DNA of 64,000 nt, from the NCBI GenBank assembly GCA_913040915.1, contig CAJWHW010000006.1:13727-77726 (forward strand). The letters are read 5' to 3'. Position numbers and translations under genes: made by a program. Source of the stretch: an uncultured Fidelibacterota bacterium. GTDB taxonomy: Bacteria > Fidelibacterota > Marinisomatia > Marinisomatales > UBA1611. Shown piece after piece: positions 1 to 64,000 of the stretch (positions are counted from its first letter, which is position 1; the number at the start of each line of letters is the position of its first letter). The notes under the pieces are model-generated. The model did not search any database. It worked only from the letters and a program-made list of their open reading frames with translations, and had not been told where the DNA came from.

Positions 1-6
1 GATTGT

Positions 7-675
7 ATGAAGCAACTTATTTTTTGGATCGGATTTATCTCATTTATTTTTTGTCAAAATCCTAATCAGTATTTAATGCCAACAAAAAAGTTTGGCACCA
101 ATGGAGCTATATATTTCAATGCAGGTACAAATCAATTAGATCTGGAAGGGTTTTTTGAAATTCAATCATACTTCGGTCTTTTTGGTGATGTATGGTTTGC
201 ACAATTGGATATGGATGAAAAAACTGATTTAGTAATCAATACCTCTGTTGGTTGGATGAAGGAGATCTCACCCAATTTGATTTTTGGTGGTGGTATTTCC
301 AATAATACCGATGATAATTTAAATGAATTATTTTGTGGAGCGAATATAGGCATTGTTTCCTTGATAGGATTTTATGGTCTAAAGGCAACACCAGTAAATT
401 TTATTGGGATGCTTGATTTGAATTTTGGCCCGCTGAAAAATATTCCAATTGACATTTCTATGATGAGTGTCTTTGAATCTTCCGATTCGGAACATATGCT
501 TAGATTAATAAAAAAATATGATAACAGGATTCAATTGGGCTATATATTTTCCAGAGAAAAGTTTGAATCAGAAGAAACCAGAACTTTTGTAAAGAAAGGG
601 TTTACAAAAACTTATAAAGTCCCTATTCAGGAAGACGGATTTTTCCATACAGTTTATATTGGGTTTACATTTTAG
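7..675 (+). CDS. Exported hypothetical protein, probable small outer-membrane beta-barrel
   Basis: N-terminal signal peptide (MKQLIFWIGFISFIFC); amphipathic beta-strand pattern; C-terminal beta-signal-like HTVYIGFTF. Confidence 0.5.
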   Translation: MKQLIFWIGFISFIFCQNPNQYLMPTKKFGTNGAIYFNAGTNQLDLEGFFEIQSYFGLFGDVWFAQLDMDEKTDLVINTSVGWMKEISPNLIFGGGISNNTDDNLNELFCGANIGIVSLIGFYGLKATPVNFIGMLDLNFGPLKNIPIDISMMSVFESSDSEHMLRLIKKYDNRIQLGYIFSREKFESEETRTFVKKGFTKTYKVPIQEDGFFHTVYIGFTF

Positions 676-707
676 TTTTTCAGATTCCTTGATTAATGTC
701 AATTAAA

Positions 708-1355
708 TTAATTAATTATTTGTCCATCATCATCTAATTCAGGATATCGCTCTCCTCTAGATTCAAAGACCCTGGCTACTTCAGGATAACAAAATTCAAA
801 TAATAATTTTTCAAATAACCTAGGATCCAGACTAGGTTCTTGATAAAGCCCTGATTCAATTCGCTGCCTTTGTGCTTCCAATAGAATAACTGCATTAGCC
901 ACAGAAACGTTCAAACTTTGTACCATTCCTAGCATATTAACATGAATTTCATCACAAACAAGTTTTCTTGTCTTTGGTGAAATTCCATCTAATTCAGCTC
1001 CTAGAACAACAGCACTAGGCTGGGTGTAATCAATAGTAAGATAATCCAAAGATGACTTACTGTGATTCGCAGCATAAATATTAAAGCCCTGCTTCTTTAA
1101 TGCTAGAATGGCACTTTGAATTGAATCATGAACTTGAAGTTTTACCCAATGATTTGATCCGCTAGCTGCTTTCAGATTCAGACCAATCTTTTTATTCTTA
1201 GAAATAGCGTGAATTTGGCCAATCCCAACTGCATCACAAGAGCGTATAATTGCAGCTAAGTTATGGGGTTTATGAACATTGTCCAGCACAACTGTCAGAT
1301 CTGATTGCCGCTTTTTTAGAACGTCTTTGATTTTTTGGAACCGTTTAGGGGTCAT
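708..1355 (-). CDS. trmH: tRNA (guanosine(18)-2'-O)-methyltransferase
   Basis: SPOUT motifs VHKPHNLAAIIRSCDA, VLGAELDG, SLNVSVA; TrmH-type C-terminus YPELDDDG. Confidence 0.93.
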   Translation of the reverse strand: MTPKRFQKIKDVLKKRQSDLTVVLDNVHKPHNLAAIIRSCDAVGIGQIHAISKNKKIGLNLKAASGSNHWVKLQVHDSIQSAILALKKQGFNIYAANHSKSSLDYLTIDYTQPSAVVLGAELDGISPKTRKLVCDEIHVNMLGMVQSLNVSVANAVILLEAQRQRIESGLYQEPSLDPRLFEKLLFEFCYPEVARVFESRGERYPELDDDGQIIN

Positions 1356-1410
1356 TTAGAATTTTCCTCTGACCTTGTAGAAGTAATAAGGATTGAATTG
1401 ATTAAATTCA

Positions 1411-2331
1411 ATGATTATGATTTCATCTGAATCTATAAAAAATAAAGCAAAAGAACTGGGATTCCAAAAAGTAGGAATTGCCAAGGCTGAACCAACACCT
1501 AAAGAAAAAGCTGATTTGGAATCATGGTTAAATAGGGGAAACCATGCCAGCATGATTTGGATGGAGAAAAGGAAGGAAGAGAGGGGTGATATACATACCT
1601 ATTATCCCGAAGCAAAATCAATTATTTCTGTTGGGCTGAATTATAAAATAGGGATAGAACAAGCAGATCTTAATTCAGATTTTAAATTTAGTAATTATGC
1701 CTGGGGTGATGACTACCACGATGTTTTAAATAAAAAATTATATGCCTTATTTGCGTTTATCAAAAATTCCTACCAAGATGTAAAAGGTATAGTTTGTGTG
1801 GATACATCTCCGGTTATGGATAAAGTCTGGGCGCAACGGGCAGGTCTGGGCTGGCTGGGGAAACATACCAACCTCATTACGAGAGATTTTGGCAGTTGGC
1901 TTTTTTTAGGCGAGCTTATTCTGGATATTGAGTTAGAACCAGATACTCCTTTCACTGAAGATTTATGTGGGAGTTGTACAGCATGTATTGATCAATGTCC
2001 TACTCAAGCTCTGAGCGAGTACGAAATAAATGCTGAAAAATGTATTTCCTATCAAAGCATTGAGCATAGAGGTGATTTCTCTAACGACGATGAAAAACTC
2101 CATGGATGGATCTACGGCTGTGACATTTGTCAGGACGTATGTCCCTGGAATGAAAAATTCTCTGAGATATCAGATATTTCAGCATTTCAACCCAGAAAAG
2201 AAATTTTGGAATGGACGAATGAAGATTGGCAAAAGTTAGATAGCGAGGGATTCCGTAAATTATTTAAAGGATCTGCTGTTAAGCGAACCAAGTTTGTAGG
2301 ATTAAAACGAAATATCAATCAAAATACTTAA
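1411..2331 (+). CDS. queG: Epoxyqueuosine reductase (cobalamin, 2x[4Fe-4S])
   Basis: YAWGDDYH, VDTSPVMDK, CGSCTACIDQCPT and GCDICQDVCPWN motifs. Confidence 0.95.
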   Translation: MIMISSESIKNKAKELGFQKVGIAKAEPTPKEKADLESWLNRGNHASMIWMEKRKEERGDIHTYYPEAKSIISVGLNYKIGIEQADLNSDFKFSNYAWGDDYHDVLNKKLYALFAFIKNSYQDVKGIVCVDTSPVMDKVWAQRAGLGWLGKHTNLITRDFGSWLFLGELILDIELEPDTPFTEDLCGSCTACIDQCPTQALSEYEINAEKCISYQSIEHRGDFSNDDEKLHGWIYGCDICQDVCPWNEKFSEISDISAFQPRKEILEWTNEDWQKLDSEGFRKLFKGSAVKRTKFVGLKRNINQNT

Positions 2332-2394
2332 GCCTGAGATAGTGAAAACACTAAGTTATTGCATTAGTCAATTTTTATTGATCGAGGAGAAAAA

Positions 2395-3057
2395 ATGTCA
2401 AAAATAGGTGTAGTTTTATCAGGATGTGGTGCCCAGGATGGCTCTGAAATCCATGAATCAGTGATTACCTTACTAGCACTGGATCGGGCTGGTGCAAATG
2501 TCACCATTATGGCCCCAGATATGAACCAGTTTCATGTGATCAACCATCTGGATGGTGAAATCATGAATACATCGCGAAATGTTTTAATTGAAGCAGCGCG
2601 AATCGCCCGGGGAAATATCGTAGATGTTGCCACAAAAACCGGGAATGAATTTGACGCAGTAATCTTTCCAGGTGGAACAGGCATGGCAAAAAATATCTTT
2701 GATTATGCCATGACAGGACCGAAATGTACTGTTATTAGAGATGTCCAAAGACTAGTAATGGAAATACTTGATGCTGGCAAACCATTGGGTGCTATTTGTA
2801 TTGCACCCGTCATGGTAGCAAAAGTATTACAGAAAATGGGCCGTAGTGGTATCGTTACCGGGGGGTATAATGAACAGATTACAGCAGATATTCAGGCAAT
2901 GGGTATCAAGACAGAACCTGCGAAAGCATATGACATTATTGTAGATGAACAAAATAAAATTGTGACAACACCGGCTTATGTTGAAGCTCAATCTATTCAT
3001 CAAGTTGCGGAAGGTATCGAAAAGCTGATCAAAAAAGTTTTAGAATTGATTGATTAA
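2395..3057 (+). CDS. elbB: ElbB/ES1-family glyoxalase (DJ-1/PfpI superfamily)
   Basis: VVLSGCG..DGSEIHE, EAARIARG, ICIAP, TTPAY motifs; SD gagga upstream. Confidence 0.9.
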   Translation: MSKIGVVLSGCGAQDGSEIHESVITLLALDRAGANVTIMAPDMNQFHVINHLDGEIMNTSRNVLIEAARIARGNIVDVATKTGNEFDAVIFPGGTGMAKNIFDYAMTGPKCTVIRDVQRLVMEILDAGKPLGAICIAPVMVAKVLQKMGRSGIVTGGYNEQITADIQAMGIKTEPAKAYDIIVDEQNKIVTTPAYVEAQSIHQVAEGIEKLIKKVLELID

Positions 3058-3074
3058 ACTCGGTGTAGCCTGAA

Positions 3075-3947
3075 TCAATCAATTTCAATATCTACTGAGC
3101 CAATACCCACTGAAATTTCTGCTGTTATAGTGGGGCGTTTATCATCCCAGGTTTCACTAATGTAGTTATTATCATTTTCTACTTTTAATCCATCGACATC
3201 TACAGAGCTCAAGAAAGAATAATCCACTACCAACAAAATATTTACATTCCGAGGAATAATTAAATCCAGTGCTCCCAGACCTACATCCACAGATATATCC
3301 ATATCTTCTTCAAATTTTCCACGTAGATCGATTGTAGCAGCACCAAGCCCAATGTCCAGTTTAAATTTCTGTACATTAAGATTTCCTAACCCGTAACCGT
3401 TAAAATCTCCTAATCCAGTGTTAATACTCACATCTTTGCATGATACTTTGTTAGGCAGGTCAATGGACATTTTCACATCACTCAAACCGCAGTCCAGTTC
3501 TAATTTAGTCAGTGAAATATTTGTGATGTCAATATTTGCTTCGCCAAGTCCAAAATCCATTTCCAGTTCAGTTATTATATTCGTAGCAAGTTCAAAATAC
3601 ATATGATTAAAAAATTTATTTCCAAAGTTAAAATCATCAAAATTAAACCCATTTTCACAGCATTCGAATTTGTTTTTGGATTTGCCTTCAATAGATAAAA
3701 AAGCTTTATTAGTAACAGATGAAAAATCTACATCTGTTTCTATACGATCTGGATTGTATTCAATTGTTCCATATATAGTTTTTGATGACGAAGATGATCC
3801 GATTTTCAACTCACCCAACCCAAAATTTAATTCAACTTTTATTGATTCATATTTTCCAAGGTTAAAATTATAATTATCTAGAACAAGTGTTGTATCATTT
3901 TGTGAAAATAAATGTGAGATCAAGACAATCAGAAATAATTGTTTCAT
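3075..3947 (-). CDS. Exported beta-repeat (toast-rack/LiaF-DUF2154-like) protein
   Basis: Start reassigned to ATG 3947 (signal peptide MKQLFLIVLISHLFS; track start overlaps the upstream gene); repeated L.xxG(L/I)G.xxID units. Confidence 0.6.
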   Translation of the reverse strand: MKQLFLIVLISHLFSQNDTTLVLDNYNFNLGKYESIKVELNFGLGELKIGSSSSSKTIYGTIEYNPDRIETDVDFSSVTNKAFLSIEGKSKNKFECCENGFNFDDFNFGNKFFNHMYFELATNIITELEMDFGLGEANIDITNISLTKLELDCGLSDVKMSIDLPNKVSCKDVSINTGLGDFNGYGLGNLNVQKFKLDIGLGAATIDLRGKFEEDMDISVDVGLGALDLIIPRNVNILLVVDYSFLSSVDVDGLKVENDNNYISETWDDKRPTITAEISVGIGSVDIEID

Positions 3948-3957
3948 ATAGTTTATC

Positions 3958-5445
3958 TTAAAAACTGTAATTGATCCGTACTGTTGTTTCAATGGGATGA
4001 TTGCCTTGGAGCTTCTTGGCAAAATTGAATCCAAAATTCAATTCTTCACTATTGCCCTTGCCAAATCCAATACCGGTGGACTGCAATAAGTCACCCCTAT
4101 GATTCAATATGTAACCCATATCCATCAATTTATCAGAATGATAAGCCATTCCTGCATCATAAAAGAATTTGACAAAAAACCATTTTTTGGTGAATTCATC
4201 TGTAAAAATGATTTCGCTATTATATTGCCCCATGTGATTGCCGGTTTGATATTTATAATCAAATGCGCTTACTGAACCTAAACCGCCCACACCAAATTTC
4301 CTGAATTCTGACAATGTATATGAGGCGCTGCCCAAAATCAGACGATTTCTTAAAATAAGACCTGTCATCAATTTCATGTTACCGATTGTAATTGCAGATA
4401 ATCGCATCGTGGGATTAGACAGTGTGATATCATTTTCTTTTACAACTAAATCAATTTTTGATAGAAAAGCGAATCCTGTTGAAAGTGGTTGAAAAGATCT
4501 GGTACGAAAAGCAGCTAAGCCGGCAAAGTATTCGACATCTGTAGGTTTCATAATAGGATTGAGCCGTAGCTGTCTATTATCATTAAATAAACTCCATACA
4601 TTATCATCCACGGGTATTTCTGATTGCGTAGCCCGAACAAATTCTCCCTTTAATTTTATGCTGGAAAGATCTAGTCCTATTCCCATTCTAAGTCCGGTTT
4701 CATCCCACCGGTCATAAAAGTCTTGACGGCCTAAAATATTTGCCCATGTATTTTCCTTTAACGGTAAACGATATTCATCATCTGTGCGGGCTTCTTTGAA
4801 TCCGCTTAAATAAATTGTAACGGATCGATTCATAAGCTGGGATGTTTCCAATTTCATTTTGCCAACAAATTCATTTTTACTGAAACGATATCCTAAAGAG
4901 AAGCTTAGGTGAATTAAGGATTTATTTCCTTGATCCCAATTCCAGTTTAAAGGATAGAATAGCAATCCCTCGTTCCGATTAAAGACCAAAATTTCCGATC
5001 GAGGATGGAACCAGTCTTGTCGATGCATATCAGAAAATTCTGAAATATTCAAAGATTTGTCCTTTGATTTAAAAGTCGTATCGGAAAATGTTTCCCGATA
5101 AATCAACCCTTGATCCATGCTGGCTTCCACCACTTTCCCGGATATGGTTGCCCCTTTATCGGTAATAACATTACCGCCAATGGCCACGATTTTTCCTTCA
5201 ATAATGGCAGAAGGAAAGATTTGGACATCGCCACCAATTACTGTGATTTGATTTTTGACTGTACCATGGACATCTAATTTGCCACCCAAAATTCTAATAT
5301 TATAGTTTATGATTTCAGTTGAATCAATTGTCACATCGGAATAAAGTCTAATTTCATTTGTTGTTTGGGAAGTGGAATCCGGAAGGGATGAATTCATGCC
5401 AAAGATGGCATAAATCACAAATGGTATAATAAATATTAATTTCAT
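3958..5445 (-). CDS. Omp85/BamA-TamA-like outer-membrane protein with N-terminal bactofilin-like beta-helix
   Basis: Signal peptide; GG.V/I repeats in N-terminal part; barrel motifs FGVGGLGSVSAF and FFYDAG; terminal INYSF. Confidence 0.6.
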   Translation of the reverse strand: MKLIFIIPFVIYAIFGMNSSLPDSTSQTTNEIRLYSDVTIDSTEIINYNIRILGGKLDVHGTVKNQITVIGGDVQIFPSAIIEGKIVAIGGNVITDKGATISGKVVEASMDQGLIYRETFSDTTFKSKDKSLNISEFSDMHRQDWFHPRSEILVFNRNEGLLFYPLNWNWDQGNKSLIHLSFSLGYRFSKNEFVGKMKLETSQLMNRSVTIYLSGFKEARTDDEYRLPLKENTWANILGRQDFYDRWDETGLRMGIGLDLSSIKLKGEFVRATQSEIPVDDNVWSLFNDNRQLRLNPIMKPTDVEYFAGLAAFRTRSFQPLSTGFAFLSKIDLVVKENDITLSNPTMRLSAITIGNMKLMTGLILRNRLILGSASYTLSEFRKFGVGGLGSVSAFDYKYQTGNHMGQYNSEIIFTDEFTKKWFFVKFFYDAGMAYHSDKLMDMGYILNHRGDLLQSTGIGFGKGNSEELNFGFNFAKKLQGNHPIETTVRINYSF

Positions 5446-5448
5446 GAT

Positions 5449-6693
5449 TTAATCCTGTTCAATAGTTATAGTGCCAAAGGATGCTCGTAATTTCATAGGA
5501 ATTATCCCAGCTAATAAAGAACCGGAACCGGTAACACGATTATTATTTACTTTAATATCTAAGGGTATGTCAGAGTTCAAATCCTGGACTAAATCAGTAC
5601 CAGAAATTTCTGCATCCACATTTACTGGTAGATTGGTAGGAATCTGAATGAGAATATCTCCTGTATCTGTTTTGATATTCATTCCATAATCTTTCATCTC
5701 TGTTAAGTATGATATTTCCAGCTTAATATCACCTGCTAATGTTGATGCATCAACCAAACCAAAAATATTATCACCATCAATATTACCCCCTGATGTATAA
5801 CAAACAATGCTGCCGGTCAATTCATCGATCTCAATATCACCGCCCGATGTGGACACATCCGCATTACCCTTAATATTTTCAAGAATAATTGCACCACGTA
5901 ATGTTTTGCAATCAATATCTGCTATCACTTCTTTAACAAGAATATCTCCGCCGGCACTCCTGGCTGAAATGGTTGAACCTGAAATATTTTCAAGGAGAAT
6001 ATAACCACCGCTAGTTTGGGCTTCTATATTTCCTACGAGATTCTGAAATTCCATATCACCGCCGGCAGTAGATACGTTAAATTGCCCTTCAGAATGCTTA
6101 ACATCAATATCACCACCAGATGTGTGAACTCGGATCAATCCTTCTAGACTACTTATTTTGATATCTCCTCCAAATGCTTTTGCATCAATCCTTCCAGATA
6201 AGTTTTTCAATTCTATATCACCACCACTTGTTTTTAGAACTAACTCACCCTGGATATGCTTAACATTTATATCTCCACCTGAAGTTTCAAGGTTAAGCTG
6301 AATGTTGATTGGCAAATTTATATTGAAGACTGTTGAAACATTATGTCTGTATCTTATTTTTTTATCTGCATTAATTTGGATCAGATTATTATCCTCAATA
6401 TGATATACATCAATTTTATTTTCTTCAACTAATTTTTTAGCTTGTTTTTCTGTTTTTGCACGAATTTTATGTTTAATAAATATCTCAATACCGCTTCTTT
6501 CTTGTCCATTAACAATGATATTGCCTTCCATATTTTTTACTGATAGTGTATATGAACCATTATCCGGAATCCAATCAAATCGGTAGGTCTCTTTATAATG
6601 ATATTTTTTATTTTGCCCTTTTTTGAATTCTTCAAAAATCTTTTGTCCTAATAAATTCGATATTAATAGACAAATTAGCGAAAGTCGTATCAT
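5449..6693 (-). CDS. DUF4097-family beta-strand repeat (adhesin-like) exported protein
   Basis: Signal peptide; many ~18-aa T(S/A)GGDI repeats. Confidence 0.8.
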   Translation of the reverse strand: MIRLSLICLLISNLLGQKIFEEFKKGQNKKYHYKETYRFDWIPDNGSYTLSVKNMEGNIIVNGQERSGIEIFIKHKIRAKTEKQAKKLVEENKIDVYHIEDNNLIQINADKKIRYRHNVSTVFNINLPINIQLNLETSGGDINVKHIQGELVLKTSGGDIELKNLSGRIDAKAFGGDIKISSLEGLIRVHTSGGDIDVKHSEGQFNVSTAGGDMEFQNLVGNIEAQTSGGYILLENISGSTISARSAGGDILVKEVIADIDCKTLRGAIILENIKGNADVSTSGGDIEIDELTGSIVCYTSGGNIDGDNIFGLVDASTLAGDIKLEISYLTEMKDYGMNIKTDTGDILIQIPTNLPVNVDAEISGTDLVQDLNSDIPLDIKVNNNRVTGSGSLLAGIIPMKLRASFGTITIEQD

Positions 6694-7089
6694 GATTTCT
6701 GCTTCATATTGACATCCAAAACTTCCTTTGAGATGGATGTAAATAGTTCTGTCCTCCGATAATGTTTAAAATCATTTTTATCTATTATACTGATGTCTTT
6801 TAAAGCTGAAATCCTTGATTCATCCGGAGTTATTCCCATGATATTCATAGTTGAGAGTCGGACAGATTCATTGTCATCTTCCAAAAAAACTCTCATGTAA
6901 GCTTCTTTAATTGCTTTGTAGGCATTGAAAAAAACCTTCTTGTAGAAGATCTTCAGCATCCTGTTTCTCTTCTCTGAGTTGCAAGACTAATGTCATTATT
7001 ATTTAAACATGTATTGCGATAAATTTGTGAAACATTTTTATATTTACTCATCTTGCTTCAAGGATTGATGTTCTAATATTACTTTTCAA
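6690..7089 (-). pseudogene. Decayed ECF sigma factor N-terminus fused to C-terminal HEAT-like fragment of a probable anti-sigma factor
   Basis: Frame from TTG 7089 reads ILEAR*VNIKMFHKFIAIHV*IIMTLVLQLREEKQDAEDLLQE; after a 1-nt shift it continues VFFNAYKAIK (ECF region 2), then EAYMRVFLEDDNESVRL...DKNDF (HEAT-like). Confidence 0.72.
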
Positions 7090-7121
7090 TCTTATACCTA
7101 ATTATAATTATAAAGACACTC

Positions 7122-7164
7122 AAAAAAAAAGCCTCGTCCCTTGAATAAGCCAAAGGATAAGGCT
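7122..7164 (-). terminator. Intrinsic terminator downstream of mdh
   Basis: Minus strand agccttatcctttg...caagggacgaggct stem followed by a long T run. Confidence 0.85.
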
Positions 7165-7207
7165 AATAAAAAATTAAGGAGCTTGGTGCCCTCTGTGTTT
7201 GTTTTTT

Positions 7208-8143
7208 TTACAATCCTGTTTCAGCAACAGTCTTTTTTACAGCATCCAGAGTATTATTCAATTCAGCTTTTTCACCATCGGTCAAATTGAATTCTAATAC
7301 TTTTTCTACACCACCAGCACCAATTACTGTAGGCACACCGATGAAATATCCATCAATACCAAATTCACCTTCGCAAAGAGAAGCACATGGAATGACACGT
7401 TTTTTATCTCTAATGTAAGACTCCGCCATTTCAATTGCCGATTGGGCTGGGGCATAAAAAGCAGACCCATTTCCAAATAATTTAACAATTTCTCCGCCGG
7501 CGACACGAGTCCTATCTTCAATCTCAATCAATCGCTCAGGAGAAATTAAATCTGTTATAGGAACGCCGCCGATTGTCGCCAACCTAGAAACAGGTACCAT
7601 AGTGTCACCATGCCCTCCCAAAACCATACATGTTACATCCTGTACAGAATATCCTGTTTCCATGGCAATAAAGGTTCTAAAACGAGAGCTGTCTAGCGCA
7701 CCAGCCATTCCAACTACTTGATTTTTAGGAAATCCAGATACTTTATGGAATGCATAAACCATTGCATCTAATGGGTTTGAAATAACAATTACAAATGCGT
7801 TAGGAGCCTGATCTTTAATATTGGTGGCAACATCTTTCATAATCCCTAGATTGATTTCTAACAGGTCTTCACGATCCATTCCGGGCTTTCTGGGGATTCC
7901 AGCAGTGATAATAAAAACATCTGAACTCTTTACATCATTCCAATCAGACGTTCCTTTGATATTTGCATCATGGCCGTCATGAGGACGAAGCTGCATAAGA
8001 TCCAGCGCTTTTCCTTTTACCATACCTTCAGCTTTTGGAATGTCAAAGATGATCACATCGCCCAATTCTTTTTGAGCAGCGAGGAGGGCAAGGTTTCCAC
8101 CAATTTGTCCTCCACCGATTAGCGTTATTTTTTTCCGTGACAT
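7208..8143 (-). CDS. mdh: Malate dehydrogenase (LDH-like)
   Basis: GGGQIG, TAGIPRKPGMDREDL, SNPLD, LDSSRF, LGGHGD. Confidence 0.96.
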   Translation of the reverse strand: MSRKKITLIGGGQIGGNLALLAAQKELGDVIIFDIPKAEGMVKGKALDLMQLRPHDGHDANIKGTSDWNDVKSSDVFIITAGIPRKPGMDREDLLEINLGIMKDVATNIKDQAPNAFVIVISNPLDAMVYAFHKVSGFPKNQVVGMAGALDSSRFRTFIAMETGYSVQDVTCMVLGGHGDTMVPVSRLATIGGVPITDLISPERLIEIEDRTRVAGGEIVKLFGNGSAFYAPAQSAIEMAESYIRDKKRVIPCASLCEGEFGIDGYFIGVPTVIGAGGVEKVLEFNLTDGEKAELNNTLDAVKKTVAETGL

Positions 8144-8160
8144 TATTAATCCTATTCTTT

Positions 8161-8192
8161 AAAACAAAAACCCCCCGAATTCCGGAGGGTTT
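8161..8192 (-). terminator. Intrinsic terminator after rplU-rpmA
   Basis: Minus strand aaaccctccggaattcggggggttt followed by ttgtttt. Confidence 0.75.
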
Positions 8193-8200
8193 AGATATTA

Positions 8201-8455
8201 TTATTCAGCGATCACCGTTACAATTTTTCGGTCTCGACCTTTTCGGCGAAACTTGACAATGCCATTTGCTGTGGCAAAAAGAGAATCATCATTGGCGCGC
8301 CTGACATTCATACCCGGATGAATTTTAGTTCCACGTTGTTTTAAAATAATTGTCCCAGCTAAAATAGACTGACCGTCCGCTACTTTTAATCCAAGATAAC
8401 TTGGATTCGAATCACGACCGTTTCTGGAACTCCCTTGTCCTTTCTTATGGGCCAT
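8201..8455 (-). CDS. rpmA: 50S ribosomal protein L27
   Basis: [16 protein letters not shown]...QRGTKIHPG. Confidence 0.98.
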
Positions 8456-8458
8456 AAT

Positions 8459-8844
8459 TTATTCCTCTTCCTGTACTGAATTCTCTACCGCAGATACTTC
8501 CTTTTTGGGAGTAGCTTTTTTTGTTTTTAAAGTAGATGCCTTAATTTTTTGAAATTCAACTTCAGTAAACCATTGCCTGTGGCCATTTTCCGCTGATACC
8601 CTTTACGTCGTTTTTTCTTGTAAATAAGAATCTTCCGTTCCCGACCATGATCGATCAAAGTCGCTGTTACGGATGCACCAGAAACATTGGGAGTACCAAT
8701 TTGAGTACTTGTTCCATTATGGACAAGTAAAACATTGTCAAAGGTTAATTTAGCGCCAGTATCGCCTTTTTGATGTGGAACACGGACACGTGCCCCTTCA
8801 GTAACCTTAACTTGTTTTCCAGATATATTAACAATAGCATACAT
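8459..8844 (-). CDS. rplU: 50S ribosomal protein L21 (apparent 1-nt frameshift at 8586-8589)
   Basis: MYAIVNISGKQ...KKKRRKGYQRK; conserved GHRQ and a stop at 8459 next to rpmA lie in the shifted frame. Confidence 0.93.
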
Positions 8845-8873
8845 TTTTGTTCTCCAAAAAGCCGGCGAATTTA

Positions 8874-10421
8874 CTAGGTGGCTCCTTCCTTTTCAAGACT
8901 CATTTCATGTGTAACGTCTACACCATCTTTTGTTTTTAAAAAGCGAAATTCATCTCGGGCAAGTTCAATATTCTCTTCTATTCTTAAATGTACAAAATTT
9001 TGCCACATGAGTCCGCGAAGTATATGTTTTTTCTCTCCACTTAAATATTCTGCATTTTGCGGATGAAGTTGTAATTTAAGACGAAGAGAGCGATGTTTAC
9101 TTTTATATCTTCTTAGCCAATGGTCAATTCTAGTCACCAACGTTTCTTGAGAAATAATTCTTCCAGAACCATAACAGGTTGGGCACTCTTCGCTCATAGA
9201 ATCTAGTAAACTCAGGCGTATACGCTGCCTAGTCATTTCCAATAATCCGAATTCCGTGATTGGTGCTATGGCAACTTTAGCACGATCTTTCCTTAATTCT
9301 TTTCTCAATTCATGATAAACTTTTTTCCTGTTCTCATCAAATTTCATATCGATAAAATCTATGACAATTAAGCCAGATAGATCTCTAAGACGAAGTTGGC
9401 GGGCGACTTCTCTCGCCGCTTCAACATTAATCTTAAGTGAATTTTCCTCATGAAGTTTTTTACCGATGAAACGTCCACTATTTACGTCCACTACAACCAT
9501 GGCTTCTGTTTTTTCTATAATGAGATATGCTCCACTTTTGAGCCACACTTTAGGACGCATGAGCTTTTCAATTTCGGACTCAATTCCAAAACTTTCAAAA
9601 AGGGGCGCTTTCAATTTATAAAGATCTAACCGTTCCAGTAGACTTGGTGAAATATCTTCTAAGTAAAGCTGTGTTTTCCGGTACAATCGTTTCGAATCAA
9701 TAATAATTTTTTCGACATCAGGTGTTAATAAATCTCTAACTACACTAGAAGCTGTTTCCAAATCTTCATAAACCAAAACTGGAGAATCGTCGCGGTCTGC
9801 TTTCTTTTCAATTCTGTACCAGGTATCCAATAATTGATTAAAATCATTTTCAATATGATCTTCAGATTTACCTTCAGCGACTGTTCTAATAATTACCCCA
9901 ATATTTTCTTCACGTAATCTCTGGGCAATTTTTTTCAAACGCCGGCGTTCATATTTATCCCATATCTTTTTGGAAATACCAATATAACTGGCATTTGGTA
10001 CTAATACCAATAATCTTCCTGGTAGAGCAACCTCCGTGGTAACTCTGGGGCCTTTTCCAGCAAATGGTTCTTTGATTATCTGAACGTAAATTTCTTGATC
10101 TTTTTTGAGATCAACTTCTATATTATCATGTTTTTGATTATGATTTCTGGAGTTACGATTACGTTTATTTGATTGTTCTTCAATAATAAAATCAGAGTTT
10201 CCAATTTCTGAAAATGGGAGGAATGCATTTAAATCATAACCAACGTCCACAAAAGCAGCCTGCATACCTGGAAGTACATTTTCAACCTTCCCTTTATATA
10301 TATTACCAACCATTCGGTGTTTATCCTGTTTTTCAACATATACTTCTACAAGTTGACTATCTTCCTGAATAGCAATTCGAGTTTCCCCCATACTTTCATT
10401 GATAAAGATTTCCTTCTTCAT
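8874..10421 (-). CDS. rng: Ribonuclease E/G family (Rne/Rng)
   Basis: S1 domain GNIYKGKV..LPGMQAAFVD; VDVNSG, GLIVIDFIDM, CPTCYG; start reassigned to MKKEIFIN. Confidence 0.93.
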   Translation of the reverse strand: MKKEIFINESMGETRIAIQEDSQLVEVYVEKQDKHRMVGNIYKGKVENVLPGMQAAFVDVGYDLNAFLPFSEIGNSDFIIEEQSNKRNRNSRNHNQKHDNIEVDLKKDQEIYVQIIKEPFAGKGPRVTTEVALPGRLLVLVPNASYIGISKKIWDKYERRRLKKIAQRLREENIGVIIRTVAEGKSEDHIENDFNQLLDTWYRIEKKADRDDSPVLVYEDLETASSVVRDLLTPDVEKIIIDSKRLYRKTQLYLEDISPSLLERLDLYKLKAPLFESFGIESEIEKLMRPKVWLKSGAYLIIEKTEAMVVVDVNSGRFIGKKLHEENSLKINVEAAREVARQLRLRDLSGLIVIDFIDMKFDENRKKVYHELRKELRKDRAKVAIAPITEFGLLEMTRQRIRLSLLDSMSEECPTCYGSGRIISQETLVTRIDHWLRRYKSKHRSLRLKLQLHPQNAEYLSGEKKHILRGLMWQNFVHLRIEENIELARDEFRFLKTKDGVDVTHEMSLEKEGAT

Positions 10422-10440
10422 ATAATACCTAATATAATAG

Positions 10441-10567
10441 ACGATCTTGGTATGTGTGTAGAACTGACCAACCGGGATAAGGGTCCCGGGTTTCATCTAA
10501 CAAGATCGTACCGTTTTTTTGTTCTTTTCGAGGGGCTTAAGAAGGAAGGAAAATTTTGGCCCTTTCC
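10441..10567 (-). promoter_or_regulatory. Structured 5' leader of rne/rng
   Basis: Perfect 9-bp stem acgatcttg (10441-10449)/caagatcgt (10501-10509) enclosing ccggga/tcccgg hairpin (10472-10489); weaker stem near 10544-10567. Confidence 0.55.
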
Positions 10568-10740
10568 AGGGTGATATAAATCGTGTCAATTCCGTCAAAA
10601 AAAATAATAAAACTTTGTCATCCTTCGCGTCCCATACTCACAGTAAAATACGGAATTATATTCACTCTAACAAAGAATATAAACCGTAATGATGTATTAA
10701 ATTATGATCATATTCTTATTCAGAAATAATTGGTTTTAAT

Positions 10741-11361
10741 ATGAAAAATCTGGTAATCATTGGAATTTTTAGTGTAATTGTTTTAGGTCAGTCTAGAAAA
10801 GGGAATATCGGTATTTGTACCCAATCAATTGGTGATATAAAACGTAAAGGTGATTTTAGAAGTGGTCAAATCAGGAAGGGAGAATCTATTTATTACGGAG
10901 ATAAAATAACAACAAGTTCGAATGCATTTATTTCAATTCTTATTTTAGAAGACAGAAGTCAAATAAAGTTATTTGAGAATTCTATTGTGAAAATATTCAG
11001 GAATGAAAGGGAAAAAACACCGAAAACTGCAATAGCAGTATTTGGCGGAAGATTAAGTGCAGAAATAAATAAAAAGGGGAATAGGGAGTTTATAGTTAAT
11101 ACGCCCAGTTCTATTGTTTCTGTCATAGGAACTAACTTTTTTGTAGAACATCGTCCGATTGGCCATGGTCAACTATTTCAAAAAGGGGTGGCTGATTGTG
11201 TTTTTTCTGTAATTACGGGATCACTAAAGGTTGAAAATAAAACATCCGGGAAATTAGTATATGTGAATAATGGAAAAACGCTTATTTCCACTTCTATGGG
11301 TGGCTTCAAACTTTTTGAAACAACTAAAGATTTCTTAATCCATTTTAAGGAGCCAAATTGA
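10741..11361 (+). CDS. Exported FecR-domain protein
   Basis: Signal peptide; GDKITT..., D.SQIKL.ENS, VNTPSSIVSVIGT.F, SVITGSLKV. Confidence 0.8.
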   Translation: MKNLVIIGIFSVIVLGQSRKGNIGICTQSIGDIKRKGDFRSGQIRKGESIYYGDKITTSSNAFISILILEDRSQIKLFENSIVKIFRNEREKTPKTAIAVFGGRLSAEINKKGNREFIVNTPSSIVSVIGTNFFVEHRPIGHGQLFQKGVADCVFSVITGSLKVENKTSGKLVYVNNGKTLISTSMGGFKLFETTKDFLIHFKEPN

Positions 11362-11364
11362 TAT

Positions 11365-12063
11365 ATGAATGAAATAGGGCAGATCATAGCTATTGGGGGC
11401 GGTGGGTTTGGAAGGAATCCAAACCATCAAAAAATTGAAAAATACATTTTAAGTTTTACTAGAAAAGACAATCCTAATATTGTATTTATCCCTACAGCCA
11501 GCGCAGATGATAAGGGATACATTGTTAATTTTTATTCTTGTTTCTCAAAACTTAATTGTAATCCAAGCCATATCACTTTTTTTCAGCGTACACCAAGATT
11601 AGATAGTATAGTGAACAAAGCCGATGTGATTTATGTGGGTGGCGGTAATACAAAAAGTATGTTAGCCGTTTGGCGGGAATGGAAACTTGATCAATTATTA
11701 TTAAAAGCTTATCACAGAGGAAAAATTTTATGCGGTGTAAGTGCAGGGGCAATATGTTGGTTTGAGCAGGTAATTACTGATTCTTGGGCAAGTAATTTAA
11801 ACGTTATGGACGGTTTAGGTTTCTTACCTGATATGGCCTGCCCTCATTATCAGGAAGAGACTGATCGACGTCCCACTCTACATAATATGTTAAAAAATGA
11901 GAAATGTAGATCTGGCTGGGCCATTGATGGTGGCGCTGCCGTTCATTTCAAAAAAGGAAATTATTTTCGTTCGATCCAATTTTACCCTAATTCTTATGTT
12001 TACTATGTTTCAGTCCAAAACAAAAAAGTGGTTGAAGATCAAAAAGAGATGTTTATTATTTAA
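11365..12063 (+). CDS. Peptidase E / S51 family
   Basis: FIPTAS, IYVGGGNT, GVSAGAICW, CPHY. Confidence 0.88.
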   Translation: MNEIGQIIAIGGGGFGRNPNHQKIEKYILSFTRKDNPNIVFIPTASADDKGYIVNFYSCFSKLNCNPSHITFFQRTPRLDSIVNKADVIYVGGGNTKSMLAVWREWKLDQLLLKAYHRGKILCGVSAGAICWFEQVITDSWASNLNVMDGLGFLPDMACPHYQEETDRRPTLHNMLKNEKCRSGWAIDGGAAVHFKKGNYFRSIQFYPNSYVYYVSVQNKKVVEDQKEMFII

Positions 12064-12662
12064 TGAAGGATGTCAGTCATCCCGACTTTTGGGAAAATAT
12101 ATATCTGGAAGATGATGCAGGATGGGATTTAAAAGGTGTCACTCCTGTTTTTAAACATATTTCAAATGAATTAGAAAAAGGTTCTGTTTGTTTTATTGGT
12201 TGTGGTAGAGGGTATGATGCAGTTCATTTTGCTAAGAAGGGATTCCAGGTTACTGCTGTAGATTTTGCACCAACTCCTGTTGCAGATTTATCAACCTTAG
12301 CAAAGAAAGAATCAGTCATTCTCACAATAGTTCAGGATGACATATTTTCTTTTCATCAAGCATTTAAATCATCTTTTGATTTTGTAATCGAGCAAACCTG
12401 CTTTTGTGCAATTCAACCAGAAAGAAGGCAGGAATATGAATCAATGGTAAAGTTGATTTTAAAACCACGTGGTTCATTAATTGGACTATGGTTTCCACTT
12501 GATAAAAAATTGGAAGAAGGCGGACCTCCTTGGGGAACAACTATTGAAGAAGTAAAATCAGTTTTTTCTGATGCCTGGTGCATAAAGAAAGAAGAATTTC
12601 CAGAACATTCTATTAACTCCAGAAAGGGTAGGGAAAAATTAATTATTTTTCAAAAATCTTAA
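12063..12662 (+). CDS. TPMT/HOL-like thiol-halide SAM methyltransferase
   Basis: FW..Y....GWDL, GCGRGYD, EQTCFCAI.P..R..Y, GGPPW. Confidence 0.82.
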   Translation: MKDVSHPDFWENIYLEDDAGWDLKGVTPVFKHISNELEKGSVCFIGCGRGYDAVHFAKKGFQVTAVDFAPTPVADLSTLAKKESVILTIVQDDIFSFHQAFKSSFDFVIEQTCFCAIQPERRQEYESMVKLILKPRGSLIGLWFPLDKKLEEGGPPWGTTIEEVKSVFSDAWCIKKEEFPEHSINSRKGREKLIIFQKS

Positions 12663-12805
12663 TATTAGGATTTTTATTTACTTTAATTATTAAAATTATT
12701 TTTAATCTTTTTTTTAATAAAAACATTCGAATATGATTGTTAAAGTGAATAAATAATCCATTGTGATTATCGTCATAATGTAAATTATATCATAACTTTC
12801 ACCCC

Positions 12806-13582
12806 ATGAATTCTGACCTAAAACTTGCAAAAGAAGCTGCGATTGAAGCCGGTGCTCTTATTTTAAATTATTATAAATCTGAATATGAAATCCACGATAA
12901 AGGATATCATAATCCTGTTACAACAGCTGATTTTGCAGCAGATTCATGCCTCAAAGAAATTCTCAGTGAAGCACGCCCTGAATACGGTTGGTTATCTGAA
13001 GAAACAGTAGACTCTTCCATACGATTACAGAGAGACCGTATATGGGTGGTGGACCCACTTGATGGTACCAAAGAATTTGTAGAAGGTGTGCCTCATTTTG
13101 TGGTGAGCGTTGCCTGTGTGGAGAATGGAATACCCATTGTGGGTGTTTTATTCAATCCAGTGACAAAAGAAATATTTTCTGCTGCCAAGGATGAAGGAGC
13201 TTTCTTAAATGATAAACCAATCCGATGTGTAGTAAAAGAACATTTAAACGAAATGGTAATTCTAAATAGTCGGTCTGAGACACGCCGGGGATTGTGGGAG
13301 CCATATGACACTGTATTTGGTGAATTAAGAGCTGTGGGCTCAGTGGCTTATAAATTAGGACTTACTGCAGCAGGACAGGCAGATATCTTTGCATCGCTCT
13401 GTCCCAAAAATGAATGGGATATTTGTGCCGGGAATTGCATTATAAACGAAGCAGGGGGAAAACTTATCGATCTCTATGGCTACCCTCGAAAGTATAATTC
13501 TAAAAACCCATTAATAGAGTCGGGTCTAATTGCTGGAAGTGTGGAAGCAGTTGATAAAACATTTCAAGTGTTAAGAAAATGA
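12806..13582 (+). CDS. cysQ: 3'(2'),5'-bisphosphate nucleotidase / inositol monophosphatase family
   Basis: PVTTAD, LSEE, WVVDPLDGTKEF, EWDICAG. Confidence 0.85.
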   Translation: MNSDLKLAKEAAIEAGALILNYYKSEYEIHDKGYHNPVTTADFAADSCLKEILSEARPEYGWLSEETVDSSIRLQRDRIWVVDPLDGTKEFVEGVPHFVVSVACVENGIPIVGVLFNPVTKEIFSAAKDEGAFLNDKPIRCVVKEHLNEMVILNSRSETRRGLWEPYDTVFGELRAVGSVAYKLGLTAAGQADIFASLCPKNEWDICAGNCIINEAGGKLIDLYGYPRKYNSKNPLIESGLIAGSVEAVDKTFQVLRK

Positions 13583-13626
13583 AGTGTTTATTTGTCTTCA
13601 GTGCTATACTTTTTCTATGGTAAAAT

Positions 13627-14265
13627 ATGAACTTTACTACTGAAGATATTGAGCAATATTGTAAATCCTATTCATTGGATGATTCGGATTTACTGAAAGA
13701 GCTTTCTCAAAAAACTTGGGAGACTGAGGATGTCCCTCAAATGCTTTGTGGTTCATTAGTAGGTGGGCTGCTTCAAATGTTGGTGAAAATTTCCGGTGCA
13801 AAACGAATTCTGGAAGTAGGGATGTTCACTGGTTATTCCACGTTGAAAATGGCTGAAGCATTACCTGATGATGGTGAGATCCATTCCTGTGAACTTATGA
13901 AAAAACATGTGCAAACTTCCAAGAGCTGGTTTGAAAAATCAGATGTTAAGCATAAAATTCAAATCCATCAAGGTCCTGCAGTGCAATCACTGGAAAATTT
14001 TAAAGTAGGCACCTTTGATATGATGTTTGTGGATGCGGATAAGGTTTCTTATCCGGAATATTACAAAAAGGGGAATGCCTTACTTAAACCGGGAGGCGTA
14101 GCTGTATTAGATAATATGCTTTGGCATGGTTCGGTGTTACGTCCAAATGATGATGATGCTAGGGCCCTGAAAGATACTGCCGAAATGATAAAAAACAATC
14201 ATAGATTAGAACCCTTGCTTTTACCAGTTAGGGATGGAGTCATGATCTATCGTAAAGTGAATTAG
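13627..14265 (+). CDS. Cation-dependent O-methyltransferase (caffeoyl-CoA OMT-like)
   Basis: LEVGMFTGYS, FVDADK, DNMLW.G, LPVRDG. Confidence 0.88.
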   Translation: MNFTTEDIEQYCKSYSLDDSDLLKELSQKTWETEDVPQMLCGSLVGGLLQMLVKISGAKRILEVGMFTGYSTLKMAEALPDDGEIHSCELMKKHVQTSKSWFEKSDVKHKIQIHQGPAVQSLENFKVGTFDMMFVDADKVSYPEYYKKGNALLKPGGVAVLDNMLWHGSVLRPNDDDARALKDTAEMIKNNHRLEPLLLPVRDGVMIYRKVN

Positions 14266-14274
14266 AAAATTGAA

Positions 14275-15237
14275 ATGACACAAATACCAGATGATGCAAT
14301 CAAATGTCTAGATAAGGGGTTTGTACGGCTCGTGGATTCTATGGGTGGAGATAATGCCATTGTACAGGCAGCCCGGGTCAGTTATGGAAAAGGTACTAGT
14401 AAGTTATCTCAGGATCGTGGGCTTATCCGCTATCTTATGCGTCATCGACATACCACTCCTTTTGAAATGGTAGAATTTAAATTTCATTGTAAAATGCCCA
14501 TTTTTGTTGCTCGTCAGTGGGTGCGCCACCGTACCGCCAACATCAATGAATATTCCCTTCGCTATTCAGAAGCTAGGGATGAATTTTATTATCCTGATCC
14601 GAAGCATATTCAATTTCAATCTGGGTTAAATAAGCAAGGTCGTTTGGGTGAAGTTTCGGCGGAGTTGAAGCAAAAGGTTCAAGATTATTTCAAGGAGATC
14701 TCTGAAAAAAGTTTTGCCATGTATTCCGATTTAAATGATGCTGGTGTGGCTCGAGAACTTGCCCGTGCTATTCTTCCCGTTAATCTTTATACTGAATGGT
14801 ATTGGAAGAATGATCTTCACAATCTGCTTCATTTTATAGGTCTTCGATCTGATAGCCATGCTCAATATGAGATTCAGGTATTTTCTGATGCGATGGCAGA
14901 ATCGGTGAAATCTGTAGCGCCTTTCGCTTGGGAAGCCTATCAGGATTATGTAGTAAAAGGCATGCATTTTTCCCGCATTGAGCAGGGTCTCCTGGAACAA
15001 TCTCTCCCAGATCGTATCATCGATGACATTAATGAAGATCTGACTTACCAGCTTATAGCAACTCTTCACCATAATAAGCCACGGGAAGATGAAGAACTTT
15101 ATAATCTTTACCAAAAACAGGGTGGTTCTGATTCAGAAAAGGATTTCCATTTAAAGTGGAACTCAGGTGAAATTAAGATTGGAAATGTAAGGGAATTGCG
15201 TGAATTCAAAGCCAAGCTGGAGAGTCTAAAAAACTAA
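14275..15237 (+). CDS. thyX: FAD-dependent thymidylate synthase
   Basis: RHRx7SxR motif (RHRTANINEYSLRY); ARELAR, HAQYEI. Confidence 0.95.
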   Translation: MTQIPDDAIKCLDKGFVRLVDSMGGDNAIVQAARVSYGKGTSKLSQDRGLIRYLMRHRHTTPFEMVEFKFHCKMPIFVARQWVRHRTANINEYSLRYSEARDEFYYPDPKHIQFQSGLNKQGRLGEVSAELKQKVQDYFKEISEKSFAMYSDLNDAGVARELARAILPVNLYTEWYWKNDLHNLLHFIGLRSDSHAQYEIQVFSDAMAESVKSVAPFAWEAYQDYVVKGMHFSRIEQGLLEQSLPDRIIDDINEDLTYQLIATLHHNKPREDEELYNLYQKQGGSDSEKDFHLKWNSGEIKIGNVRELREFKAKLESLKN

Positions 15238-15300
15238 TTTCGGTACCATAACATGGATAGGTGATGAATATTTGTCTAAATTTTAAGCTCTGTGGTATCT

Positions 15301-15660
15301 ATGACTAATAAAAACGAAGGCCATCCCCATCAGCTGTGGGAAAAGTTCTTAAAAAGTAGTCTAGATAGTTTCTATAACTATGAAATTATTGAGTTTCTGT
15401 TTACCATTGGTACTCAAAAAAAGACCATAAGCAATTTGGACCAATAAAGACTGCCTTGGAAGCATCCCTTGCAGATTTTTAAACATTCGACTCAATGGAG
15501 ATAACATTTTATTTGGGTTTAAGATAAACCAAGTCAGGATGATATGGCTATAACTAAAAAATTGAAAGAAGGAACTCAATCAATAGACATATCAATACAT
15601 GGTTATTTAATCATTATAGGAAATGATGGTTATTCATTTGTAGAACACTGATTGATTTAG
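15301..15660 (+). pseudogene. radC: RadC (JAB-domain) pseudogene with internal deletion
   Basis: MTNKNEGHPHQLWEKFLKSSLDSFYNYEIIEFLFTIGT matches the RadC N-terminus; DISIHGYLIIIGNDGYSFVEH*LI* matches the C-terminus; stops and frameshifts between; only 360 nt. Confidence 0.8.
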
Positions 15661-15724
15661 TTGCTGTAAAATTCACAATAGTGTATAAATTTTTTAACTT
15701 TGATAATATCTTACGTTAATTAAA

Positions 15725-17938
15725 ATGTCCTTATTTAATAGAGCAGAAGTCGTTGATTTAAACTTTACTTCTCATGTAAAGTCAGGCAACTTTCCTCCAG
15801 AAAAGACACATTTAAGTTTATCTCAGACTGATATAAGACCATCCCAATTAATTTCCATTTTTGAATCTCAGGTGTTAAGTCGCCACATGGATTTAAAAGC
15901 TCGGCTTTTAAAAGAAGAAGGGAAATGTTTTTATACAATCGGCTGTTCGGGGCATGAAGGGAATGCTGTATTTGGCCAAGTATTCCCCTATACAGATATG
16001 GCTTTTCTTCATTACCGTTCCGGTCCTTTATTCATTGAACGGTCTAAACAAATTAGCAGATCCACTCCAATTTATGATATGGCTTTATCTTTCATGGCAT
16101 CTTCTGAAGACCCTATCAGCGGAGGTCGTCACAAAGTCATTGGCAGCAAAGAGCTAAATATTCCACCACAGACCAGTACAATTTCTAGCCATTTACCGAA
16201 AGCTGTGGGAACTGCCTTTTCCATCGACCGTGCTAAAGATCTAGACATTCAGGAGAGAATCCTCAAAGAGAATAGTATTGTGATCTGTAGTTTTGGAGAT
16301 GCCAGCGTTAACCATGCAACTGCTTTAAGTGCTTTTAACACTGTAAGTTGGGTTACTGCTCATGGTGGTCATGTGCCCATTATTTTTATCTGTGAAGATA
16401 ACGGTACCGGTATTTCTGTTCCTACGGATAAAAAATGGGTCGAACAAAATTTTAAGAACTGCCAGGGGATCGCTTACATTCAAACTGACGGTCTTCACCT
16501 TATTGATCTAATTATGAAATCCCGACAAGCAGATCATGATTGCCGTATCAATCGATCGCCTATTTTTATCCATATGAAAACCGTTCGGCTCATGGGGCAT
16601 GCAGGATCTGATGTTGAATTAGGGTACCGATCTATTGCTGATATTGAAAGGGATGAATTTAATGACCCTTTGCTCCATTCATCACGCATTCTAATAGAAA
16701 ATAAATGTTTATCTGGTGGTGAAATTTTATCTCTCTATGAGTCATCGAGAGAACAGGTAAACCATGTTTTTGATTCAGTTACCCAAAGGCCCAAATTAGA
16801 TAATGCTAAAAGTGTAATGGCCACTATCACTGCAAATAAATTCAGTCGATCTTTACCATTTCATTCCAGAAATAAGGAACGCAAAGCTCTTTTTGGGAAA
16901 GAGTTCAAAAGATTAGATCAGGCTCAGCATATGGCCAAGCTTATTAACTATGCACTGTCTGATATTATGTTGCGCTATAAGAATACCTTGGTATTCGGTG
17001 AAGATGTAGCCCAGAAAGGCGGTGTATATCATGTAACCGCTGATCTTTATAAACAGTTTGGAGTTCGTCGTGTATTTAACAGTCCCTTGGATGAAACATC
17101 AATTATCGGTTTCGGTATCGGTTTCAGTCATAATGGGTTTATTCCGATACCGGAAATTCAATTTTTGGCCTATCTACATAATGCAGAAGATCAACTTCGG
17201 GGTGAAGCAGCTACATTACCCTTTTTCTCAGAAGGACGTTTTACAAATCCCATGGTATTACGTGTTCCGGGTCTTGCTTATCAAAAAGGTTTTGGTGGCC
17301 ATTACCATAACGATAATTCTTTAACTATATTTCGTGATATTCCTGGAATCATTCTGGCTGTGCCATCCAATGGGGCCGATGCTGTAAAAATGCTTCGGAC
17401 TGCCGTAAAGGAAGCCTACAAGAATGGACGTGTAGTTGTTTTTATAGAACCCATTGCACTCTATATGACCAAAGACCTCTACAAACCAAAAGATAGGAGA
17501 TGGAGTTTTCAATATCCGGATCTAAAAGATGAGATTCCTGTTGGAGAATTCGTCAGTTATGGAAATGGGAAAATACTCACCATTATCACATACGGAAATG
17601 GTTTATACCTATCGCTAAAAGCTCAAAAGGAGATTGAGAAACAATTAAACAAAAAGATCAAAGTAATCGATCTGAGATGGCTCTCAGATATTGATATTCC
17701 TAATTTGCTAAAAGCTATAGGCACTAGTGAAAATGTACTGATCGTAGATGAATGTCGTCGAACTGGCTGCCATGGAGAAGGCTTGGTAACTCAGTTGGTT
17801 ACTGCAGCAAATAAACCACTAAATATTCAACTCCACGCAGCTGAAGATAGTTTTATTCCACTGGGTATTGCCGCAACTGCCACACTCCCCAGTAAACAGT
17901 CTATCATTGATAAGGCTCTGGAGTTAGTGAATGTTTAA
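15725..17938 (+). CDS. Fused alpha/beta E1-type ThDP-dependent 2-oxoacid dehydrogenase
   Basis: YTIGCSGHEG, ThDP motif GDAS...EDN, RLMGHAGSD, beta-part FGEDV and PEIQF; no lipoyl domain. Confidence 0.9.
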   Translation: MSLFNRAEVVDLNFTSHVKSGNFPPEKTHLSLSQTDIRPSQLISIFESQVLSRHMDLKARLLKEEGKCFYTIGCSGHEGNAVFGQVFPYTDMAFLHYRSGPLFIERSKQISRSTPIYDMALSFMASSEDPISGGRHKVIGSKELNIPPQTSTISSHLPKAVGTAFSIDRAKDLDIQERILKENSIVICSFGDASVNHATALSAFNTVSWVTAHGGHVPIIFICEDNGTGISVPTDKKWVEQNFKNCQGIAYIQTDGLHLIDLIMKSRQADHDCRINRSPIFIHMKTVRLMGHAGSDVELGYRSIADIERDEFNDPLLHSSRILIENKCLSGGEILSLYESSREQVNHVFDSVTQRPKLDNAKSVMATITANKFSRSLPFHSRNKERKALFGKEFKRLDQAQHMAKLINYALSDIMLRYKNTLVFGEDVAQKGGVYHVTADLYKQFGVRRVFNSPLDETSIIGFGIGFSHNGFIPIPEIQFLAYLHNAEDQLRGEAATLPFFSEGRFTNPMVLRVPGLAYQKGFGGHYHNDNSLTIFRDIPGIILAVPSNGADAVKMLRTAVKEAYKNGRVVVFIEPIALYMTKDLYKPKDRRWSFQYPDLKDEIPVGEFVSYGNGKILTIITYGNGLYLSLKAQKEIEKQLNKKIKVIDLRWLSDIDIPNLLKAIGTSENVLIVDECRRTGCHGEGLVTQLVTAANKPLNIQLHAAEDSFIPLGIAATATLPSKQSIIDKALELVNV

Positions 17939-18947
17939 ACAACGAATCGTTGTCGTTTGTCCGGGTAGGGGAACCTATACTCGGGAAACAATCGGTTACC
18001 TTAAAACCTATGGGAAATCTGCAAAAGATCAGATTAACTGGATAGATGGGCAGCGAGAATCCACAGATCTCCTAACACTTACCGATTTGGATAATCAACC
18101 ATTCAAGACCAAGATTCATATGGCAGGAGAACATGCTTCTCCACTGATCTATGCGTGTAGTTTATCAGATTTTCTGTCTATTGATCAAAGCAAATTTGAA
18201 ATTGTAGCCATAACAGGAAATTCCATGGGTTGGTATATTGCACTAGCTTTGTGCGGTGCTGTGTCTTACAAAAATGCTTATCACCTTATTCAAACTATGG
18301 GTTCTATGATGATAGATGGTATTATTGGTGGACAAATCATTTATCCAATTATGGATGAACATTTTCATTTAGATCCGGAAAAAAGTTCAATAGCAATGGC
18401 AGAAATAGAAAAAGCCGGTGCTTATGTATCTATTTATCTTGGTGGGTATCTGGTTATTGGGGGTGATCAAAAAGTATTGGATATACTATTGAAAAAACTT
18501 CCGCAGGAAGACAAATATCCTTTTCAACTTCCATACCATGGTGCTTTTCACACACCTTTAATGAAAAATATTTCGGCAAAGGGTCTCGCTACTCTTGAAC
18601 CATCTTTATTTCAAAAACCGGTGATTCCAATGGTGGACGGGAGGGGATATATTTGGTCACCTTATTCTACGGACATATTTGAGTTACATCAATATACCCT
18701 TGGTCATCAAGTAACAAAATCTTATGATTTTTCTTCAGCTATCATGATAGCTATGAAAGAATTTTGTCCGGATAAACTGGTTTTATTGGGTCCTGGAAAT
18801 ACGTTGGGTGGTGTCGTGGCACAAATTATGATCCAAAATAAATGGCAGGATATAGATTCAAAATTTGTATTTAGGAAAAAACAAAAAAAAGATCCTTATC
18901 TCATATCTATGGGAATAGAAGAACAAAGAAAACTGATATGCACATAG
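17931..18947 (+). CDS. FabD-like acyltransferase
   Basis: CPGRG (cf. FPGQG), nucleophile motif GNSMG, GAFHTPLM; overlaps the E1 stop codon. Confidence 0.8.
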   Translation: MFKQRIVVVCPGRGTYTRETIGYLKTYGKSAKDQINWIDGQRESTDLLTLTDLDNQPFKTKIHMAGEHASPLIYACSLSDFLSIDQSKFEIVAITGNSMGWYIALALCGAVSYKNAYHLIQTMGSMMIDGIIGGQIIYPIMDEHFHLDPEKSSIAMAEIEKAGAYVSIYLGGYLVIGGDQKVLDILLKKLPQEDKYPFQLPYHGAFHTPLMKNISAKGLATLEPSLFQKPVIPMVDGRGYIWSPYSTDIFELHQYTLGHQVTKSYDFSSAIMIAMKEFCPDKLVLLGPGNTLGGVVAQIMIQNKWQDIDSKFVFRKKQKKDPYLISMGIEEQRKLICT

Positions 18948-20065
18948 ATAGGAAAGTTGAGATTCTTGATTCAACACTTCGAGAAGGAGAGCAGACACCT
19001 GGAGTATCCTTTTCCGTTGATCAAAAAATAGCATTGGCTAAACGATTGGATGCTTTCGGGGTAGATTTTATTGAGATGGGACACCCGGCTGTTTCTCCAG
19101 ATGTTTATGAAAGTGTAGAAGCATTAAATGATCTGAGTCTCTGTGCTAATAAAGTTGCTCATGGTAGGGCGGCAAAATCAGATATCAACGATGCTTTGGC
19201 CATTGGAGTAGAATGGATAGGGATATTTTTTGGCACATCAGCCATCAGTTTGAAACATAAATTCAATGTGGATCGGCCAACGGCCCTACGGCGAATCAGA
19301 GAAGCAGTGACATACGGGAAAGATAAAGGATTAAAACTTCGTTTTACGGCAGAAGATGCCAGTCGTACTGACATCGATTTTCTAATACAAGTGGCGCAGT
19401 TGGTCCAATCCTGCGGAGCAGACCGATTCAGTCTAGCAGATACAGTTGGCTGTCTAACTCCGACAAAAACATATAAACTTGTGAAGAGTGTAAAATCGGA
19501 ATTGGATATTCCCATTCACGTTCATTGCCATAATGATTTAGGATTAGCCACAGCAAATACCTTATCTGCTTTGGAAGCTGGAGCCCAATGTGTGGATGTG
19601 GCAGTAAATGGTCTGGGTGAGCGCTGCGGATTAGCGCCTTTGGCAGAAGTGGTGACAGTCTTAGTGAATATTTATAAAGTGAATAGACAATGGGAATTAT
19701 GTTTAATCCCTGAATTAACGGAACTGGTTACAGAATTTTCCCAATTGGATGCAGGAGATAATCAACCGGTTACAGGCAAGAATGCATTTTCCCATAAGGC
19801 CGGGCTCCATGTAAAAGCGGTGGTTAAAGACCCCAGATCCTATGAAGCTATTTCGCCCGAATCTATCAATCGCACACGCAAGCTGGTTATAGACAAATAC
19901 ACAGGACGGGATGCCATCAAATATAAATTTGAATCTCTCAGTATAGTTCTAGATGAGAAGGATTTGGCTGCTGTTTTACAATGTATCAAAACCAAACCTG
20001 AAAAATTGAATTGGACGGATGTTGAACTTATTTCTCATGCTAAATCATTAGGGATTAAGGTGTAA
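18938..20065 (+). CDS. Homocitrate synthase-like DRE-TIM metallolyase (no LeuA regulatory domain)
   Basis: DSTLREGEQ, HCHNDLG, NGLGERCG, HKAGLH; 375 aa. Confidence 0.8.
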   Translation: MHIDRKVEILDSTLREGEQTPGVSFSVDQKIALAKRLDAFGVDFIEMGHPAVSPDVYESVEALNDLSLCANKVAHGRAAKSDINDALAIGVEWIGIFFGTSAISLKHKFNVDRPTALRRIREAVTYGKDKGLKLRFTAEDASRTDIDFLIQVAQLVQSCGADRFSLADTVGCLTPTKTYKLVKSVKSELDIPIHVHCHNDLGLATANTLSALEAGAQCVDVAVNGLGERCGLAPLAEVVTVLVNIYKVNRQWELCLIPELTELVTEFSQLDAGDNQPVTGKNAFSHKAGLHVKAVVKDPRSYEAISPESINRTRKLVIDKYTGRDAIKYKFESLSIVLDEKDLAAVLQCIKTKPEKLNWTDVELISHAKSLGIKV

Positions 20066-20093
20066 TTTCCAAACCAATTTTTATAGGAAAACT

Positions 20094-21266
20094 ATGAAGA
20101 AATATGGCCCTGATTATTACGATATAACTGATCTTCTGAGTGAAGAAGAATTGCTCATACAGCAAACGGCCTATGATTTCGTCCAGACGGAATTCATGCC
20201 GATCATAAGTAAACACTATGAAAAAGCCACTTTTCCCATGGAACTTGTACCTAAGTTAGGAGAACTTGGTTTTATGGGATCATCTTTGCCTGAAGAATCC
20301 GGTGGTGCAGGTGTAAGCAGTGTTGCCTATGGATTGATTCTCCATGAGTTAGAACGAGGGGATTCGGGTCTTCGCTCATTTGCCAGTGTACAGGGAGCAT
20401 TGGTTATGTATCCCATACATGCCTATGGTTCTGATGAACAAAAAGCTAAATGGCTTCCTGCATTGGGTTCTGGTGAAAAGATCGGCTGTTTCGGACTAAC
20501 AGAACCGAACTTTGGATCTAACCCCGGGGGTATGGCTACCAAAGCTATAAGGGAAGGAGATGAATGGATTATTAGCGGAAATAAAATGTGGATCACGAAT
20601 GGTTCATTAGCTGATGTTGCAGTGGTATGGGCCAAAGATGAAGAAGGTATTGTTCGGGGCTTTTTATTAGAAAAGGGAATAGACGGGTTTTCTGCACCGG
20701 TGCAGCATGGAAAATTGAGCCTTAGAGCTTCAGTTACATCGGAGCTTGTTATGGAAAATGTCCGGGTCCCTGATTCATCACGACTACCCAATATAGAAGG
20801 GTTGAAGGGCCCCTTGAGTTGTCTGACCCAGGCACGTTATGGTATCTCCTGGGGAATGGTGGGTGCTGCTACAGACTGCTATAATACAGCATTGGATTAT
20901 TCTAAAGATAGGAAACAATTTTCCAAGCCCATTGCAGGATATCAGCTTACACAAGCAAAGCTTGCGGATATGGTTACCTTAATCACTGAAGCACAGTTAT
21001 TGGTTTATCGTTTAGGAAGACTCAAAGATGAAGGTACTATGACTTTTCAGCAGGTATCTATGGCAAAGCGGAATAACTGTTCCATGGCCCGTGATATTGC
21101 AAAAACGTCTAGGGAAATTTTAGGCGCAAATGGTATTACAGAAGACTATTCACCTATTAGGCACATGGCCAATATTGAATCAGTGTTCACTTATGAAGGA
21201 ACACATGAGATGCACACTCTGATCTTAGGACAGGATGTAACTGGCTTTGCCGCTTATGATTCATAG
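20094..21266 (+). CDS. gcdH: Glutaryl-CoA dehydrogenase-type acyl-CoA dehydrogenase
   Basis: ELERGDSGLRS, GCFGLTEP, KMWITNG, GKLSLRASVT, TYEGT. Confidence 0.85.
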   Translation: MKKYGPDYYDITDLLSEEELLIQQTAYDFVQTEFMPIISKHYEKATFPMELVPKLGELGFMGSSLPEESGGAGVSSVAYGLILHELERGDSGLRSFASVQGALVMYPIHAYGSDEQKAKWLPALGSGEKIGCFGLTEPNFGSNPGGMATKAIREGDEWIISGNKMWITNGSLADVAVVWAKDEEGIVRGFLLEKGIDGFSAPVQHGKLSLRASVTSELVMENVRVPDSSRLPNIEGLKGPLSCLTQARYGISWGMVGAATDCYNTALDYSKDRKQFSKPIAGYQLTQAKLADMVTLITEAQLLVYRLGRLKDEGTMTFQQVSMAKRNNCSMARDIAKTSREILGANGITEDYSPIRHMANIESVFTYEGTHEMHTLILGQDVTGFAAYDS

Positions 21267-21300
21267 AATATTATAAAAAGCTGAATTTATAATATAAAAA

Positions 21301-22470
21301 ATGTTTTTTATCATTGCTCTATTAATATTGTGGACTATACATGGCTATGTTGCATACAAGGTAATACCAACAATTGGTTTATCTTATTATCAATCCATAT
21401 TTGCTTACATTTTAACATTTTTTCTTAGTTTATTACCCATAGTTCCAATTATACTAAGAATTAGCGGTAATGAAGCAAAATTGATAGATAAATTATCTCT
21501 TGTGGGTTATACAAGCTTAGGTTTCTTTACATTATCATTTTTGACATTTTTAGTTAAAGATATATTCGTTCAATTACTCTCTTTCTCCAGTGGATTATTT
21601 TACGATGATGAAATTATTGATGATAATAAAAGGGATTTTCTAAAGAAATCCTTATCTATTGGCTTACTTGGGATCACGGGTTCAGCAACAGCTTATGGAT
21701 TTTCAAACGCAAGGATTGGACCCAGCATTATCAAACAGGATATTTATATAGAATCGTTACCAATGGAATTTGAAGACTTCAAGATAGCACAAATTTCAGA
21801 TCTCCATATTGGACCGACAATAAAGAGACCATATGTTGAAAATGTATTGGATAAGATCAGTCAAGTTAATCCAGATCTTATTGCCGTGACAGGTGATCTG
21901 GTTGATGGTTCAGTTAAATATCTTCATTCAGATGTGCAACCCCTAAAGGATATGATCGCAGATTATGGAACTTATTTTGTGACAGGGAATCATGAGTATT
22001 ACAGTGGCGTTGATCAGTGGTTAGATGAAACTGACAAAATAGGTATGATAAATCTTGTAAATGAAAATAAAATAATTACAAAGAATAAAATGAAAATTGT
22101 CATCGCAGGAATCACGGATTACAAGGCACATCAGATCAAACCGGAACACAAATCAAACCCAAAAAAAGCTCTTGGAAATGCACCTAAAAATCTGACTAGG
22201 ATTATGCTGGCTCATCAGCCCAACAGTATCCATGCTGTTCATGAGCTAGGTGTAGATCTTCAGTTATCGGGTCATACTCACGGAGGCCAGTTCTGGCCGT
22301 TTACTTATCCTACAAAGCTAGCGAATGCTTACCTTGCAGGGCACTATAACCATTTTGGGACACAGATTTATGTAAATCGTGGTACAGGTTATTGGGGACC
22401 ACCCTTACGGTTAGGTGTTTCAGCCGAGATTAGTCTTTTTCGATTAAAGAAAAAAATAATTTTAACATAG
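21301..22470 (+). CDS. Membrane-anchored calcineurin-like metallophosphoesterase (YkuE-like)
   Basis: Three N-terminal TM segments, then KRDFLK; SDLH, GDLVD, GNHE, AHQP, GHTHGGQ. Confidence 0.9.
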   Translation: MFFIIALLILWTIHGYVAYKVIPTIGLSYYQSIFAYILTFFLSLLPIVPIILRISGNEAKLIDKLSLVGYTSLGFFTLSFLTFLVKDIFVQLLSFSSGLFYDDEIIDDNKRDFLKKSLSIGLLGITGSATAYGFSNARIGPSIIKQDIYIESLPMEFEDFKIAQISDLHIGPTIKRPYVENVLDKISQVNPDLIAVTGDLVDGSVKYLHSDVQPLKDMIADYGTYFVTGNHEYYSGVDQWLDETDKIGMINLVNENKIITKNKMKIVIAGITDYKAHQIKPEHKSNPKKALGNAPKNLTRIMLAHQPNSIHAVHELGVDLQLSGHTHGGQFWPFTYPTKLANAYLAGHYNHFGTQIYVNRGTGYWGPPLRLGVSAEISLFRLKKKIILT

Positions 22471-22611
22471 GTTGTATAATAAAAGAACATGGGCCGTAAT
22501 AAACGATAATAATTTATTTATTCTGATATGAAACCTAGAGAGTTTTTAAAACATTAACTCTTGGTATAATCGGACCTTCCATACTTATAAAAAGTGAGAA
22601 AAAAATCCAAT

Positions 22612-23475
22612 ATGAATAATTTAATTGTTCTTTCAACATGGGAACATGGCTTAACTGTTAATAATGCTGCATGGGAAGTCCTTTTTAAAGGAGGATCTTC
22701 GATGGATGCAGTGGAGGCCGGAGCCAGAGTTTCTGAAGCAGATTTAAAAAATACATCAGTAGGATTTGGCGGTTTGCCTGATGAGCAGGGTTACGTAACA
22801 TTGGATGCATGTGTTATGGATTCGAATGGGAATGCTGGTTCAGTAGCATTTTTGCAAAATATCAATCATCCTGTTTCTGTTGCACGAAAAGTCATGGAAG
22901 AGACCAAACATGTTATGCTGGTGGGCGAAGGTGCTCGGCAGTTTGCGGTATCAAGTGGTTTCGAAGAATTAGACTTATTAACTCCAGAATCAAAAAAAGC
23001 TTGGAAACAATGGAAAAAGCATCGAAGGGAGATGACACCCCATGAAACTCACGATACTATTTCTATTTTAGCTCAGGATAGACAGGGCGATCTTGCAGGT
23101 GCTTGTACTACCAGCGGCTGGGCCTACAAACTCCATGGAAGGGTAGGGGATAGTCCAATTATTGGAGCCGGTCTCTTTGTAGATAATGATATTGGCTGTG
23201 CTGCTGCCACAGGGCTGGGTGAAGAAGTAATTAAAACAACCGGCAGTTTTTTGGTTGTGGAACTTATGAGGCAGGGTTATGATCCAACTGCTGCATGTGA
23301 AGGAGCTCTTAACCGTGTGATTAAAGCCCATAATGGGAATCCCAATTTTCAGATCGCTTATATAGCGATTCGTAAAGATGGTAAAACTGGTTCAGCCTGT
23401 ATTAAAGGTACTTTCGATTATGCCTTGGCCAAAGGTAAAATAAATAAGCTCTACAAGATCAGTGGGATAATCTAA
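22612..23475 (+). CDS. N(4)-(beta-N-acetylglucosaminyl)-L-asparaginase (Ntn hydrolase)
   Basis: STW, SVGFGGLPD, HDT nucleophile site, GRVGDSP, TGLGE; ATG 22612 preferred over GTG 22594. Confidence 0.87.
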   Translation: MNNLIVLSTWEHGLTVNNAAWEVLFKGGSSMDAVEAGARVSEADLKNTSVGFGGLPDEQGYVTLDACVMDSNGNAGSVAFLQNINHPVSVARKVMEETKHVMLVGEGARQFAVSSGFEELDLLTPESKKAWKQWKKHRREMTPHETHDTISILAQDRQGDLAGACTTSGWAYKLHGRVGDSPIIGAGLFVDNDIGCAAATGLGEEVIKTTGSFLVVELMRQGYDPTAACEGALNRVIKAHNGNPNFQIAYIAIRKDGKTGSACIKGTFDYALAKGKINKLYKISGII

Positions 23476-23684
23476 TTATCTAATATAATATTGGAGATGA
23501 TAAGCGTAAAGTAAATATCTAGAAAAAGATCTGTATACACATCAAGGGTGTAATATTGTTTATCTTTAAGTTTATTAATCTTCAAAATATGCTAAATAAT
23601 ATCAAGTTATTTAGATAATGTAAGTTCAGTTATATTATAGATGAGCCGTTTATAGAGGTGGAAATGAAATTAATATTGAATATT

Positions 23685-25547
23685 TCAAGGGACATAGTCC
23701 TCTAAATACTTTAGCATTTTTGTCTGTTTTTTTAGCCATCCCAACCGAGTCTCCAATAATATGTAACGTATATCATGGCGAAGGGCTGCCCATGATAGAG
23801 AGCCATCATCTATTGGTTTCCATTTTTCCTGAAGCACAACATTATATGGTGACTTTGCCAGTATTTTGAAATCATTCGCGTTAGTGCAAAGGAAAAAATC
23901 TCTGGGGTTTTGATCTTCCTTAATTGATATAGAATCACTATTATCAATTTCTTTATGTACGTTGTAACCTCTAAAATTATTATGTATGGCCACAATCACA
24001 CCTCCATTTTGAGGAAAAATCTCTTCTAAAAATTCATTCCTTTCCTGATTGATATTAGTCAAAATTTCCTTTTTTTTAGTATTGGACCAATGGATGTTAT
24101 ATTTATTAATGTTGTCCAATGTTCCATCTGATGAAAATATACGATTAGGATCAATAAGACCGCCATGATAACTTATTTCTCGATCATCATTTTGGATGAA
24201 ATAAGCTGTCCCAGAACTATTTTTCATATGTGCATCTAGTGCCATATAAGCTGTTTTTTCATCACCATGGAACCAAATATATTTTCTGTCTCTATTGCCA
24301 TTCTTCACTATATCAAACTTTATTCCTCCAATTTCAACTATCTTTTTTATTTGTTTTTCTATTTCTAGCATTTCATCTATATGCTGGATTACTTCACGTA
24401 ATGTAATTTTTGTTGCTTTGTTTGCAACATCCCAATCCACAAGTCCGCCGATATGAATATGCCCGGCAGCAACACAATCCATCCCGAGTGAATCCAAAAA
24501 TGTTTTATACCACACACCTTGATACCCAAGAATTTCAGATAAGTAGCCCATTGAGCTTTCATGATAATCCACATATGAATTGAGACCTAGTTCTGCCTCA
24601 TTAATGGATTTTACGATACGGCCTGTTGGTAGAGAAGAATAAAGTATTTTCTCATCATATAAATAGTTTTCTGATATATTTCCAATTGTATCATCTATCC
24701 AAAGAAAACGATTTGAATTATGCCATTCAAGCTCCCAACTGTAGTCTATATATCCTCTACTAAATGTAATAATTGCTACTGGATTCAGTAACTCTACACT
24801 GTCCCAAAAATTTTCAAAAGTCTTTTCAATATCTATTTCAAAAGCTCCTTTTCCTTTTCCACAATTTCCACAATCCTTTGGATCAAACTCTGGAAAATAG
24901 GAATAAATATCATAACCTCGATTTTCCCAATTTTCTCCAATCCAACCATCTGGATTAGTTAAGAGGCTTTTACTGAATGGACGTATTGCTTCATTAGAAG
25001 GAGGCCAATAACCACATAACAAAATATTTTTACTATGAATAGATTTTTCAAGGTCGTTTTTTGGTTTATCTAATACCATAGTTGAAGGGTATACAGAAGA
25101 GATTAGCTCTTTAAAGGGAAAAATTGGTTTGGTGCCAGACGGTACAGAAATTTCTATGAGAATTGATTGACTCTTTATTTGTCCAGTTACATTTGAATGA
25201 TGATGTTGCATAATATTTTTTGTATAAGGTCCAACCCACCCACCTGTATTTAAATTAACTATATAGATAGAAGTACTATCGGTTAGGGCTGAATCAATAA
25301 TCTTAAAATGAATGGACTTTTCATCATCTAATGATATTATTAAATGATAGATTTCTTTATTATTGTGTTCTGTTGGTTCTAAAAACTGAATCAAATCACT
25401 TGGGAAAGAGGAAGGCACATCCATTTTAAGTTGATGAATTTCATCACTTAATTTCATTTTCAAATAAATTGGTTCACCATATGGTATTTCTTGTCCCCAA
25501 ATTTTTAAGCTAAATATCAAAAAAAGTATCAATTCGCGTTTCAGCAT
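23685..25547 (-). CDS. Exported multidomain protein: pyroglutamyl-peptidase(C15)-like domain plus C-terminal HGDE hydrolase-like domain
   Basis: Signal peptide; ILLCGYWPP, WELE, GYLSE, AAGHIHIG; later WFHGDE, DPNRIF, AIHNN. Confidence 0.5.
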   Translation of the reverse strand: MLKRELILFLIFSLKIWGQEIPYGEPIYLKMKLSDEIHQLKMDVPSSFPSDLIQFLEPTEHNNKEIYHLIISLDDEKSIHFKIIDSALTDSTSIYIVNLNTGGWVGPYTKNIMQHHHSNVTGQIKSQSILIEISVPSGTKPIFPFKELISSVYPSTMVLDKPKNDLEKSIHSKNILLCGYWPPSNEAIRPFSKSLLTNPDGWIGENWENRGYDIYSYFPEFDPKDCGNCGKGKGAFEIDIEKTFENFWDSVELLNPVAIITFSRGYIDYSWELEWHNSNRFLWIDDTIGNISENYLYDEKILYSSLPTGRIVKSINEAELGLNSYVDYHESSMGYLSEILGYQGVWYKTFLDSLGMDCVAAGHIHIGGLVDWDVANKATKITLREVIQHIDEMLEIEKQIKKIVEIGGIKFDIVKNGNRDRKYIWFHGDEKTAYMALDAHMKNSSGTAYFIQNDDREISYHGGLIDPNRIFSSDGTLDNINKYNIHWSNTKKKEILTNINQERNEFLEEIFPQNGGVIVAIHNNFRGYNVHKEIDNSDSISIKEDQNPRDFFLCTNANDFKILAKSPYNVVLQEKWKPIDDGSLSWAALRHDIRYILLETRLGWLKKQTKMLKYLEDYVP

Positions 25548-25552
25548 AAATT

Positions 25553-26323
25553 CTAATCTAGAATAATGTTAGGGAAAAATTGATCATTTCCATCAAGTTC
25601 AATACAGGCATGCCCTTTAAGATTTACTTTTTTAAACTGCCCTTTTAGTGAATTCCCATTATGCATAAAAGAGACAGTTTGATTAAGGTGCCCACAATAG
25701 TTTATCCAATTTTCTATAATTTCATTAGAATTTTGCAGTATTTTTTCCCAGCACTGTTCAAAAAAAGTTGTATAAATTGCGCATACTAATTCACGTTGGT
25801 GCACATTTCCTGTGACAATATTAAGAGATGTTGCTGTATTAACTAATTCACTAGGGAAATCTGTTTTAATTTCATTGATATTTAACCCGAGACCTATAAC
25901 TATAGCTTGGACTTGTTGTCCCGAAAGTCTAGTCTCACATAGAATACCGCCTACTTTTTTTTGTTGAAATAAAATATCATTGGGCCATTTCAGATTCGGA
26001 GAAGAACCGCGGTTTTCCAATGTTCTTGCAACAGCCACTCCCGCAGCCAGAGGCACAAGACTCGCATTTTCAATTGTGATTGAATCCATAAGAATAAGGG
26101 ACATGGCCAATCCTTTACTTGGACTCATAAACCATGAATTTGTGCCACGACCCTTGCCTTTAAATTGATGATCTGTTATAACCATCATCCCATGTGTAGC
26201 TTCGCCAGAATCAATTAATTTCCAGGCTTCGTCATTTGTAGACCCCAGTCGATTATAATACTCAATCTGTTTTCCAAAGAGGTGTGTACGTAAGTTGGTT
26301 TGAATCAGGTTTGTAAAGATCAT
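25553..26323 (-). CDS. birA: Biotin--[acetyl-CoA-carboxylase] ligase (no HTH)
   Basis: STND, Q.KGKGRG..W, KWPND, KVGGILCE, GLGLN. Confidence 0.93.
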   Translation of the reverse strand: MIFTNLIQTNLRTHLFGKQIEYYNRLGSTNDEAWKLIDSGEATHGMMVITDHQFKGKGRGTNSWFMSPSKGLAMSLILMDSITIENASLVPLAAGVAVARTLENRGSSPNLKWPNDILFQQKKVGGILCETRLSGQQVQAIVIGLGLNINEIKTDFPSELVNTATSLNIVTGNVHQRELVCAIYTTFFEQCWEKILQNSNEIIENWINYCGHLNQTVSFMHNGNSLKGQFKKVNLKGHACIELDGNDQFFPNIILD

Positions 26324-26904
26324 GTCTCTAAAAATAGGTAGGTTAATTCAGTATAGGCTAATCCAATAGACAAAACTATGCCTGTTATCACTTGGGTAGG
26401 CGTGTGAGCTTTTAATATTATGCGAGAAATACAAACCAATATCATGGATACGCTCATTATGACTGGTTCTTGAATTCCAAAAATCCATAGAGCAACAAGA
26501 GGCCCACCAAGTCCAATAGCATGAATTGAAATTTTCCAATACCGAGTAATAAGCCATACAATTGCAGTATTTAATGCATAACAGAACATAAGTCCTTGAA
26601 CCAAAATCGGTGCCTGAAGATATTTTAATAGAAAAAATCCAAAACTATAATAAATGGTACCATATACTAATGGTTGAACCCGTTGCTCACGGATAGATGC
26701 ATCAAAATCTGAAATTTCCCCTTCTTTTTTTAAAAATAATACTGTAGCAATAGTTAGAAGTGTAGTGAATAGGAAAGAAATAAAAAAGATTAGATGTGGA
26801 TTCGAATTATTATCGCTGCCGTAAACTAATACTCCAAATGTAAATGTTGCTACTACCATTGGATGAAAAAGAATTGAAAAAAAATTAGCTAGTTTTAACA
26901 GCAT
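26320..26904 (-). CDS. Integral membrane protein (PAP2-like)
   Basis: Multiple TM helices; WKISIH and SRI.LKAHT motifs. Confidence 0.65.
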   Translation of the reverse strand: MLLKLANFFSILFHPMVVATFTFGVLVYGSDNNSNPHLIFFISFLFTTLLTIATVLFLKKEGEISDFDASIREQRVQPLVYGTIYYSFGFFLLKYLQAPILVQGLMFCYALNTAIVWLITRYWKISIHAIGLGGPLVALWIFGIQEPVIMSVSMILVCISRIILKAHTPTQVITGIVLSIGLAYTELTYLFLET

Positions 26905-26907
26905 GAA

Positions 26908-28401
26908 TCATATATTCCCATATTCACCAAACACTTCACGAAAAGTATCCGCTATCTCACCCAATGTACAATCATTTTTAACACAATTAATTATAACTGG
27001 TATTACATTTTGATCTGTTTCAGCAGCGGATTTTAAATTCGCTATTTGTTTCTTAACCTGATCATTATTTCGCGTCTGCTTTAATTTCTTTATCGATGCA
27101 ATTTGTTCATTAACTTTTTCTGTATCAATTTTTAAGAGCTCCGGTTCAATCTCTTCCTGATTTTCATATTTATTTACTCCAACAATGATCTTTTCTTTTG
27201 TATCAATTTTTTTCTGATAATTATAAGCACTGCTTGTAATTTCATTCTGAGTCCAACCCATCTCTATGGCTGGGACAGCTCCACCTATTCGGTCTATTTC
27301 TTCAATAATTCTGAAGGATTCCTTTACGAAATTTTCAGTCATTTTTTCTATCACAAAACTCCCACCAAATGGATCAGGATATTGAGGAACACCGCTTTCT
27401 TCAGCAATGATTTGCTGTGTTCTTAATGCTAATTTAACAGCTTCATCAGTCGGCAATGCCAAAGCTTCGTCCCGACTATTTGTGTGTAGAGATTGAGTAC
27501 CACCTAAGACTGCTGATAAGGCTTGAATGGTTGTCCTAACCACATTATTATTAATTTGTGTAGCAGTGAGAGTTGATCCACCTGTTTGAGTATGGAACCG
27601 ACATAAAAGAGCTTTATGATTTTTAACTCCAAATCGTTTTGTCAAAATCGTAGCCCATAATTTCCTTGCAGCACGAAACTTTGCGATCTCTTCTAGAAAA
27701 CCATTGTGAGCATTAAAGAAAAAAGATAATCTTGAAGCAAACTTATTAGGGTCTAATCCTTTTTCAATTGCGGCTTGAACGTATGCAATTGCATTAGCAA
27801 ATGTAAAGGCTAATTCCTGTACAGCAGTACTACCAGCTTCTCGAATATGATATCCAGAAATAGAAATTGTATTCCATTGAGGAATATATTCTGAACAAAA
27901 TTCAAAAATATCTGTAGTTAGTCGCATAGAAGCAGCTGGAGGATAAATATAGGTTCCGCGAGCAATATATTCCTTTAAGATATCATTTTGAATTGTCCCT
28001 TTGATCTTGGTAGGAGTAACACCTTGTTTTTCTGCAGTAGCTATATAGAGTGCCAATAATATAGGTGCAGTTGCATTGATTGTCATGGAAGTAGAAACTT
28101 GGTCCAACGGAATGTTTTTAAAAAGTATTTCCATATTTTGCAGGCTGGAAATAGGTACTCCTACTTTACCAACCTCGCCTGTGGCTAAAGGATGATCAGA
28201 ATCGTAACCGATCTGTGTTGGAAGATCAAATGCAACTGATAAGCCCATTACACCATTTTCTAATAAGTATTTGTAGCGGTTATTTGATTCTTCTGCAGAA
28301 GTAAAGCCGGCATATTGACGTATTGTCCACAGCCTTTCTTTGTACATATCTTGATATATGCCCCGGGTGAAAGGAAATTGGCCTGGCTTTAACTTATTCA
28401 T
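26908..28401 (-). CDS. Methylmalonyl-CoA mutase, substrate-binding subunit (no B12-binding domain)
   Basis: [39 protein letters not shown]; no DxHxxG domain. Confidence 0.9.
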
Positions 28402-29135
28402 GTCATTCCTCGTTCTTTTTTAATTTGCTGGTATGCATCATTTACAGCCTTGAATTTTTCTTCTGCTAATTTTTGCATTTCTTCACCAAGATGAGCTACT
28501 TTGTCTGGATGGTATTTATTGGCCATTTTTCTATAGGCTTTTTTTACATCACTATCAGAAGCAGACTTCTTAATCTCCAAAATTTTATAATTCGAAGACT
28601 CATCCTTCAAAAACATGGCTTTCAAGGATTCAACATCATTTTTATTAATATTAAGATAGTTTGCAATAGTATAAATAACTCGAACTTCATCAGGGTGTAC
28701 GTGACCATCAGCTGCTGAAAGTCCAAAAAGCACATGGATCAATTCCAATCTACTAGGATGATCCATGGAGCGCTGTATCTGGTTGCATACATCCTTCAAT
28801 GGGTAATCTTGCTCAAGAATATCCTTAAAGAGTGTCATCAGTTCCCTAGTTTGGTGTAGACCAAACTGCTGTTTAAGAAAGTTTTTCACATAGTCTAATT
28901 CTGATTTTAATAGTTTGCCATCCGCTTTCATTACTTTTGCAAATAAAACCAGAATTGTAACAACAAAATCAGCAGGCCTGGTTTGGGTGTATTGCCGTCT
29001 GCTCCTAGTGGATCCAGTCCACTGAGAAGATTGTTCATCGGTCATTGAAGCAAAGGTATACCCTAAAATAGCACCTATGGGTCCACCCATGACCCAGCCT
29101 AAGCCACCCCATAACCATTTTTTATTTATAGGCAT
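28398..29135 (-). CDS. djlA: DjlA-like co-chaperone (TM-TerB-J domain)
   Basis: [10 protein letters not shown]-terminal TM, TerB-like KADG domain, J-domain YHPDK. Confidence 0.85.
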
Positions 29136-29253
29136 AAAAACCCTTTAAATGGAATAAAGTAAATATGATTGAAAACTAATCCTAAATTTATCCGTTAAAC
29201 TATAATAGTTCACAGGAGTTTTAAGATCAAGCAACATAGGGTATATTCCACCC

Positions 29254-29796
29254 ATGGAAATCCCACTGCGAATTAGAATTCTTCTCTGGTGGAAGATTAT
29301 CTTTAGAAGAAAAAATAATCAATCAGAATTGGTAAAAATTGGAGAAGATGGACAGGGTGTAGCCACAATATTATTTTTGTTACCTGCAGAAAAAGAATAT
29401 GCCCAAATCGCAGGATATTTTGTTAAAGAAGATTTTGATAATCAATTGCGACAAATTCATTATGTAGTTCATGAAAATGGGTTGAGATTTTATCCAGATC
29501 AGTTAAAACCAAATATTATTACATTTAATGATAAAGATTTAAATTTTCTCGGAGAATTGGTATCAAAATCAATTTTAGACCGTATCCGATCCATTGAATA
29601 TGATGCACTGGTGGATCTTAATCAATCATTAGATCAGACATTGTCTCTATTATCTTTGGAGTTGGATATACCGGTTAAAATTGGTTTTCAATCACCCATT
29701 TCAGATAAACTTTATTCCCTTGAAATTCAAAAATCAACAAAAGGATTTTTAGAACAGACTTATGAAACTATTGAACGTTTGTTGGGTTTAGTATGA
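29254..29796 (+). CDS. Hypothetical protein
   Basis: 180-aa ORF with ATGA overlap into next gene; YDALVDLN...KIGF resembles a GT9-like N-terminal fold. Confidence 0.55.
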   Translation: MEIPLRIRILLWWKIIFRRKNNQSELVKIGEDGQGVATILFLLPAEKEYAQIAGYFVKEDFDNQLRQIHYVVHENGLRFYPDQLKPNIITFNDKDLNFLGELVSKSILDRIRSIEYDALVDLNQSLDQTLSLLSLELDIPVKIGFQSPISDKLYSLEIQKSTKGFLEQTYETIERLLGLV

Positions 29797-30926
29797 GAAT
29801 GATATTATTTGAAGATCAGTATACACCTAATTTGGAACCGATTATAATGACGCGACCCGTTTTTGATCTCCGATTTGGGTCAAATACGCTTTTAAATCGT
29901 GTTGCGAAAATATGTTCAGAGGATATAATTAGTTTTTGGGTCAGGGACGAGCTTTTAGAACGAACTGCTGAAATATATCCAGACACAATAATCAATAAAG
30001 TCCCCAACGAAGAAACTCTTTGGCTGAATGCTCGAGTTTTATGGACGCAGAAATTGATATCAGATTTAAAAAATTCTTCAGCAGGTATTTTCATGAATAG
30101 CAATAATTTAATTGGTGCAAAATTATCAAAGTCTGTCGCTGAAGAATGGCTTAAATCTGGTGGGCCATTATCTTTTTTCCCACCGGAGGGGGAAGTTCAC
30201 CACATTGATGATACAATTTTAATTAATTATTTATGGGATTTATTAGCATTAATTCCTAAGGCTGTAGAAGAATCAAAGATATCTAATTATATCTCACCAA
30301 AATTGAAATATGTCATTATTGATGAAAGTGAGGCTGATGTTTTTATAGATGAAGATGTAATCGTTGAACCATTCTCTTACCTCAAAGGGCCTCTTTACAT
30401 CGGGGAAAAAAGTATTATTTCATCGCATTCTAAAATCAGTAATTCAGTAATCGGATCCGGATGTAAAATTGGAGGTGAGGTTAGTGGCACGATCATTCAA
30501 GGTAATACGAATAAAGTACATGATGGGTTTCTCGGAGACAGTTATTTAGGTGAATGGGTTAATCTTGGCGCTGGGACAACCAACAGTAATTTAAAAAATA
30601 ATTACCAGCCTGTAGTTATGCAAGTAAATAAAGAGCTAGTCCGATCAGAACGCCAATTTTTGGGATCAATGATTGGAGATCATTCCAAAACAGCTATCGG
30701 TACTCAACTAAATACAGGTACAAATATTGGTGTTGGCTGTAATATTATGGCACAGACTTTTTCGGATCGCCATATTCCTTCGTTTACATTTTTCGATCAA
30801 GGGAAATATCAAGAAATAAATTTTAATAAATTTATTCAAACGGCAGAAATAGTGAAAAACCGTCGAAATAAATCCTTAAAACCCTGTGAAAAAAAGTTAT
30901 TAGAAACCTTATTTTTATCTCGGTAA
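29793..30926 (+). CDS. GlmU-like putative sugar nucleotidyltransferase with hexapeptide repeats
   Basis: TRPVFDLRFG; NKVHDGFLGDSYLGEWVNLGAGTTNSNLKNNY. Confidence 0.85.
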   Translation: MRMILFEDQYTPNLEPIIMTRPVFDLRFGSNTLLNRVAKICSEDIISFWVRDELLERTAEIYPDTIINKVPNEETLWLNARVLWTQKLISDLKNSSAGIFMNSNNLIGAKLSKSVAEEWLKSGGPLSFFPPEGEVHHIDDTILINYLWDLLALIPKAVEESKISNYISPKLKYVIIDESEADVFIDEDVIVEPFSYLKGPLYIGEKSIISSHSKISNSVIGSGCKIGGEVSGTIIQGNTNKVHDGFLGDSYLGEWVNLGAGTTNSNLKNNYQPVVMQVNKELVRSERQFLGSMIGDHSKTAIGTQLNTGTNIGVGCNIMAQTFSDRHIPSFTFFDQGKYQEINFNKFIQTAEIVKNRRNKSLKPCEKKLLETLFLSR

Positions 30927-30975
30927 AAGCCAACTCATCAATTATATTATCCGCCGATTTTAGAGGAAAAAACAA

Positions 30976-31377
30976 ATGCTTGAAGGCTTAATCTGCCCTG
31001 TTTGCGAAAATACAATTGAAGAGATAGATCTTAAAGAATCACTGAAATGTCCTCATTGTGCAGTTGATTTGAAAAACAGAAAATTCTTAGATTTTCTTGA
31101 GTTTCTCATGGCTAACGGTATTGTGGAAAATTTAGATTTTTTTGATCAGGAAGTTTACAGTGATGATGTAGATGATCTGGATCAAACAAAAGAAGAAGAG
31201 GGAGACCCCAGTGAATTTGAAAAAAAGAAAGATCTTTTTAATATATATGAGAATGAACTCCATCCTAAAAATGTTGAGGAAGATGAGGGAATCAAAGATT
31301 ATACTCAATTTGAAGGTATTAATGATGATTGGGAGGAGTTTAATGAACGGGATTTTTCAAAGTCCAGTGACAAATAG
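30976..31377 (+). CDS. Zinc-ribbon protein with acidic C-terminal tail
   Basis: CPVC...CPHC; D/E-rich tail; SD gagg. Confidence 0.6.
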   Translation: MLEGLICPVCENTIEEIDLKESLKCPHCAVDLKNRKFLDFLEFLMANGIVENLDFFDQEVYSDDVDDLDQTKEEEGDPSEFEKKKDLFNIYENELHPKNVEEDEGIKDYTQFEGINDDWEEFNERDFSKSSDK

Positions 31378-31385
31378 GACGTAAT

Positions 31386-31712
31386 ATGGAAGAAAAAAAG
31401 AAAAATGTTCAACAAATAAATATTGAGTTGGATGAAAAAATCAGTTCCGGTGAATATGCGAATTTTGTAGTGGTTACGCATTCACCTGCAGAATTTGTAT
31501 TAGACTTTACCAGGATTTTGCCTGGAGTACCTAAAGCAAAAGTTCATTCTAGAATTGTCATGGCTCCTCAGCATGCTAAAGCATTTTTGGGAGCTTTAAA
31601 TGATAATATTCAAAAATTTGAAGCGAAAAATGGGGAAATCAAAATGCCTAGCCGTGATGAAGGCTTTTCATCATTTGGTGTAAAACCACCAAATGACGTT
31701 CTTCCAAACTAA
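31386..31712 (+). CDS. DUF3467 family protein
   Basis: G.YAN..V..HS..EFVLDF...PG.P.AKV.SRIV..PQHAK. Confidence 0.85.
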   Translation: MEEKKKNVQQINIELDEKISSGEYANFVVVTHSPAEFVLDFTRILPGVPKAKVHSRIVMAPQHAKAFLGALNDNIQKFEAKNGEIKMPSRDEGFSSFGVKPPNDVLPN

Positions 31713-32311
31713 ACATATTTTTCAGGTAAATCACTTTCATACCATACCCAGGTATGGCCGCGCTTTAATTCTCTCATTTTTAAGATTACCCAAAAGGTAA
31801 GAACAATCCAAGCCACCGCGTAACCAAATAATGCACCTACTATAACATCTGCAGGGTAGTGTACCCCAACGTAGACTCTTGAAAAAGCAATAGTTATAGC
31901 TAAGATAAGAATCGGATATTTCATTTTGCTATAGAAGTAGGATAAAATAACAAATGAGGCAAACATATTGGCTGCGTGATTGGATGGCATACTCCATTTT
32001 CCTCCTTTTCCAACCAATAGATTCAAGTATTCTGTTAGTTCATGAGAAGGGCGAATTCGACTAAAATATGGTTTTAAGAGTTGTGCGGAAACAGCATCTG
32101 TGAGTCCCAAAGAAATGATTAAAATTATAAGGGTAATCCTACCTCTTTTCCCATTATAAAATAAAAGATAAAGAATCAGTGCTATGATAGGTACTATCCA
32201 ATTATCTTTATTGGTAATCAGAGGCATGAAAAGATCAAAAATTGGATTGGATAGAGATTGATTTATCCAAAACAGGATTATCACATCAATCGATTCTAAA
32301 ATTTGGTACAT
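31709..32311 (-). CDS. PAP2-family phosphatase
   Basis: K..F.R.RP, PSNHA, SRVYVGVHYPAD. Confidence 0.92.
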   Translation of the reverse strand: MYQILESIDVIILFWINQSLSNPIFDLFMPLITNKDNWIVPIIALILYLLFYNGKRGRITLIILIISLGLTDAVSAQLLKPYFSRIRPSHELTEYLNLLVGKGGKWSMPSNHAANMFASFVILSYFYSKMKYPILILAITIAFSRVYVGVHYPADVIVGALFGYAVAWIVLTFWVILKMRELKRGHTWVWYESDLPEKYV

Positions 32312-32395
32312 TTGATAAATTTAAACCTAATAGTGAAAATTTGAATTTTCTTTTCAGCTCAAATAATGGAAGTCAAAAAATGAATGAGGCTTTAT

Positions 32396-35300
32396 TTAAA
32401 ATCTTGTCTGAAGCCTAAGAAGGAGTACTCTGCCTAATGATGGACCGCCAATAATTTCTGTATGTTGATGATTTAAAACATTAGAGACAGTAAAATTTCC
32501 TTTTAAGTATTGATTAAATTCGTAACCCAGATGTAGGTCAAAAATTGTATAGGGTTTAATATTGCCAAAATAAATTCCTGATGACCACTTAAATCCATCT
32601 ACATACCGAGCATTTAATGATGCTGTAAATGGTGTCCGCCTCGGATTGAATTGTAGTTTCATCCCTGCTTTATGTCGAGGTGCATTGATTGGGTCTTTTG
32701 CCTTAGTGATAGGATTATAAAATTCTGTCATTCCTAAATGGGAATAAGTGAGATCCAATGACCATTCTAAATTTAAAATAGCTGTGATGCTAGCATCTAG
32801 TCCCCACATATCCACTTCGCCATAATTGATATAACCAACTACTACAGGAGGTGTATAACCAGGAATGGTATCCATAGCTGTGACTCCCTGGATACTTCCG
32901 CGCCAATGGTTAAATGCCTCATCATAATCATCTCTATCTATGATATTATCATTTTCAAGATCTTTGATCGTATTTATTAAACTATCGCCATCATAATCCG
33001 TTTCCAATACAGATTTTTCAATAACGATTGGTGTTATGAATGTAACAGGGCTAACAAAACTACTATAATGACTAGTATATAAATCAAGCGTACCAAAAAC
33101 TCTAGAGTTCAAGCGTCCCTTCCAGCCAAATTCCCAAGATTTAACTGTTTCTGCTTTGATTTCAGGTAAATCTGTAACTGTTTGTCCAAAAAACCCTGGA
33201 ATTTTTGGATCTGTGGATGGATAAAAGAAAATACTTTCACTGGTGTCAACCGGTTGATAATTGAATTCTTTGGTACTATAGTAATAAGGATTTCCCACTG
33301 AATCTTTTGGAAAAACATACCCGCCATCTGCACCACGAGCATACACTTTAAAGATTGAAACCCTAGTAACAAAAATGTCTAAAAATAAAGCCTGATTGGA
33401 AGGAGTATTAAAAGCTGTAGCCCAGGTCAGACGGAAATTCTGGTTTTCTTTAGGTCGGTATACTAAACCTATTTTAGGTGAAATTTGAATACCATCAGTT
33501 TGATCAAAATCAAAATTCCAATCAAAAGGACTATAGCCCATTCCATAGCCCTGATTATTAAATTCGATTAAATTAGTTAAGCGGTCATGGATATCAAACC
33601 GCGTAGCTTGAATAAATTCCCATTTTGGATTCAGTTTCCAATTGACCTGGTAATACGCGCCTAATTCATTCACCGTATAACGGTTGTCTTCGGCTGCTTC
33701 ATCTATACCTTCATCTATATTTTCATCAATCTTTCCATCACCATCATTATCTTTACCATCAGCATAGACTAAGAATCGTTGTCCGCCAAGCCATTGAACA
33801 CCTGGTTCAACAGTTTCTCCAAGTTCAAATTTTCCACTACCGTCTGCATCTACATAGTCAGGAATACCATTGCCATTCAAATCTTTAAAATCATCACTGT
33901 CCTGATCATTATCAAATCCATCTGCGATTGCTCCCAGGACTGAATCAGTCGAATCAGTTGGTGTACCGGTTGCTGTTCCATTTTCTGTTGCCCATCTTGT
34001 AAAGTTTTCTCCAGTGTCATACCAAGTATTATCATTTTTATCATAAAAAATATAAGGTGATCCAGATTCGCCAGTATTATTGTTATCCCTTTTATCAGAA
34101 AAATTTTTATCAGATAAAATAGTACCACGGGTATCCGGTAGAGTTAAAAAATAGTCTATACCCCAGACAAATCGTAAATCACCATTTTTCCATTCATTTA
34201 TATGCTGTAGTTGTGCACTGAATTTTTTTGATCTATCATAAATTATACTTCCTGTCGCAAGGTTACGCGTTGGTCGTTCTGGATCACCAGAATAACTAGT
34301 ATTTAAATAACTTTGTAAAAAGAAATTCTTATATCTTGCTTTGGCTTGATAATAGCGGTAGACCCAACCATCCGCAAGATAACGTGCGATTCCAGTAATA
34401 TTAATATTGCGTGCCCATGCATATCCATGTGATAAACTCATAGTGAGATCTGAGTTGGGTTCCCAGTCTAAGCGAAGATCATATCTATAATTTCTTACTT
34501 TGAATTCTGGGAAGTCATCTATCCCATCATCGTTTGCATCTGGATAAATATGTGGTAGCCCTCCGTAATCAATCGAAAAATCCTTTTCATCTTTTTCATC
34601 TACACCTATTTCCCCTATACTTGGTTTTCCATTCTCATCTAAATCGTTGAATTCAAATTGATCCCATTGACCATTCCCGTTTAAATCTGTGTAAGATTCA
34701 CCATCCCAAGTACCATTACCTTCACCATAATCATTTGTATTGCGTGTTAAATCTAAACCAAAATCTGCAAATAGCTCAGCATTGGTATAAGAGCCATCAC
34801 CATTTAAATCAGTAAATGGCTCTCCAGAATCATATGATCCATTTTCATTTGAATCTATAAAAGGTTCAGCATCGTCCCAAATACCATTTTCATTGGTATC
34901 AAAAAAAATTTCTGAAGAAGGAAAGCCATTTCCATCAAAATCTTCAAAATCTTCTTCTGGAACATCCCAGGGCTTATTGTTTGCATCAATATATAGACCC
35001 CAATCCCCGTCATCATCTAATCCATTTGATCCCCAGTCATCATCATAAATTCCATTTTGATTTGTATCAAATACAATATTTCCTTCTGAATCATATTTAT
35101 AATCTCCAAATCCAGACTTATGGGAGGAATCCATCACAGACCAGACTGAATCAGGACTGGAAAAAACTGTAAGATATGGATCACCTGTAATTGAACTTCC
35201 AAATCTGTCCAACCATGCACTCCCTATTTCATCTGATTCATCAACCAATCCATCTCTATCATTATCAACACCATCATACCATGCTTCAGGTTCATCATCA

Positions 35301-36562
35301 ATCCCAAGATCAATCCCTTCATCTATTGCACCGTCCCCATCATTGTCAATCCCATCTGCATAAACATTTCCAATCTGTTCTTCTGTAACAAACCAAAGAA
35401 CCATACCATTTTCTAATGTATATCGATTAAACTCATCATTAAGTGCTTCATCTACCATTTCCTGTGTAATTAATGGTGATCCATCTTCTCCACCAGAAGT
35501 TGCGATATAGTCACCCCAGTAACTTCCAATCCAATTTTCATTTGCTCCTTCAACAGCACTTATCATCTCCTGGGTAAATTTTGGAGAACCTGATTCACCT
35601 AATTGGCCACCACGATCAATACGGTCATGTTTCAGATTTGGTCGTCCAATAAATACAGGATCGTGACCTTCATACTCATCTTCATTATAATGTGTCCAAT
35701 CCTGTCCTGCCAGTGCGACTCCAGAAATTTTAAATCCAAAATCACCAAATTTATGTGCTGTACGAAATGTGAGTTTTTTCAATAAATCAGTATCTGTCTG
35801 ACTTAATAAACCACCTTGAATATTGATACTCGTTCCTTGAGTGCGAATAGGGGATGATGTGACTATATTTAATACGCCGCTATGGGCATTTGGTCCGTAG
35901 AGTGCTGATGCAGGCCCCAATACAACCTCAATTTGTTCCACATCTTCAAAAGAGACAGGAATGACGTTGTATGCGGTAAGTCTGAGAGAAGGTACATTTG
36001 CCATTCGTCCATCCGTCAAAGTTAAAAGACGGGAACTGAAGGATGAATTAAACCCACGAGCAGTCATATTATAACTGTCAATCCCGGATTGAGTGAAATC
36101 TATACCTTTCGTCCCTTTTAAATAATCCCCCAGATTGGTATTGCTTTCTCTTCTAATTTCTTTTTTTGAAATAACCGAAATAGCAGCAGGTGCATCTTCC
36201 ACTCTTTCTCTTCGTCTCGATGCAGTTACTACATAAGTCTCCATTTGAATTGTTTCTGGTATTAATTCCAGATCTTGAGTAAGGGTTTTACCCACTTCAA
36301 CAACCAAATCAATTTTGAGATTTTCATACCCAATATAAGTAACCATGAGAGTGTATTCACCCGGATCTACTTGAAAAATAGTATATTGACCATCGGTACT
36401 CGAAGCAGCTCCCTGTGCTGTGCCTTCCAGTACGACATTGGCACCCATGAGTGGTGAACCGTTAGTTTTATCTAAAACTTTTCCTGTAATGGTACCGTTT
36501 TGGGCAAAACTAGACCCACTAATTATGAACAGAGTTATTATTATTTTTCTTAATGGATTCAT
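32396..36562 (-). CDS. TonB-dependent receptor with carboxypeptidase-regulatory-like N-domain and large acidic loop insertions
   Basis: Signal peptide; ITGKV.D..G.PL.GANV; VVTASRR; plug IEVVLGPASALYGPNA; barrel end NVLN.QH...QTRF. Confidence 0.93.
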   Translation of the reverse strand: MNPLRKIIITLFIISGSSFAQNGTITGKVLDKTNGSPLMGANVVLEGTAQGAASSTDGQYTIFQVDPGEYTLMVTYIGYENLKIDLVVEVGKTLTQDLELIPETIQMETYVVTASRRRERVEDAPAAISVISKKEIRRESNTNLGDYLKGTKGIDFTQSGIDSYNMTARGFNSSFSSRLLTLTDGRMANVPSLRLTAYNVIPVSFEDVEQIEVVLGPASALYGPNAHSGVLNIVTSSPIRTQGTSINIQGGLLSQTDTDLLKKLTFRTAHKFGDFGFKISGVALAGQDWTHYNEDEYEGHDPVFIGRPNLKHDRIDRGGQLGESGSPKFTQEMISAVEGANENWIGSYWGDYIATSGGEDGSPLITQEMVDEALNDEFNRYTLENGMVLWFVTEEQIGNVYADGIDNDGDGAIDEGIDLGIDDEPEAWYDGVDNDRDGLVDESDEIGSAWLDRFGSSITGDPYLTVFSSPDSVWSVMDSSHKSGFGDYKYDSEGNIVFDTNQNGIYDDDWGSNGLDDDGDWGLYIDANNKPWDVPEEDFEDFDGNGFPSSEIFFDTNENGIWDDAEPFIDSNENGSYDSGEPFTDLNGDGSYTNAELFADFGLDLTRNTNDYGEGNGTWDGESYTDLNGNGQWDQFEFNDLDENGKPSIGEIGVDEKDEKDFSIDYGGLPHIYPDANDDGIDDFPEFKVRNYRYDLRLDWEPNSDLTMSLSHGYAWARNINITGIARYLADGWVYRYYQAKARYKNFFLQSYLNTSYSGDPERPTRNLATGSIIYDRSKKFSAQLQHINEWKNGDLRFVWGIDYFLTLPDTRGTILSDKNFSDKRDNNNTGESGSPYIFYDKNDNTWYDTGENFTRWATENGTATGTPTDSTDSVLGAIADGFDNDQDSDDFKDLNGNGIPDYVDADGSGKFELGETVEPGVQWLGGQRFLVYADGKDNDGDGKIDENIDEGIDEAAEDNRYTVNELGAYYQVNWKLNPKWEFIQATRFDIHDRLTNLIEFNNQGYGMGYSPFDWNFDFDQTDGIQISPKIGLVYRPKENQNFRLTWATAFNTPSNQALFLDIFVTRVSIFKVYARGADGGYVFPKDSVGNPYYYSTKEFNYQPVDTSESIFFYPSTDPKIPGFFGQTVTDLPEIKAETVKSWEFGWKGRLNSRVFGTLDLYTSHYSSFVSPVTFITPIVIEKSVLETDYDGDSLINTIKDLENDNIIDRDDYDEAFNHWRGSIQGVTAMDTIPGYTPPVVVGYINYGEVDMWGLDASITAILNLEWSLDLTYSHLGMTEFYNPITKAKDPINAPRHKAGMKLQFNPRRTPFTASLNARYVDGFKWSSGIYFGNIKPYTIFDLHLGYEFNQYLKGNFTVSNVLNHQHTEIIGGPSLGRVLLLRLQTRF
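34609..34957 (-). repeat. Protein-level ~15-aa tandem repeats E.F.D.N.NG.(W/Y)D inside the TBDR
   Basis: EIFFDTNENGIWDDA, EPFIDSNENGSYDSG, EPFTDLNGDGSYTNA, ESYTDLNGNGQWD; degenerate at the DNA level; bounds approximate. Confidence 0.8.
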
Positions 36563-36570
36563 ATTAGATA

Positions 36571-36603
36571 CTGAACAGCCCCGTAAAAAACGAGGCTGTT
36601 CAG
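36571..36603. terminator. Strong intergenic hairpin between the secreted-protein gene and the TBDR gene
   Basis: ctgaacagcc (36571-36580)/ggctgttcag (36594-36603) perfect 10-bp stem, extendable; no U-tract on the coding (minus) strand. Confidence 0.6.
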
Positions 36604-36634
36604 ATTATTTTTTAGACTTCAATAAGGGAAAGCA

Positions 36635-38425
36635 TTATTTCAATAACAGCATTTTTCCTTTTTGAATTCGATTATCGGAACGTACTTCATAGAAGTATAC
36701 ACCGCTCGGGACTTTATTCCCAAAATGATCAGTTCCAAACCAAGAGATATTATAGGTGCCGGCATCCAAACCTCCATTATGAAGTTTGGTCACTTCCTGA
36801 CCTAAGATTGAATAAATCGTGATTTGTACATCAGAAAATTTCTCCGTAGCAAACTTAATTTGCGTTGAAGGGTTGAATGGATTCGGATAGTTGCCATAGA
36901 CTTCAAATTTTTGAGCTATTGGTGCATCTTGGTCCATTGCTAATTGAGTATTTCCCCAAAATGTATTTACACGTTGAGTAGTATTATCTGGAATACAATT
37001 GTTATCAACTTCCATTACTAATCTACCCGTTTCATCATAGTCATTGTAATCCCAACCGGAATCATCTACTCCACATCCATCTTCATCTGGACAAGCATTC
37101 TCAACACCTATTAGCGTGAGAGTTGGTCCAGCTTCCATTACGTCTAAACAGGCCATTGGATCACCATAGTAGGCGAAACATTCATTAAACCAAGCAGTTA
37201 GTGTATCTCCAACACCTGCGGCAACAGCATCTGCATAAGGATCATCAAGATAAATCTCAGCAACTGAATCTGCAGCTGCAGTCGCAGAAAGATTTACGTC
37301 ATTAGTTGCAGTAAACCATTCTTCAAATACACCTGAGAACCAACCAGCAGCTTCCATAAAGTTATAGGTAAAGAAATAACCTGTAGGAGCTAAAGGCTCA
37401 TCTCCATTAAATGGTACACCATCATCACCAACTGGGTCGAACAAATAACCATGATTAACTTCAACTAAACCTGCAGGAATTGTGTCTCCAAAGATTGGAT
37501 CAATTTCATAACTATCTGGGTTTTCGGGATCAATTGGATGCCCTTGGCCACCTATCATTGGAGCAGAAAGAGTAGTATCACCAGTCCATCCTAGTTCATA
37601 CCAAAGGCTGGTATCAGGATGCAACCAGGCAAGGTAATCATCCATATTCCCAATTGTAACTGTATCGCCTGGTGAAACAGGAACTCCAGTCCAACCATTT
37701 AATTGACCATCTTCATTTACCCCAAGTCCACTTGCTGTGCCATCATGGGCTTCCCAATAAATTTCAAGTGCTGCCGGTGTTGTATGTTCAGCATCTGTAT
37801 AATCAATAGTAACCATACCCCAGTTTTCCATATCTGTACCTACACCATAATCTTGACCATACTGTCCATTCACAAGATCTGGTGCACCGAATTGAGCAAA
37901 AACTGAGGACAAAGAAATACCCCAGCCCATTGAATGCGCATATGGATGTTCTGGATCATCAGTGTGATCAAATCCAGGTGTGCTTGTCCATGTTCCTGCT
38001 TCAGCAACTTCTGGTACTGTCGCAAATGTAGAGCAATCTATTGTTTCGGTTGTTGGATACGTACTCCCATCATTGATTGTAAATGTTCCACCATCATTAA
38101 GATCCACATTCATCGCAACGCCCTGCCAGGCCAGAAGAGCCTCATTTATCAATGGTACGAGTACAACTGCGATGGTATCACCAACGTCATACTCTACCAA
38201 TGTATGGGTATAACCCAAGCCAGCAGCAGCTGCTGCTGAACTAGGCCATGATGCAGTCACTTCATAGCCTGCTTCTGCTGAATCTTCAGGACTGTCAAAT
38301 TCACGTACTTCATACGTGTATTCAACAATAGCCGCACCCAATTGCCAATTGGCTTGAATACTTTGGGAAAACAAAAGTCCCATAAAAAGCATTGTTGGAA
38401 GGAAATATTTGAGCATTTTATTCAT
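36635..38425 (-). CDS. Acidic secreted protein with FlgD-Ig/T9SS type A-like C-terminal domain
   Basis: Signal peptide, SD aggag; C-terminus NYPNPFNPST...LGQEV...W.G....G..VPSGVYFY...KMLLLK; ~480-aa body not recognised. Confidence 0.85.
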   Translation of the reverse strand: MNKMLKYFLPTMLFMGLLFSQSIQANWQLGAAIVEYTYEVREFDSPEDSAEAGYEVTASWPSSAAAAAGLGYTHTLVEYDVGDTIAVVLVPLINEALLAWQGVAMNVDLNDGGTFTINDGSTYPTTETIDCSTFATVPEVAEAGTWTSTPGFDHTDDPEHPYAHSMGWGISLSSVFAQFGAPDLVNGQYGQDYGVGTDMENWGMVTIDYTDAEHTTPAALEIYWEAHDGTASGLGVNEDGQLNGWTGVPVSPGDTVTIGNMDDYLAWLHPDTSLWYELGWTGDTTLSAPMIGGQGHPIDPENPDSYEIDPIFGDTIPAGLVEVNHGYLFDPVGDDGVPFNGDEPLAPTGYFFTYNFMEAAGWFSGVFEEWFTATNDVNLSATAAADSVAEIYLDDPYADAVAAGVGDTLTAWFNECFAYYGDPMACLDVMEAGPTLTLIGVENACPDEDGCGVDDSGWDYNDYDETGRLVMEVDNNCIPDNTTQRVNTFWGNTQLAMDQDAPIAQKFEVYGNYPNPFNPSTQIKFATEKFSDVQITIYSILGQEVTKLHNGGLDAGTYNISWFGTDHFGNKVPSGVYFYEVRSDNRIQKGKMLLLK

Positions 38426-38541
38426 ATTGCTTCTCCTTATTATGTTAGATTAATGAGAGAGAGTCTCTCGTTCTTTTATATAGAACGTACGCGGGAAACT
38501 ATATATACCATTGATAGAATTCAAAGACTTTTCCAAACAGA

Positions 38542-38667
38542 TTATTTAGGTCTTTTACTTTTTTCATAGCTATGTTTTCCCCACCATATCCATAAAGAAT
38601 AAAGAAAGATAATACTGCCGAGAACAAACATAATTTCTCGGATAATCCAAATAACTACATCATTCAT
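38542..38667 (-). CDS. Small single-TM membrane protein, 41 aa (below the ORF-track cutoff)
   Basis: MNDVVIWIIREIMFVLGSIIFLYSLWIWWGKHSYEKSKRPK*; fills an otherwise empty intergenic gap. Confidence 0.6.
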   Translation of the reverse strand: MNDVVIWIIREIMFVLGSIIFLYSLWIWWGKHSYEKSKRPK

Positions 38668-38754
38668 GATGGTTGGCGACTTTTGCTTATTGCCTTTAAA
38701 TTCATCACTTAAATTAACCTCATTATCTTATTTTATCTCCACTGGAAATTATAA

Positions 38755-39525
38755 ATGAAAATTGCTGTATTAGTAAAGCAAGTTCCAAGCTCAGAATCTG
38801 CTTTAACCATTTCTGATGATCAAAGCTGGATTGATGAAAATCAAGTTACCTATGCTATGAATCATCCAGATAACTTTGCTATTGAAGAAGCGTTATTGAT
38901 CAAAGAAAGAATCGGTGATGGAGAAGTAGTAGTCGTCAGTCTTGGGCCAGATCGAACCCGAAAGGTAATCCGTGAAGGACTCGCAAAAGGAGCTGATAGG
39001 GGAATTCATTTGCAGGAACATAGTCCTATTGAAACAGACCCTTTATCCATTGCGAAAAGCTTTGCATCTGTACTGGATGATGAAAATTTTGATCTTATTT
39101 TGACAGGTTTACAATCTGATGATACTGGGATGGGGCAAACAGGTGTTTTATTAGGGGAAATGCTTGGAATGTCAACCGCAACTTTAGCAATTGAAACTGA
39201 TATTCAAAAGGGATCAATCCGTATTAAAAGAGAATTAGAGTCCGGGTGGTTTCAGTGGATTAAATTGCTTCTGCCTGCATCAATCAGTATTCAGTCTGGT
39301 TTAAATACTCCGCGTTATCCTTCTTTGAAAGGCATTATGGGTGCAAAAAAGAAAGAATTAAAAATTGTAGCTCCAGAAGATCACCAAGTTGACTCCAAAA
39401 CTCAAACGATTGACAAAATATTTGTTCCGAAAACGACCAAGAAGACCGTAGTGATAGAAGGGGATGCAGATACTTCTGTCACACGTATTGTTGAAATTTT
39501 AAAATCAGATTTAAAGGTTTTGTAA
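38755..39525 (+). CDS. etfB: Electron transfer flavoprotein beta subunit
   Basis: VKQVP, AIEEAL, GADRG, G.QS.D...GQTG, NTPRYPSL. Confidence 0.93.
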   Translation: MKIAVLVKQVPSSESALTISDDQSWIDENQVTYAMNHPDNFAIEEALLIKERIGDGEVVVVSLGPDRTRKVIREGLAKGADRGIHLQEHSPIETDPLSIAKSFASVLDDENFDLILTGLQSDDTGMGQTGVLLGEMLGMSTATLAIETDIQKGSIRIKRELESGWFQWIKLLLPASISIQSGLNTPRYPSLKGIMGAKKKELKIVAPEDHQVDSKTQTIDKIFVPKTTKKTVVIEGDADTSVTRIVEILKSDLKVL

Positions 39526-39528
39526 AGA

Positions 39529-40467
39529 ATGGATATTTTAGTTGTACTTGAAGATAACCATGGCTCACTACATCGAATGAGTAAAGAGGCAGTCTCAGGC
39601 GCTCAGCAAATGGATGGTACAGTAACGGCTCTTGCCATCGGGGCCAATGCAGAATCTTTAGCAAATGAACTAAATCATATAGGTTTTTCAGAAATAATTA
39701 TTATCAATCATGATCTGGTCTCATCTTATAATGCGGATGGTTATGCGGAAGTTGTAAAGCAGGTAGTTGAAGCTGAAGAACCAAGATTTATTGTTGCAGG
39801 ACATACTTACCAAACTCGTGATTTTATGCCTCGTGTCAGTGCAAAATTAGACATACCATTTATTCCTGATGTTATTTCCATCAATGATGGTTATGTAAAA
39901 CAAGTTTTGAATGCAAAATTTAATGCAGTCTGCTTTTTTTCTGCTCAACAAGCGATTATAAGTTTTCAATCTGCTGCATTTAACGAAGATGATATTTTTT
40001 CTGGGGCTGGCGCATCACGGATTTTTAATGTTAATTTAGATTCATCTGTTATTCAAGTAGAATCAGAAGAGCCATTTCAAGAAGCGGCAGGAGATGTAGA
40101 CATCGATGCCGCAGAATGGCTTGTTTCCATTGGTCGTGGAATTGAGGATGAAGAGAATGTACAAATGGCCTTTGATTTGGCGTTAGCTCTTGGGGCTGAA
40201 GTTGTTGCAAGCCGTCCAGTAGTAGATTCCGGGTGGGTTGATGGATTTAGGCAAGTTGGAAGCTCAGGACTCAATGTAGCACCAAAACTTTATTTTTCCC
40301 TTGGTGTTTCCGGTGCAATACAGCATGTTGTGGGGATGAAAGGTTCAAAAAGTATCATTGCAATTAACAAGGATCCGGAAGCACCTATTTTTGAAATAGC
40401 GGATTATGCCGTTGTTGGTGATCTTTTGGAAATTGTACCTAAACTGATTGAGGTATTAAAAGGATAA
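39529..40467 (+). CDS. etfA: Electron transfer flavoprotein alpha subunit
   Basis: [37 protein letters not shown]. Confidence 0.94.
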
Positions 40468-40476
40468 TCAAAAATC

Positions 40477-42324
40477 TTGATGGATAACATTACCTTTTCT
40501 GTTCCCGAAAAATTAATTCTTGCAGCATTAACCCTTGGAGCACTGAGTTCATTTTGCTATGAGGTGAACCGCCGAATTATTATCATTCGAAAAGGGATTG
40601 GCTCTCTACCATTTGATCGAATTCCTGAAAGGCTTTTTCGTGTTTTTAAAGAAGTTTTTCTCCATGAAAAAGTAATACGTGAACGGCCTTTTCCCGGATT
40701 CATGCATGCTCTGGTTTTTTGGGGATTTCTTGTATTTGGTCTGGTTACTTTAGATCATTTCGCTATTGGTTTTCATAAACCTATTCTATCTGAGTCCGCA
40801 CACCATAATTACTCATTGATTGTTATACCATTTTCCATATTAGTGATTTTTGGGATTATTTCGTTGGCTTACCGACGTTTTATAACACGACCAAAATCAT
40901 TAGGAGATTTATCTCCAACTTCAGGTTTGGTGACAGTATTTATTGTGATCTTAATGTTAACCTATTTATTGGGTGAAATGGGAATTTCTTCTACTCTATG
41001 GAAAATAAATTGGTGGATTCACAGTGTTGTGATTCTTGCTTTTTTGATATTAATTCCTCGAAGTAAACACCTACACCTGGTTTTAGCGCCATTCAATATT
41101 TTCTTCAGGCCATTTACGCAGCCGGAGCACACGCCAGTGCATATCGATTTAGAGGGAGATGAAGATGAATTAGATTCTATGCTCACGAGCCTAAACAAAT
41201 TAACTCAAAATCAGGCATTAGATATTTTTTCCTGTGTGGAGTGTGGACGTTGTACAGATGTTTGTCCTGCGAATAGAGGTGGGGGTATTTTGGATCCAAA
41301 ACATCATTTTATAATGGATCTTCGTGCGCCTCTTCTTGAAGAAAAGGATGTGACTGTTTTGGATCGTGTAAACATTGAAGCAGGATGGGAGTGCACAACC
41401 TGCCAAGCATGTACGGAAGTTTGTCCTGTTGGTAACCATGTTGAAAAATCTGATGAGATCAGGCGCTTAGAAGTTTTAGTAGAAGGACGAGTCCCACAAG
41501 AATATCAAAAATTATTTACCAATCTTCAGGAAACAGGCAATACGGAAGGTGCGTCTTCCAGCGCATTTGCAGATTCATTTCCCACTTATACATCAGATAA
41601 AGATTATGTATTATGGCTTGGATGTTTTGCCCGTCATGGATTGGATCCAAATTTTAATGAATCGGTAGAAAATTTCACAAAAATTCTTGATGTTGCAGGT
41701 GTGACTTATGGTGTTCTGGCCGAGGAACATTGTAGCGGTGATCCTGCTAACCGGTTAGGGGATAAACTTACCTACACGATGCTTCGAGAACATAATCTAG
41801 AACAACTTTCAGAAACGAAAAAAGTAGTAACTCTCTGTCCACATTGTGCAGTTAATCTTGGTAAAGAATATTCAAATTATGGAGAAGTAAATTACACAGT
41901 TGAACATCACACCCAAGTGATTGGTAGATTAATTGATGAAGGGAAGATCAAAGTCCAAATGGGTGAAAACGGAAAGGTTACTTATCATGATCCCTGTAAC
42001 CTTTCAAGAATGTTAGATATTGTTGATGAACCACGAACTGCTATTCAGGCTGTATCATCAGATTATCAGGAAATGGAGGAATATGGCCGCAATACATTAT
42101 GCTGCGGTGCAGGTGGTGCTTTATGGTGGAAAAAAGAAACTCAAGGTCGTACACATCTTGTAAGAGCAGAGCAGGTGATAGAATCAAAAGCTGATACTGT
42201 TGTTACCGGCTGCAATTTTTGTTATGGTATGATGAAACAGGGCTTAGGACCCATGATGCCTGAAGGTCGCGATGAAGTCCAGGTAAAAGATGTAGCTGAT
42301 ATTGTAGCAGACAATCTAATATAG
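40477..42324 (+). CDS. Membrane Fe-S oxidoreductase (FadF/EMO-type ETF:quinone oxidoreductase)
   Basis: TM domain with His residues, SKHLH; CVECGRC..CP and CTTCQAC..CP; two CCG domains (YHDPC, CCGAGG). Confidence 0.85.
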   Translation: MMDNITFSVPEKLILAALTLGALSSFCYEVNRRIIIIRKGIGSLPFDRIPERLFRVFKEVFLHEKVIRERPFPGFMHALVFWGFLVFGLVTLDHFAIGFHKPILSESAHHNYSLIVIPFSILVIFGIISLAYRRFITRPKSLGDLSPTSGLVTVFIVILMLTYLLGEMGISSTLWKINWWIHSVVILAFLILIPRSKHLHLVLAPFNIFFRPFTQPEHTPVHIDLEGDEDELDSMLTSLNKLTQNQALDIFSCVECGRCTDVCPANRGGGILDPKHHFIMDLRAPLLEEKDVTVLDRVNIEAGWECTTCQACTEVCPVGNHVEKSDEIRRLEVLVEGRVPQEYQKLFTNLQETGNTEGASSSAFADSFPTYTSDKDYVLWLGCFARHGLDPNFNESVENFTKILDVAGVTYGVLAEEHCSGDPANRLGDKLTYTMLREHNLEQLSETKKVVTLCPHCAVNLGKEYSNYGEVNYTVEHHTQVIGRLIDEGKIKVQMGENGKVTYHDPCNLSRMLDIVDEPRTAIQAVSSDYQEMEEYGRNTLCCGAGGALWWKKETQGRTHLVRAEQVIESKADTVVTGCNFCYGMMKQGLGPMMPEGRDEVQVKDVADIVADNLI

Positions 42325-42423
42325 GCCTTCACAAAGATAATATTTATATATTAATTATAAAAAAACTGAATCCAAAATTCACCTAAGTCTAGGACAAGGT
42401 TCAACTAAACTAAAAAATAGATT

Positions 42424-43236
42424 TCACTTTTGATTTGAAAGAAAACTTTGAATTGCATGCCAGTACTTGGATGTGAAGCTGATTGTATTATGACCTGTAT
42501 TATTAATAATCAAATATTCACTTGGTCCTCTCCATGCTTCAACCAAATTTAATGAAAGATCATTAGAAATAATTTGATCTTCCGACCCTATAAGGGTAAG
42601 CATAGGAGAGGTAATATTGGGTGCAATTTCATCCGAGAGAAAAGGGTGTCTGAGTAACAACTTAATGGGAAAAATAGGATAGTGCTTTTTTGCGACATTC
42701 ACAAGATTATCAAAAGGTGTTACCAAAATCATTCCTTTTACTGATCTCTTGCTTCCAACATGCACTGCAACTGCAGACCCAAGACTACGGCCGATTAAGA
42801 ATATATTTGATGGTTCAATATTGTAATTATTTGTAATGTGATCAAAAATAAATAATGCATCTGAAAAAAGAACATCTTGTCCTGGCCAGCCTTCACTTTT
42901 ACCATAACCACGGTAATTCACAAATAACATTGAATAATCACCGAATTTTTTTAAATCATGCAGATTTTGTGAAACTTCCTCTGCGTTTCCACCATAATAA
43001 ATAATTAATGGTTTAATAGGCTGAAGTTCCTTTTGAATAAACCAGCCGTGGAGAGACAGACCATCATGCATGAAGGTGATTTCATGCGTCTCAAATTGTT
43101 TTAAAAAAGAAATCTGGTGTTCTGCAATTTTCCGGGGGAAAAAAATAAAAGAGGATTGAGCAAAATATAAAACACCACAAATGATGATATAAAAAGAAGT
43201 TATTAAAATTAGAAAAGAACCCAAGGACAATTTCAT
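42424..43236 (-). CDS. Alpha/beta hydrolase with N-terminal TM
   Basis: YYGGNAE, YRGYGKS.G, GRSLG, GHN. Confidence 0.87.
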   Translation of the reverse strand: MKLSLGSFLILITSFYIIICGVLYFAQSSFIFFPRKIAEHQISFLKQFETHEITFMHDGLSLHGWFIQKELQPIKPLIIYYGGNAEEVSQNLHDLKKFGDYSMLFVNYRGYGKSEGWPGQDVLFSDALFIFDHITNNYNIEPSNIFLIGRSLGSAVAVHVGSKRSVKGMILVTPFDNLVNVAKKHYPIFPIKLLLRHPFLSDEIAPNITSPMLTLIGSEDQIISNDLSLNLVEAWRGPSEYLIINNTGHNTISFTSKYWHAIQSFLSNQK

Positions 43237-44999
43237 GATTTTATTTGTTCTGATATTTCCAATGATCTTAACCGATTAATAGCAGCAGCAATTTCAAATT
43301 TACGAGGTCTTGAAAAATTGCCGGGGTGTTTTTCCTTTTTATAAAATGGATCTAAAGAATCCAGACCATTATTATTGAAATATTCATCCAAAGCATCAAC
43401 AATTTCCCTGAGCGTTACTTTATTTCTTACCATTTTTTCTGATGCAAAATAAATTGCATAAGCAATTGCACGAGTTTGGCTTGTTTCCACCAATTGATCT
43501 ACAAAGCGAAGGTCTATGGTCTCAGTGCCAAAAATAATTTTATCTTGCTCTTGTACTCTGATTTTTACTTTTTTTCTTCCATGGGATGCATCAAAACTTG
43601 ACGCTGCCGGTATTCTGCCAGAAATTACAAACATAGCCTTTAAACTTTCTGCTTGTCGTTGAGTTGGGTGATCTTGCACAATAGTTAATGTCTCTTTGGT
43701 GACATTATGAGGTAAATAATCCTGCATTTTAATGACTGTATCGGCTACGTCAAAATAATCACCGGATCCTCCCATGACCAAGACTGTAGACACGCCGTTG
43801 TATTCATACAATTCACGAACACGGTCAATAAAGGGTGTGATGGGTTCCTTAGTTTTATGAATCAGTTTTTGCATCCGTGCATCCCTGACCATAAAGTTTG
43901 TTGCAGAAGTATCTTCATCTAATAAAAGAAGATTACACCCTATTTCCATTGCTTCCATAATATTGGTTGCCTGGCTTGTGCTACCGCTTGCATCTTTGCT
44001 ACAAAAAGATTCGGTGCTGATATCCTGTGGTAGGTTCGTAATAAAAGGGTCAATATTGACATTTTTTATTTGACGACCATCTTCTGATCTAATTTTTACG
44101 CATTTAGGATCTGTGATCACGTATTCACGCCCATCGCCGAGGATGTGCGGATAAATACAACGTTCCAATGCCTTTAATAAGGTGGACTTACCATGATAAC
44201 CGCCTCCAACGATTAAAGTGACGCCATTCGGAATGCCCATGCCAGAAATATATTTTTGGCCATCCGATAGTGGGTTCTTTAATTCATATGTCGTTTCAAG
44301 AGATTTAGGTGATTGAAATTTCACAACTTTACTTTCAGATAAAGGTTTATCGCTTATGCCGGAAGCTCTTGGTAAAATAGATCCATTGGCTACAAAAGCA
44401 GACAAATTTTTATCATTAAGTTGACGGCGAATTGATTCCTGGTTTTCTATACACTCCACAAATTGGGTACAGGTTGATTGATCTATATTTTTCCACCTAA
44501 GAGATTGTTCAACAATTTTTGGAATTTCATAGCATAGAATTTTAATCGCTTCATGTCCCAAAATCCTTCTTCCGGAAGCAGGAAAGCCAATTTGTAATCG
44601 GGCATCGATCCAATTTTCTGTGATAAAAATTGCTGTTCTTTCTAAAACTTCCTGTCCACCTACGTCTATAAAAATTAATCCGCTTTTTCCGGTACCTTTT
44701 TTTGGTGTTGTTGTTTTTTTAATTTTATCTTTTACGACTCGCGCGACAAAATCTTCTAAGGCTATTTTACGGATAGGATTTTTCCAAAGGTGTGATGGGA
44801 ATTCTGAAATTTTACTCATAACCCGTAGACGTATTTTGGAGGGCTCGGCAAAAGGATCTCCCTGAACATGATCAATAAATAATTTAAATTCCCGGAAAGC
44901 AAATTGGCCTTGAATTTTTTTATAGGCCTTGTAACCGAGACCGTCTATTTTAGTAAGAGTATTTCTTAATTGGTGGTTGTTTAACATAATGTCAAACAA
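43233..44999 (-). CDS. ABC-class P-loop ATPase (ABC_ATPase family)
   Basis: DHVQGDPFA.PS, Walker A GGGYHGKST, ASGSTSQA, Walker B LLLDEDTSATN, AINRLR. Confidence 0.88.
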   Translation of the reverse strand: MFDIMLNNHQLRNTLTKIDGLGYKAYKKIQGQFAFREFKLFIDHVQGDPFAEPSKIRLRVMSKISEFPSHLWKNPIRKIALEDFVARVVKDKIKKTTTPKKGTGKSGLIFIDVGGQEVLERTAIFITENWIDARLQIGFPASGRRILGHEAIKILCYEIPKIVEQSLRWKNIDQSTCTQFVECIENQESIRRQLNDKNLSAFVANGSILPRASGISDKPLSESKVVKFQSPKSLETTYELKNPLSDGQKYISGMGIPNGVTLIVGGGYHGKSTLLKALERCIYPHILGDGREYVITDPKCVKIRSEDGRQIKNVNIDPFITNLPQDISTESFCSKDASGSTSQATNIMEAMEIGCNLLLLDEDTSATNFMVRDARMQKLIHKTKEPITPFIDRVRELYEYNGVSTVLVMGGSGDYFDVADTVIKMQDYLPHNVTKETLTIVQDHPTQRQAESLKAMFVISGRIPAASSFDASHGRKKVKIRVQEQDKIIFGTETIDLRFVDQLVETSQTRAIAYAIYFASEKMVRNKVTLREIVDALDEYFNNNGLDSLDPFYKKEKHPGNFSRPRKFEIAAAINRLRSLEISEQIKS

Positions 45000-45104
45000 T
45001 AAGGAAAAAAGTTTACTTTAGCAAAACTAATTTTTGTACAGATCGATTTTGTTTCGATAACAATTCAACGAAATAAATACAGCTAGAGCATTTTGATCCA
45101 CAAT

Positions 45105-45530
45105 TCAATCGAGGGGGATGAGCCGAATACCTGCTTCTTTTGCATGGTCGATGATACGGTCATCACGATAGAATTCAGCATAATAGATAGTTTTAATTCC
45201 TGCATTTGCAATCAACTTAAAGCAGTTATAACAAGGGGAAGCTGTAACAAAAATTTCTGAACTATTTATTTCTACTCCATTTTTGGCAGCTTGCACAATG
45301 GCATTTGCTTCAGCATGAGTTGTTCGTACGCAATGGCCGTCAACCATTTCATGACCTACTTCATCACAGTGTGCAAGACCTTTAATGCTGCCGTTATACC
45401 CAGTAGATAAAATTGTCTTTTCTCTGACGATAACTGCTCCAACATGCTTCCGATCACAGGTAGAGCGGGTTGCGACTTCAATAGCAATATTCATGAAATA
45501 TTTTTCCCAACTGACTCGTTCATTTTTCAT
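45105..45530 (-). CDS. dCMP deaminase / ComEB family
   Basis: RSTC.R..VGA, TGYNG, HAEANA, PCYNC. Confidence 0.9.
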   Translation of the reverse strand: MKNERVSWEKYFMNIAIEVATRSTCDRKHVGAVIVREKTILSTGYNGSIKGLAHCDEVGHEMVDGHCVRTTHAEANAIVQAAKNGVEINSSEIFVTASPCYNCFKLIANAGIKTIYYAEFYRDDRIIDHAKEAGIRLIPLD

Positions 45531-45784
45531 TATTCAATATCTTTTTTATTAAAGATTTTAACAGCATACTTTGGTTCACCATAATAAATTTTATCCGCTG
45601 CCTGTGCAAGACGAGCAGTTAATATTAAATAGGCCCAGGTAGGCACCATCACACTTGCACAACCCTTAATAATGACTTTTTCATTATTGTACTGCTCAAA
45701 ATCATGTTCACTTATCATATGGCGAAATGATTTTTCACGAATAATGCCATTATCTAAAAAGTCGTCTAACAGAATTGTTTTCAT
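45530..45784 (-). CDS. DUF2480-like protein (short form)
   Basis: REKSFR......DFEQY, VPTWAY, YYGE. Confidence 0.7.
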   Translation of the reverse strand: MKTILLDDFLDNGIIREKSFRHMISEHDFEQYNNEKVIIKGCASVMVPTWAYLILTARLAQAADKIYYGEPKYAVKIFNKKDIE

Positions 45785-45786
45785 TC

Positions 45787-46986
45787 CTAAAAATAACCTA
45801 TAATAGTTTTAAGTGCCGTACAAAATTTGTCTATCTCTGATTCGTCATTATACATGTAAAAACTGACTCTTGCTGTAGCAGTTTCGCCTAGAGTTTCTAA
45901 TAAAGGTTGAGCACAATGATGTCCGACACGAATCGCTATATTATCTTCATTTAAAAACTGGGCTAAATCATGTGGATGAATATTTTTAATGTTAAAACTA
46001 ATTACACCGCCACGGTTTTTTGCATTACCATGAATTCTGAGACATTCAATTTCATTCAATTTAGTTAAGGCGTATTGAGTTAACTGCTTTTCATGGGACT
46101 CAACAGCATCCATGCCGATTCCTTCTAAATAATCAATCGCTGCTCCGAGACCAACTGCCTGGGCAAAATTGGGTGTGCCAGCTTCAAACTTATATGGAAT
46201 ATCATTCCAGGTAGATTTTTCCATCGTAACGGTATTGATCATCTCACCGCCGCCCATGAATGGTTCCATTTCATTTAATAAATCAGTTTTTCCCCATAAA
46301 ACACCAACCCCCGTTGGCCCCAACATTTTATGACCGGAGAATGCATAATAGTCACATCCCAATTCATGAACATTTACAGGTATATGAGAAGCACCCTGTG
46401 CGCCGTCAACAATAAAAATTGCACCGACATTTTGAACCAATTTTGCAATTTTTTTTATTGGATTAATAGTGCCTAGTATATTAGACATATGGGTCAAGGA
46501 GACAATTTTTGTATTGTGTGTGAAATATTTGTTCGGTTCAGAAAGATCCAATTCGCCTGAATTATTTATGGGTATAAAGTTTAGAGTCGCACCAGTTCGC
46601 ATAGCAGCCAATTGCCAAGGTACAATATTGGAATGATGTTCCATTTCTGAGATCAGAATTTGATCACCAGGCCTTAGGGTATTCCCAATTGACCAAGCCA
46701 ATAGATTGATTGACTCTGTTGTGCCACTTGTGAAAACAATTTCTCTATCTGATTGTGAATTTATAAAGTTGGCTACTTTTTTTCTGGCTGTTTCATATCG
46801 ATTTGTTGCTTCACTGCCAATATCATAAAGAGCGCGGTGCACATTAGCGTTCGCTTCTTTGTAGAGTGAATCAACTGCATCCAGAACAGTTTGAGGTTTT
46901 TGCGATGTGGCTGCATTATCAAAATAGATTAATTCAGAGTTAGAAAAAATAGGGAAATCTTTTTTAATATCTTTTGGTGTAAACAT
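45787..46986 (-). CDS. sufS: Cysteine desulfurase SufS
   Basis: YFDNAATSQKP, EHHSN, FSGHK, FEAGTP, RVGHHCAQP. Confidence 0.96.
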   Translation of the reverse strand: MFTPKDIKKDFPIFSNSELIYFDNAATSQKPQTVLDAVDSLYKEANANVHRALYDIGSEATNRYETARKKVANFINSQSDREIVFTSGTTESINLLAWSIGNTLRPGDQILISEMEHHSNIVPWQLAAMRTGATLNFIPINNSGELDLSEPNKYFTHNTKIVSLTHMSNILGTINPIKKIAKLVQNVGAIFIVDGAQGASHIPVNVHELGCDYYAFSGHKMLGPTGVGVLWGKTDLLNEMEPFMGGGEMINTVTMEKSTWNDIPYKFEAGTPNFAQAVGLGAAIDYLEGIGMDAVESHEKQLTQYALTKLNEIECLRIHGNAKNRGGVISFNIKNIHPHDLAQFLNEDNIAIRVGHHCAQPLLETLGETATARVSFYMYNDESEIDKFCTALKTIIGYF

Positions 46987-47053
46987 AATTATCCAGTTTA
47001 TTCCTTATAATCTACTTTTCGCACCCTTAGGTTTTTTATACTTTACAATGATT

Positions 47054-47596
47054 TTACAACATGCCTAATTCAAGCTGTGCTGCTTCACTCATCATATCTC
47101 TATTCCACTGAGGCTCCCAGACCAATTCAACTGACACGTCTTCGACGCCATCCAGTCCTTTCACTTTACGATCCACTTCTCCAGCGATTACAGGGCCCAT
47201 GCCGCATCCCGGTGCAGTAAGAGTCATTTTGATTTTGACTATTCTACCTTCATTCAGATCAGAAATGTCCATGCCGTAGATAAGTCCCAGTTCCACAATA
47301 TTTACAGGAATTTCAGGGTCGTAACATGTTCGAAGTTGGTCCCAGATTTGGCTTTCCAAGTCGCCTCTTGTTTTGGATGTTTCATCTATTTTCGGGATTT
47401 CAAATCCCAATGCATCTGCATTTTCTTCTGTGATTTGAACCATATTCCCATTGATAAGAATTGTATAATTCCCACCTAAAGCTTGGGTGATTCGGACTAA
47501 ATTTCCAGCCAATAACTTAACTTCATCGCCTGATGGAACCATGTAAGCATCTACATCTCTTAGTAATCTAATCGCTTCGTTCGGCACTTGGTTCAT
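47054..47596 (-). CDS. sufT: Fe-S assembly protein SufT (N-terminal extension plus DUF59)
   Basis: ITQALGGNYT; YDPEIPVNIVELGL; TLTAPGCGMG; MSEAAQLELG. Confidence 0.92.
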   Translation of the reverse strand: MNQVPNEAIRLLRDVDAYMVPSGDEVKLLAGNLVRITQALGGNYTILINGNMVQITEENADALGFEIPKIDETSKTRGDLESQIWDQLRTCYDPEIPVNIVELGLIYGMDISDLNEGRIVKIKMTLTAPGCGMGPVIAGEVDRKVKGLDGVEDVSVELVWEPQWNRDMMSEAAQLELGML

Positions 47597-48000
47597 TTTA
47601 CAATTTCCTGAATTTTCTGGATAGCACTGGAAAATCCATTCGTCCGTTGACTTGTGACAGCACCACCCAGACCAACGGAGCTCAAAATGTCATTACAGTT
47701 TACGGATAAAATATCTTTTGGTATTTGATTATTAAATATTCTCTCTAATAAGGAAAGTAACCCCTTTACAATCATTGCGTCAGAGTCGGTTCTAAAGACA
47801 TAGGTGTTATTCTCATTTCTGGAACCAACTACCCAAGCTTGGGATGTACAGCCGTAGATCTTATTTTTTTCAACCTTTTCTAACTCATTCAAACCTTCTG
47901 ATTCTATTGCCATATCCATAAGTTGAACAAATTTGTCTTTCGTATTATCAAATATTGAAAACAGGTCGTTCAATTCCTTTAAATTTTCCTGGATAGTCAT
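47593..48000 (-). CDS. sufE: Sulfur acceptor SufE
   Basis: GCTSQAW, DSDAMIVKGL, QRTNG. Confidence 0.9.
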   Translation of the reverse strand: MTIQENLKELNDLFSIFDNTKDKFVQLMDMAIESEGLNELEKVEKNKIYGCTSQAWVVGSRNENNTYVFRTDSDAMIVKGLLSLLERIFNNQIPKDILSVNCNDILSSVGLGGAVTSQRTNGFSSAIQKIQEIVK

Positions 48001-49265
48001 CCGGTTGTATTCTTTCTAAGCCAATTTTCAAACTGATTTGTGATAAATGCCCGCACTGATTCTTGCTTTATTTTATCCAGTAATTCATTGGCAAACCCAT
48101 TGACCAATAATGCCTTTGATTCCATGAGATCTAATCCTCGGGATCGTAAATAAAATAGGGCATTATCATCTAAAGCACCTGTAGTAGAACCGTGTACACA
48201 TTTTACATCATCGGCATAAATCTCTAATTGTGGATTAGAATTCATTAGAGTATTATTAGATAACAATAAATTTTTATTATTTTGGGTAGAATCTGTCTTT
48301 TGAGCATTTTCCCTTACGATAGTTTTTCCAACAAAAACACCTTTAGATGAATCTTGGAGAACCGATTTAAAATTTTGAGAACTGGTGCAATGAGCTACTT
48401 TGTGATCTGTAATGATATGGTGATCTAAATGTTGTGAATTGGTAGAAAGAGCTAACCCTGATAAATTGCAATTTGCACCTTCACCTTTTAAATCCGCTCG
48501 AATATTGAGTCTACTCAATTTTCCACCCTCAGCAAATTGAAAAAATGAATATTGGCTGTCAACCCCTTGTTCAATATTGAGATTCGCCATATTGATGAAT
48601 TCTTGTGAATTTGATTGAATACGGATGTGATCCAAATGAGCATTTTGGCTTAGAGCAATGTGTGTGGAACTATTTTGAAAAAAGGCCTGGGCATCTCCCA
48701 AATGATGTTCAATAAAAGTAGCAGATGCGGATTTACCTAAATCAAAATAGACAATGGGGGAGACCATCAAATTTTCTTTACCTGAAGAAATAAAAAGGAT
48801 TCTGATGGGTTTTTCAATGACGGTATTTGGTGAAATAACTAGAGACAAACCGCTATCCATAAACGCAGTATTCAAAAGATCAAATGGAGAATTTGCAGGA
48901 TGATTAAACTGCCAATTTTTCGTTTCCAAATATTCCAGACCTGTCAAGAGTTGAATGCCTTTAGGTATAGTTGAAATATTTCGTTGAAAATGGCCATTAT
49001 AAAAAATTATATCAGCAACATCGTCCATCTCAAATTCTGATAAATCCAACTTTTCTTTTGGTGCATCTTGAACATCTGAAATTTTAAAATTCTTTTTCGT
49101 AATCGCTGATAAATTAGTGAAACGCCAATCTTCCCATTTTTGTGTTGGAAATCCTGTGTCAAGGAATTTTGAAAAAGCATCCTTTCTAATGGGATGAACT
49201 TCTTTCGAGAAATATTCCCGATTCATTATTTTTTCAAATTCAGTTTGATAGTGTGTGAGATTCAT
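47997..49265 (-). CDS. sufD: Fe-S assembly protein SufD
   Basis: EDWRFT, PQLEIYADDVKC.HG, FYLRSRG; start placed at the ATGA overlap with sufC. Confidence 0.93.
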   Translation of the reverse strand: MNLTHYQTEFEKIMNREYFSKEVHPIRKDAFSKFLDTGFPTQKWEDWRFTNLSAITKKNFKISDVQDAPKEKLDLSEFEMDDVADIIFYNGHFQRNISTIPKGIQLLTGLEYLETKNWQFNHPANSPFDLLNTAFMDSGLSLVISPNTVIEKPIRILFISSGKENLMVSPIVYFDLGKSASATFIEHHLGDAQAFFQNSSTHIALSQNAHLDHIRIQSNSQEFINMANLNIEQGVDSQYSFFQFAEGGKLSRLNIRADLKGEGANCNLSGLALSTNSQHLDHHIITDHKVAHCTSSQNFKSVLQDSSKGVFVGKTIVRENAQKTDSTQNNKNLLLSNNTLMNSNPQLEIYADDVKCVHGSTTGALDDNALFYLRSRGLDLMESKALLVNGFANELLDKIKQESVRAFITNQFENWLRKNTTG

Positions 49266-50002
49266 GACGCTAACCAACTATATCCTTTATCTTCTAACTC
49301 CAAAGCTAAATCTTTACCACCGGAACGAACAATTTGTCCATCAATTAAAACATGAACGTGATCAGGCTCAATGTATTTTAATAATCGCTGATAATGAGTA
49401 ATGACAAGAAATGACCGATCTTCATTTCGATATTGATTCAGACCATTGGAAACAATTTTTAGAGCGTCAATGTCCAATCCGGAATCAGTCTCATCCAGAA
49501 TGGCCAGAGTAGGTTCGAGCGTCAGCATTTGTAATATTTCATTCCGCTTTTTTTCTCCGCCCGAAAAACCTTCATTCACAGCACGCTGGAGGTAATTTGT
49601 ATCTATATCCACTTGATTCAGTTTTTCTTTAACCAGCTTTAAAAATCCTGCAGCATCTAATTCTTTTTCACCCTGATATTTACGCTTCGCATTCAGGGCC
49701 GCTTTAAGAAAATAAGTATTATTTACGCCTGGAATCACAACCGGATATTGAAATGACATGAAAATACCAGCCAGGGATCTGTCTTCTGGTGACCAATCTA
49801 AAATAGATTCACCAAAATAAAGAATATCGCCTTTTGTAATATTGTAACCATCACGACCTGTAATGACATTTGAAAGTGTACTTTTACCGGATCCATTTCG
49901 CCCCATAATGGCGTGCATTTCACCGGGGTTTATAAACAGGTTGATCCCTTTTATTATTTCTTTATCATCGACCCTAATGTGGAGATTCTTTATTTCCAGC
50001 AT
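49262..50002 (-). CDS. sufC: Fe-S assembly ATPase SufC
   Basis: GRNGSGKST, FSGGEKKR, LDETDSGLD, THYQR. Confidence 0.96.
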   Translation of the reverse strand: MLEIKNLHIRVDDKEIIKGINLFINPGEMHAIMGRNGSGKSTLSNVITGRDGYNITKGDILYFGESILDWSPEDRSLAGIFMSFQYPVVIPGVNNTYFLKAALNAKRKYQGEKELDAAGFLKLVKEKLNQVDIDTNYLQRAVNEGFSGGEKKRNEILQMLTLEPTLAILDETDSGLDIDALKIVSNGLNQYRNEDRSFLVITHYQRLLKYIEPDHVHVLIDGQIVRSGGKDLALELEDKGYSWLAS

Positions 50003-50006
50003 TTAA

Positions 50007-51452
50007 CTACCCAACACTTCCTTCTAGACTCACTTCCATCAATTTTGTTGCTTCTACAGCGAATTCCATGGGTAATTCATTAAAGACTTCTTTACAAAAT
50101 CCATTCACAATCATAGATACGGCATCTTCAGTTGAAATTCCTCGCTGATTGCAGTAAAAAAGCTGATCTTCGCCAATATTAGATGTAGTTGCTTCATGCT
50201 CCATTTGGGCTGACGGATTTCTCACATCAATGTAGGGGAATGTATGCGCACCGCATTGATCGCCAATCAAGATGGAATCACATTGGGAATAGTTGCGGGA
50301 ATTTTCAGCACCTTTCATAATCTTTACTTCACCGCGATAGGTTTGTTGACCATGGCCTGCAGAGATACCTTTGGAAATAATGGTGCTTTTAGTATTTTTA
50401 CCAAGATGAATCATTTTGGTACCGGTGTCGGCTTGCTGGTGATTATTGGTGACGGCTACAGAATAAAATTCACCGACAGAATGATCACCTTTTAATATAC
50501 AGGATGGATATTTCCATGTAACGGCAGATCCTGTTTCAACTTGGGTCCATGAAATTCTGGAATGATCTCCCAAGCATGTTCCACGTTTTGTTACAAAATT
50601 ATAAATGCCTCCTTTTCCTGTTTCCGGATGTCCTGGATACCAATTTTGAACGGTTGAATATTTGATGGTTGCATCTTGATGAGCAACTAATTCAACTACG
50701 GCAGCGTGTAGTTGATTCTCATCCCGCATAGGAGCTGTACATCCTTCTAGATAACTGACATAGCTACCTTCATCAGCAACAATCAGAGTTCGTTCAAATT
50801 GACCTGTTTTTGCTTCATTGATCCTGAAATAAGTGGAGAGTTCCATGGGGCAACGCACTCCTTTGGGGATATAAACAAATGAGCCATCGGTAAATACTGC
50901 TGAATTCAAAGTGGCATAATAATTATCCGTATAAGGGACAACGGTGCCAAGATATTTTTTCACCAATTCGGGATAATCTTTTACTGCTTCTGAGAAGCTA
51001 CAAAAAATGACACCGGCCTTTTTTAATTCTTCTTTAAACGTGGTTGCAACGGATACGCTGTCAAATACAGCATCTACAGCCACTCCCGAAAGCATTTTTT
51101 GCTCTTCCAGAGGTATGCCTAACTTATTATATGTTGCTAACAATTCAGGGTCTACTTCATCCAGGCTGGCTAGCTCTTTCTTTCTTGGTGCGGAAAAATA
51201 ACTTATCGCTTGATAATCAATATTCTTGTAAGACACTTTTGCCCAGGCTGGCTCTGTCATTTTAAGCCAGTGATAATATGCTTTTAACCGCCAATCTAAT
51301 AGCCAGTCCGGCTCTTCTTTTTTTGCAGAAATAGTACGAATTATATTCTCGTCTAAGCCCGGTGGAAGCGTTTCAGATTCAATATCTGTAACAAAACCGT
51401 ACTCGTACTCTTTCTTTATTTGTTCATTAATGATTTGTTGTTCGTTACTCAT
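50007..51452 (-). CDS. sufB: Fe-S assembly protein SufB
   Basis: [36 protein letters not shown]. Confidence 0.97.
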
Positions 51453-51526
51453 TTTATTCTGTCACTCAGTGACTGGGATTTACAAAGTTTTTATATTTTA
51501 TTTGAACTGCTTTAACCTGAAAAAAA

Positions 51527-51901
51527 TTAGGCGGAAAAACTTGTTCCGCAGCCGCAAGTCCTTTCAGCATTTGGATTTTTGATCTTAAAACCACCATTTA
51601 GTAAATCATCGGAGTAATCAATTTCTACATCTTTTAAATACAACCAGCTTTGAAGATCGCACACAATTCTAAGACCGTTAGATTCGAACTCTTTATCAAA
51701 TTCACCTATTTTATTTTCAAAATCCATTTTGTAAGTCATGCCAGAACATCCGCCACCTTCAACGGACATTCTTAAAAAATGATCATCTTTTCCATCAGCT
51801 TCCATTACAGCCGTCAATCTTTTTACTGCTGCTTTTGAAGCAGTAATGCTTGCATTTTGAAATGCTTCCTGTTGTATTTCTATAGATTGTTTTTCGCTCA
51901 T
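51527..51901 (-). CDS. A-type Fe-S carrier (IscA/SufA/HesB family)
   Basis: GGGCSG, NPNA..TCGCG.SF; start placed at the TAATG overlap (51901). Confidence 0.92.
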   Translation of the reverse strand: MSEKQSIEIQQEAFQNASITASKAAVKRLTAVMEADGKDDHFLRMSVEGGGCSGMTYKMDFENKIGEFDKEFESNGLRIVCDLQSWLYLKDVEIDYSDDLLNGGFKIKNPNAERTCGCGTSFSA

Positions 51902-52263
51902 TATTCCCACTCCATATCGATTTTTGGTTCTTGTTTTGGAACCGGTGCTGGATCAAAACCAAGTTTTTTTCTAGCTACGTCTGTCATCATTGCCGGATTC
52001 CAGGGCGGATCAAATGTTACGGTTACATGGCAATCAGTCACTTCTTCCAGGACTGAAACTTTTGTTTTAATGTCATCTGCCATATGTTGTCCCATGCTGC
52101 ATCCAGGGGTGGTTAAGGACATGATAATTTTCACTTCAGTTTTTTCTCCTTCAACTTCCTCAAACTTAATATCATAGATTAAGCCAAGATTCCACAGATC
52201 CACGGGGATTTCCGGATCATAACATTGTTTTAATACATCAATTATTTTATCGTTCAAATTCAT
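51901..52263 (-). CDS. Second DUF59 (SufT/PaaD-like) Fe-S maturation protein
   Basis: YDPEIPVD..NLGLIY, LTTPGC, FDPPW. Confidence 0.88.
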   Translation of the reverse strand: MNLNDKIIDVLKQCYDPEIPVDLWNLGLIYDIKFEEVEGEKTEVKIIMSLTTPGCSMGQHMADDIKTKVSVLEEVTDCHVTVTFDPPWNPAMMTDVARKKLGFDPAPVPKQEPKIDMEWE

Positions 52264-52661
52264 TAGTATGTGATGTCCGCTAATGTCATTTTATCAAACA
52301 TGGATCGGATGGAATCATTGATCCGATTTATTGGTGTTCGAATATTGCAGGCATTCAATTGATCACATCTAGAATCAAAGTAGCAGTCCATGATACCCAT
52401 AGGTCCTTCCATGATTTCAAAAAATTTTGTCATATTGATTGAATTGGGATCTGTTTTCAGCATATAACCGCCTGATGGACCCTTCACCGCTTTTATAACA
52501 TCTTCACGGGCAAGATGTTGAAGCACTTTTGCCAACAATTCCTGCGGGATAGCATAGTTCTCAGCAATTTCTTTTGCTGTAGTTAATTCGCCATCTTGTT
52601 TTCCCTTCAGGTGCCGTAAAGCTATGAGGGCATATTCGACTTTGCGGGTAATTTTTAACAT
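52263..52661 (-). CDS. Rrf2-family (IscR-like) regulator of the suf operon
   Basis: wHTH with GPSGGY; Cx5Cx5C (CYFDSRCDQLNAC). Confidence 0.92.
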   Translation of the reverse strand: MLKITRKVEYALIALRHLKGKQDGELTTAKEIAENYAIPQELLAKVLQHLAREDVIKAVKGPSGGYMLKTDPNSINMTKFFEIMEGPMGIMDCYFDSRCDQLNACNIRTPINRINDSIRSMFDKMTLADITY

Positions 52662-52680
52662 GGTTCCAAAATCCTAATTA

Positions 52681-52740
52681 AAGTTACCAGATCGGGAGAG
52701 TGCCTTTCAAGTAGTAATTCCGACAAAATTTGTCGGGTAT
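52681..52740 (-). promoter_or_regulatory. suf promoter and IscR-type-1-like operator
   Basis: Perfect 8-1-8 palindrome ccgacaaa-a-tttgtcgg (52720-52736); TTGAAA (52710-52705), 18-nt spacer, TAACTT (52686-52681) with an extended TG. Confidence 0.75.
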
Positions 52741-52743
52741 AAT

Positions 52744-53781
52744 TTATATCAGATGAATCAGGGACTCTTTTATATCTGTGATTTTGCCAATGATTTTAGC
52801 AGAATCGCCAAAGCTTTGAAAAAAAATATTGGCATCATTTTCAGGAAGAGAAATGAGAAGTCCTCCAGATGTCTGTGCATCTGCTGCTAGAAGTTTTTCT
52901 AATTCCGATAATCCGTCATCGAACATAACATAATCTTTAACATATGCTAAGTTACGTTTCGTCCCACCGGCCATAATTCCTGATTCAGCTAATTTTTGAA
53001 CACCAGATAAAAAATCAAGTTTATTAAAATTAATTATCGCTGATACACCACTGCCTTGGCATATTTCTTTCAAATGTCCCAATAAACCATATCCGGTTAC
53101 ATCTGTTACGGCATTTACAGTTAATCCTTGTAGCGAACTTGCAGCACTCTTATTAAGCATGGCCATGGATTCAATAGCTCTCTGGATTGTTTCAGCATCT
53201 GCCACACCTTTTTTTATTGCAGTGGCAATAACACCAGTGCCGAGAGGTTTAGTCAGAATCAATACATCACCAACTTTTGCACTAGAATTTTTCCACATAT
53301 TAATTTCATCAACTTCACCTGTAACCACCATGCCAAATTTTGGTTCTTTATCATCAACAGAGTGTCCCCCTACAATAGGTATTCCTGCTTCTTCTGCCTT
53401 ATCTGCACCTCCTTGCAAAATTTCAGTCAAAATTGATTTTGGCAGTTCACTTATAGGAAACCCAACAATATTCAATGCGAAAAGTGGTTTTCCTCCCATA
53501 GCATATATATCGGAAAGTGCATTAGCTGCAGCAATTTGACCAAATTGGTATGGTTCATCCACGATTGGAGTGAAAAAGTCAACAGTTTGAATGATTATTT
53601 TACCACTGTCAATGCGCACGGCTGCCGCATCATCTGCACTATCAAAGCCAACAACGACGGAATCGTGAGCTGGTATTTTTAAATCACCCAGAACCTGAGC
53701 TAAGTCACTCGGACCGATTTTACATGCTCAACCGGAACCGTGGCTTAAAGTGGTGAGCCTTATTTTATCTCTATCTGTCAT
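52744..53781 (-). CDS. selD: Selenophosphate synthetase, selenocysteine-containing (345 aa, UGA at codon 18)
   Basis: MTDRDKIRLTTLSHGSG-TGA-ACKIGP...DDAAA continues in frame into TVDFFTP, ANALSDIYAMGG, TDVTGYGLLGHL, DAQTSGGLL. Confidence 0.95.
53696..53730 (-). promoter_or_regulatory. Candidate bacterial SECIS hairpin
   Basis: UGAGC...GCUCA lower stem with apical GGUC-CGAGU-GACU; loop begins after a 16-nt spacer from the UGA. Confidence 0.6.
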
Positions 53782-53796
53782 TTAGATTATTTTTAA

Positions 53797-55764
53797 TTAG
53801 GATTCGTCGGGTGCTAGAGCAATTAAACCATCTTCAGGCGTCAGGGTAAATTCCTTCCTTTTATCTGGAATCAACGATATACCAAACATTTTATCTTTTT
53901 CTTTTTCCTCAGCGTGCAATTGCACTCCTAAAATGACTTCTTGCCGGATCTGGGCTGCTTTGACACATTCACCATATTGTACGGTTATAGAATCTTTCCC
54001 CTCAAAAGAAAAATAATAAGAAGCAGGCTTGATATAGAGTTCACTTCCATCAGCTTGAAACAGGTCGTCATAAACATCCAGAGCCATTGGTTCTTCGGAT
54101 ACTTGAGCCATGATTTGAGATACAAATTGATTTGATACCATAAAATCTTCCACACCGCTATTTAAGATTATATCTATATTCTCACTGTCCATGACCTCTG
54201 TAATCAGTTTGGGCCATTTATTTGAATTTGAATTTCTTAGGATTTGACGTATTCTAATTAAAAGTGAAATAACATAAGCATCCATCTCTTCAATAGTAGA
54301 ACCGCCAGGAGACAGGATTAGTAGACTATTAAAACTTTGCGGATCAATATCATTCAAACGGCTCAAATCATTGAAATCCATTTCATGTATGGAAATACTT
54401 AAGTTGGGATAGCTTTCTAATAATTTTATCCTATATTCTTCCATTTCACCATTTAATTCTGAGACATAGGTACATAATTCAGAATTTCCAGGTAAATAAC
54501 TACACAGTTTTTCCATGATGATTTCAGTCTTTGGTGTCCAGTTTAATAATGCCACTCGTTGTTTTCTAAGATTGGTATCAACCTGAGGGATTTCGGATGT
54601 TTTTGCTTGAAAGACCGGTTCATTAAAATAAAAGATTGTTGAATCATCTTCCGCAAATACTATAAGGTCGTCCTCGTTTGTTACTGGCGTATCAGGATGT
54701 GGATTCAAAGTGATTAGGCCATCACTATTATGTATTCCAAGTGGCGTACTGCTTTTAAACCGGTTTGTTAGATCTCCAAAAGAAAGATTTTCTCCCCATC
54801 CATCATCTGGTTTATAAAAGTAAAATTCATTCCCATCAAAGCCTACCATGTCACTATAAACAACAGATAGGCCATTATGACTTAGTGCGAGTTGGGCTAT
54901 CATTCGTGATAGTACACTGACTTCATTGAGAGCTTTCACCGTTCCTGAAGAAATATTTTCTGCTAAGTCCCTGTCTCGATCTGAATGGATTTCACAAATA
55001 ATTGGTGGATGTTCCTCTCCATCGCATACGGCAATGATGGACATAATTGATTTAAGAACCAAAGCATCAGCTAATTTTTTTTCAGACTCTGAGCGCCAAC
55101 TTGCTGCATTATTCATAACGATAATCGATTTAGCATGATTTGCATTGACTTTTTTTAGATTATTTATGTTGGTTACTACTCCGGATCTAGTAATTACTCG
55201 TGTTGTTTCGAAATTGTCGATGTTATCGCGAATAAGATTATCCATATCTTCTTTATCATCCTCTGCCAGAATCACTACAGCAGCATCTGGTTCTGATTCA
55301 TTGGCTTCTATCAATTCACGGATAATTTCTATAATTCTGTCACCAAATCCTAAAATCAGTGTATGATCTTTTTCCAGGACAAGACTACGTCCTCGTCGGA
55401 GCTCAGCTAATTTCGCTTCAAATACGCTGGTGATAAATGCTACCATACTTGAAAAAAGGATTAAGCCTACTAAAACGCCAAGAATGGATGAAAGCTTTGC
55501 TAACCAGTTACTGTCTCCGTCCGTTTCTGCAGCGGAACCCTCCATGACTGCCACATATACTCGCCAGGGGATTTCTATCCAGCTGCTTAAGGTCTCATCT
55601 GGGATAAATACGTTAGCAATAACACGTAAGAACACCATAAATAAAAACCCGCCTGTAAATAGGGCCAATAATGCTAAAAAGATGGATGAACTTCCTTTCG
55701 ACATGAAATTATCGATGCCATATCGAATTCTCATTCCTAAAGGATAAAGTGATTTTTTGCTCAT
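53797..55764 (-). CDS. CASTOR/POLLUX-like putative ion channel (TM pore plus tandem RCK domains)
   Basis: DNFMSKG, TM-pore-TM, LRRGRS.VLE.DH.LILG, TRSG, FDGNEFY, DFMVSN, GSELYIKP. Confidence 0.85.
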   Translation of the reverse strand: MSKKSLYPLGMRIRYGIDNFMSKGSSSIFLALLALFTGGFLFMVFLRVIANVFIPDETLSSWIEIPWRVYVAVMEGSAAETDGDSNWLAKLSSILGVLVGLILFSSMVAFITSVFEAKLAELRRGRSLVLEKDHTLILGFGDRIIEIIRELIEANESEPDAAVVILAEDDKEDMDNLIRDNIDNFETTRVITRSGVVTNINNLKKVNANHAKSIIVMNNAASWRSESEKKLADALVLKSIMSIIAVCDGEEHPPIICEIHSDRDRDLAENISSGTVKALNEVSVLSRMIAQLALSHNGLSVVYSDMVGFDGNEFYFYKPDDGWGENLSFGDLTNRFKSSTPLGIHNSDGLITLNPHPDTPVTNEDDLIVFAEDDSTIFYFNEPVFQAKTSEIPQVDTNLRKQRVALLNWTPKTEIIMEKLCSYLPGNSELCTYVSELNGEMEEYRIKLLESYPNLSISIHEMDFNDLSRLNDIDPQSFNSLLILSPGGSTIEEMDAYVISLLIRIRQILRNSNSNKWPKLITEVMDSENIDIILNSGVEDFMVSNQFVSQIMAQVSEEPMALDVYDDLFQADGSELYIKPASYYFSFEGKDSITVQYGECVKAAQIRQEVILGVQLHAEEKEKDKMFGISLIPDKRKEFTLTPEDGLIALAPDES

Positions 55765-55980
55765 AACAAGTAGTTGAAAATATTATTATAACACAAGTTG
55801 AAGCTTAAAAAATTTTTACCCAAGAAAGGTAATTAATTTCTTTCTCCCTTTGAAATCAACTTGGTAAATTAAAGAGTACATGATTTTATGGAATATTTAA
55901 AATACATACTTTAATATACCAATCTAAAAAATTTCTACCCCGTCTAGAAAATAAAACCTTTCAACTTAAATAATATACCT

Positions 55981-57822
55981 ATGGGAAAAACATTTAAAAC
56001 AATCGATGAGGCCGTTATAAGATTTGCTGGTGACTCTGGAGATGGTATGCAGCTTACTGGTGGGCGTTTTACTGAGACTACTGCTATTGTAGGAAACGAC
56101 CTGAGCACATTACCTGATTTTCCAGCAGAGATTCGTGCTCCTGCTGGCTCTTTAGCCGGTGTTAGTGCATTCCAAATCAAATTCTCATCGAAAGATATCC
56201 ATACACCGGGGGATAAACCGGATGTTTTGGTAGCCATGAATCCTGCAGCTTTAAAAGTCCACCAAAAAGACTTAATTCCAGGTGGTACAATGATTGTAAA
56301 TACGGATGCATTTACAAAGAAAAATTTAAATTTTGCAGGATATGAGTCTAACCCAATCGATGATGGCTCTCTAGACGATTATTTTACAGTTATTCCAATA
56401 GAGATGAATAAAATGGTGACAGCTGCATGTGAAGGATTGGACATGTCGCCAAAACTGGTTGGGAGGACCAAAAACTTTTTTGCTCTAGGTGTTTTATATT
56501 ATATGTATGATCGTCCTTTGGAAGCTACGGAGGAATGGCTCAAGAAGAAATTTTCCGGTAAGGATGCGATCATTGAAGCCAATACTCGCGCTATGAATGC
56601 GGGCTACAACTATGCTGATACAACTGAGCTTTTCATGACTCGTTATAAGGTAGAAAAAGCTGTGCTTCCTCCAGGGAAATACCGCAATATAAATGGGAAT
56701 TTAGCCACATCTTTAGGGCTATTAGCCGCTTCCGAAAAATCTGGTTTGAATTTATTTTATGGTGGATACCCAATTACCCCTGCGAGTGATATTTTGCATA
56801 CGCTTGCAGCATGGAAACATTTTGGTGTGCAAACATTTCAAGCTGAAGATGAAATTGCGGGAGTTGCTTCCGTTGTGGGTGCTTCCTTTACAGGAAATTT
56901 AGCAGTTACAGCTACTTCTGGCCCTGGCATTGCCCTCAAGGGTGAAGCTCTGGGCTTGGCAGTGATAACGGAATTGCCTATGGTAGTAATCAATGTCCAA
57001 CGAGGGGGACCTAGTACAGGTTTACCAACTAAGACAGAACAATCTGATTTAAACCAAGCACTATATGGAAGGAATGGTGAAGCTCCCTTGCCGGTAATTG
57101 CAGCGGCAACACCCGGGGATTGCTTTTATGCTGCATATGAGGCCTGCCAGATTGCACTGAAATATATGACACCGGTTATGCTTTTAACTGATGGCTATTT
57201 AGCCAATGGCTCAGAGCCTTGGATGATCCCTGAAATGGATGAACTAAAGGACATCCAAATCAATTTTGCTGATTCTAAAAATGGAGAAGATGAATTTTTG
57301 CCTTACCTTAGAAATGAAGATACATTAGCTAGACCTTGGGCTGTCCCAGGGACGCCTGGCCTTGAACATCGTATAGGTGGAATTGAAAAAGCGGAAAATA
57401 CTGGTCATGTATCTTATGACCCTGAAAATCACCATAAAATGGTAGAAATAAGGCAGGCAAAAGTTGACAAGATTCGACAGGATATACAAAAAACAGAAGT
57501 ATTTGGCGAAGACCATGGTGATATGTTGATTTTGAGTTGGGGCGGCACTTATGGTGCCTGCCGATCAGCAGTTGAAACGCTTCAAGATGAAGGTTTGAAA
57601 GTCTCACATGTCCATCTGAGATGGATTAACCCGCTGCCGCAAGACCTGGGTGAAATCATTATTGGATTTCAAGATGTATTGGTTCCGGAAATAAATCTTG
57701 GGCAATTACTACGTTTAATCCGGTCAGAATATTTGGTCGATGCTCAAGGACTGAACCTTGTCAGAGGCCGACCTATTGGTGCTGCCACTATTGTTGAACA
57801 TGTTAAAAAATCATTGAGTTAA
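55981..57822 (+). CDS. korA: 2-oxoacid:ferredoxin oxidoreductase alpha subunit (gamma-alpha fusion)
   Basis: RFAGDSGDGMQ, YPITPAS, QAEDEIA, TSGPG, QRGGPSTGLPTK. Confidence 0.92.
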   Translation: MGKTFKTIDEAVIRFAGDSGDGMQLTGGRFTETTAIVGNDLSTLPDFPAEIRAPAGSLAGVSAFQIKFSSKDIHTPGDKPDVLVAMNPAALKVHQKDLIPGGTMIVNTDAFTKKNLNFAGYESNPIDDGSLDDYFTVIPIEMNKMVTAACEGLDMSPKLVGRTKNFFALGVLYYMYDRPLEATEEWLKKKFSGKDAIIEANTRAMNAGYNYADTTELFMTRYKVEKAVLPPGKYRNINGNLATSLGLLAASEKSGLNLFYGGYPITPASDILHTLAAWKHFGVQTFQAEDEIAGVASVVGASFTGNLAVTATSGPGIALKGEALGLAVITELPMVVINVQRGGPSTGLPTKTEQSDLNQALYGRNGEAPLPVIAAATPGDCFYAAYEACQIALKYMTPVMLLTDGYLANGSEPWMIPEMDELKDIQINFADSKNGEDEFLPYLRNEDTLARPWAVPGTPGLEHRIGGIEKAENTGHVSYDPENHHKMVEIRQAKVDKIRQDIQKTEVFGEDHGDMLILSWGGTYGACRSAVETLQDEGLKVSHVHLRWINPLPQDLGEIIIGFQDVLVPEINLGQLLRLIRSEYLVDAQGLNLVRGRPIGAATIVEHVKKSLS

Positions 57823-57825
57823 ACT

Positions 57826-58833
57826 ATGAGTGAAATACAAACCCCAACATTAACAAAAAAAGATTTCGAATCTGATCAAGCTGTAAGATGGTGTCCCGGA
57901 TGCGGTGATTATGCCATTTTAGCTCAGACGCAGAAGAATATGCCGACTTTTGGTCGGAACAAAGAAGAATTCGTATTTGTTTCTGGCATTGGTTGCTCGA
58001 GTCGTTTTCCCTATTATATGAATACATACGGATTTCATTCTATCCATGGTCGGGCACCTGCAGTAGCAACCGGCGTTAAAATTGCCAATCCAGATTTATC
58101 CGTTTGGATTGTCACTGGTGATGGTGATGGACTCTCTATTGGTGGAAATCATTTTATGCATGCGCTTCGCCGGAATATGGACGTCAATATTTTAATGTTT
58201 AATAACAGAATCTATGGTTTAACTAAAGGGCAATATTCACCTACATCCGAACATGGGAAAGTGACCAAAGCAACGCCATTTGGTTCAATTGATTTTCCAT
58301 TGAATCCCCCTTCATTGGCATTAGGTGCTCAAGCAACATTTGTGGCTAGGACCATCGACCGTTGGCAAAAGCATATGGCAGAAATGATGGAACGCTCCTA
58401 TCACCATGATGGAGGTTCCTTTATTGAGATTTATCAAAACTGTAATATCTTTAATGATGGTGCATTTGAAGAATATACAGGAAAAGAGAAGCTGGATAAT
58501 GTCATTGAATTAAAACATGGAGAACCGATGCTTTTCTCCAATGGTACAAAAGGGATCAAACTGGATGGTTCTTCTGCAACCGTTGTTGAAATGGAGAAAT
58601 ACAGTCTTGATGAAATCCTTGTCCACGATGAAACTAATTTAGATCTTGCTCATATCATTGCCAATTGGACAACTCATCCTATTTTACCTGAACCGATAGG
58701 AGTGATTTATTCTATTGATAAACCAACCTATAATCAGGAGATCATGGACCAGGTTGAACATGCCAAAAAAGTAAAAGGTGTAGGCAATGTTCAAGATCTA
58801 CTTAACGCAGGAGATACCTGGGTAGTAAAATAA
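57826..58833 (+). CDS. korB: 2-oxoacid:ferredoxin oxidoreductase beta subunit
   Basis: WCPGCGD, SGIGCS, HGRA, GDGD...[10 protein letters not shown]. Confidence 0.92.
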
Positions 58834-58834
58834 A

Positions 58835-60232
58835 ATGAATACTCGTACTGAACAGGATAGTATCGGCCCTGTTGAAGTACCGGCAGACCGATATTACGGC
58901 GCACAAACCCAGCGCTCATTTGAAAATTTCAAAATTGGTAGCGAAAAATTTCCCAGGGAGTTTATCCGGGCTTATGGATTATTAAAAAAAGCAGCAGCTA
59001 GTGTCAATAATCAATTCGGTAACTTATCATCAGAACTTAAGGATGTAATTCAGCAAGCTACTGATGAGGTAATTGATGGGGAATTAGATGATCATTTTCC
59101 ACTCGTTGTATGGCAAACTGGTTCCGGGACTCAGACCAATATGAACTTTAATGAAGTGATAGCAAACCGGTCTATTGAGATTATGGGTGGAGAAATGGGC
59201 AGTAAAACACCGGTCCACCCAAATGACCATGTGAATATGAGTCAATCCACAAATGATACTTTTCCAACTGCCATCAATATTGCAGCTGTAGAAAGTATCC
59301 ATCACCAATTAATTCCCGCTTTGAAAGCACTCAGGGATACATTGGATCAAAAATCCAAAAAGTTTGAATCAATTGTAAAACTGGGCCGAACCCATTTACA
59401 GGATGCAACACCCTTGAGTCTAGGTCAGGAATTTTCTGGTTATGTTTCGGCCCTTGATCATGGACTAAAAAGAATTGAGAATGCTTTAGACCATTGCTAT
59501 GAATTAGCCATGGGCGGGACCGCTGTGGGTACTGGAATCAATTCAGTAAAAGGCTTTGCTGAAGCTGTAGCAAATGAGATTTCTGCTTTAACTGGATTAC
59601 CTTTTAAAACGGCTAAAAATAAGTTTGAAGCACTAGGAGGACAGGATAGTATTGTAGAACTGTCAGGGGCTTTAAAAGTCATTGCAGCTTCCTTATTTAA
59701 AATAGTTAATGATATACGCTGGCTTGCAAGCGGACCTCGTTCCGGTATCGGAGAAATAACACTACCGGCAAATGAACCTGGTTCATCTATTATGCCTGGC
59801 AAGGTAAACCCTACTCAATGTGAAGCACTTTCCATGGTCTGTACACAGGTCATGGGAAATGATACAACAATTACAGTCGCTGGTGCTTCCGGAAATTTTG
59901 AATTGAATGTTTACCGGCCTGTATTAGCATACAATATTCTGCAGTCTATCAAGCTATTGGCAGATGGTTGTAGATCATTCAGTAAAAATACTGTAATCGG
60001 CATTGTGCCGAATAAAGAACGAATTGATCATAATCTATATAATTCACTTATGCTGGTAACTGCTTTAAATCCTCATATCGGTTATGATAAAGCTGCGGAA
60101 GTTGCTAAAAAAGCCCATCAGGATAATTCTACTCTTCGTGAAGCGATTATCAAACTAGGTTATTTGTCTGGAGATGACTTTGACAAGCTTGTTCAACCCA
60201 ATCAAATGATCCAACCGCGGATTAAAGACTGA
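58835..60232 (+). CDS. fumC: Fumarate hydratase class II
   Basis: [31 protein letters not shown]. Confidence 0.96.
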
Positions 60233-60260
60233 TTAGGCGGACTATTCAGCTTTTTTCTTT
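60229..60260 (+). terminator. Probable intrinsic terminator after korAB-fumC
   Basis: ctgattag-gcgga-ctattcag stem (one mismatch) then cttttttcttt. Confidence 0.55.
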
Positions 60261-60314
60261 ATTATTTATTAAAATCTCTGTTTAGGCAATTAAGGGAAAC
60301 GTGTAAATTTTCTT

Positions 60315-62450
60315 ATGGCTGAGACACCTGCAAATTTGAATCTTATTAAAATTGTCCACCATTGTCTTATTACTCTATTTCTGGGCATGATCCTTGTGTT
60401 TGGGGTTGTAATATTCTTAGCAAGAGATCTTCCATCTCTGGAACAGTTGGAGAATTATGATCCGGATTTAGTAACTCGCATCTATTCGGCAGATGGTGTC
60501 GTACTTAATGAATTATTTGTTCAAAAACGTGTCTTTGTTGAATTACACAGGATACCCGAATATATGAAAAATGCGGTTATTGCTTCGGAAGACAGAAGGT
60601 TTTATGATCATTGGGGACTATCTTTGAGAAGTGTTGCAAGGGCAATTGTAGTTAATACGCTTTCAATGAGTTACCGTCAGGGTTTTTCTACCCTTACGCA
60701 GCAGTTGGCACGCAATTTATATAAATCTGTTGGGTTTGAAGATAGTATAATCCGTAAGATGAAAGAAGTCATTACTGCAATCCAAATTGAGCGCACGTAT
60801 ACGAAAGATGAAATTCTGGAAATGTATTTGAACACAGTACACTTTGGTCATGGCACATATGGAGTGGAAGCGGCGACAAAACGATTTTTTGGAAAAGTAT
60901 CAAAAGAACTATCTATTGATGAGGCAGCATTGCTGGTTGGGCTTCTGCCCGCGCCGGCAAGTTATTCACCAATTCATCATCCTGAAAGGGCTATTCGCCG
61001 TCGGAATACTGTTCTTCGTTTGATGAAAGATCAGCAGTATATCCAGGTTGGTACTTACGAAGAAAACAGAGTAAAAACTCTGGATACAGTTCAGGATCTG
61101 CCTAAACGGGGGATGGCTCCCTACTTCACTGAGTATATTCGGAGATTGCTTGAAAAAGAAGATGAAGTTCTAGATATAAATATTTATCGGGACGGATTGA
61201 AAATTTACACCACATTGGATTCGCGCCTGCAGTCCATTGCAGAGAATGCTGTTATGCAGGTAGTTGAAGCGGATCAGAAAAGGCTAAATAAACGTCTATT
61301 TAGAAACAAAGAAGAATTTGAAGATCTGGCTTATTTAACGATTTATCCTGAAGATACGCTTAAACTCATGATGCAGGGCGAAAAGGAATTATATAAAGAT
61401 CTCCGGGATAAACTATTAGTCCAATGTGCTTTTGTTGCTATTGATCCTAAAACTGGTAACATTCTAGCTATGGTAGGCGGTAGGCCTGATTATCATGATC
61501 AATATAATCGTGCAGTACAGGCTCGGCGACAGCCTGGTTCTGTTTTTAAACCATTTGTATACACAACTGCCATAGAAAATGGCTATCCGATCACAGAACA
61601 ATTATTAAATCAGCCTGTGGTATTGAATGTACAGAATGTGGATGGCTCATGGGTTAAATGGAAACCACAAAATTATGATGGAAGCACAGGCGGACTCACC
61701 ACATTGCGGGAAGGATTGCGGAAATCAATGAACCTGATCTCTGTCCGTATGGTTCAGCAGGATATTGCACCGGCGGAGCAGGTAAAAAGAACTGCACAGC
61801 GTATGGGCATCTCAACGGATATCCGAGCAGTTGATGCAATTGCACTTGGTACGTCTGAAGTATATCCTCTGGAAATGGTTTCTGCCTATGCAGCATATGC
61901 GAATCGAGGCGTGTATTCTAAACCAATTGCCATTACTAGAATAGAAGATAGGTATGGCAATATACTGAAGGAATATTTTCCGGAAAGAAGGGAAGTTTTG
62001 AGTGAAGAGACAGCATATTTAATGACAAGCTTACTTCAAACAGTTATGGATCGCGGAACCGGCGGAAGTGCACGATGGAAGTATAAATTTAACCGGCCGG
62101 CAGCTGGAAAGACTGGTACAACTCAAGGTTGGAGTGATGCCTGGTTTGTAGGTTTTACACCACAGATTGCTGCTGGTGTCTGGTTTGGTGTGGATGATTT
62201 TCGAGTGCCATTAGGCCCGGGACAAGATGGATCTCAGGCTGCGTTGCCTGCCTGGGCTATGTTCATGCGGGATGCACATGATACCCTAGATTTTCCCAAT
62301 CAAAAATTTGAAAAACCTAAAGGTGTTATATATAAGCAGATCTGTTCCGTTTCAAAAAAAGTGCCACTGCCTGCTTGTCCAGTTGAGAAAGAAATGTTTA
62401 AAGAAGGAACCCAGCCAACCCAGAAGTGCAGGATTCATCGTACGGGTTAA
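60315..62450 (+). CDS. mrcA: Class A penicillin-binding protein 1A
   Basis: EDRRFY.H.G, STLTQQL; SVFK, SMN, KTGT. Confidence 0.93.
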   Translation: MAETPANLNLIKIVHHCLITLFLGMILVFGVVIFLARDLPSLEQLENYDPDLVTRIYSADGVVLNELFVQKRVFVELHRIPEYMKNAVIASEDRRFYDHWGLSLRSVARAIVVNTLSMSYRQGFSTLTQQLARNLYKSVGFEDSIIRKMKEVITAIQIERTYTKDEILEMYLNTVHFGHGTYGVEAATKRFFGKVSKELSIDEAALLVGLLPAPASYSPIHHPERAIRRRNTVLRLMKDQQYIQVGTYEENRVKTLDTVQDLPKRGMAPYFTEYIRRLLEKEDEVLDINIYRDGLKIYTTLDSRLQSIAENAVMQVVEADQKRLNKRLFRNKEEFEDLAYLTIYPEDTLKLMMQGEKELYKDLRDKLLVQCAFVAIDPKTGNILAMVGGRPDYHDQYNRAVQARRQPGSVFKPFVYTTAIENGYPITEQLLNQPVVLNVQNVDGSWVKWKPQNYDGSTGGLTTLREGLRKSMNLISVRMVQQDIAPAEQVKRTAQRMGISTDIRAVDAIALGTSEVYPLEMVSAYAAYANRGVYSKPIAITRIEDRYGNILKEYFPERREVLSEETAYLMTSLLQTVMDRGTGGSARWKYKFNRPAAGKTGTTQGWSDAWFVGFTPQIAAGVWFGVDDFRVPLGPGQDGSQAALPAWAMFMRDAHDTLDFPNQKFEKPKGVIYKQICSVSKKVPLPACPVEKEMFKEGTQPTQKCRIHRTG

Positions 62451-62453
62451 AAC

Positions 62454-63821
62454 TTACGATTTAGATTCTTTTTTATTAAAAATTGACAGCAAAGAAATAG
62501 GAGCTCTTTCTCTAACCGTGTGGAGTGTAAGGTAGAGAGCCACTGTTAGTAGTACAGCGTTAGGTACCCACATGCCAACACTCGCTGAAACTTGATTTCT
62601 GTCCGCCAGTTCTTCTCCTGCAATCAAAAGAACATAGTAGAGTAGAAAAAATCCAAAACTTAAACTTGTACTTACAGCAAACCCTCCTTTTTTTGCCATG
62701 ACGCCCAATGGTGCACCTAGTAAAACAAATAAAATACAGGCAAATGGAATCGAGAACTTTTTGTGAATTTCAACTCTATATTTATTCTTCCCTTTATGGT
62801 AACTGCTTAGAAGCCCAAATTCATTTTTTAACTGCCGTTCAAGACTTCGTAATTGACGCTCTTTTTTTGCTAAATGATTTTTGGAAATTGTCGTATCAGA
62901 TCGTATAGTTTTTCGGGTTGATTCTATGATCGATTTTCCAGCATCAATACTCTCAGGACGAATGCTGTCTCCTAAGGTACGATAAAATGCGCCTGCCATC
63001 CGTGCGTTTACTACTCGGATTTTTTCTTGGTAATTTTCAATTTTCTCCAATATCATAGGCACAGTCATTTCCCGATCGGTACGGTTAGATGAATCTCTAC
63101 GGTTTAATATAATATCATCCGCAGGGATAATGATCTTGTTGGTCTCGAAAATAATTCGCCTATAGTTTGTAAAATCATCGGCTTCCAATTCATGGATCTC
63201 ACCATCATAGAGAGTAAGTAAAAAAGCATCTGCAAGTGTGGAAAGGGTTCCGTTTTTGGCATGAATACTGGTTTGGGATTCCTGTTTCCCTTTAGAAAAA
63301 ATCCGAACATCTGACATTATTTCACCAGACTTTGCACCAATAATCATGCTGTAATCTGGTAAATTATCTATAAAGATTCCCGGTTCAATATTCATTCCTG
63401 GCCGTTTACGATAAATATCGCCTGAAAGAAGCCGTGCCCTGAAATTCATTTCCGGTAAAATGTAGTTATTGAAATAAATCAAGAGCATTGCTACTGTAAT
63501 TCCGAACATGAGGGGTGCCCGAATAATGGATAGAAAACCCATCCCAGAGGCACGCATGGCATTGATTTCGTTATCTTCGGAAAGGCGACCAAAAGACATG
63601 AGGGTTGCCAGTAGGACAGCCATGGGTACAGAAAGGGCAATGATCCAGGCCAAATTAAGAAATAGATATTCCATAATAGTAAGAATGCTGAGTCCCTTAC
63701 CTAAAAAGCGGTCAATTGCACGTAAAAGAAAATTTATAAACAACAGAAAAGTGATCATCAGTAGAGATAGAATAAAAGGCATGATCATTTCGCGAATAAA
63801 ATATCTGGATAGAAGTCGCAT
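62454..63821 (-). CDS. lptF: LptF/LptG-family LPS export permease
   Basis: MRLLSRY, SEDNEINAMRASG, EIHKKFSIPFAC, MWVPN; start reassigned to ATG 63821. Confidence 0.85.
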   Translation of the reverse strand: MRLLSRYFIREMIMPFILSLLMITFLLFINFLLRAIDRFLGKGLSILTIMEYLFLNLAWIIALSVPMAVLLATLMSFGRLSEDNEINAMRASGMGFLSIIRAPLMFGITVAMLLIYFNNYILPEMNFRARLLSGDIYRKRPGMNIEPGIFIDNLPDYSMIIGAKSGEIMSDVRIFSKGKQESQTSIHAKNGTLSTLADAFLLTLYDGEIHELEADDFTNYRRIIFETNKIIIPADDIILNRRDSSNRTDREMTVPMILEKIENYQEKIRVVNARMAGAFYRTLGDSIRPESIDAGKSIIESTRKTIRSDTTISKNHLAKKERQLRSLERQLKNEFGLLSSYHKGKNKYRVEIHKKFSIPFACILFVLLGAPLGVMAKKGGFAVSTSLSFGFFLLYYVLLIAGEELADRNQVSASVGMWVPNAVLLTVALYLTLHTVRERAPISLLSIFNKKESKS

Positions 63822-63948
63822 AGTAGAAATTACAATATTATGGGACTCATAAAGTTTCAATAATTCGCTGGAATTTTTCTTCGAAACAGAATTGAAACCA
63901 TTTAATTTCCTCCGCTTTGAATCAACTCATGTTGATCAAAAGACGAAT

Positions 63949-64000
63949 GGTGGGTGTAGCTCAGCTGGTTAGAGCACCTGGTTGTGGCCCAGGAGGCCGT
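63949..64000 (+). tRNA. tRNA-His(GUG), 3' end cut by the window edge
   Basis: G-1 plus GTGGGTG acceptor arm; D-arm GCTCAGCTGGTTAGAGC; anticodon stem cctgg/ccagg with GTG at 63984-63986. Confidence 0.92.

Follow-up and report, generated by a model that had tools for sequence, protein, structure and literature searches.

Gene content of the locus

Four co-oriented genes occupy positions 15725 to 21266 on the forward (+) strand of the window, the 64,000-nucleotide stretch of DNA that was analyzed. Open reading frame (ORF) calling placed a fused alpha-beta ThDP-dependent E1 of the heterotetramer type (E1; 15725..17938, 737 amino acids [aa]) at the start, followed by a FabD-fold Ser-His acyltransferase of a separate family (AT; 17931..18947, 338 aa), a homocitrate synthase-family enzyme (HCS; 18938..20065, 375 aa), and a glutaryl-CoA dehydrogenase (GCDH; 20094..21266, 390 aa). 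E1 is the proposed 2-oxoadipate-decarboxylating component and AT the proposed transferase of glutaryl to CoA. The E1 and AT genes overlap by 8 nt and the AT and HCS genes by 10 nt, and a 28-nt gap separates HCS from GCDH, which bears out the layout given in a preliminary description of this DNA. A Pfam scan of 54 window ORFs detected no E2, E3, or lipoyl domain. The earlier statement that E2, E3, and ACP genes are missing holds for the window but not for the genome, as E2 and E3 are encoded on contig C29 and an ACP match lies on contig C9. A KorAB-type 2-oxoacid oxidoreductase is also encoded in the window.

The 487-nt gap upstream of E1 contains a degraded radC remnant (15301..15657, +). In a tblastn search with the intact RadC of sister genome G150, residues 1-41 matched positions 15301-15423 and residues 182-224 matched positions 15529-15657, the latter with an in-frame stop; the middle part has been lost or frameshifted. 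The remnant marks an older thyX-radC-X-HCS-GCDH arrangement.

Further downstream, and unlinked to the four-gene operon, are etfB (38755-39525, +), etfA (39529-40467, +), and a membrane Fe-S/CCG oxidoreductase gene (40477-42324, +) with partial matches to QmoC, HdrC/D, and TfrB models; Pfam domains in the set are ETF, ETF_alpha, CCG, and 4Fe-4S dicluster. The etfBA pair and redox partner gene previously placed at 38.7-42.3 kb were thus confirmed, the third gene encoding an Fe-S/CCG protein. This set (38755..42324) is likely the electron outlet for GCDH.

Sequence features of the encoded proteins

The E1 combines E1_dh, Transket_pyr, and Transketolase_C domains in a single chain and, as the preliminary description had it, lacks a lipoyl domain; neither a flavin nor an Fe-S domain was detected by Pfam. 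It scored below every NCBIfam cutoff (121 versus 454) and is 28% identical to the canonical fused E1 of the same genome on contig C29. The nearest solved relatives are heterotetrameric E1s of the BCKDH and PDH types (1dtw, 1w85, and 1um9), which share its domain order; the E1 described here differs in having alpha and beta parts in one chain and no cognate E2 as a neighbor. Alignment to BCKDH and PDH E1s showed that the Mg/ThDP motif and the PL-E glutamate are retained, as are both active-site histidines, one aligned with the BCKDH alpha "GHHS" and the other with the PDH beta "ELHSDS" motif. In these enzymes, the PL-E glutamate is the activating residue and the two histidines serve the reductive acylation of lipoyl groups. 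The E1 family also has invariant motifs of its own (GGRHKV and PPQTST), unlike the canonical paralogue.

No Pfam family matched AT. Its structural model (pLDDT, 95.2) superimposed on FabD/MCAT chains with TM scores of 0.64-0.77 at 15-21% identity (Foldseek), and it shares with FabD (1mla and 3hjv) the fold, the GxSxG nucleophile elbow, and the catalytic histidine. Ser98 and His207 are invariant in the AT family, whose motifs include PGRGTY, GNSMGW, and AFHTP. In contrast to FabD, AT carries Met at the malonyl-binding Arg117 position and Arg at the Gln11 position, and its score against the fabD model TIGR00128 was 48 bits (cutoff, 260.9). The true FabD of this genome adjoins ACP on contig C9, the sole PP-binding match in the genome. 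An ordinary malonyl transferase, the identity that would have spoken against the original interpretation, was rejected on these grounds.

HCS consists of HMGL-like and HCS_D2 domains (Pfam) and exceeded the TIGR02146 cutoff by a small amount (417.2 versus 413.55). Among solved structures it is closest to the homocitrate synthase 6ktq from Sulfolobus (329 bits), and 2ztj from Thermus (221 bits) and 3ivs from S. pombe (222 bits) belong to the same family. A regulatory domain of the RAM/AsnC type, present in a 468-aa paralogue from the LysW cluster of genome G059, is missing from HCS; unlike aminoadipate-pathway homocitrate synthases, it sits in a catabolic operon. GCDH contains three acyl-CoA dehydrogenase domains (Pfam) and matched solved glutaryl-CoA dehydrogenases with 400-475 bits, compared with at most 258 bits for other chains of the acyl-CoA dehydrogenase family.

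Conservation and exchange of genes at the locus

Eighty AT loci were compared, from Marinimicrobia-type, Bdellovibrionota, Oligoflexus, and gamma- and alphaproteobacterial genomes. In 79 of the 80, across several phyla, the gene immediately upstream of AT encodes E1, and in a 595-aa protein fragment (P0235) the C-terminal part of E1 is joined to AT through a linker. GCDH is present in 65/80 loci and missing from six with long flanks (L056, L061, L072, L081, L088, and L094). Clustering of 953 neighboring ORFs showed that recurrence in more than 18 loci is limited to E1, AT, GCDH, and a LysR regulator; the gammaproteobacterial unit is LysR / GCDH-E1-AT. An additional saccharopine dehydrogenase-family gene is found at the Hoeflea locus, and a family III CoA-transferase gene lies near the Aestuariirhabdus locus. 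A scan of 81 neighboring proteins at 15 distant loci detected no E2, lipoyl, or ACP gene, so a lipoyl arm, if used, would always be borrowed. The earlier view that E1, AT, and GCDH belong together therefore stands, and the conserved core is E1-AT-GCDH rather than the four-gene set. No paper on this trio was found in the literature.

HCS occurs in 10/80 AT loci, every one of them Marinimicrobia type, and is absent from all non-Marinimicrobia AT loci. HCS-GCDH adjacency was observed in 9/9 assessable subclade genomes with an HCS orthologue, whichever decarboxylating enzyme is present. The proposed conservation of HCS linkage thus applies inside one Marinimicrobia subclade but not as a general feature. 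HCS, inserted between AT and GCDH, is a clade-specific, optional add-on tied to GCDH.

In the sister genomes G150, G160, G191, and G200, in which no AT was found at E ≤ 1e-20, a divergent two-subunit 2-oxoacid:ferredoxin oxidoreductase (OFOR) replaces E1-AT in the same thyX-...-HCS-GCDH locus. The two systems differ in that OFORs have an unrelated architecture and pass electrons through Fe-S clusters to ferredoxin. Two-subunit OFORs catalyze the net conversion of a 2-oxoacid and CoA to acyl-CoA and CO2, as proposed for E1-AT, and the exchange points to the same net reaction, 2-oxoacid + CoA to acyl-CoA, at this locus.

Proposed role in lysine breakdown

Upstream genes of a lysine degradation route are present on contig C19. 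A lysine 6-transaminase gene (LAT; TIGR03251, 621.5 versus 520.8) lies side by side with one for L-piperidine-6-carboxylate dehydrogenase (piperideine-6-carboxylate dehydrogenase; NF050084, 792.4 versus 730), and a LysN-like aminotransferase is 49% identical to its counterpart in a full LysW-type aminoadipate cluster. In this genome's route from lysine to glutaryl-CoA, a gene is missing only for the conversion of 2-oxoadipate to glutaryl-CoA, a step to which no bacterial gene was found assigned in the literature. Lipoyl machinery is encoded on contig C29 in the order E3-LipB-E1-E2-(unknown)-LipA, in which E1 is the second fused E1 of the genome, and GcvH is encoded on contig C13. Lipoyl components are absent from the window ORFs scanned but not from the genome. 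Likewise, E2 was found in 11/11 AT-bearing Marinimicrobia genomes tested. Together with the retained histidines, this argues against the original label "E2-independent."

Judged from sequence and gene context, the operon probably carries out the final steps of lysine degradation via 2-aminoadipate, burning 2-oxoadipate. Conversion of 2-oxoadipate to glutaryl-CoA, suggested at the outset, and on to crotonyl-CoA is the best reading of the cross-phylum linkage, the LysR/gcdH-type operons, the saccharopine dehydrogenase-family neighbor, the upstream lysine genes, and the OFOR exchange; the neighboring genes are what suggest the substrate. The three C19 enzymes would yield 2-oxoadipate, the substrate for a ThDP-dependent decarboxylation by the fused E1. 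An acyl-Ser98 intermediate on AT would then bring the glutaryl group to CoA. Its carrier would probably be the lipoyl arm of the sole E2 in the genome or of some other lipoyl protein, used on loan and re-oxidized by E3. GCDH would convert glutaryl-CoA to crotonyl-CoA, with ETF and the Fe-S/CCG oxidoreductase taking up the electrons. A point against this reading is that a normal E2 serving E1 would leave AT without an obvious purpose, and that E1 without any E2 would need some other oxidant.

No description of a FabD-fold acyltransferase partner was found in the literature for any 2-oxoacid dehydrogenase system. The actinobacterial "two-in-one" 2-oxoglutarate dehydrogenase OdhA borrows its lipoyl domain from another complex. 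As here, its E1 is tied to an acyltransferase of its own and has no lipoyl domain of its own, but the OdhA transferase is described as an E2-type catalytic domain built into E1o, whereas AT is a separate Ser-His protein fused to E1 only in P0235 (PMC10415282). The animal 2-oxoadipate dehydrogenase complex (DHTKD1 E1a, borrowed DLST E2o, and DLD E3) is reported to act in the same pathway, upstream of GCDH, on the reaction proposed here, and likewise pairs an E1 lacking its own E2 with parts of another complex (10.1101/2020.01.20.912931). DHTKD1 differs as a homodimeric E1o-type enzyme served by an E2o core, in contrast to a fused alpha-beta BCKDH/PDH-type E1 with a private AT.

Other readings concern how AT acts. 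E1 could form glutaryl-ThDP with some oxidant and AT could hand the acyl moiety directly to CoA or ACP, with neither E2 nor lipoyl. The strict E1-AT coupling, the fused fragment, the lack of E2, lipoyl, or ACP genes at any examined locus, and the exchange at one locus with an oxidoreductase needing no E2 fit such a scheme. However, E1 keeps the lipoyl-acylation histidines and has no flavin or Fe-S domain, and E2 is present in every AT-bearing Marinimicrobia genome tested. Furthermore, the ThDP site of E1 structures lies deep in a funnel, which a protein serine could hardly reach, and we regard this route as improbable. We give similarly little credence to E1 working normally with the resident E2 and E3 of C29 while AT serves as a lipoyl-deglutarylating deacylase or proofreader, a thioesterase, or a glutaryl-CoA:ACP transferase for biotin. 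Precedents exist in the mitochondrial lipoyl deglutarylase ABHD11 (PMC12643935), in alphaproteobacterial biotin synthesis from glutaryl-CoA derived from lysine catabolism (PMC7645780), and in FabD-fold acyl hydrolases such as PksD (8avz), which is among the AT fold matches. Yet the exchange with an OFOR, which forms acyl-CoA by itself, suggests that acyl-CoA is the joint product of E1 and AT, ACP is never a neighbor in the examined loci, and GCDH from the same operon would destroy a primer. The glutaryl/pimeloyl primer role once considered likewise fits poorly with GCDH, the LysR regulators, and the catabolic neighbors.

Alternatively, the operon could be a C6-oxoacid shunt, in which HCS makes homocitrate from 2-oxoglutarate and acetyl-CoA, borrowed LeuCD/LeuB or aconitase yields 2-oxoadipate, and E1-AT and GCDH lead to crotonyl-CoA. 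HCS family membership, its overlap with AT, and its constant adjacency to GCDH are in line with this, as are five other Marinimicrobia genomes in which GCDH shares an operon with homoaconitase-like, Iso_dh, and PrpD-like genes. Relatives seem to synthesize lysine through the DAP route (lysA in 4/5, lysW in 1/5), so HCS is not obviously biosynthetic. Against the shunt, those five genomes lack an HCS orthologue at E ≤ 1e-90, HCS is confined to Marinimicrobia loci, and HCS may be present or absent alongside either E1-AT or the oxidoreductase, each of the four combinations being represented. Searches of six genomes (this one, G186, G063, G189, G150, and G160) for a dedicated homoaconitase or homoisocitrate dehydrogenase recovered none, only AcnA and LeuC at 28-35% identity, and only an AcnA-like match in the single-contig G186; the search of this genome suggested earlier for homoaconitase, homoisocitrate dehydrogenase (HICDH), and LysW found none of them. 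The shunt is thus possible but doubtful. Finally, E1 might act on a branched-chain 2-oxoacid or 2-oxoglutarate, with GCDH linked only through a shared amino acid catabolism regulon. Its BCKDH- and PDH-type relatives and the six long-flank loci without GCDH would agree, but no enzyme apart from GCDH is co-conserved across phyla, C29 already encodes a canonical fused E1-E2 set for other 2-oxoacids, a KorAB-type enzyme is encoded in the window, and the E1 motifs depart from those of the canonical paralogue, making this very unlikely.

Under the preferred reading, lysine breakdown by way of 2-oxoadipate, E1-AT would supply the missing step in this genome. Across 201 genomes of the phylum, LAT was found in 108, GCDH in 104, and AT in 12. 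As LAT and GCDH are far more common than AT, most relatives must carry out the 2-oxoadipate step in another way.

Organization and conservation of the operon

The four genes of the operon were all found on the forward strand, as in the preliminary description: a fused, ThDP-dependent 2-oxoacid decarboxylating gene (E1; 15725 to 17938), a FabD-like acyltransferase (AT; 17931 to 18947), a homocitrate synthase (HCS; 18938 to 20065), and a glutaryl-CoA dehydrogenase (GCDH; 20094 to 21266). AT overlaps the end of E1 by 8 nt and HCS that of AT by 10 nt, and GCDH follows HCS after a 28-nt gap. Likewise, etfB, etfA, and the gene of an Fe-S/CCG protein were present at 38.7 to 42.3 kb as described, and a Pfam scan of the window ORFs confirmed that no E2, E3, or ACP gene lies within the window. 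GCDH scored 400 to 475 bits against solved GCDHs, compared with 258 bits against acyl-CoA oxidase 4 and at most 225 bits against other acyl-CoA dehydrogenases. Upstream of E1, no Rfam families were found, and promoter and terminator scans returned matches at chance level only. One marine metatranscriptome run contained 6% of the sampled words; the six short contigs assembled from it, two identical to parts of GCDH and the remainder partial matches, were uninformative on the transcription of E1, AT, and HCS.

Several neighboring features were also recorded. A metallophosphoesterase gene (YaeI/LpxG-like, below cut-offs; 21301 to 22470) follows GCDH on the same strand after 34 nt and recurs downstream of GCDH in the Marinimicrobia loci L022, L028, L039, L089, and L146. 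On the reverse strand, a 620-aa ORF (23685 to 25547) and a 194-aa ORF (26320 to 26904), the latter flanked by birA and a gene for methylmalonyl-CoA mutase, matched no Pfam or NCBIfam family. The BPL_LplA_LipB gene at 25553 to 26323 was considered as a lipoate ligase and rejected, as it encodes BirA.

An AT alignment search of contigs representing one genome per species yielded no fewer than 579 matching stretches, and analysis proceeded with the best 80 loci. By tblastn, E1 immediately preceded AT in 79 of these 80 loci, the exception being a contig that starts inside AT, and GCDH was present in 65, counts that include related genomes and are not independent samples. The position of GCDH varies: it lies downstream in Marinimicrobia-type loci, precedes the pair on the same strand in gammaproteobacteria, and is divergently oriented in Bdellovibrionota. 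HCS occurred in 10 of the 80 loci, without exception Marinimicrobia-type. Of the co-occurrences to be checked for the E1-AT pair, that with GCDH was borne out and that with HCS was confined to Marinimicrobia-type loci. When 953 neighboring ORFs were clustered, E1, AT, GCDH, and a LysR regulator were the only widely recurrent families (GCDH in 60 loci and LysR in 26 under this criterion, which is stricter than tblastn).

A Pfam scan of 81 neighbors at 15 distant loci gave a similar picture of LysR/GCDH-E1-AT operons and detected no E2, lipoyl, or ACP proteins among them. In Hoeflea, AT adjoins a saccharopine-dehydrogenase-family gene; in Aestuariirhabdus, a family III CoA-transferase lies near E1-AT; and one Bdellovibrionota E1-AT locus contains CoA-transferase subunits. 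Two loci deviate in their AT region: in L050, from a Bdellovibrionia metagenome-assembled genome, AT (8001 to 9029) contains one internal stop codon and is either a pseudogene or affected by a sequencing error, and in L021 (Fidelibacterota) E1 and AT are 741 nt apart, compared with overlapping or abutting genes in nearly all other loci. Carriers of the pair include cultured Shewanella, Colwellia, Thalassotalea, and Hoeflea, and its function is therefore directly testable.

E1, the acyltransferase, and the supply of lipoyl

E1 is a single chain composed of E1_dh (PP; residues 48 to 358), Transket_pyr (PYR; 402 to 574), and Transketolase_C (615 to 693) domains, with neither a lipoyl domain nor a redox domain of its own according to Pfam. 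Alignment to 1dtw_A, 1w85_B, and 1um9_B showed that the ThDP/Mg motif and the activating Glu are kept, as are the active-site His of both alpha and beta, and G191, D192, N226, H292, E457, and H528 were invariant across 42 family members. In both domains and residues, E1 thus corresponds to the E1 of heterotetramer-type 2-oxoacid dehydrogenases. It nevertheless scored below every curated PDH/BCKDH E1 equivalog cut-off in NCBIfam (best score, 121.1 bits versus 454). Two of its histidines align with those of the BCKDH alpha motif GHHS and the PDH beta motif ELHSDS, residues involved in reductively acylating the lipoyl arm.

The preliminary description had proposed that the pathway is E2 independent. 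No partner E2 carrying lipoyl and subunit-binding domains was found beside E1, in the window or among the 81 neighbor proteins of the 15 loci. The genome itself (1.86 Mb, 85% complete, with Marinimicrobia-type relatives) is not short of lipoyl machinery. Contig C29 carries a run of genes for E3, LipB, another fused E1 (667 aa; 28% identity to the operon E1), an E2 (428 aa), one unassigned ORF, and LipA, and GcvH is encoded on contig C13, so the proposed search for lipoyl carriers was positive. Furthermore, at least one E2 was found in all 11 of the AT-bearing Marinimicrobia genomes tested. Together with the retained histidines, these findings speak against E2 independence.

AT had no Pfam match and reached 47.9 bits with the fabD model TIGR00128, compared with a cut-off of 260.9. 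Its predicted structure (pLDDT 95) nonetheless adopts a FabD fold, with TM scores of 0.64 to 0.77 and 15 to 21% identity to FabD-type chains, and the Ser-His dyad of FabD is represented by Ser98 and His207, both invariant in the family. Two further invariant residues differ from FabD: Met123 occupies the position of the malonyl Arg, and Arg13 that of the Gln in GQGSQ. In FabD, this Arg binds the malonyl carboxylate. The true FabD of this genome (347 bits with the fabD model) is encoded on contig C9, about 0.8 kb from the sole ACP, which sets AT apart from the housekeeping malonyl transferase. The earlier view of AT as something other than an ordinary malonyl transferase was hence upheld.

The AT profile matched 202 clusters in a representative protein library at E ≤ 1e-30. 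A fused E1-AT form exists in the 595-aa fragment P0235: its initial 234 residues match residues 510 to 714 of E1, and a linker and then AT follow. One search aimed at longer, fused AT homologues returned none at E ≤ 1e-30. A 1028-aa E1-AT frame in locus L095 was discarded as an artifact, since by its coordinates the frame of AT itself stays open upstream.

Possible sources of 2-oxoadipate

On contig C19, the genes for an ornithine-type aminotransferase, L-piperidine-6-carboxylate dehydrogenase (792.4 bits; cut-off, 730), and L-lysine 6-transaminase (LAT; 621.5 bits; cut-off, 520.8) adjoin one another. Some 10 kb from them is the gene for a class I/II aminotransferase, which shares 49% identity with the aminotransferase encoded in the LysW-type aminoadipate cluster of the relative G059. 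LAT, the dehydrogenase, and the aminotransferase indicate that a route from lysine via 2-aminoadipate to 2-oxoadipate is encoded. For the subsequent step to glutaryl-CoA, the substrate of GCDH, E1-AT is the only GCDH-linked candidate in this genome.

HCS consists of an HMGL-like barrel and an HCS_D2 domain and narrowly passed the TIGR02146 cut-off (417.2 versus 413.55 bits). Its top-scoring NCBIfam model, an isopropylmalate synthase subfamily (438 bits), remained under its cut-off of 517; among solved structures, HCS is closest to the homocitrate synthase 6ktq. A His and the Arg of RF(S/T)xED align with the Schizosaccharomyces pombe and Sulfolobus enzymes and are presumably candidate binders of the distal carboxylate of 2-oxoglutarate. 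A reading as Re-citrate synthase is unnecessary, as both this genome and all five HCS-bearing relatives have a normal citrate synthase. All nine assessable genomes of the subclade retain the HCS-GCDH pair, and HCS is absent from the module outside the subclade; the linkage that had been proposed is therefore real within the subclade and not general. As lysW had no match in this genome (85% complete) or in four of five relatives, and lysA is present in four of five, HCS is not obviously biosynthetic. By comparison, G059 has a biosynthetic HCS paralogue that carries an AsnC-type regulatory domain and is 56% identical to the operon HCS. G059 has lysA and also a complete LysW-type aminoadipate lysine cluster on contig C27 (L131 and L106), with LysX, LysY, LysZ, LysJ, LysK, this HCS paralogue, a fused homoaconitase, homoisocitrate dehydrogenase (HICDH), and an aminotransferase, and LysW just upstream.

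Enzymes leading from homocitrate to 2-oxoadipate were not found in this genome or in five HCS-bearing relatives, where the only matches were AcnA and LeuC at 28 to 35% identity. An Iso_dh query for homoisocitrate dehydrogenase matched LeuB alone in the 85% complete genome, and the search for homoaconitase in the single-contig genome G186 gave an AcnA-like match only. The searches suggested earlier for homoaconitase, homoisocitrate dehydrogenase, and lysW thus came out negative. In five other Marinimicrobia genomes (G170, G131, G111, G162, and G175; loci L136, L137, L138, L141, and L144, respectively), GCDH ends an operon that encodes, in order, a CitF-like CoA-transferase, a ~180-aa unassigned protein, a 656-aa fused aconitase-like protein, a 398-aa Iso_dh, and a 478-aa PrpD-like dehydratase. 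This operon could be an undescribed route from a tricarboxylate via 2-oxoadipate to glutaryl, and no HCS orthologue was found in these five genomes. A CitF-like gene on contig C43 of the present genome was dropped because of its contig-edge location and unrelated neighbors. Given the missing enzymes and the occurrence of homoaconitase-like operons without HCS, a C6 shunt from 2-oxoglutarate via homocitrate and 2-oxoadipate to crotonyl-CoA is possible but unproven, and we consider it doubtful.

Oxidoreductase exchange and the proposed function of E1-AT

Among 201 genomes sampled from the phylum, 10 had an HCS orthologue (at least 65% identity). The order E1-AT-HCS-GCDH was found in the present genome, G186, G063, and G189. 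In G150, G160, G191, and G200, HCS-GCDH is instead accompanied by a divergent two-subunit 2-oxoacid:ferredoxin oxidoreductase at the place of E1-AT, and no AT was detected in these genomes at E ≤ 1e-20. In the remaining two, a contig ends just upstream of HCS-GCDH or HCS is alone on a 2.3-kb contig. As G047 and G146 pair the divergent oxidoreductase with GCDH in the absence of HCS, and an HCS-free E1-AT-GCDH occurs in G188 and others, all four combinations exist. A KorAB-type oxidoreductase (613 plus 335 aa; 55981 to 58833) adjoins fumarase in the window and shares just 30 to 35% identity with the one that replaces E1-AT.

The gene thyX lies within a few kb in two of the four oxidoreductase loci, and likewise in the window. 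Between thyX and the oxidoreductase, G150 has an intact radC; the 487-nt thyX-E1 gap of the window holds a degraded one (15301 to 15657), of which ~40 N-terminal and 43 C-terminal codons are left, with the JAB core gone and stops and a frameshift present. A G150 RadC query found no intact copy elsewhere in the 85% complete genome.

Since an oxidoreductase of this type converts a 2-oxoacid and CoA to acyl-CoA, the exchange is the strongest computational hint that E1 and AT jointly make an acyl-CoA. This argues against a role of AT other than transfer to CoA, which is retained, like a lipoyl-free mechanism of E1-AT, as a less likely alternative. The lipoyl-free mechanism would accord with the lack of an adjacent E2. 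However, the retained E1 histidines, the missing redox domain, the E2 in every AT-bearing genome tested, and the Ser-His FabD fold of AT favor a scheme with a borrowed lipoyl arm. From the sequences we infer that E1 would place glutaryl on this arm, that AT would carry it to CoA via a serine ester, and that E3 would reoxidize the arm. Overall, the reaction is most probably the one catalyzed by a 2-oxoadipate dehydrogenase, carried out with an undescribed partner. The fullest version, in which AT serves as the core for acyl transfer in a 2-oxoacid dehydrogenase system of a new kind, passing glutaryl from E1 (on a borrowed lipoyl arm or another carrier) through a serine ester to CoA and bypassing the E2 catalytic domain, with the subclade module also fed from 2-oxoglutarate via HCS, seems unlikely as a whole. 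If true, the subclade would have a route that burns 2-oxoglutarate to crotonyl-CoA.

In the portions of the literature covered, the closest precedent for an E1 that lacks a lipoyl domain and has its own transferase is actinobacterial OdhA (PMC10415282), and that for an orphan E1 in the pathway from 2-oxoadipate to glutaryl-CoA is animal DHTKD1. Within the literature searched, including PMC9007349, PMC13759103, and PMC5653290, we found neither an account of an E1 coupled to a FabD-fold transferase nor a gene assigned to the bacterial conversion of 2-oxoadipate to glutaryl-CoA in the LAT/2-aminoadipate route. The conserved E1-AT pair would fill this gap and would add a second fold, of the FabD type and with serine-ester chemistry, to acyl transfer in 2-oxoacid dehydrogenase systems. 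The window adds the HCS variant, the oxidoreductase exchange, the whole upstream lysine pathway within a single genome, and evidence against E2 independence. The exchange at one locus suggests that marine bacteria swap oxygen-tolerant and ferredoxin-linked answers to a single step, and HCS and homoaconitase-like genes beside GCDH hint at an unexplored 2-oxoadipate metabolism in Marinimicrobia.
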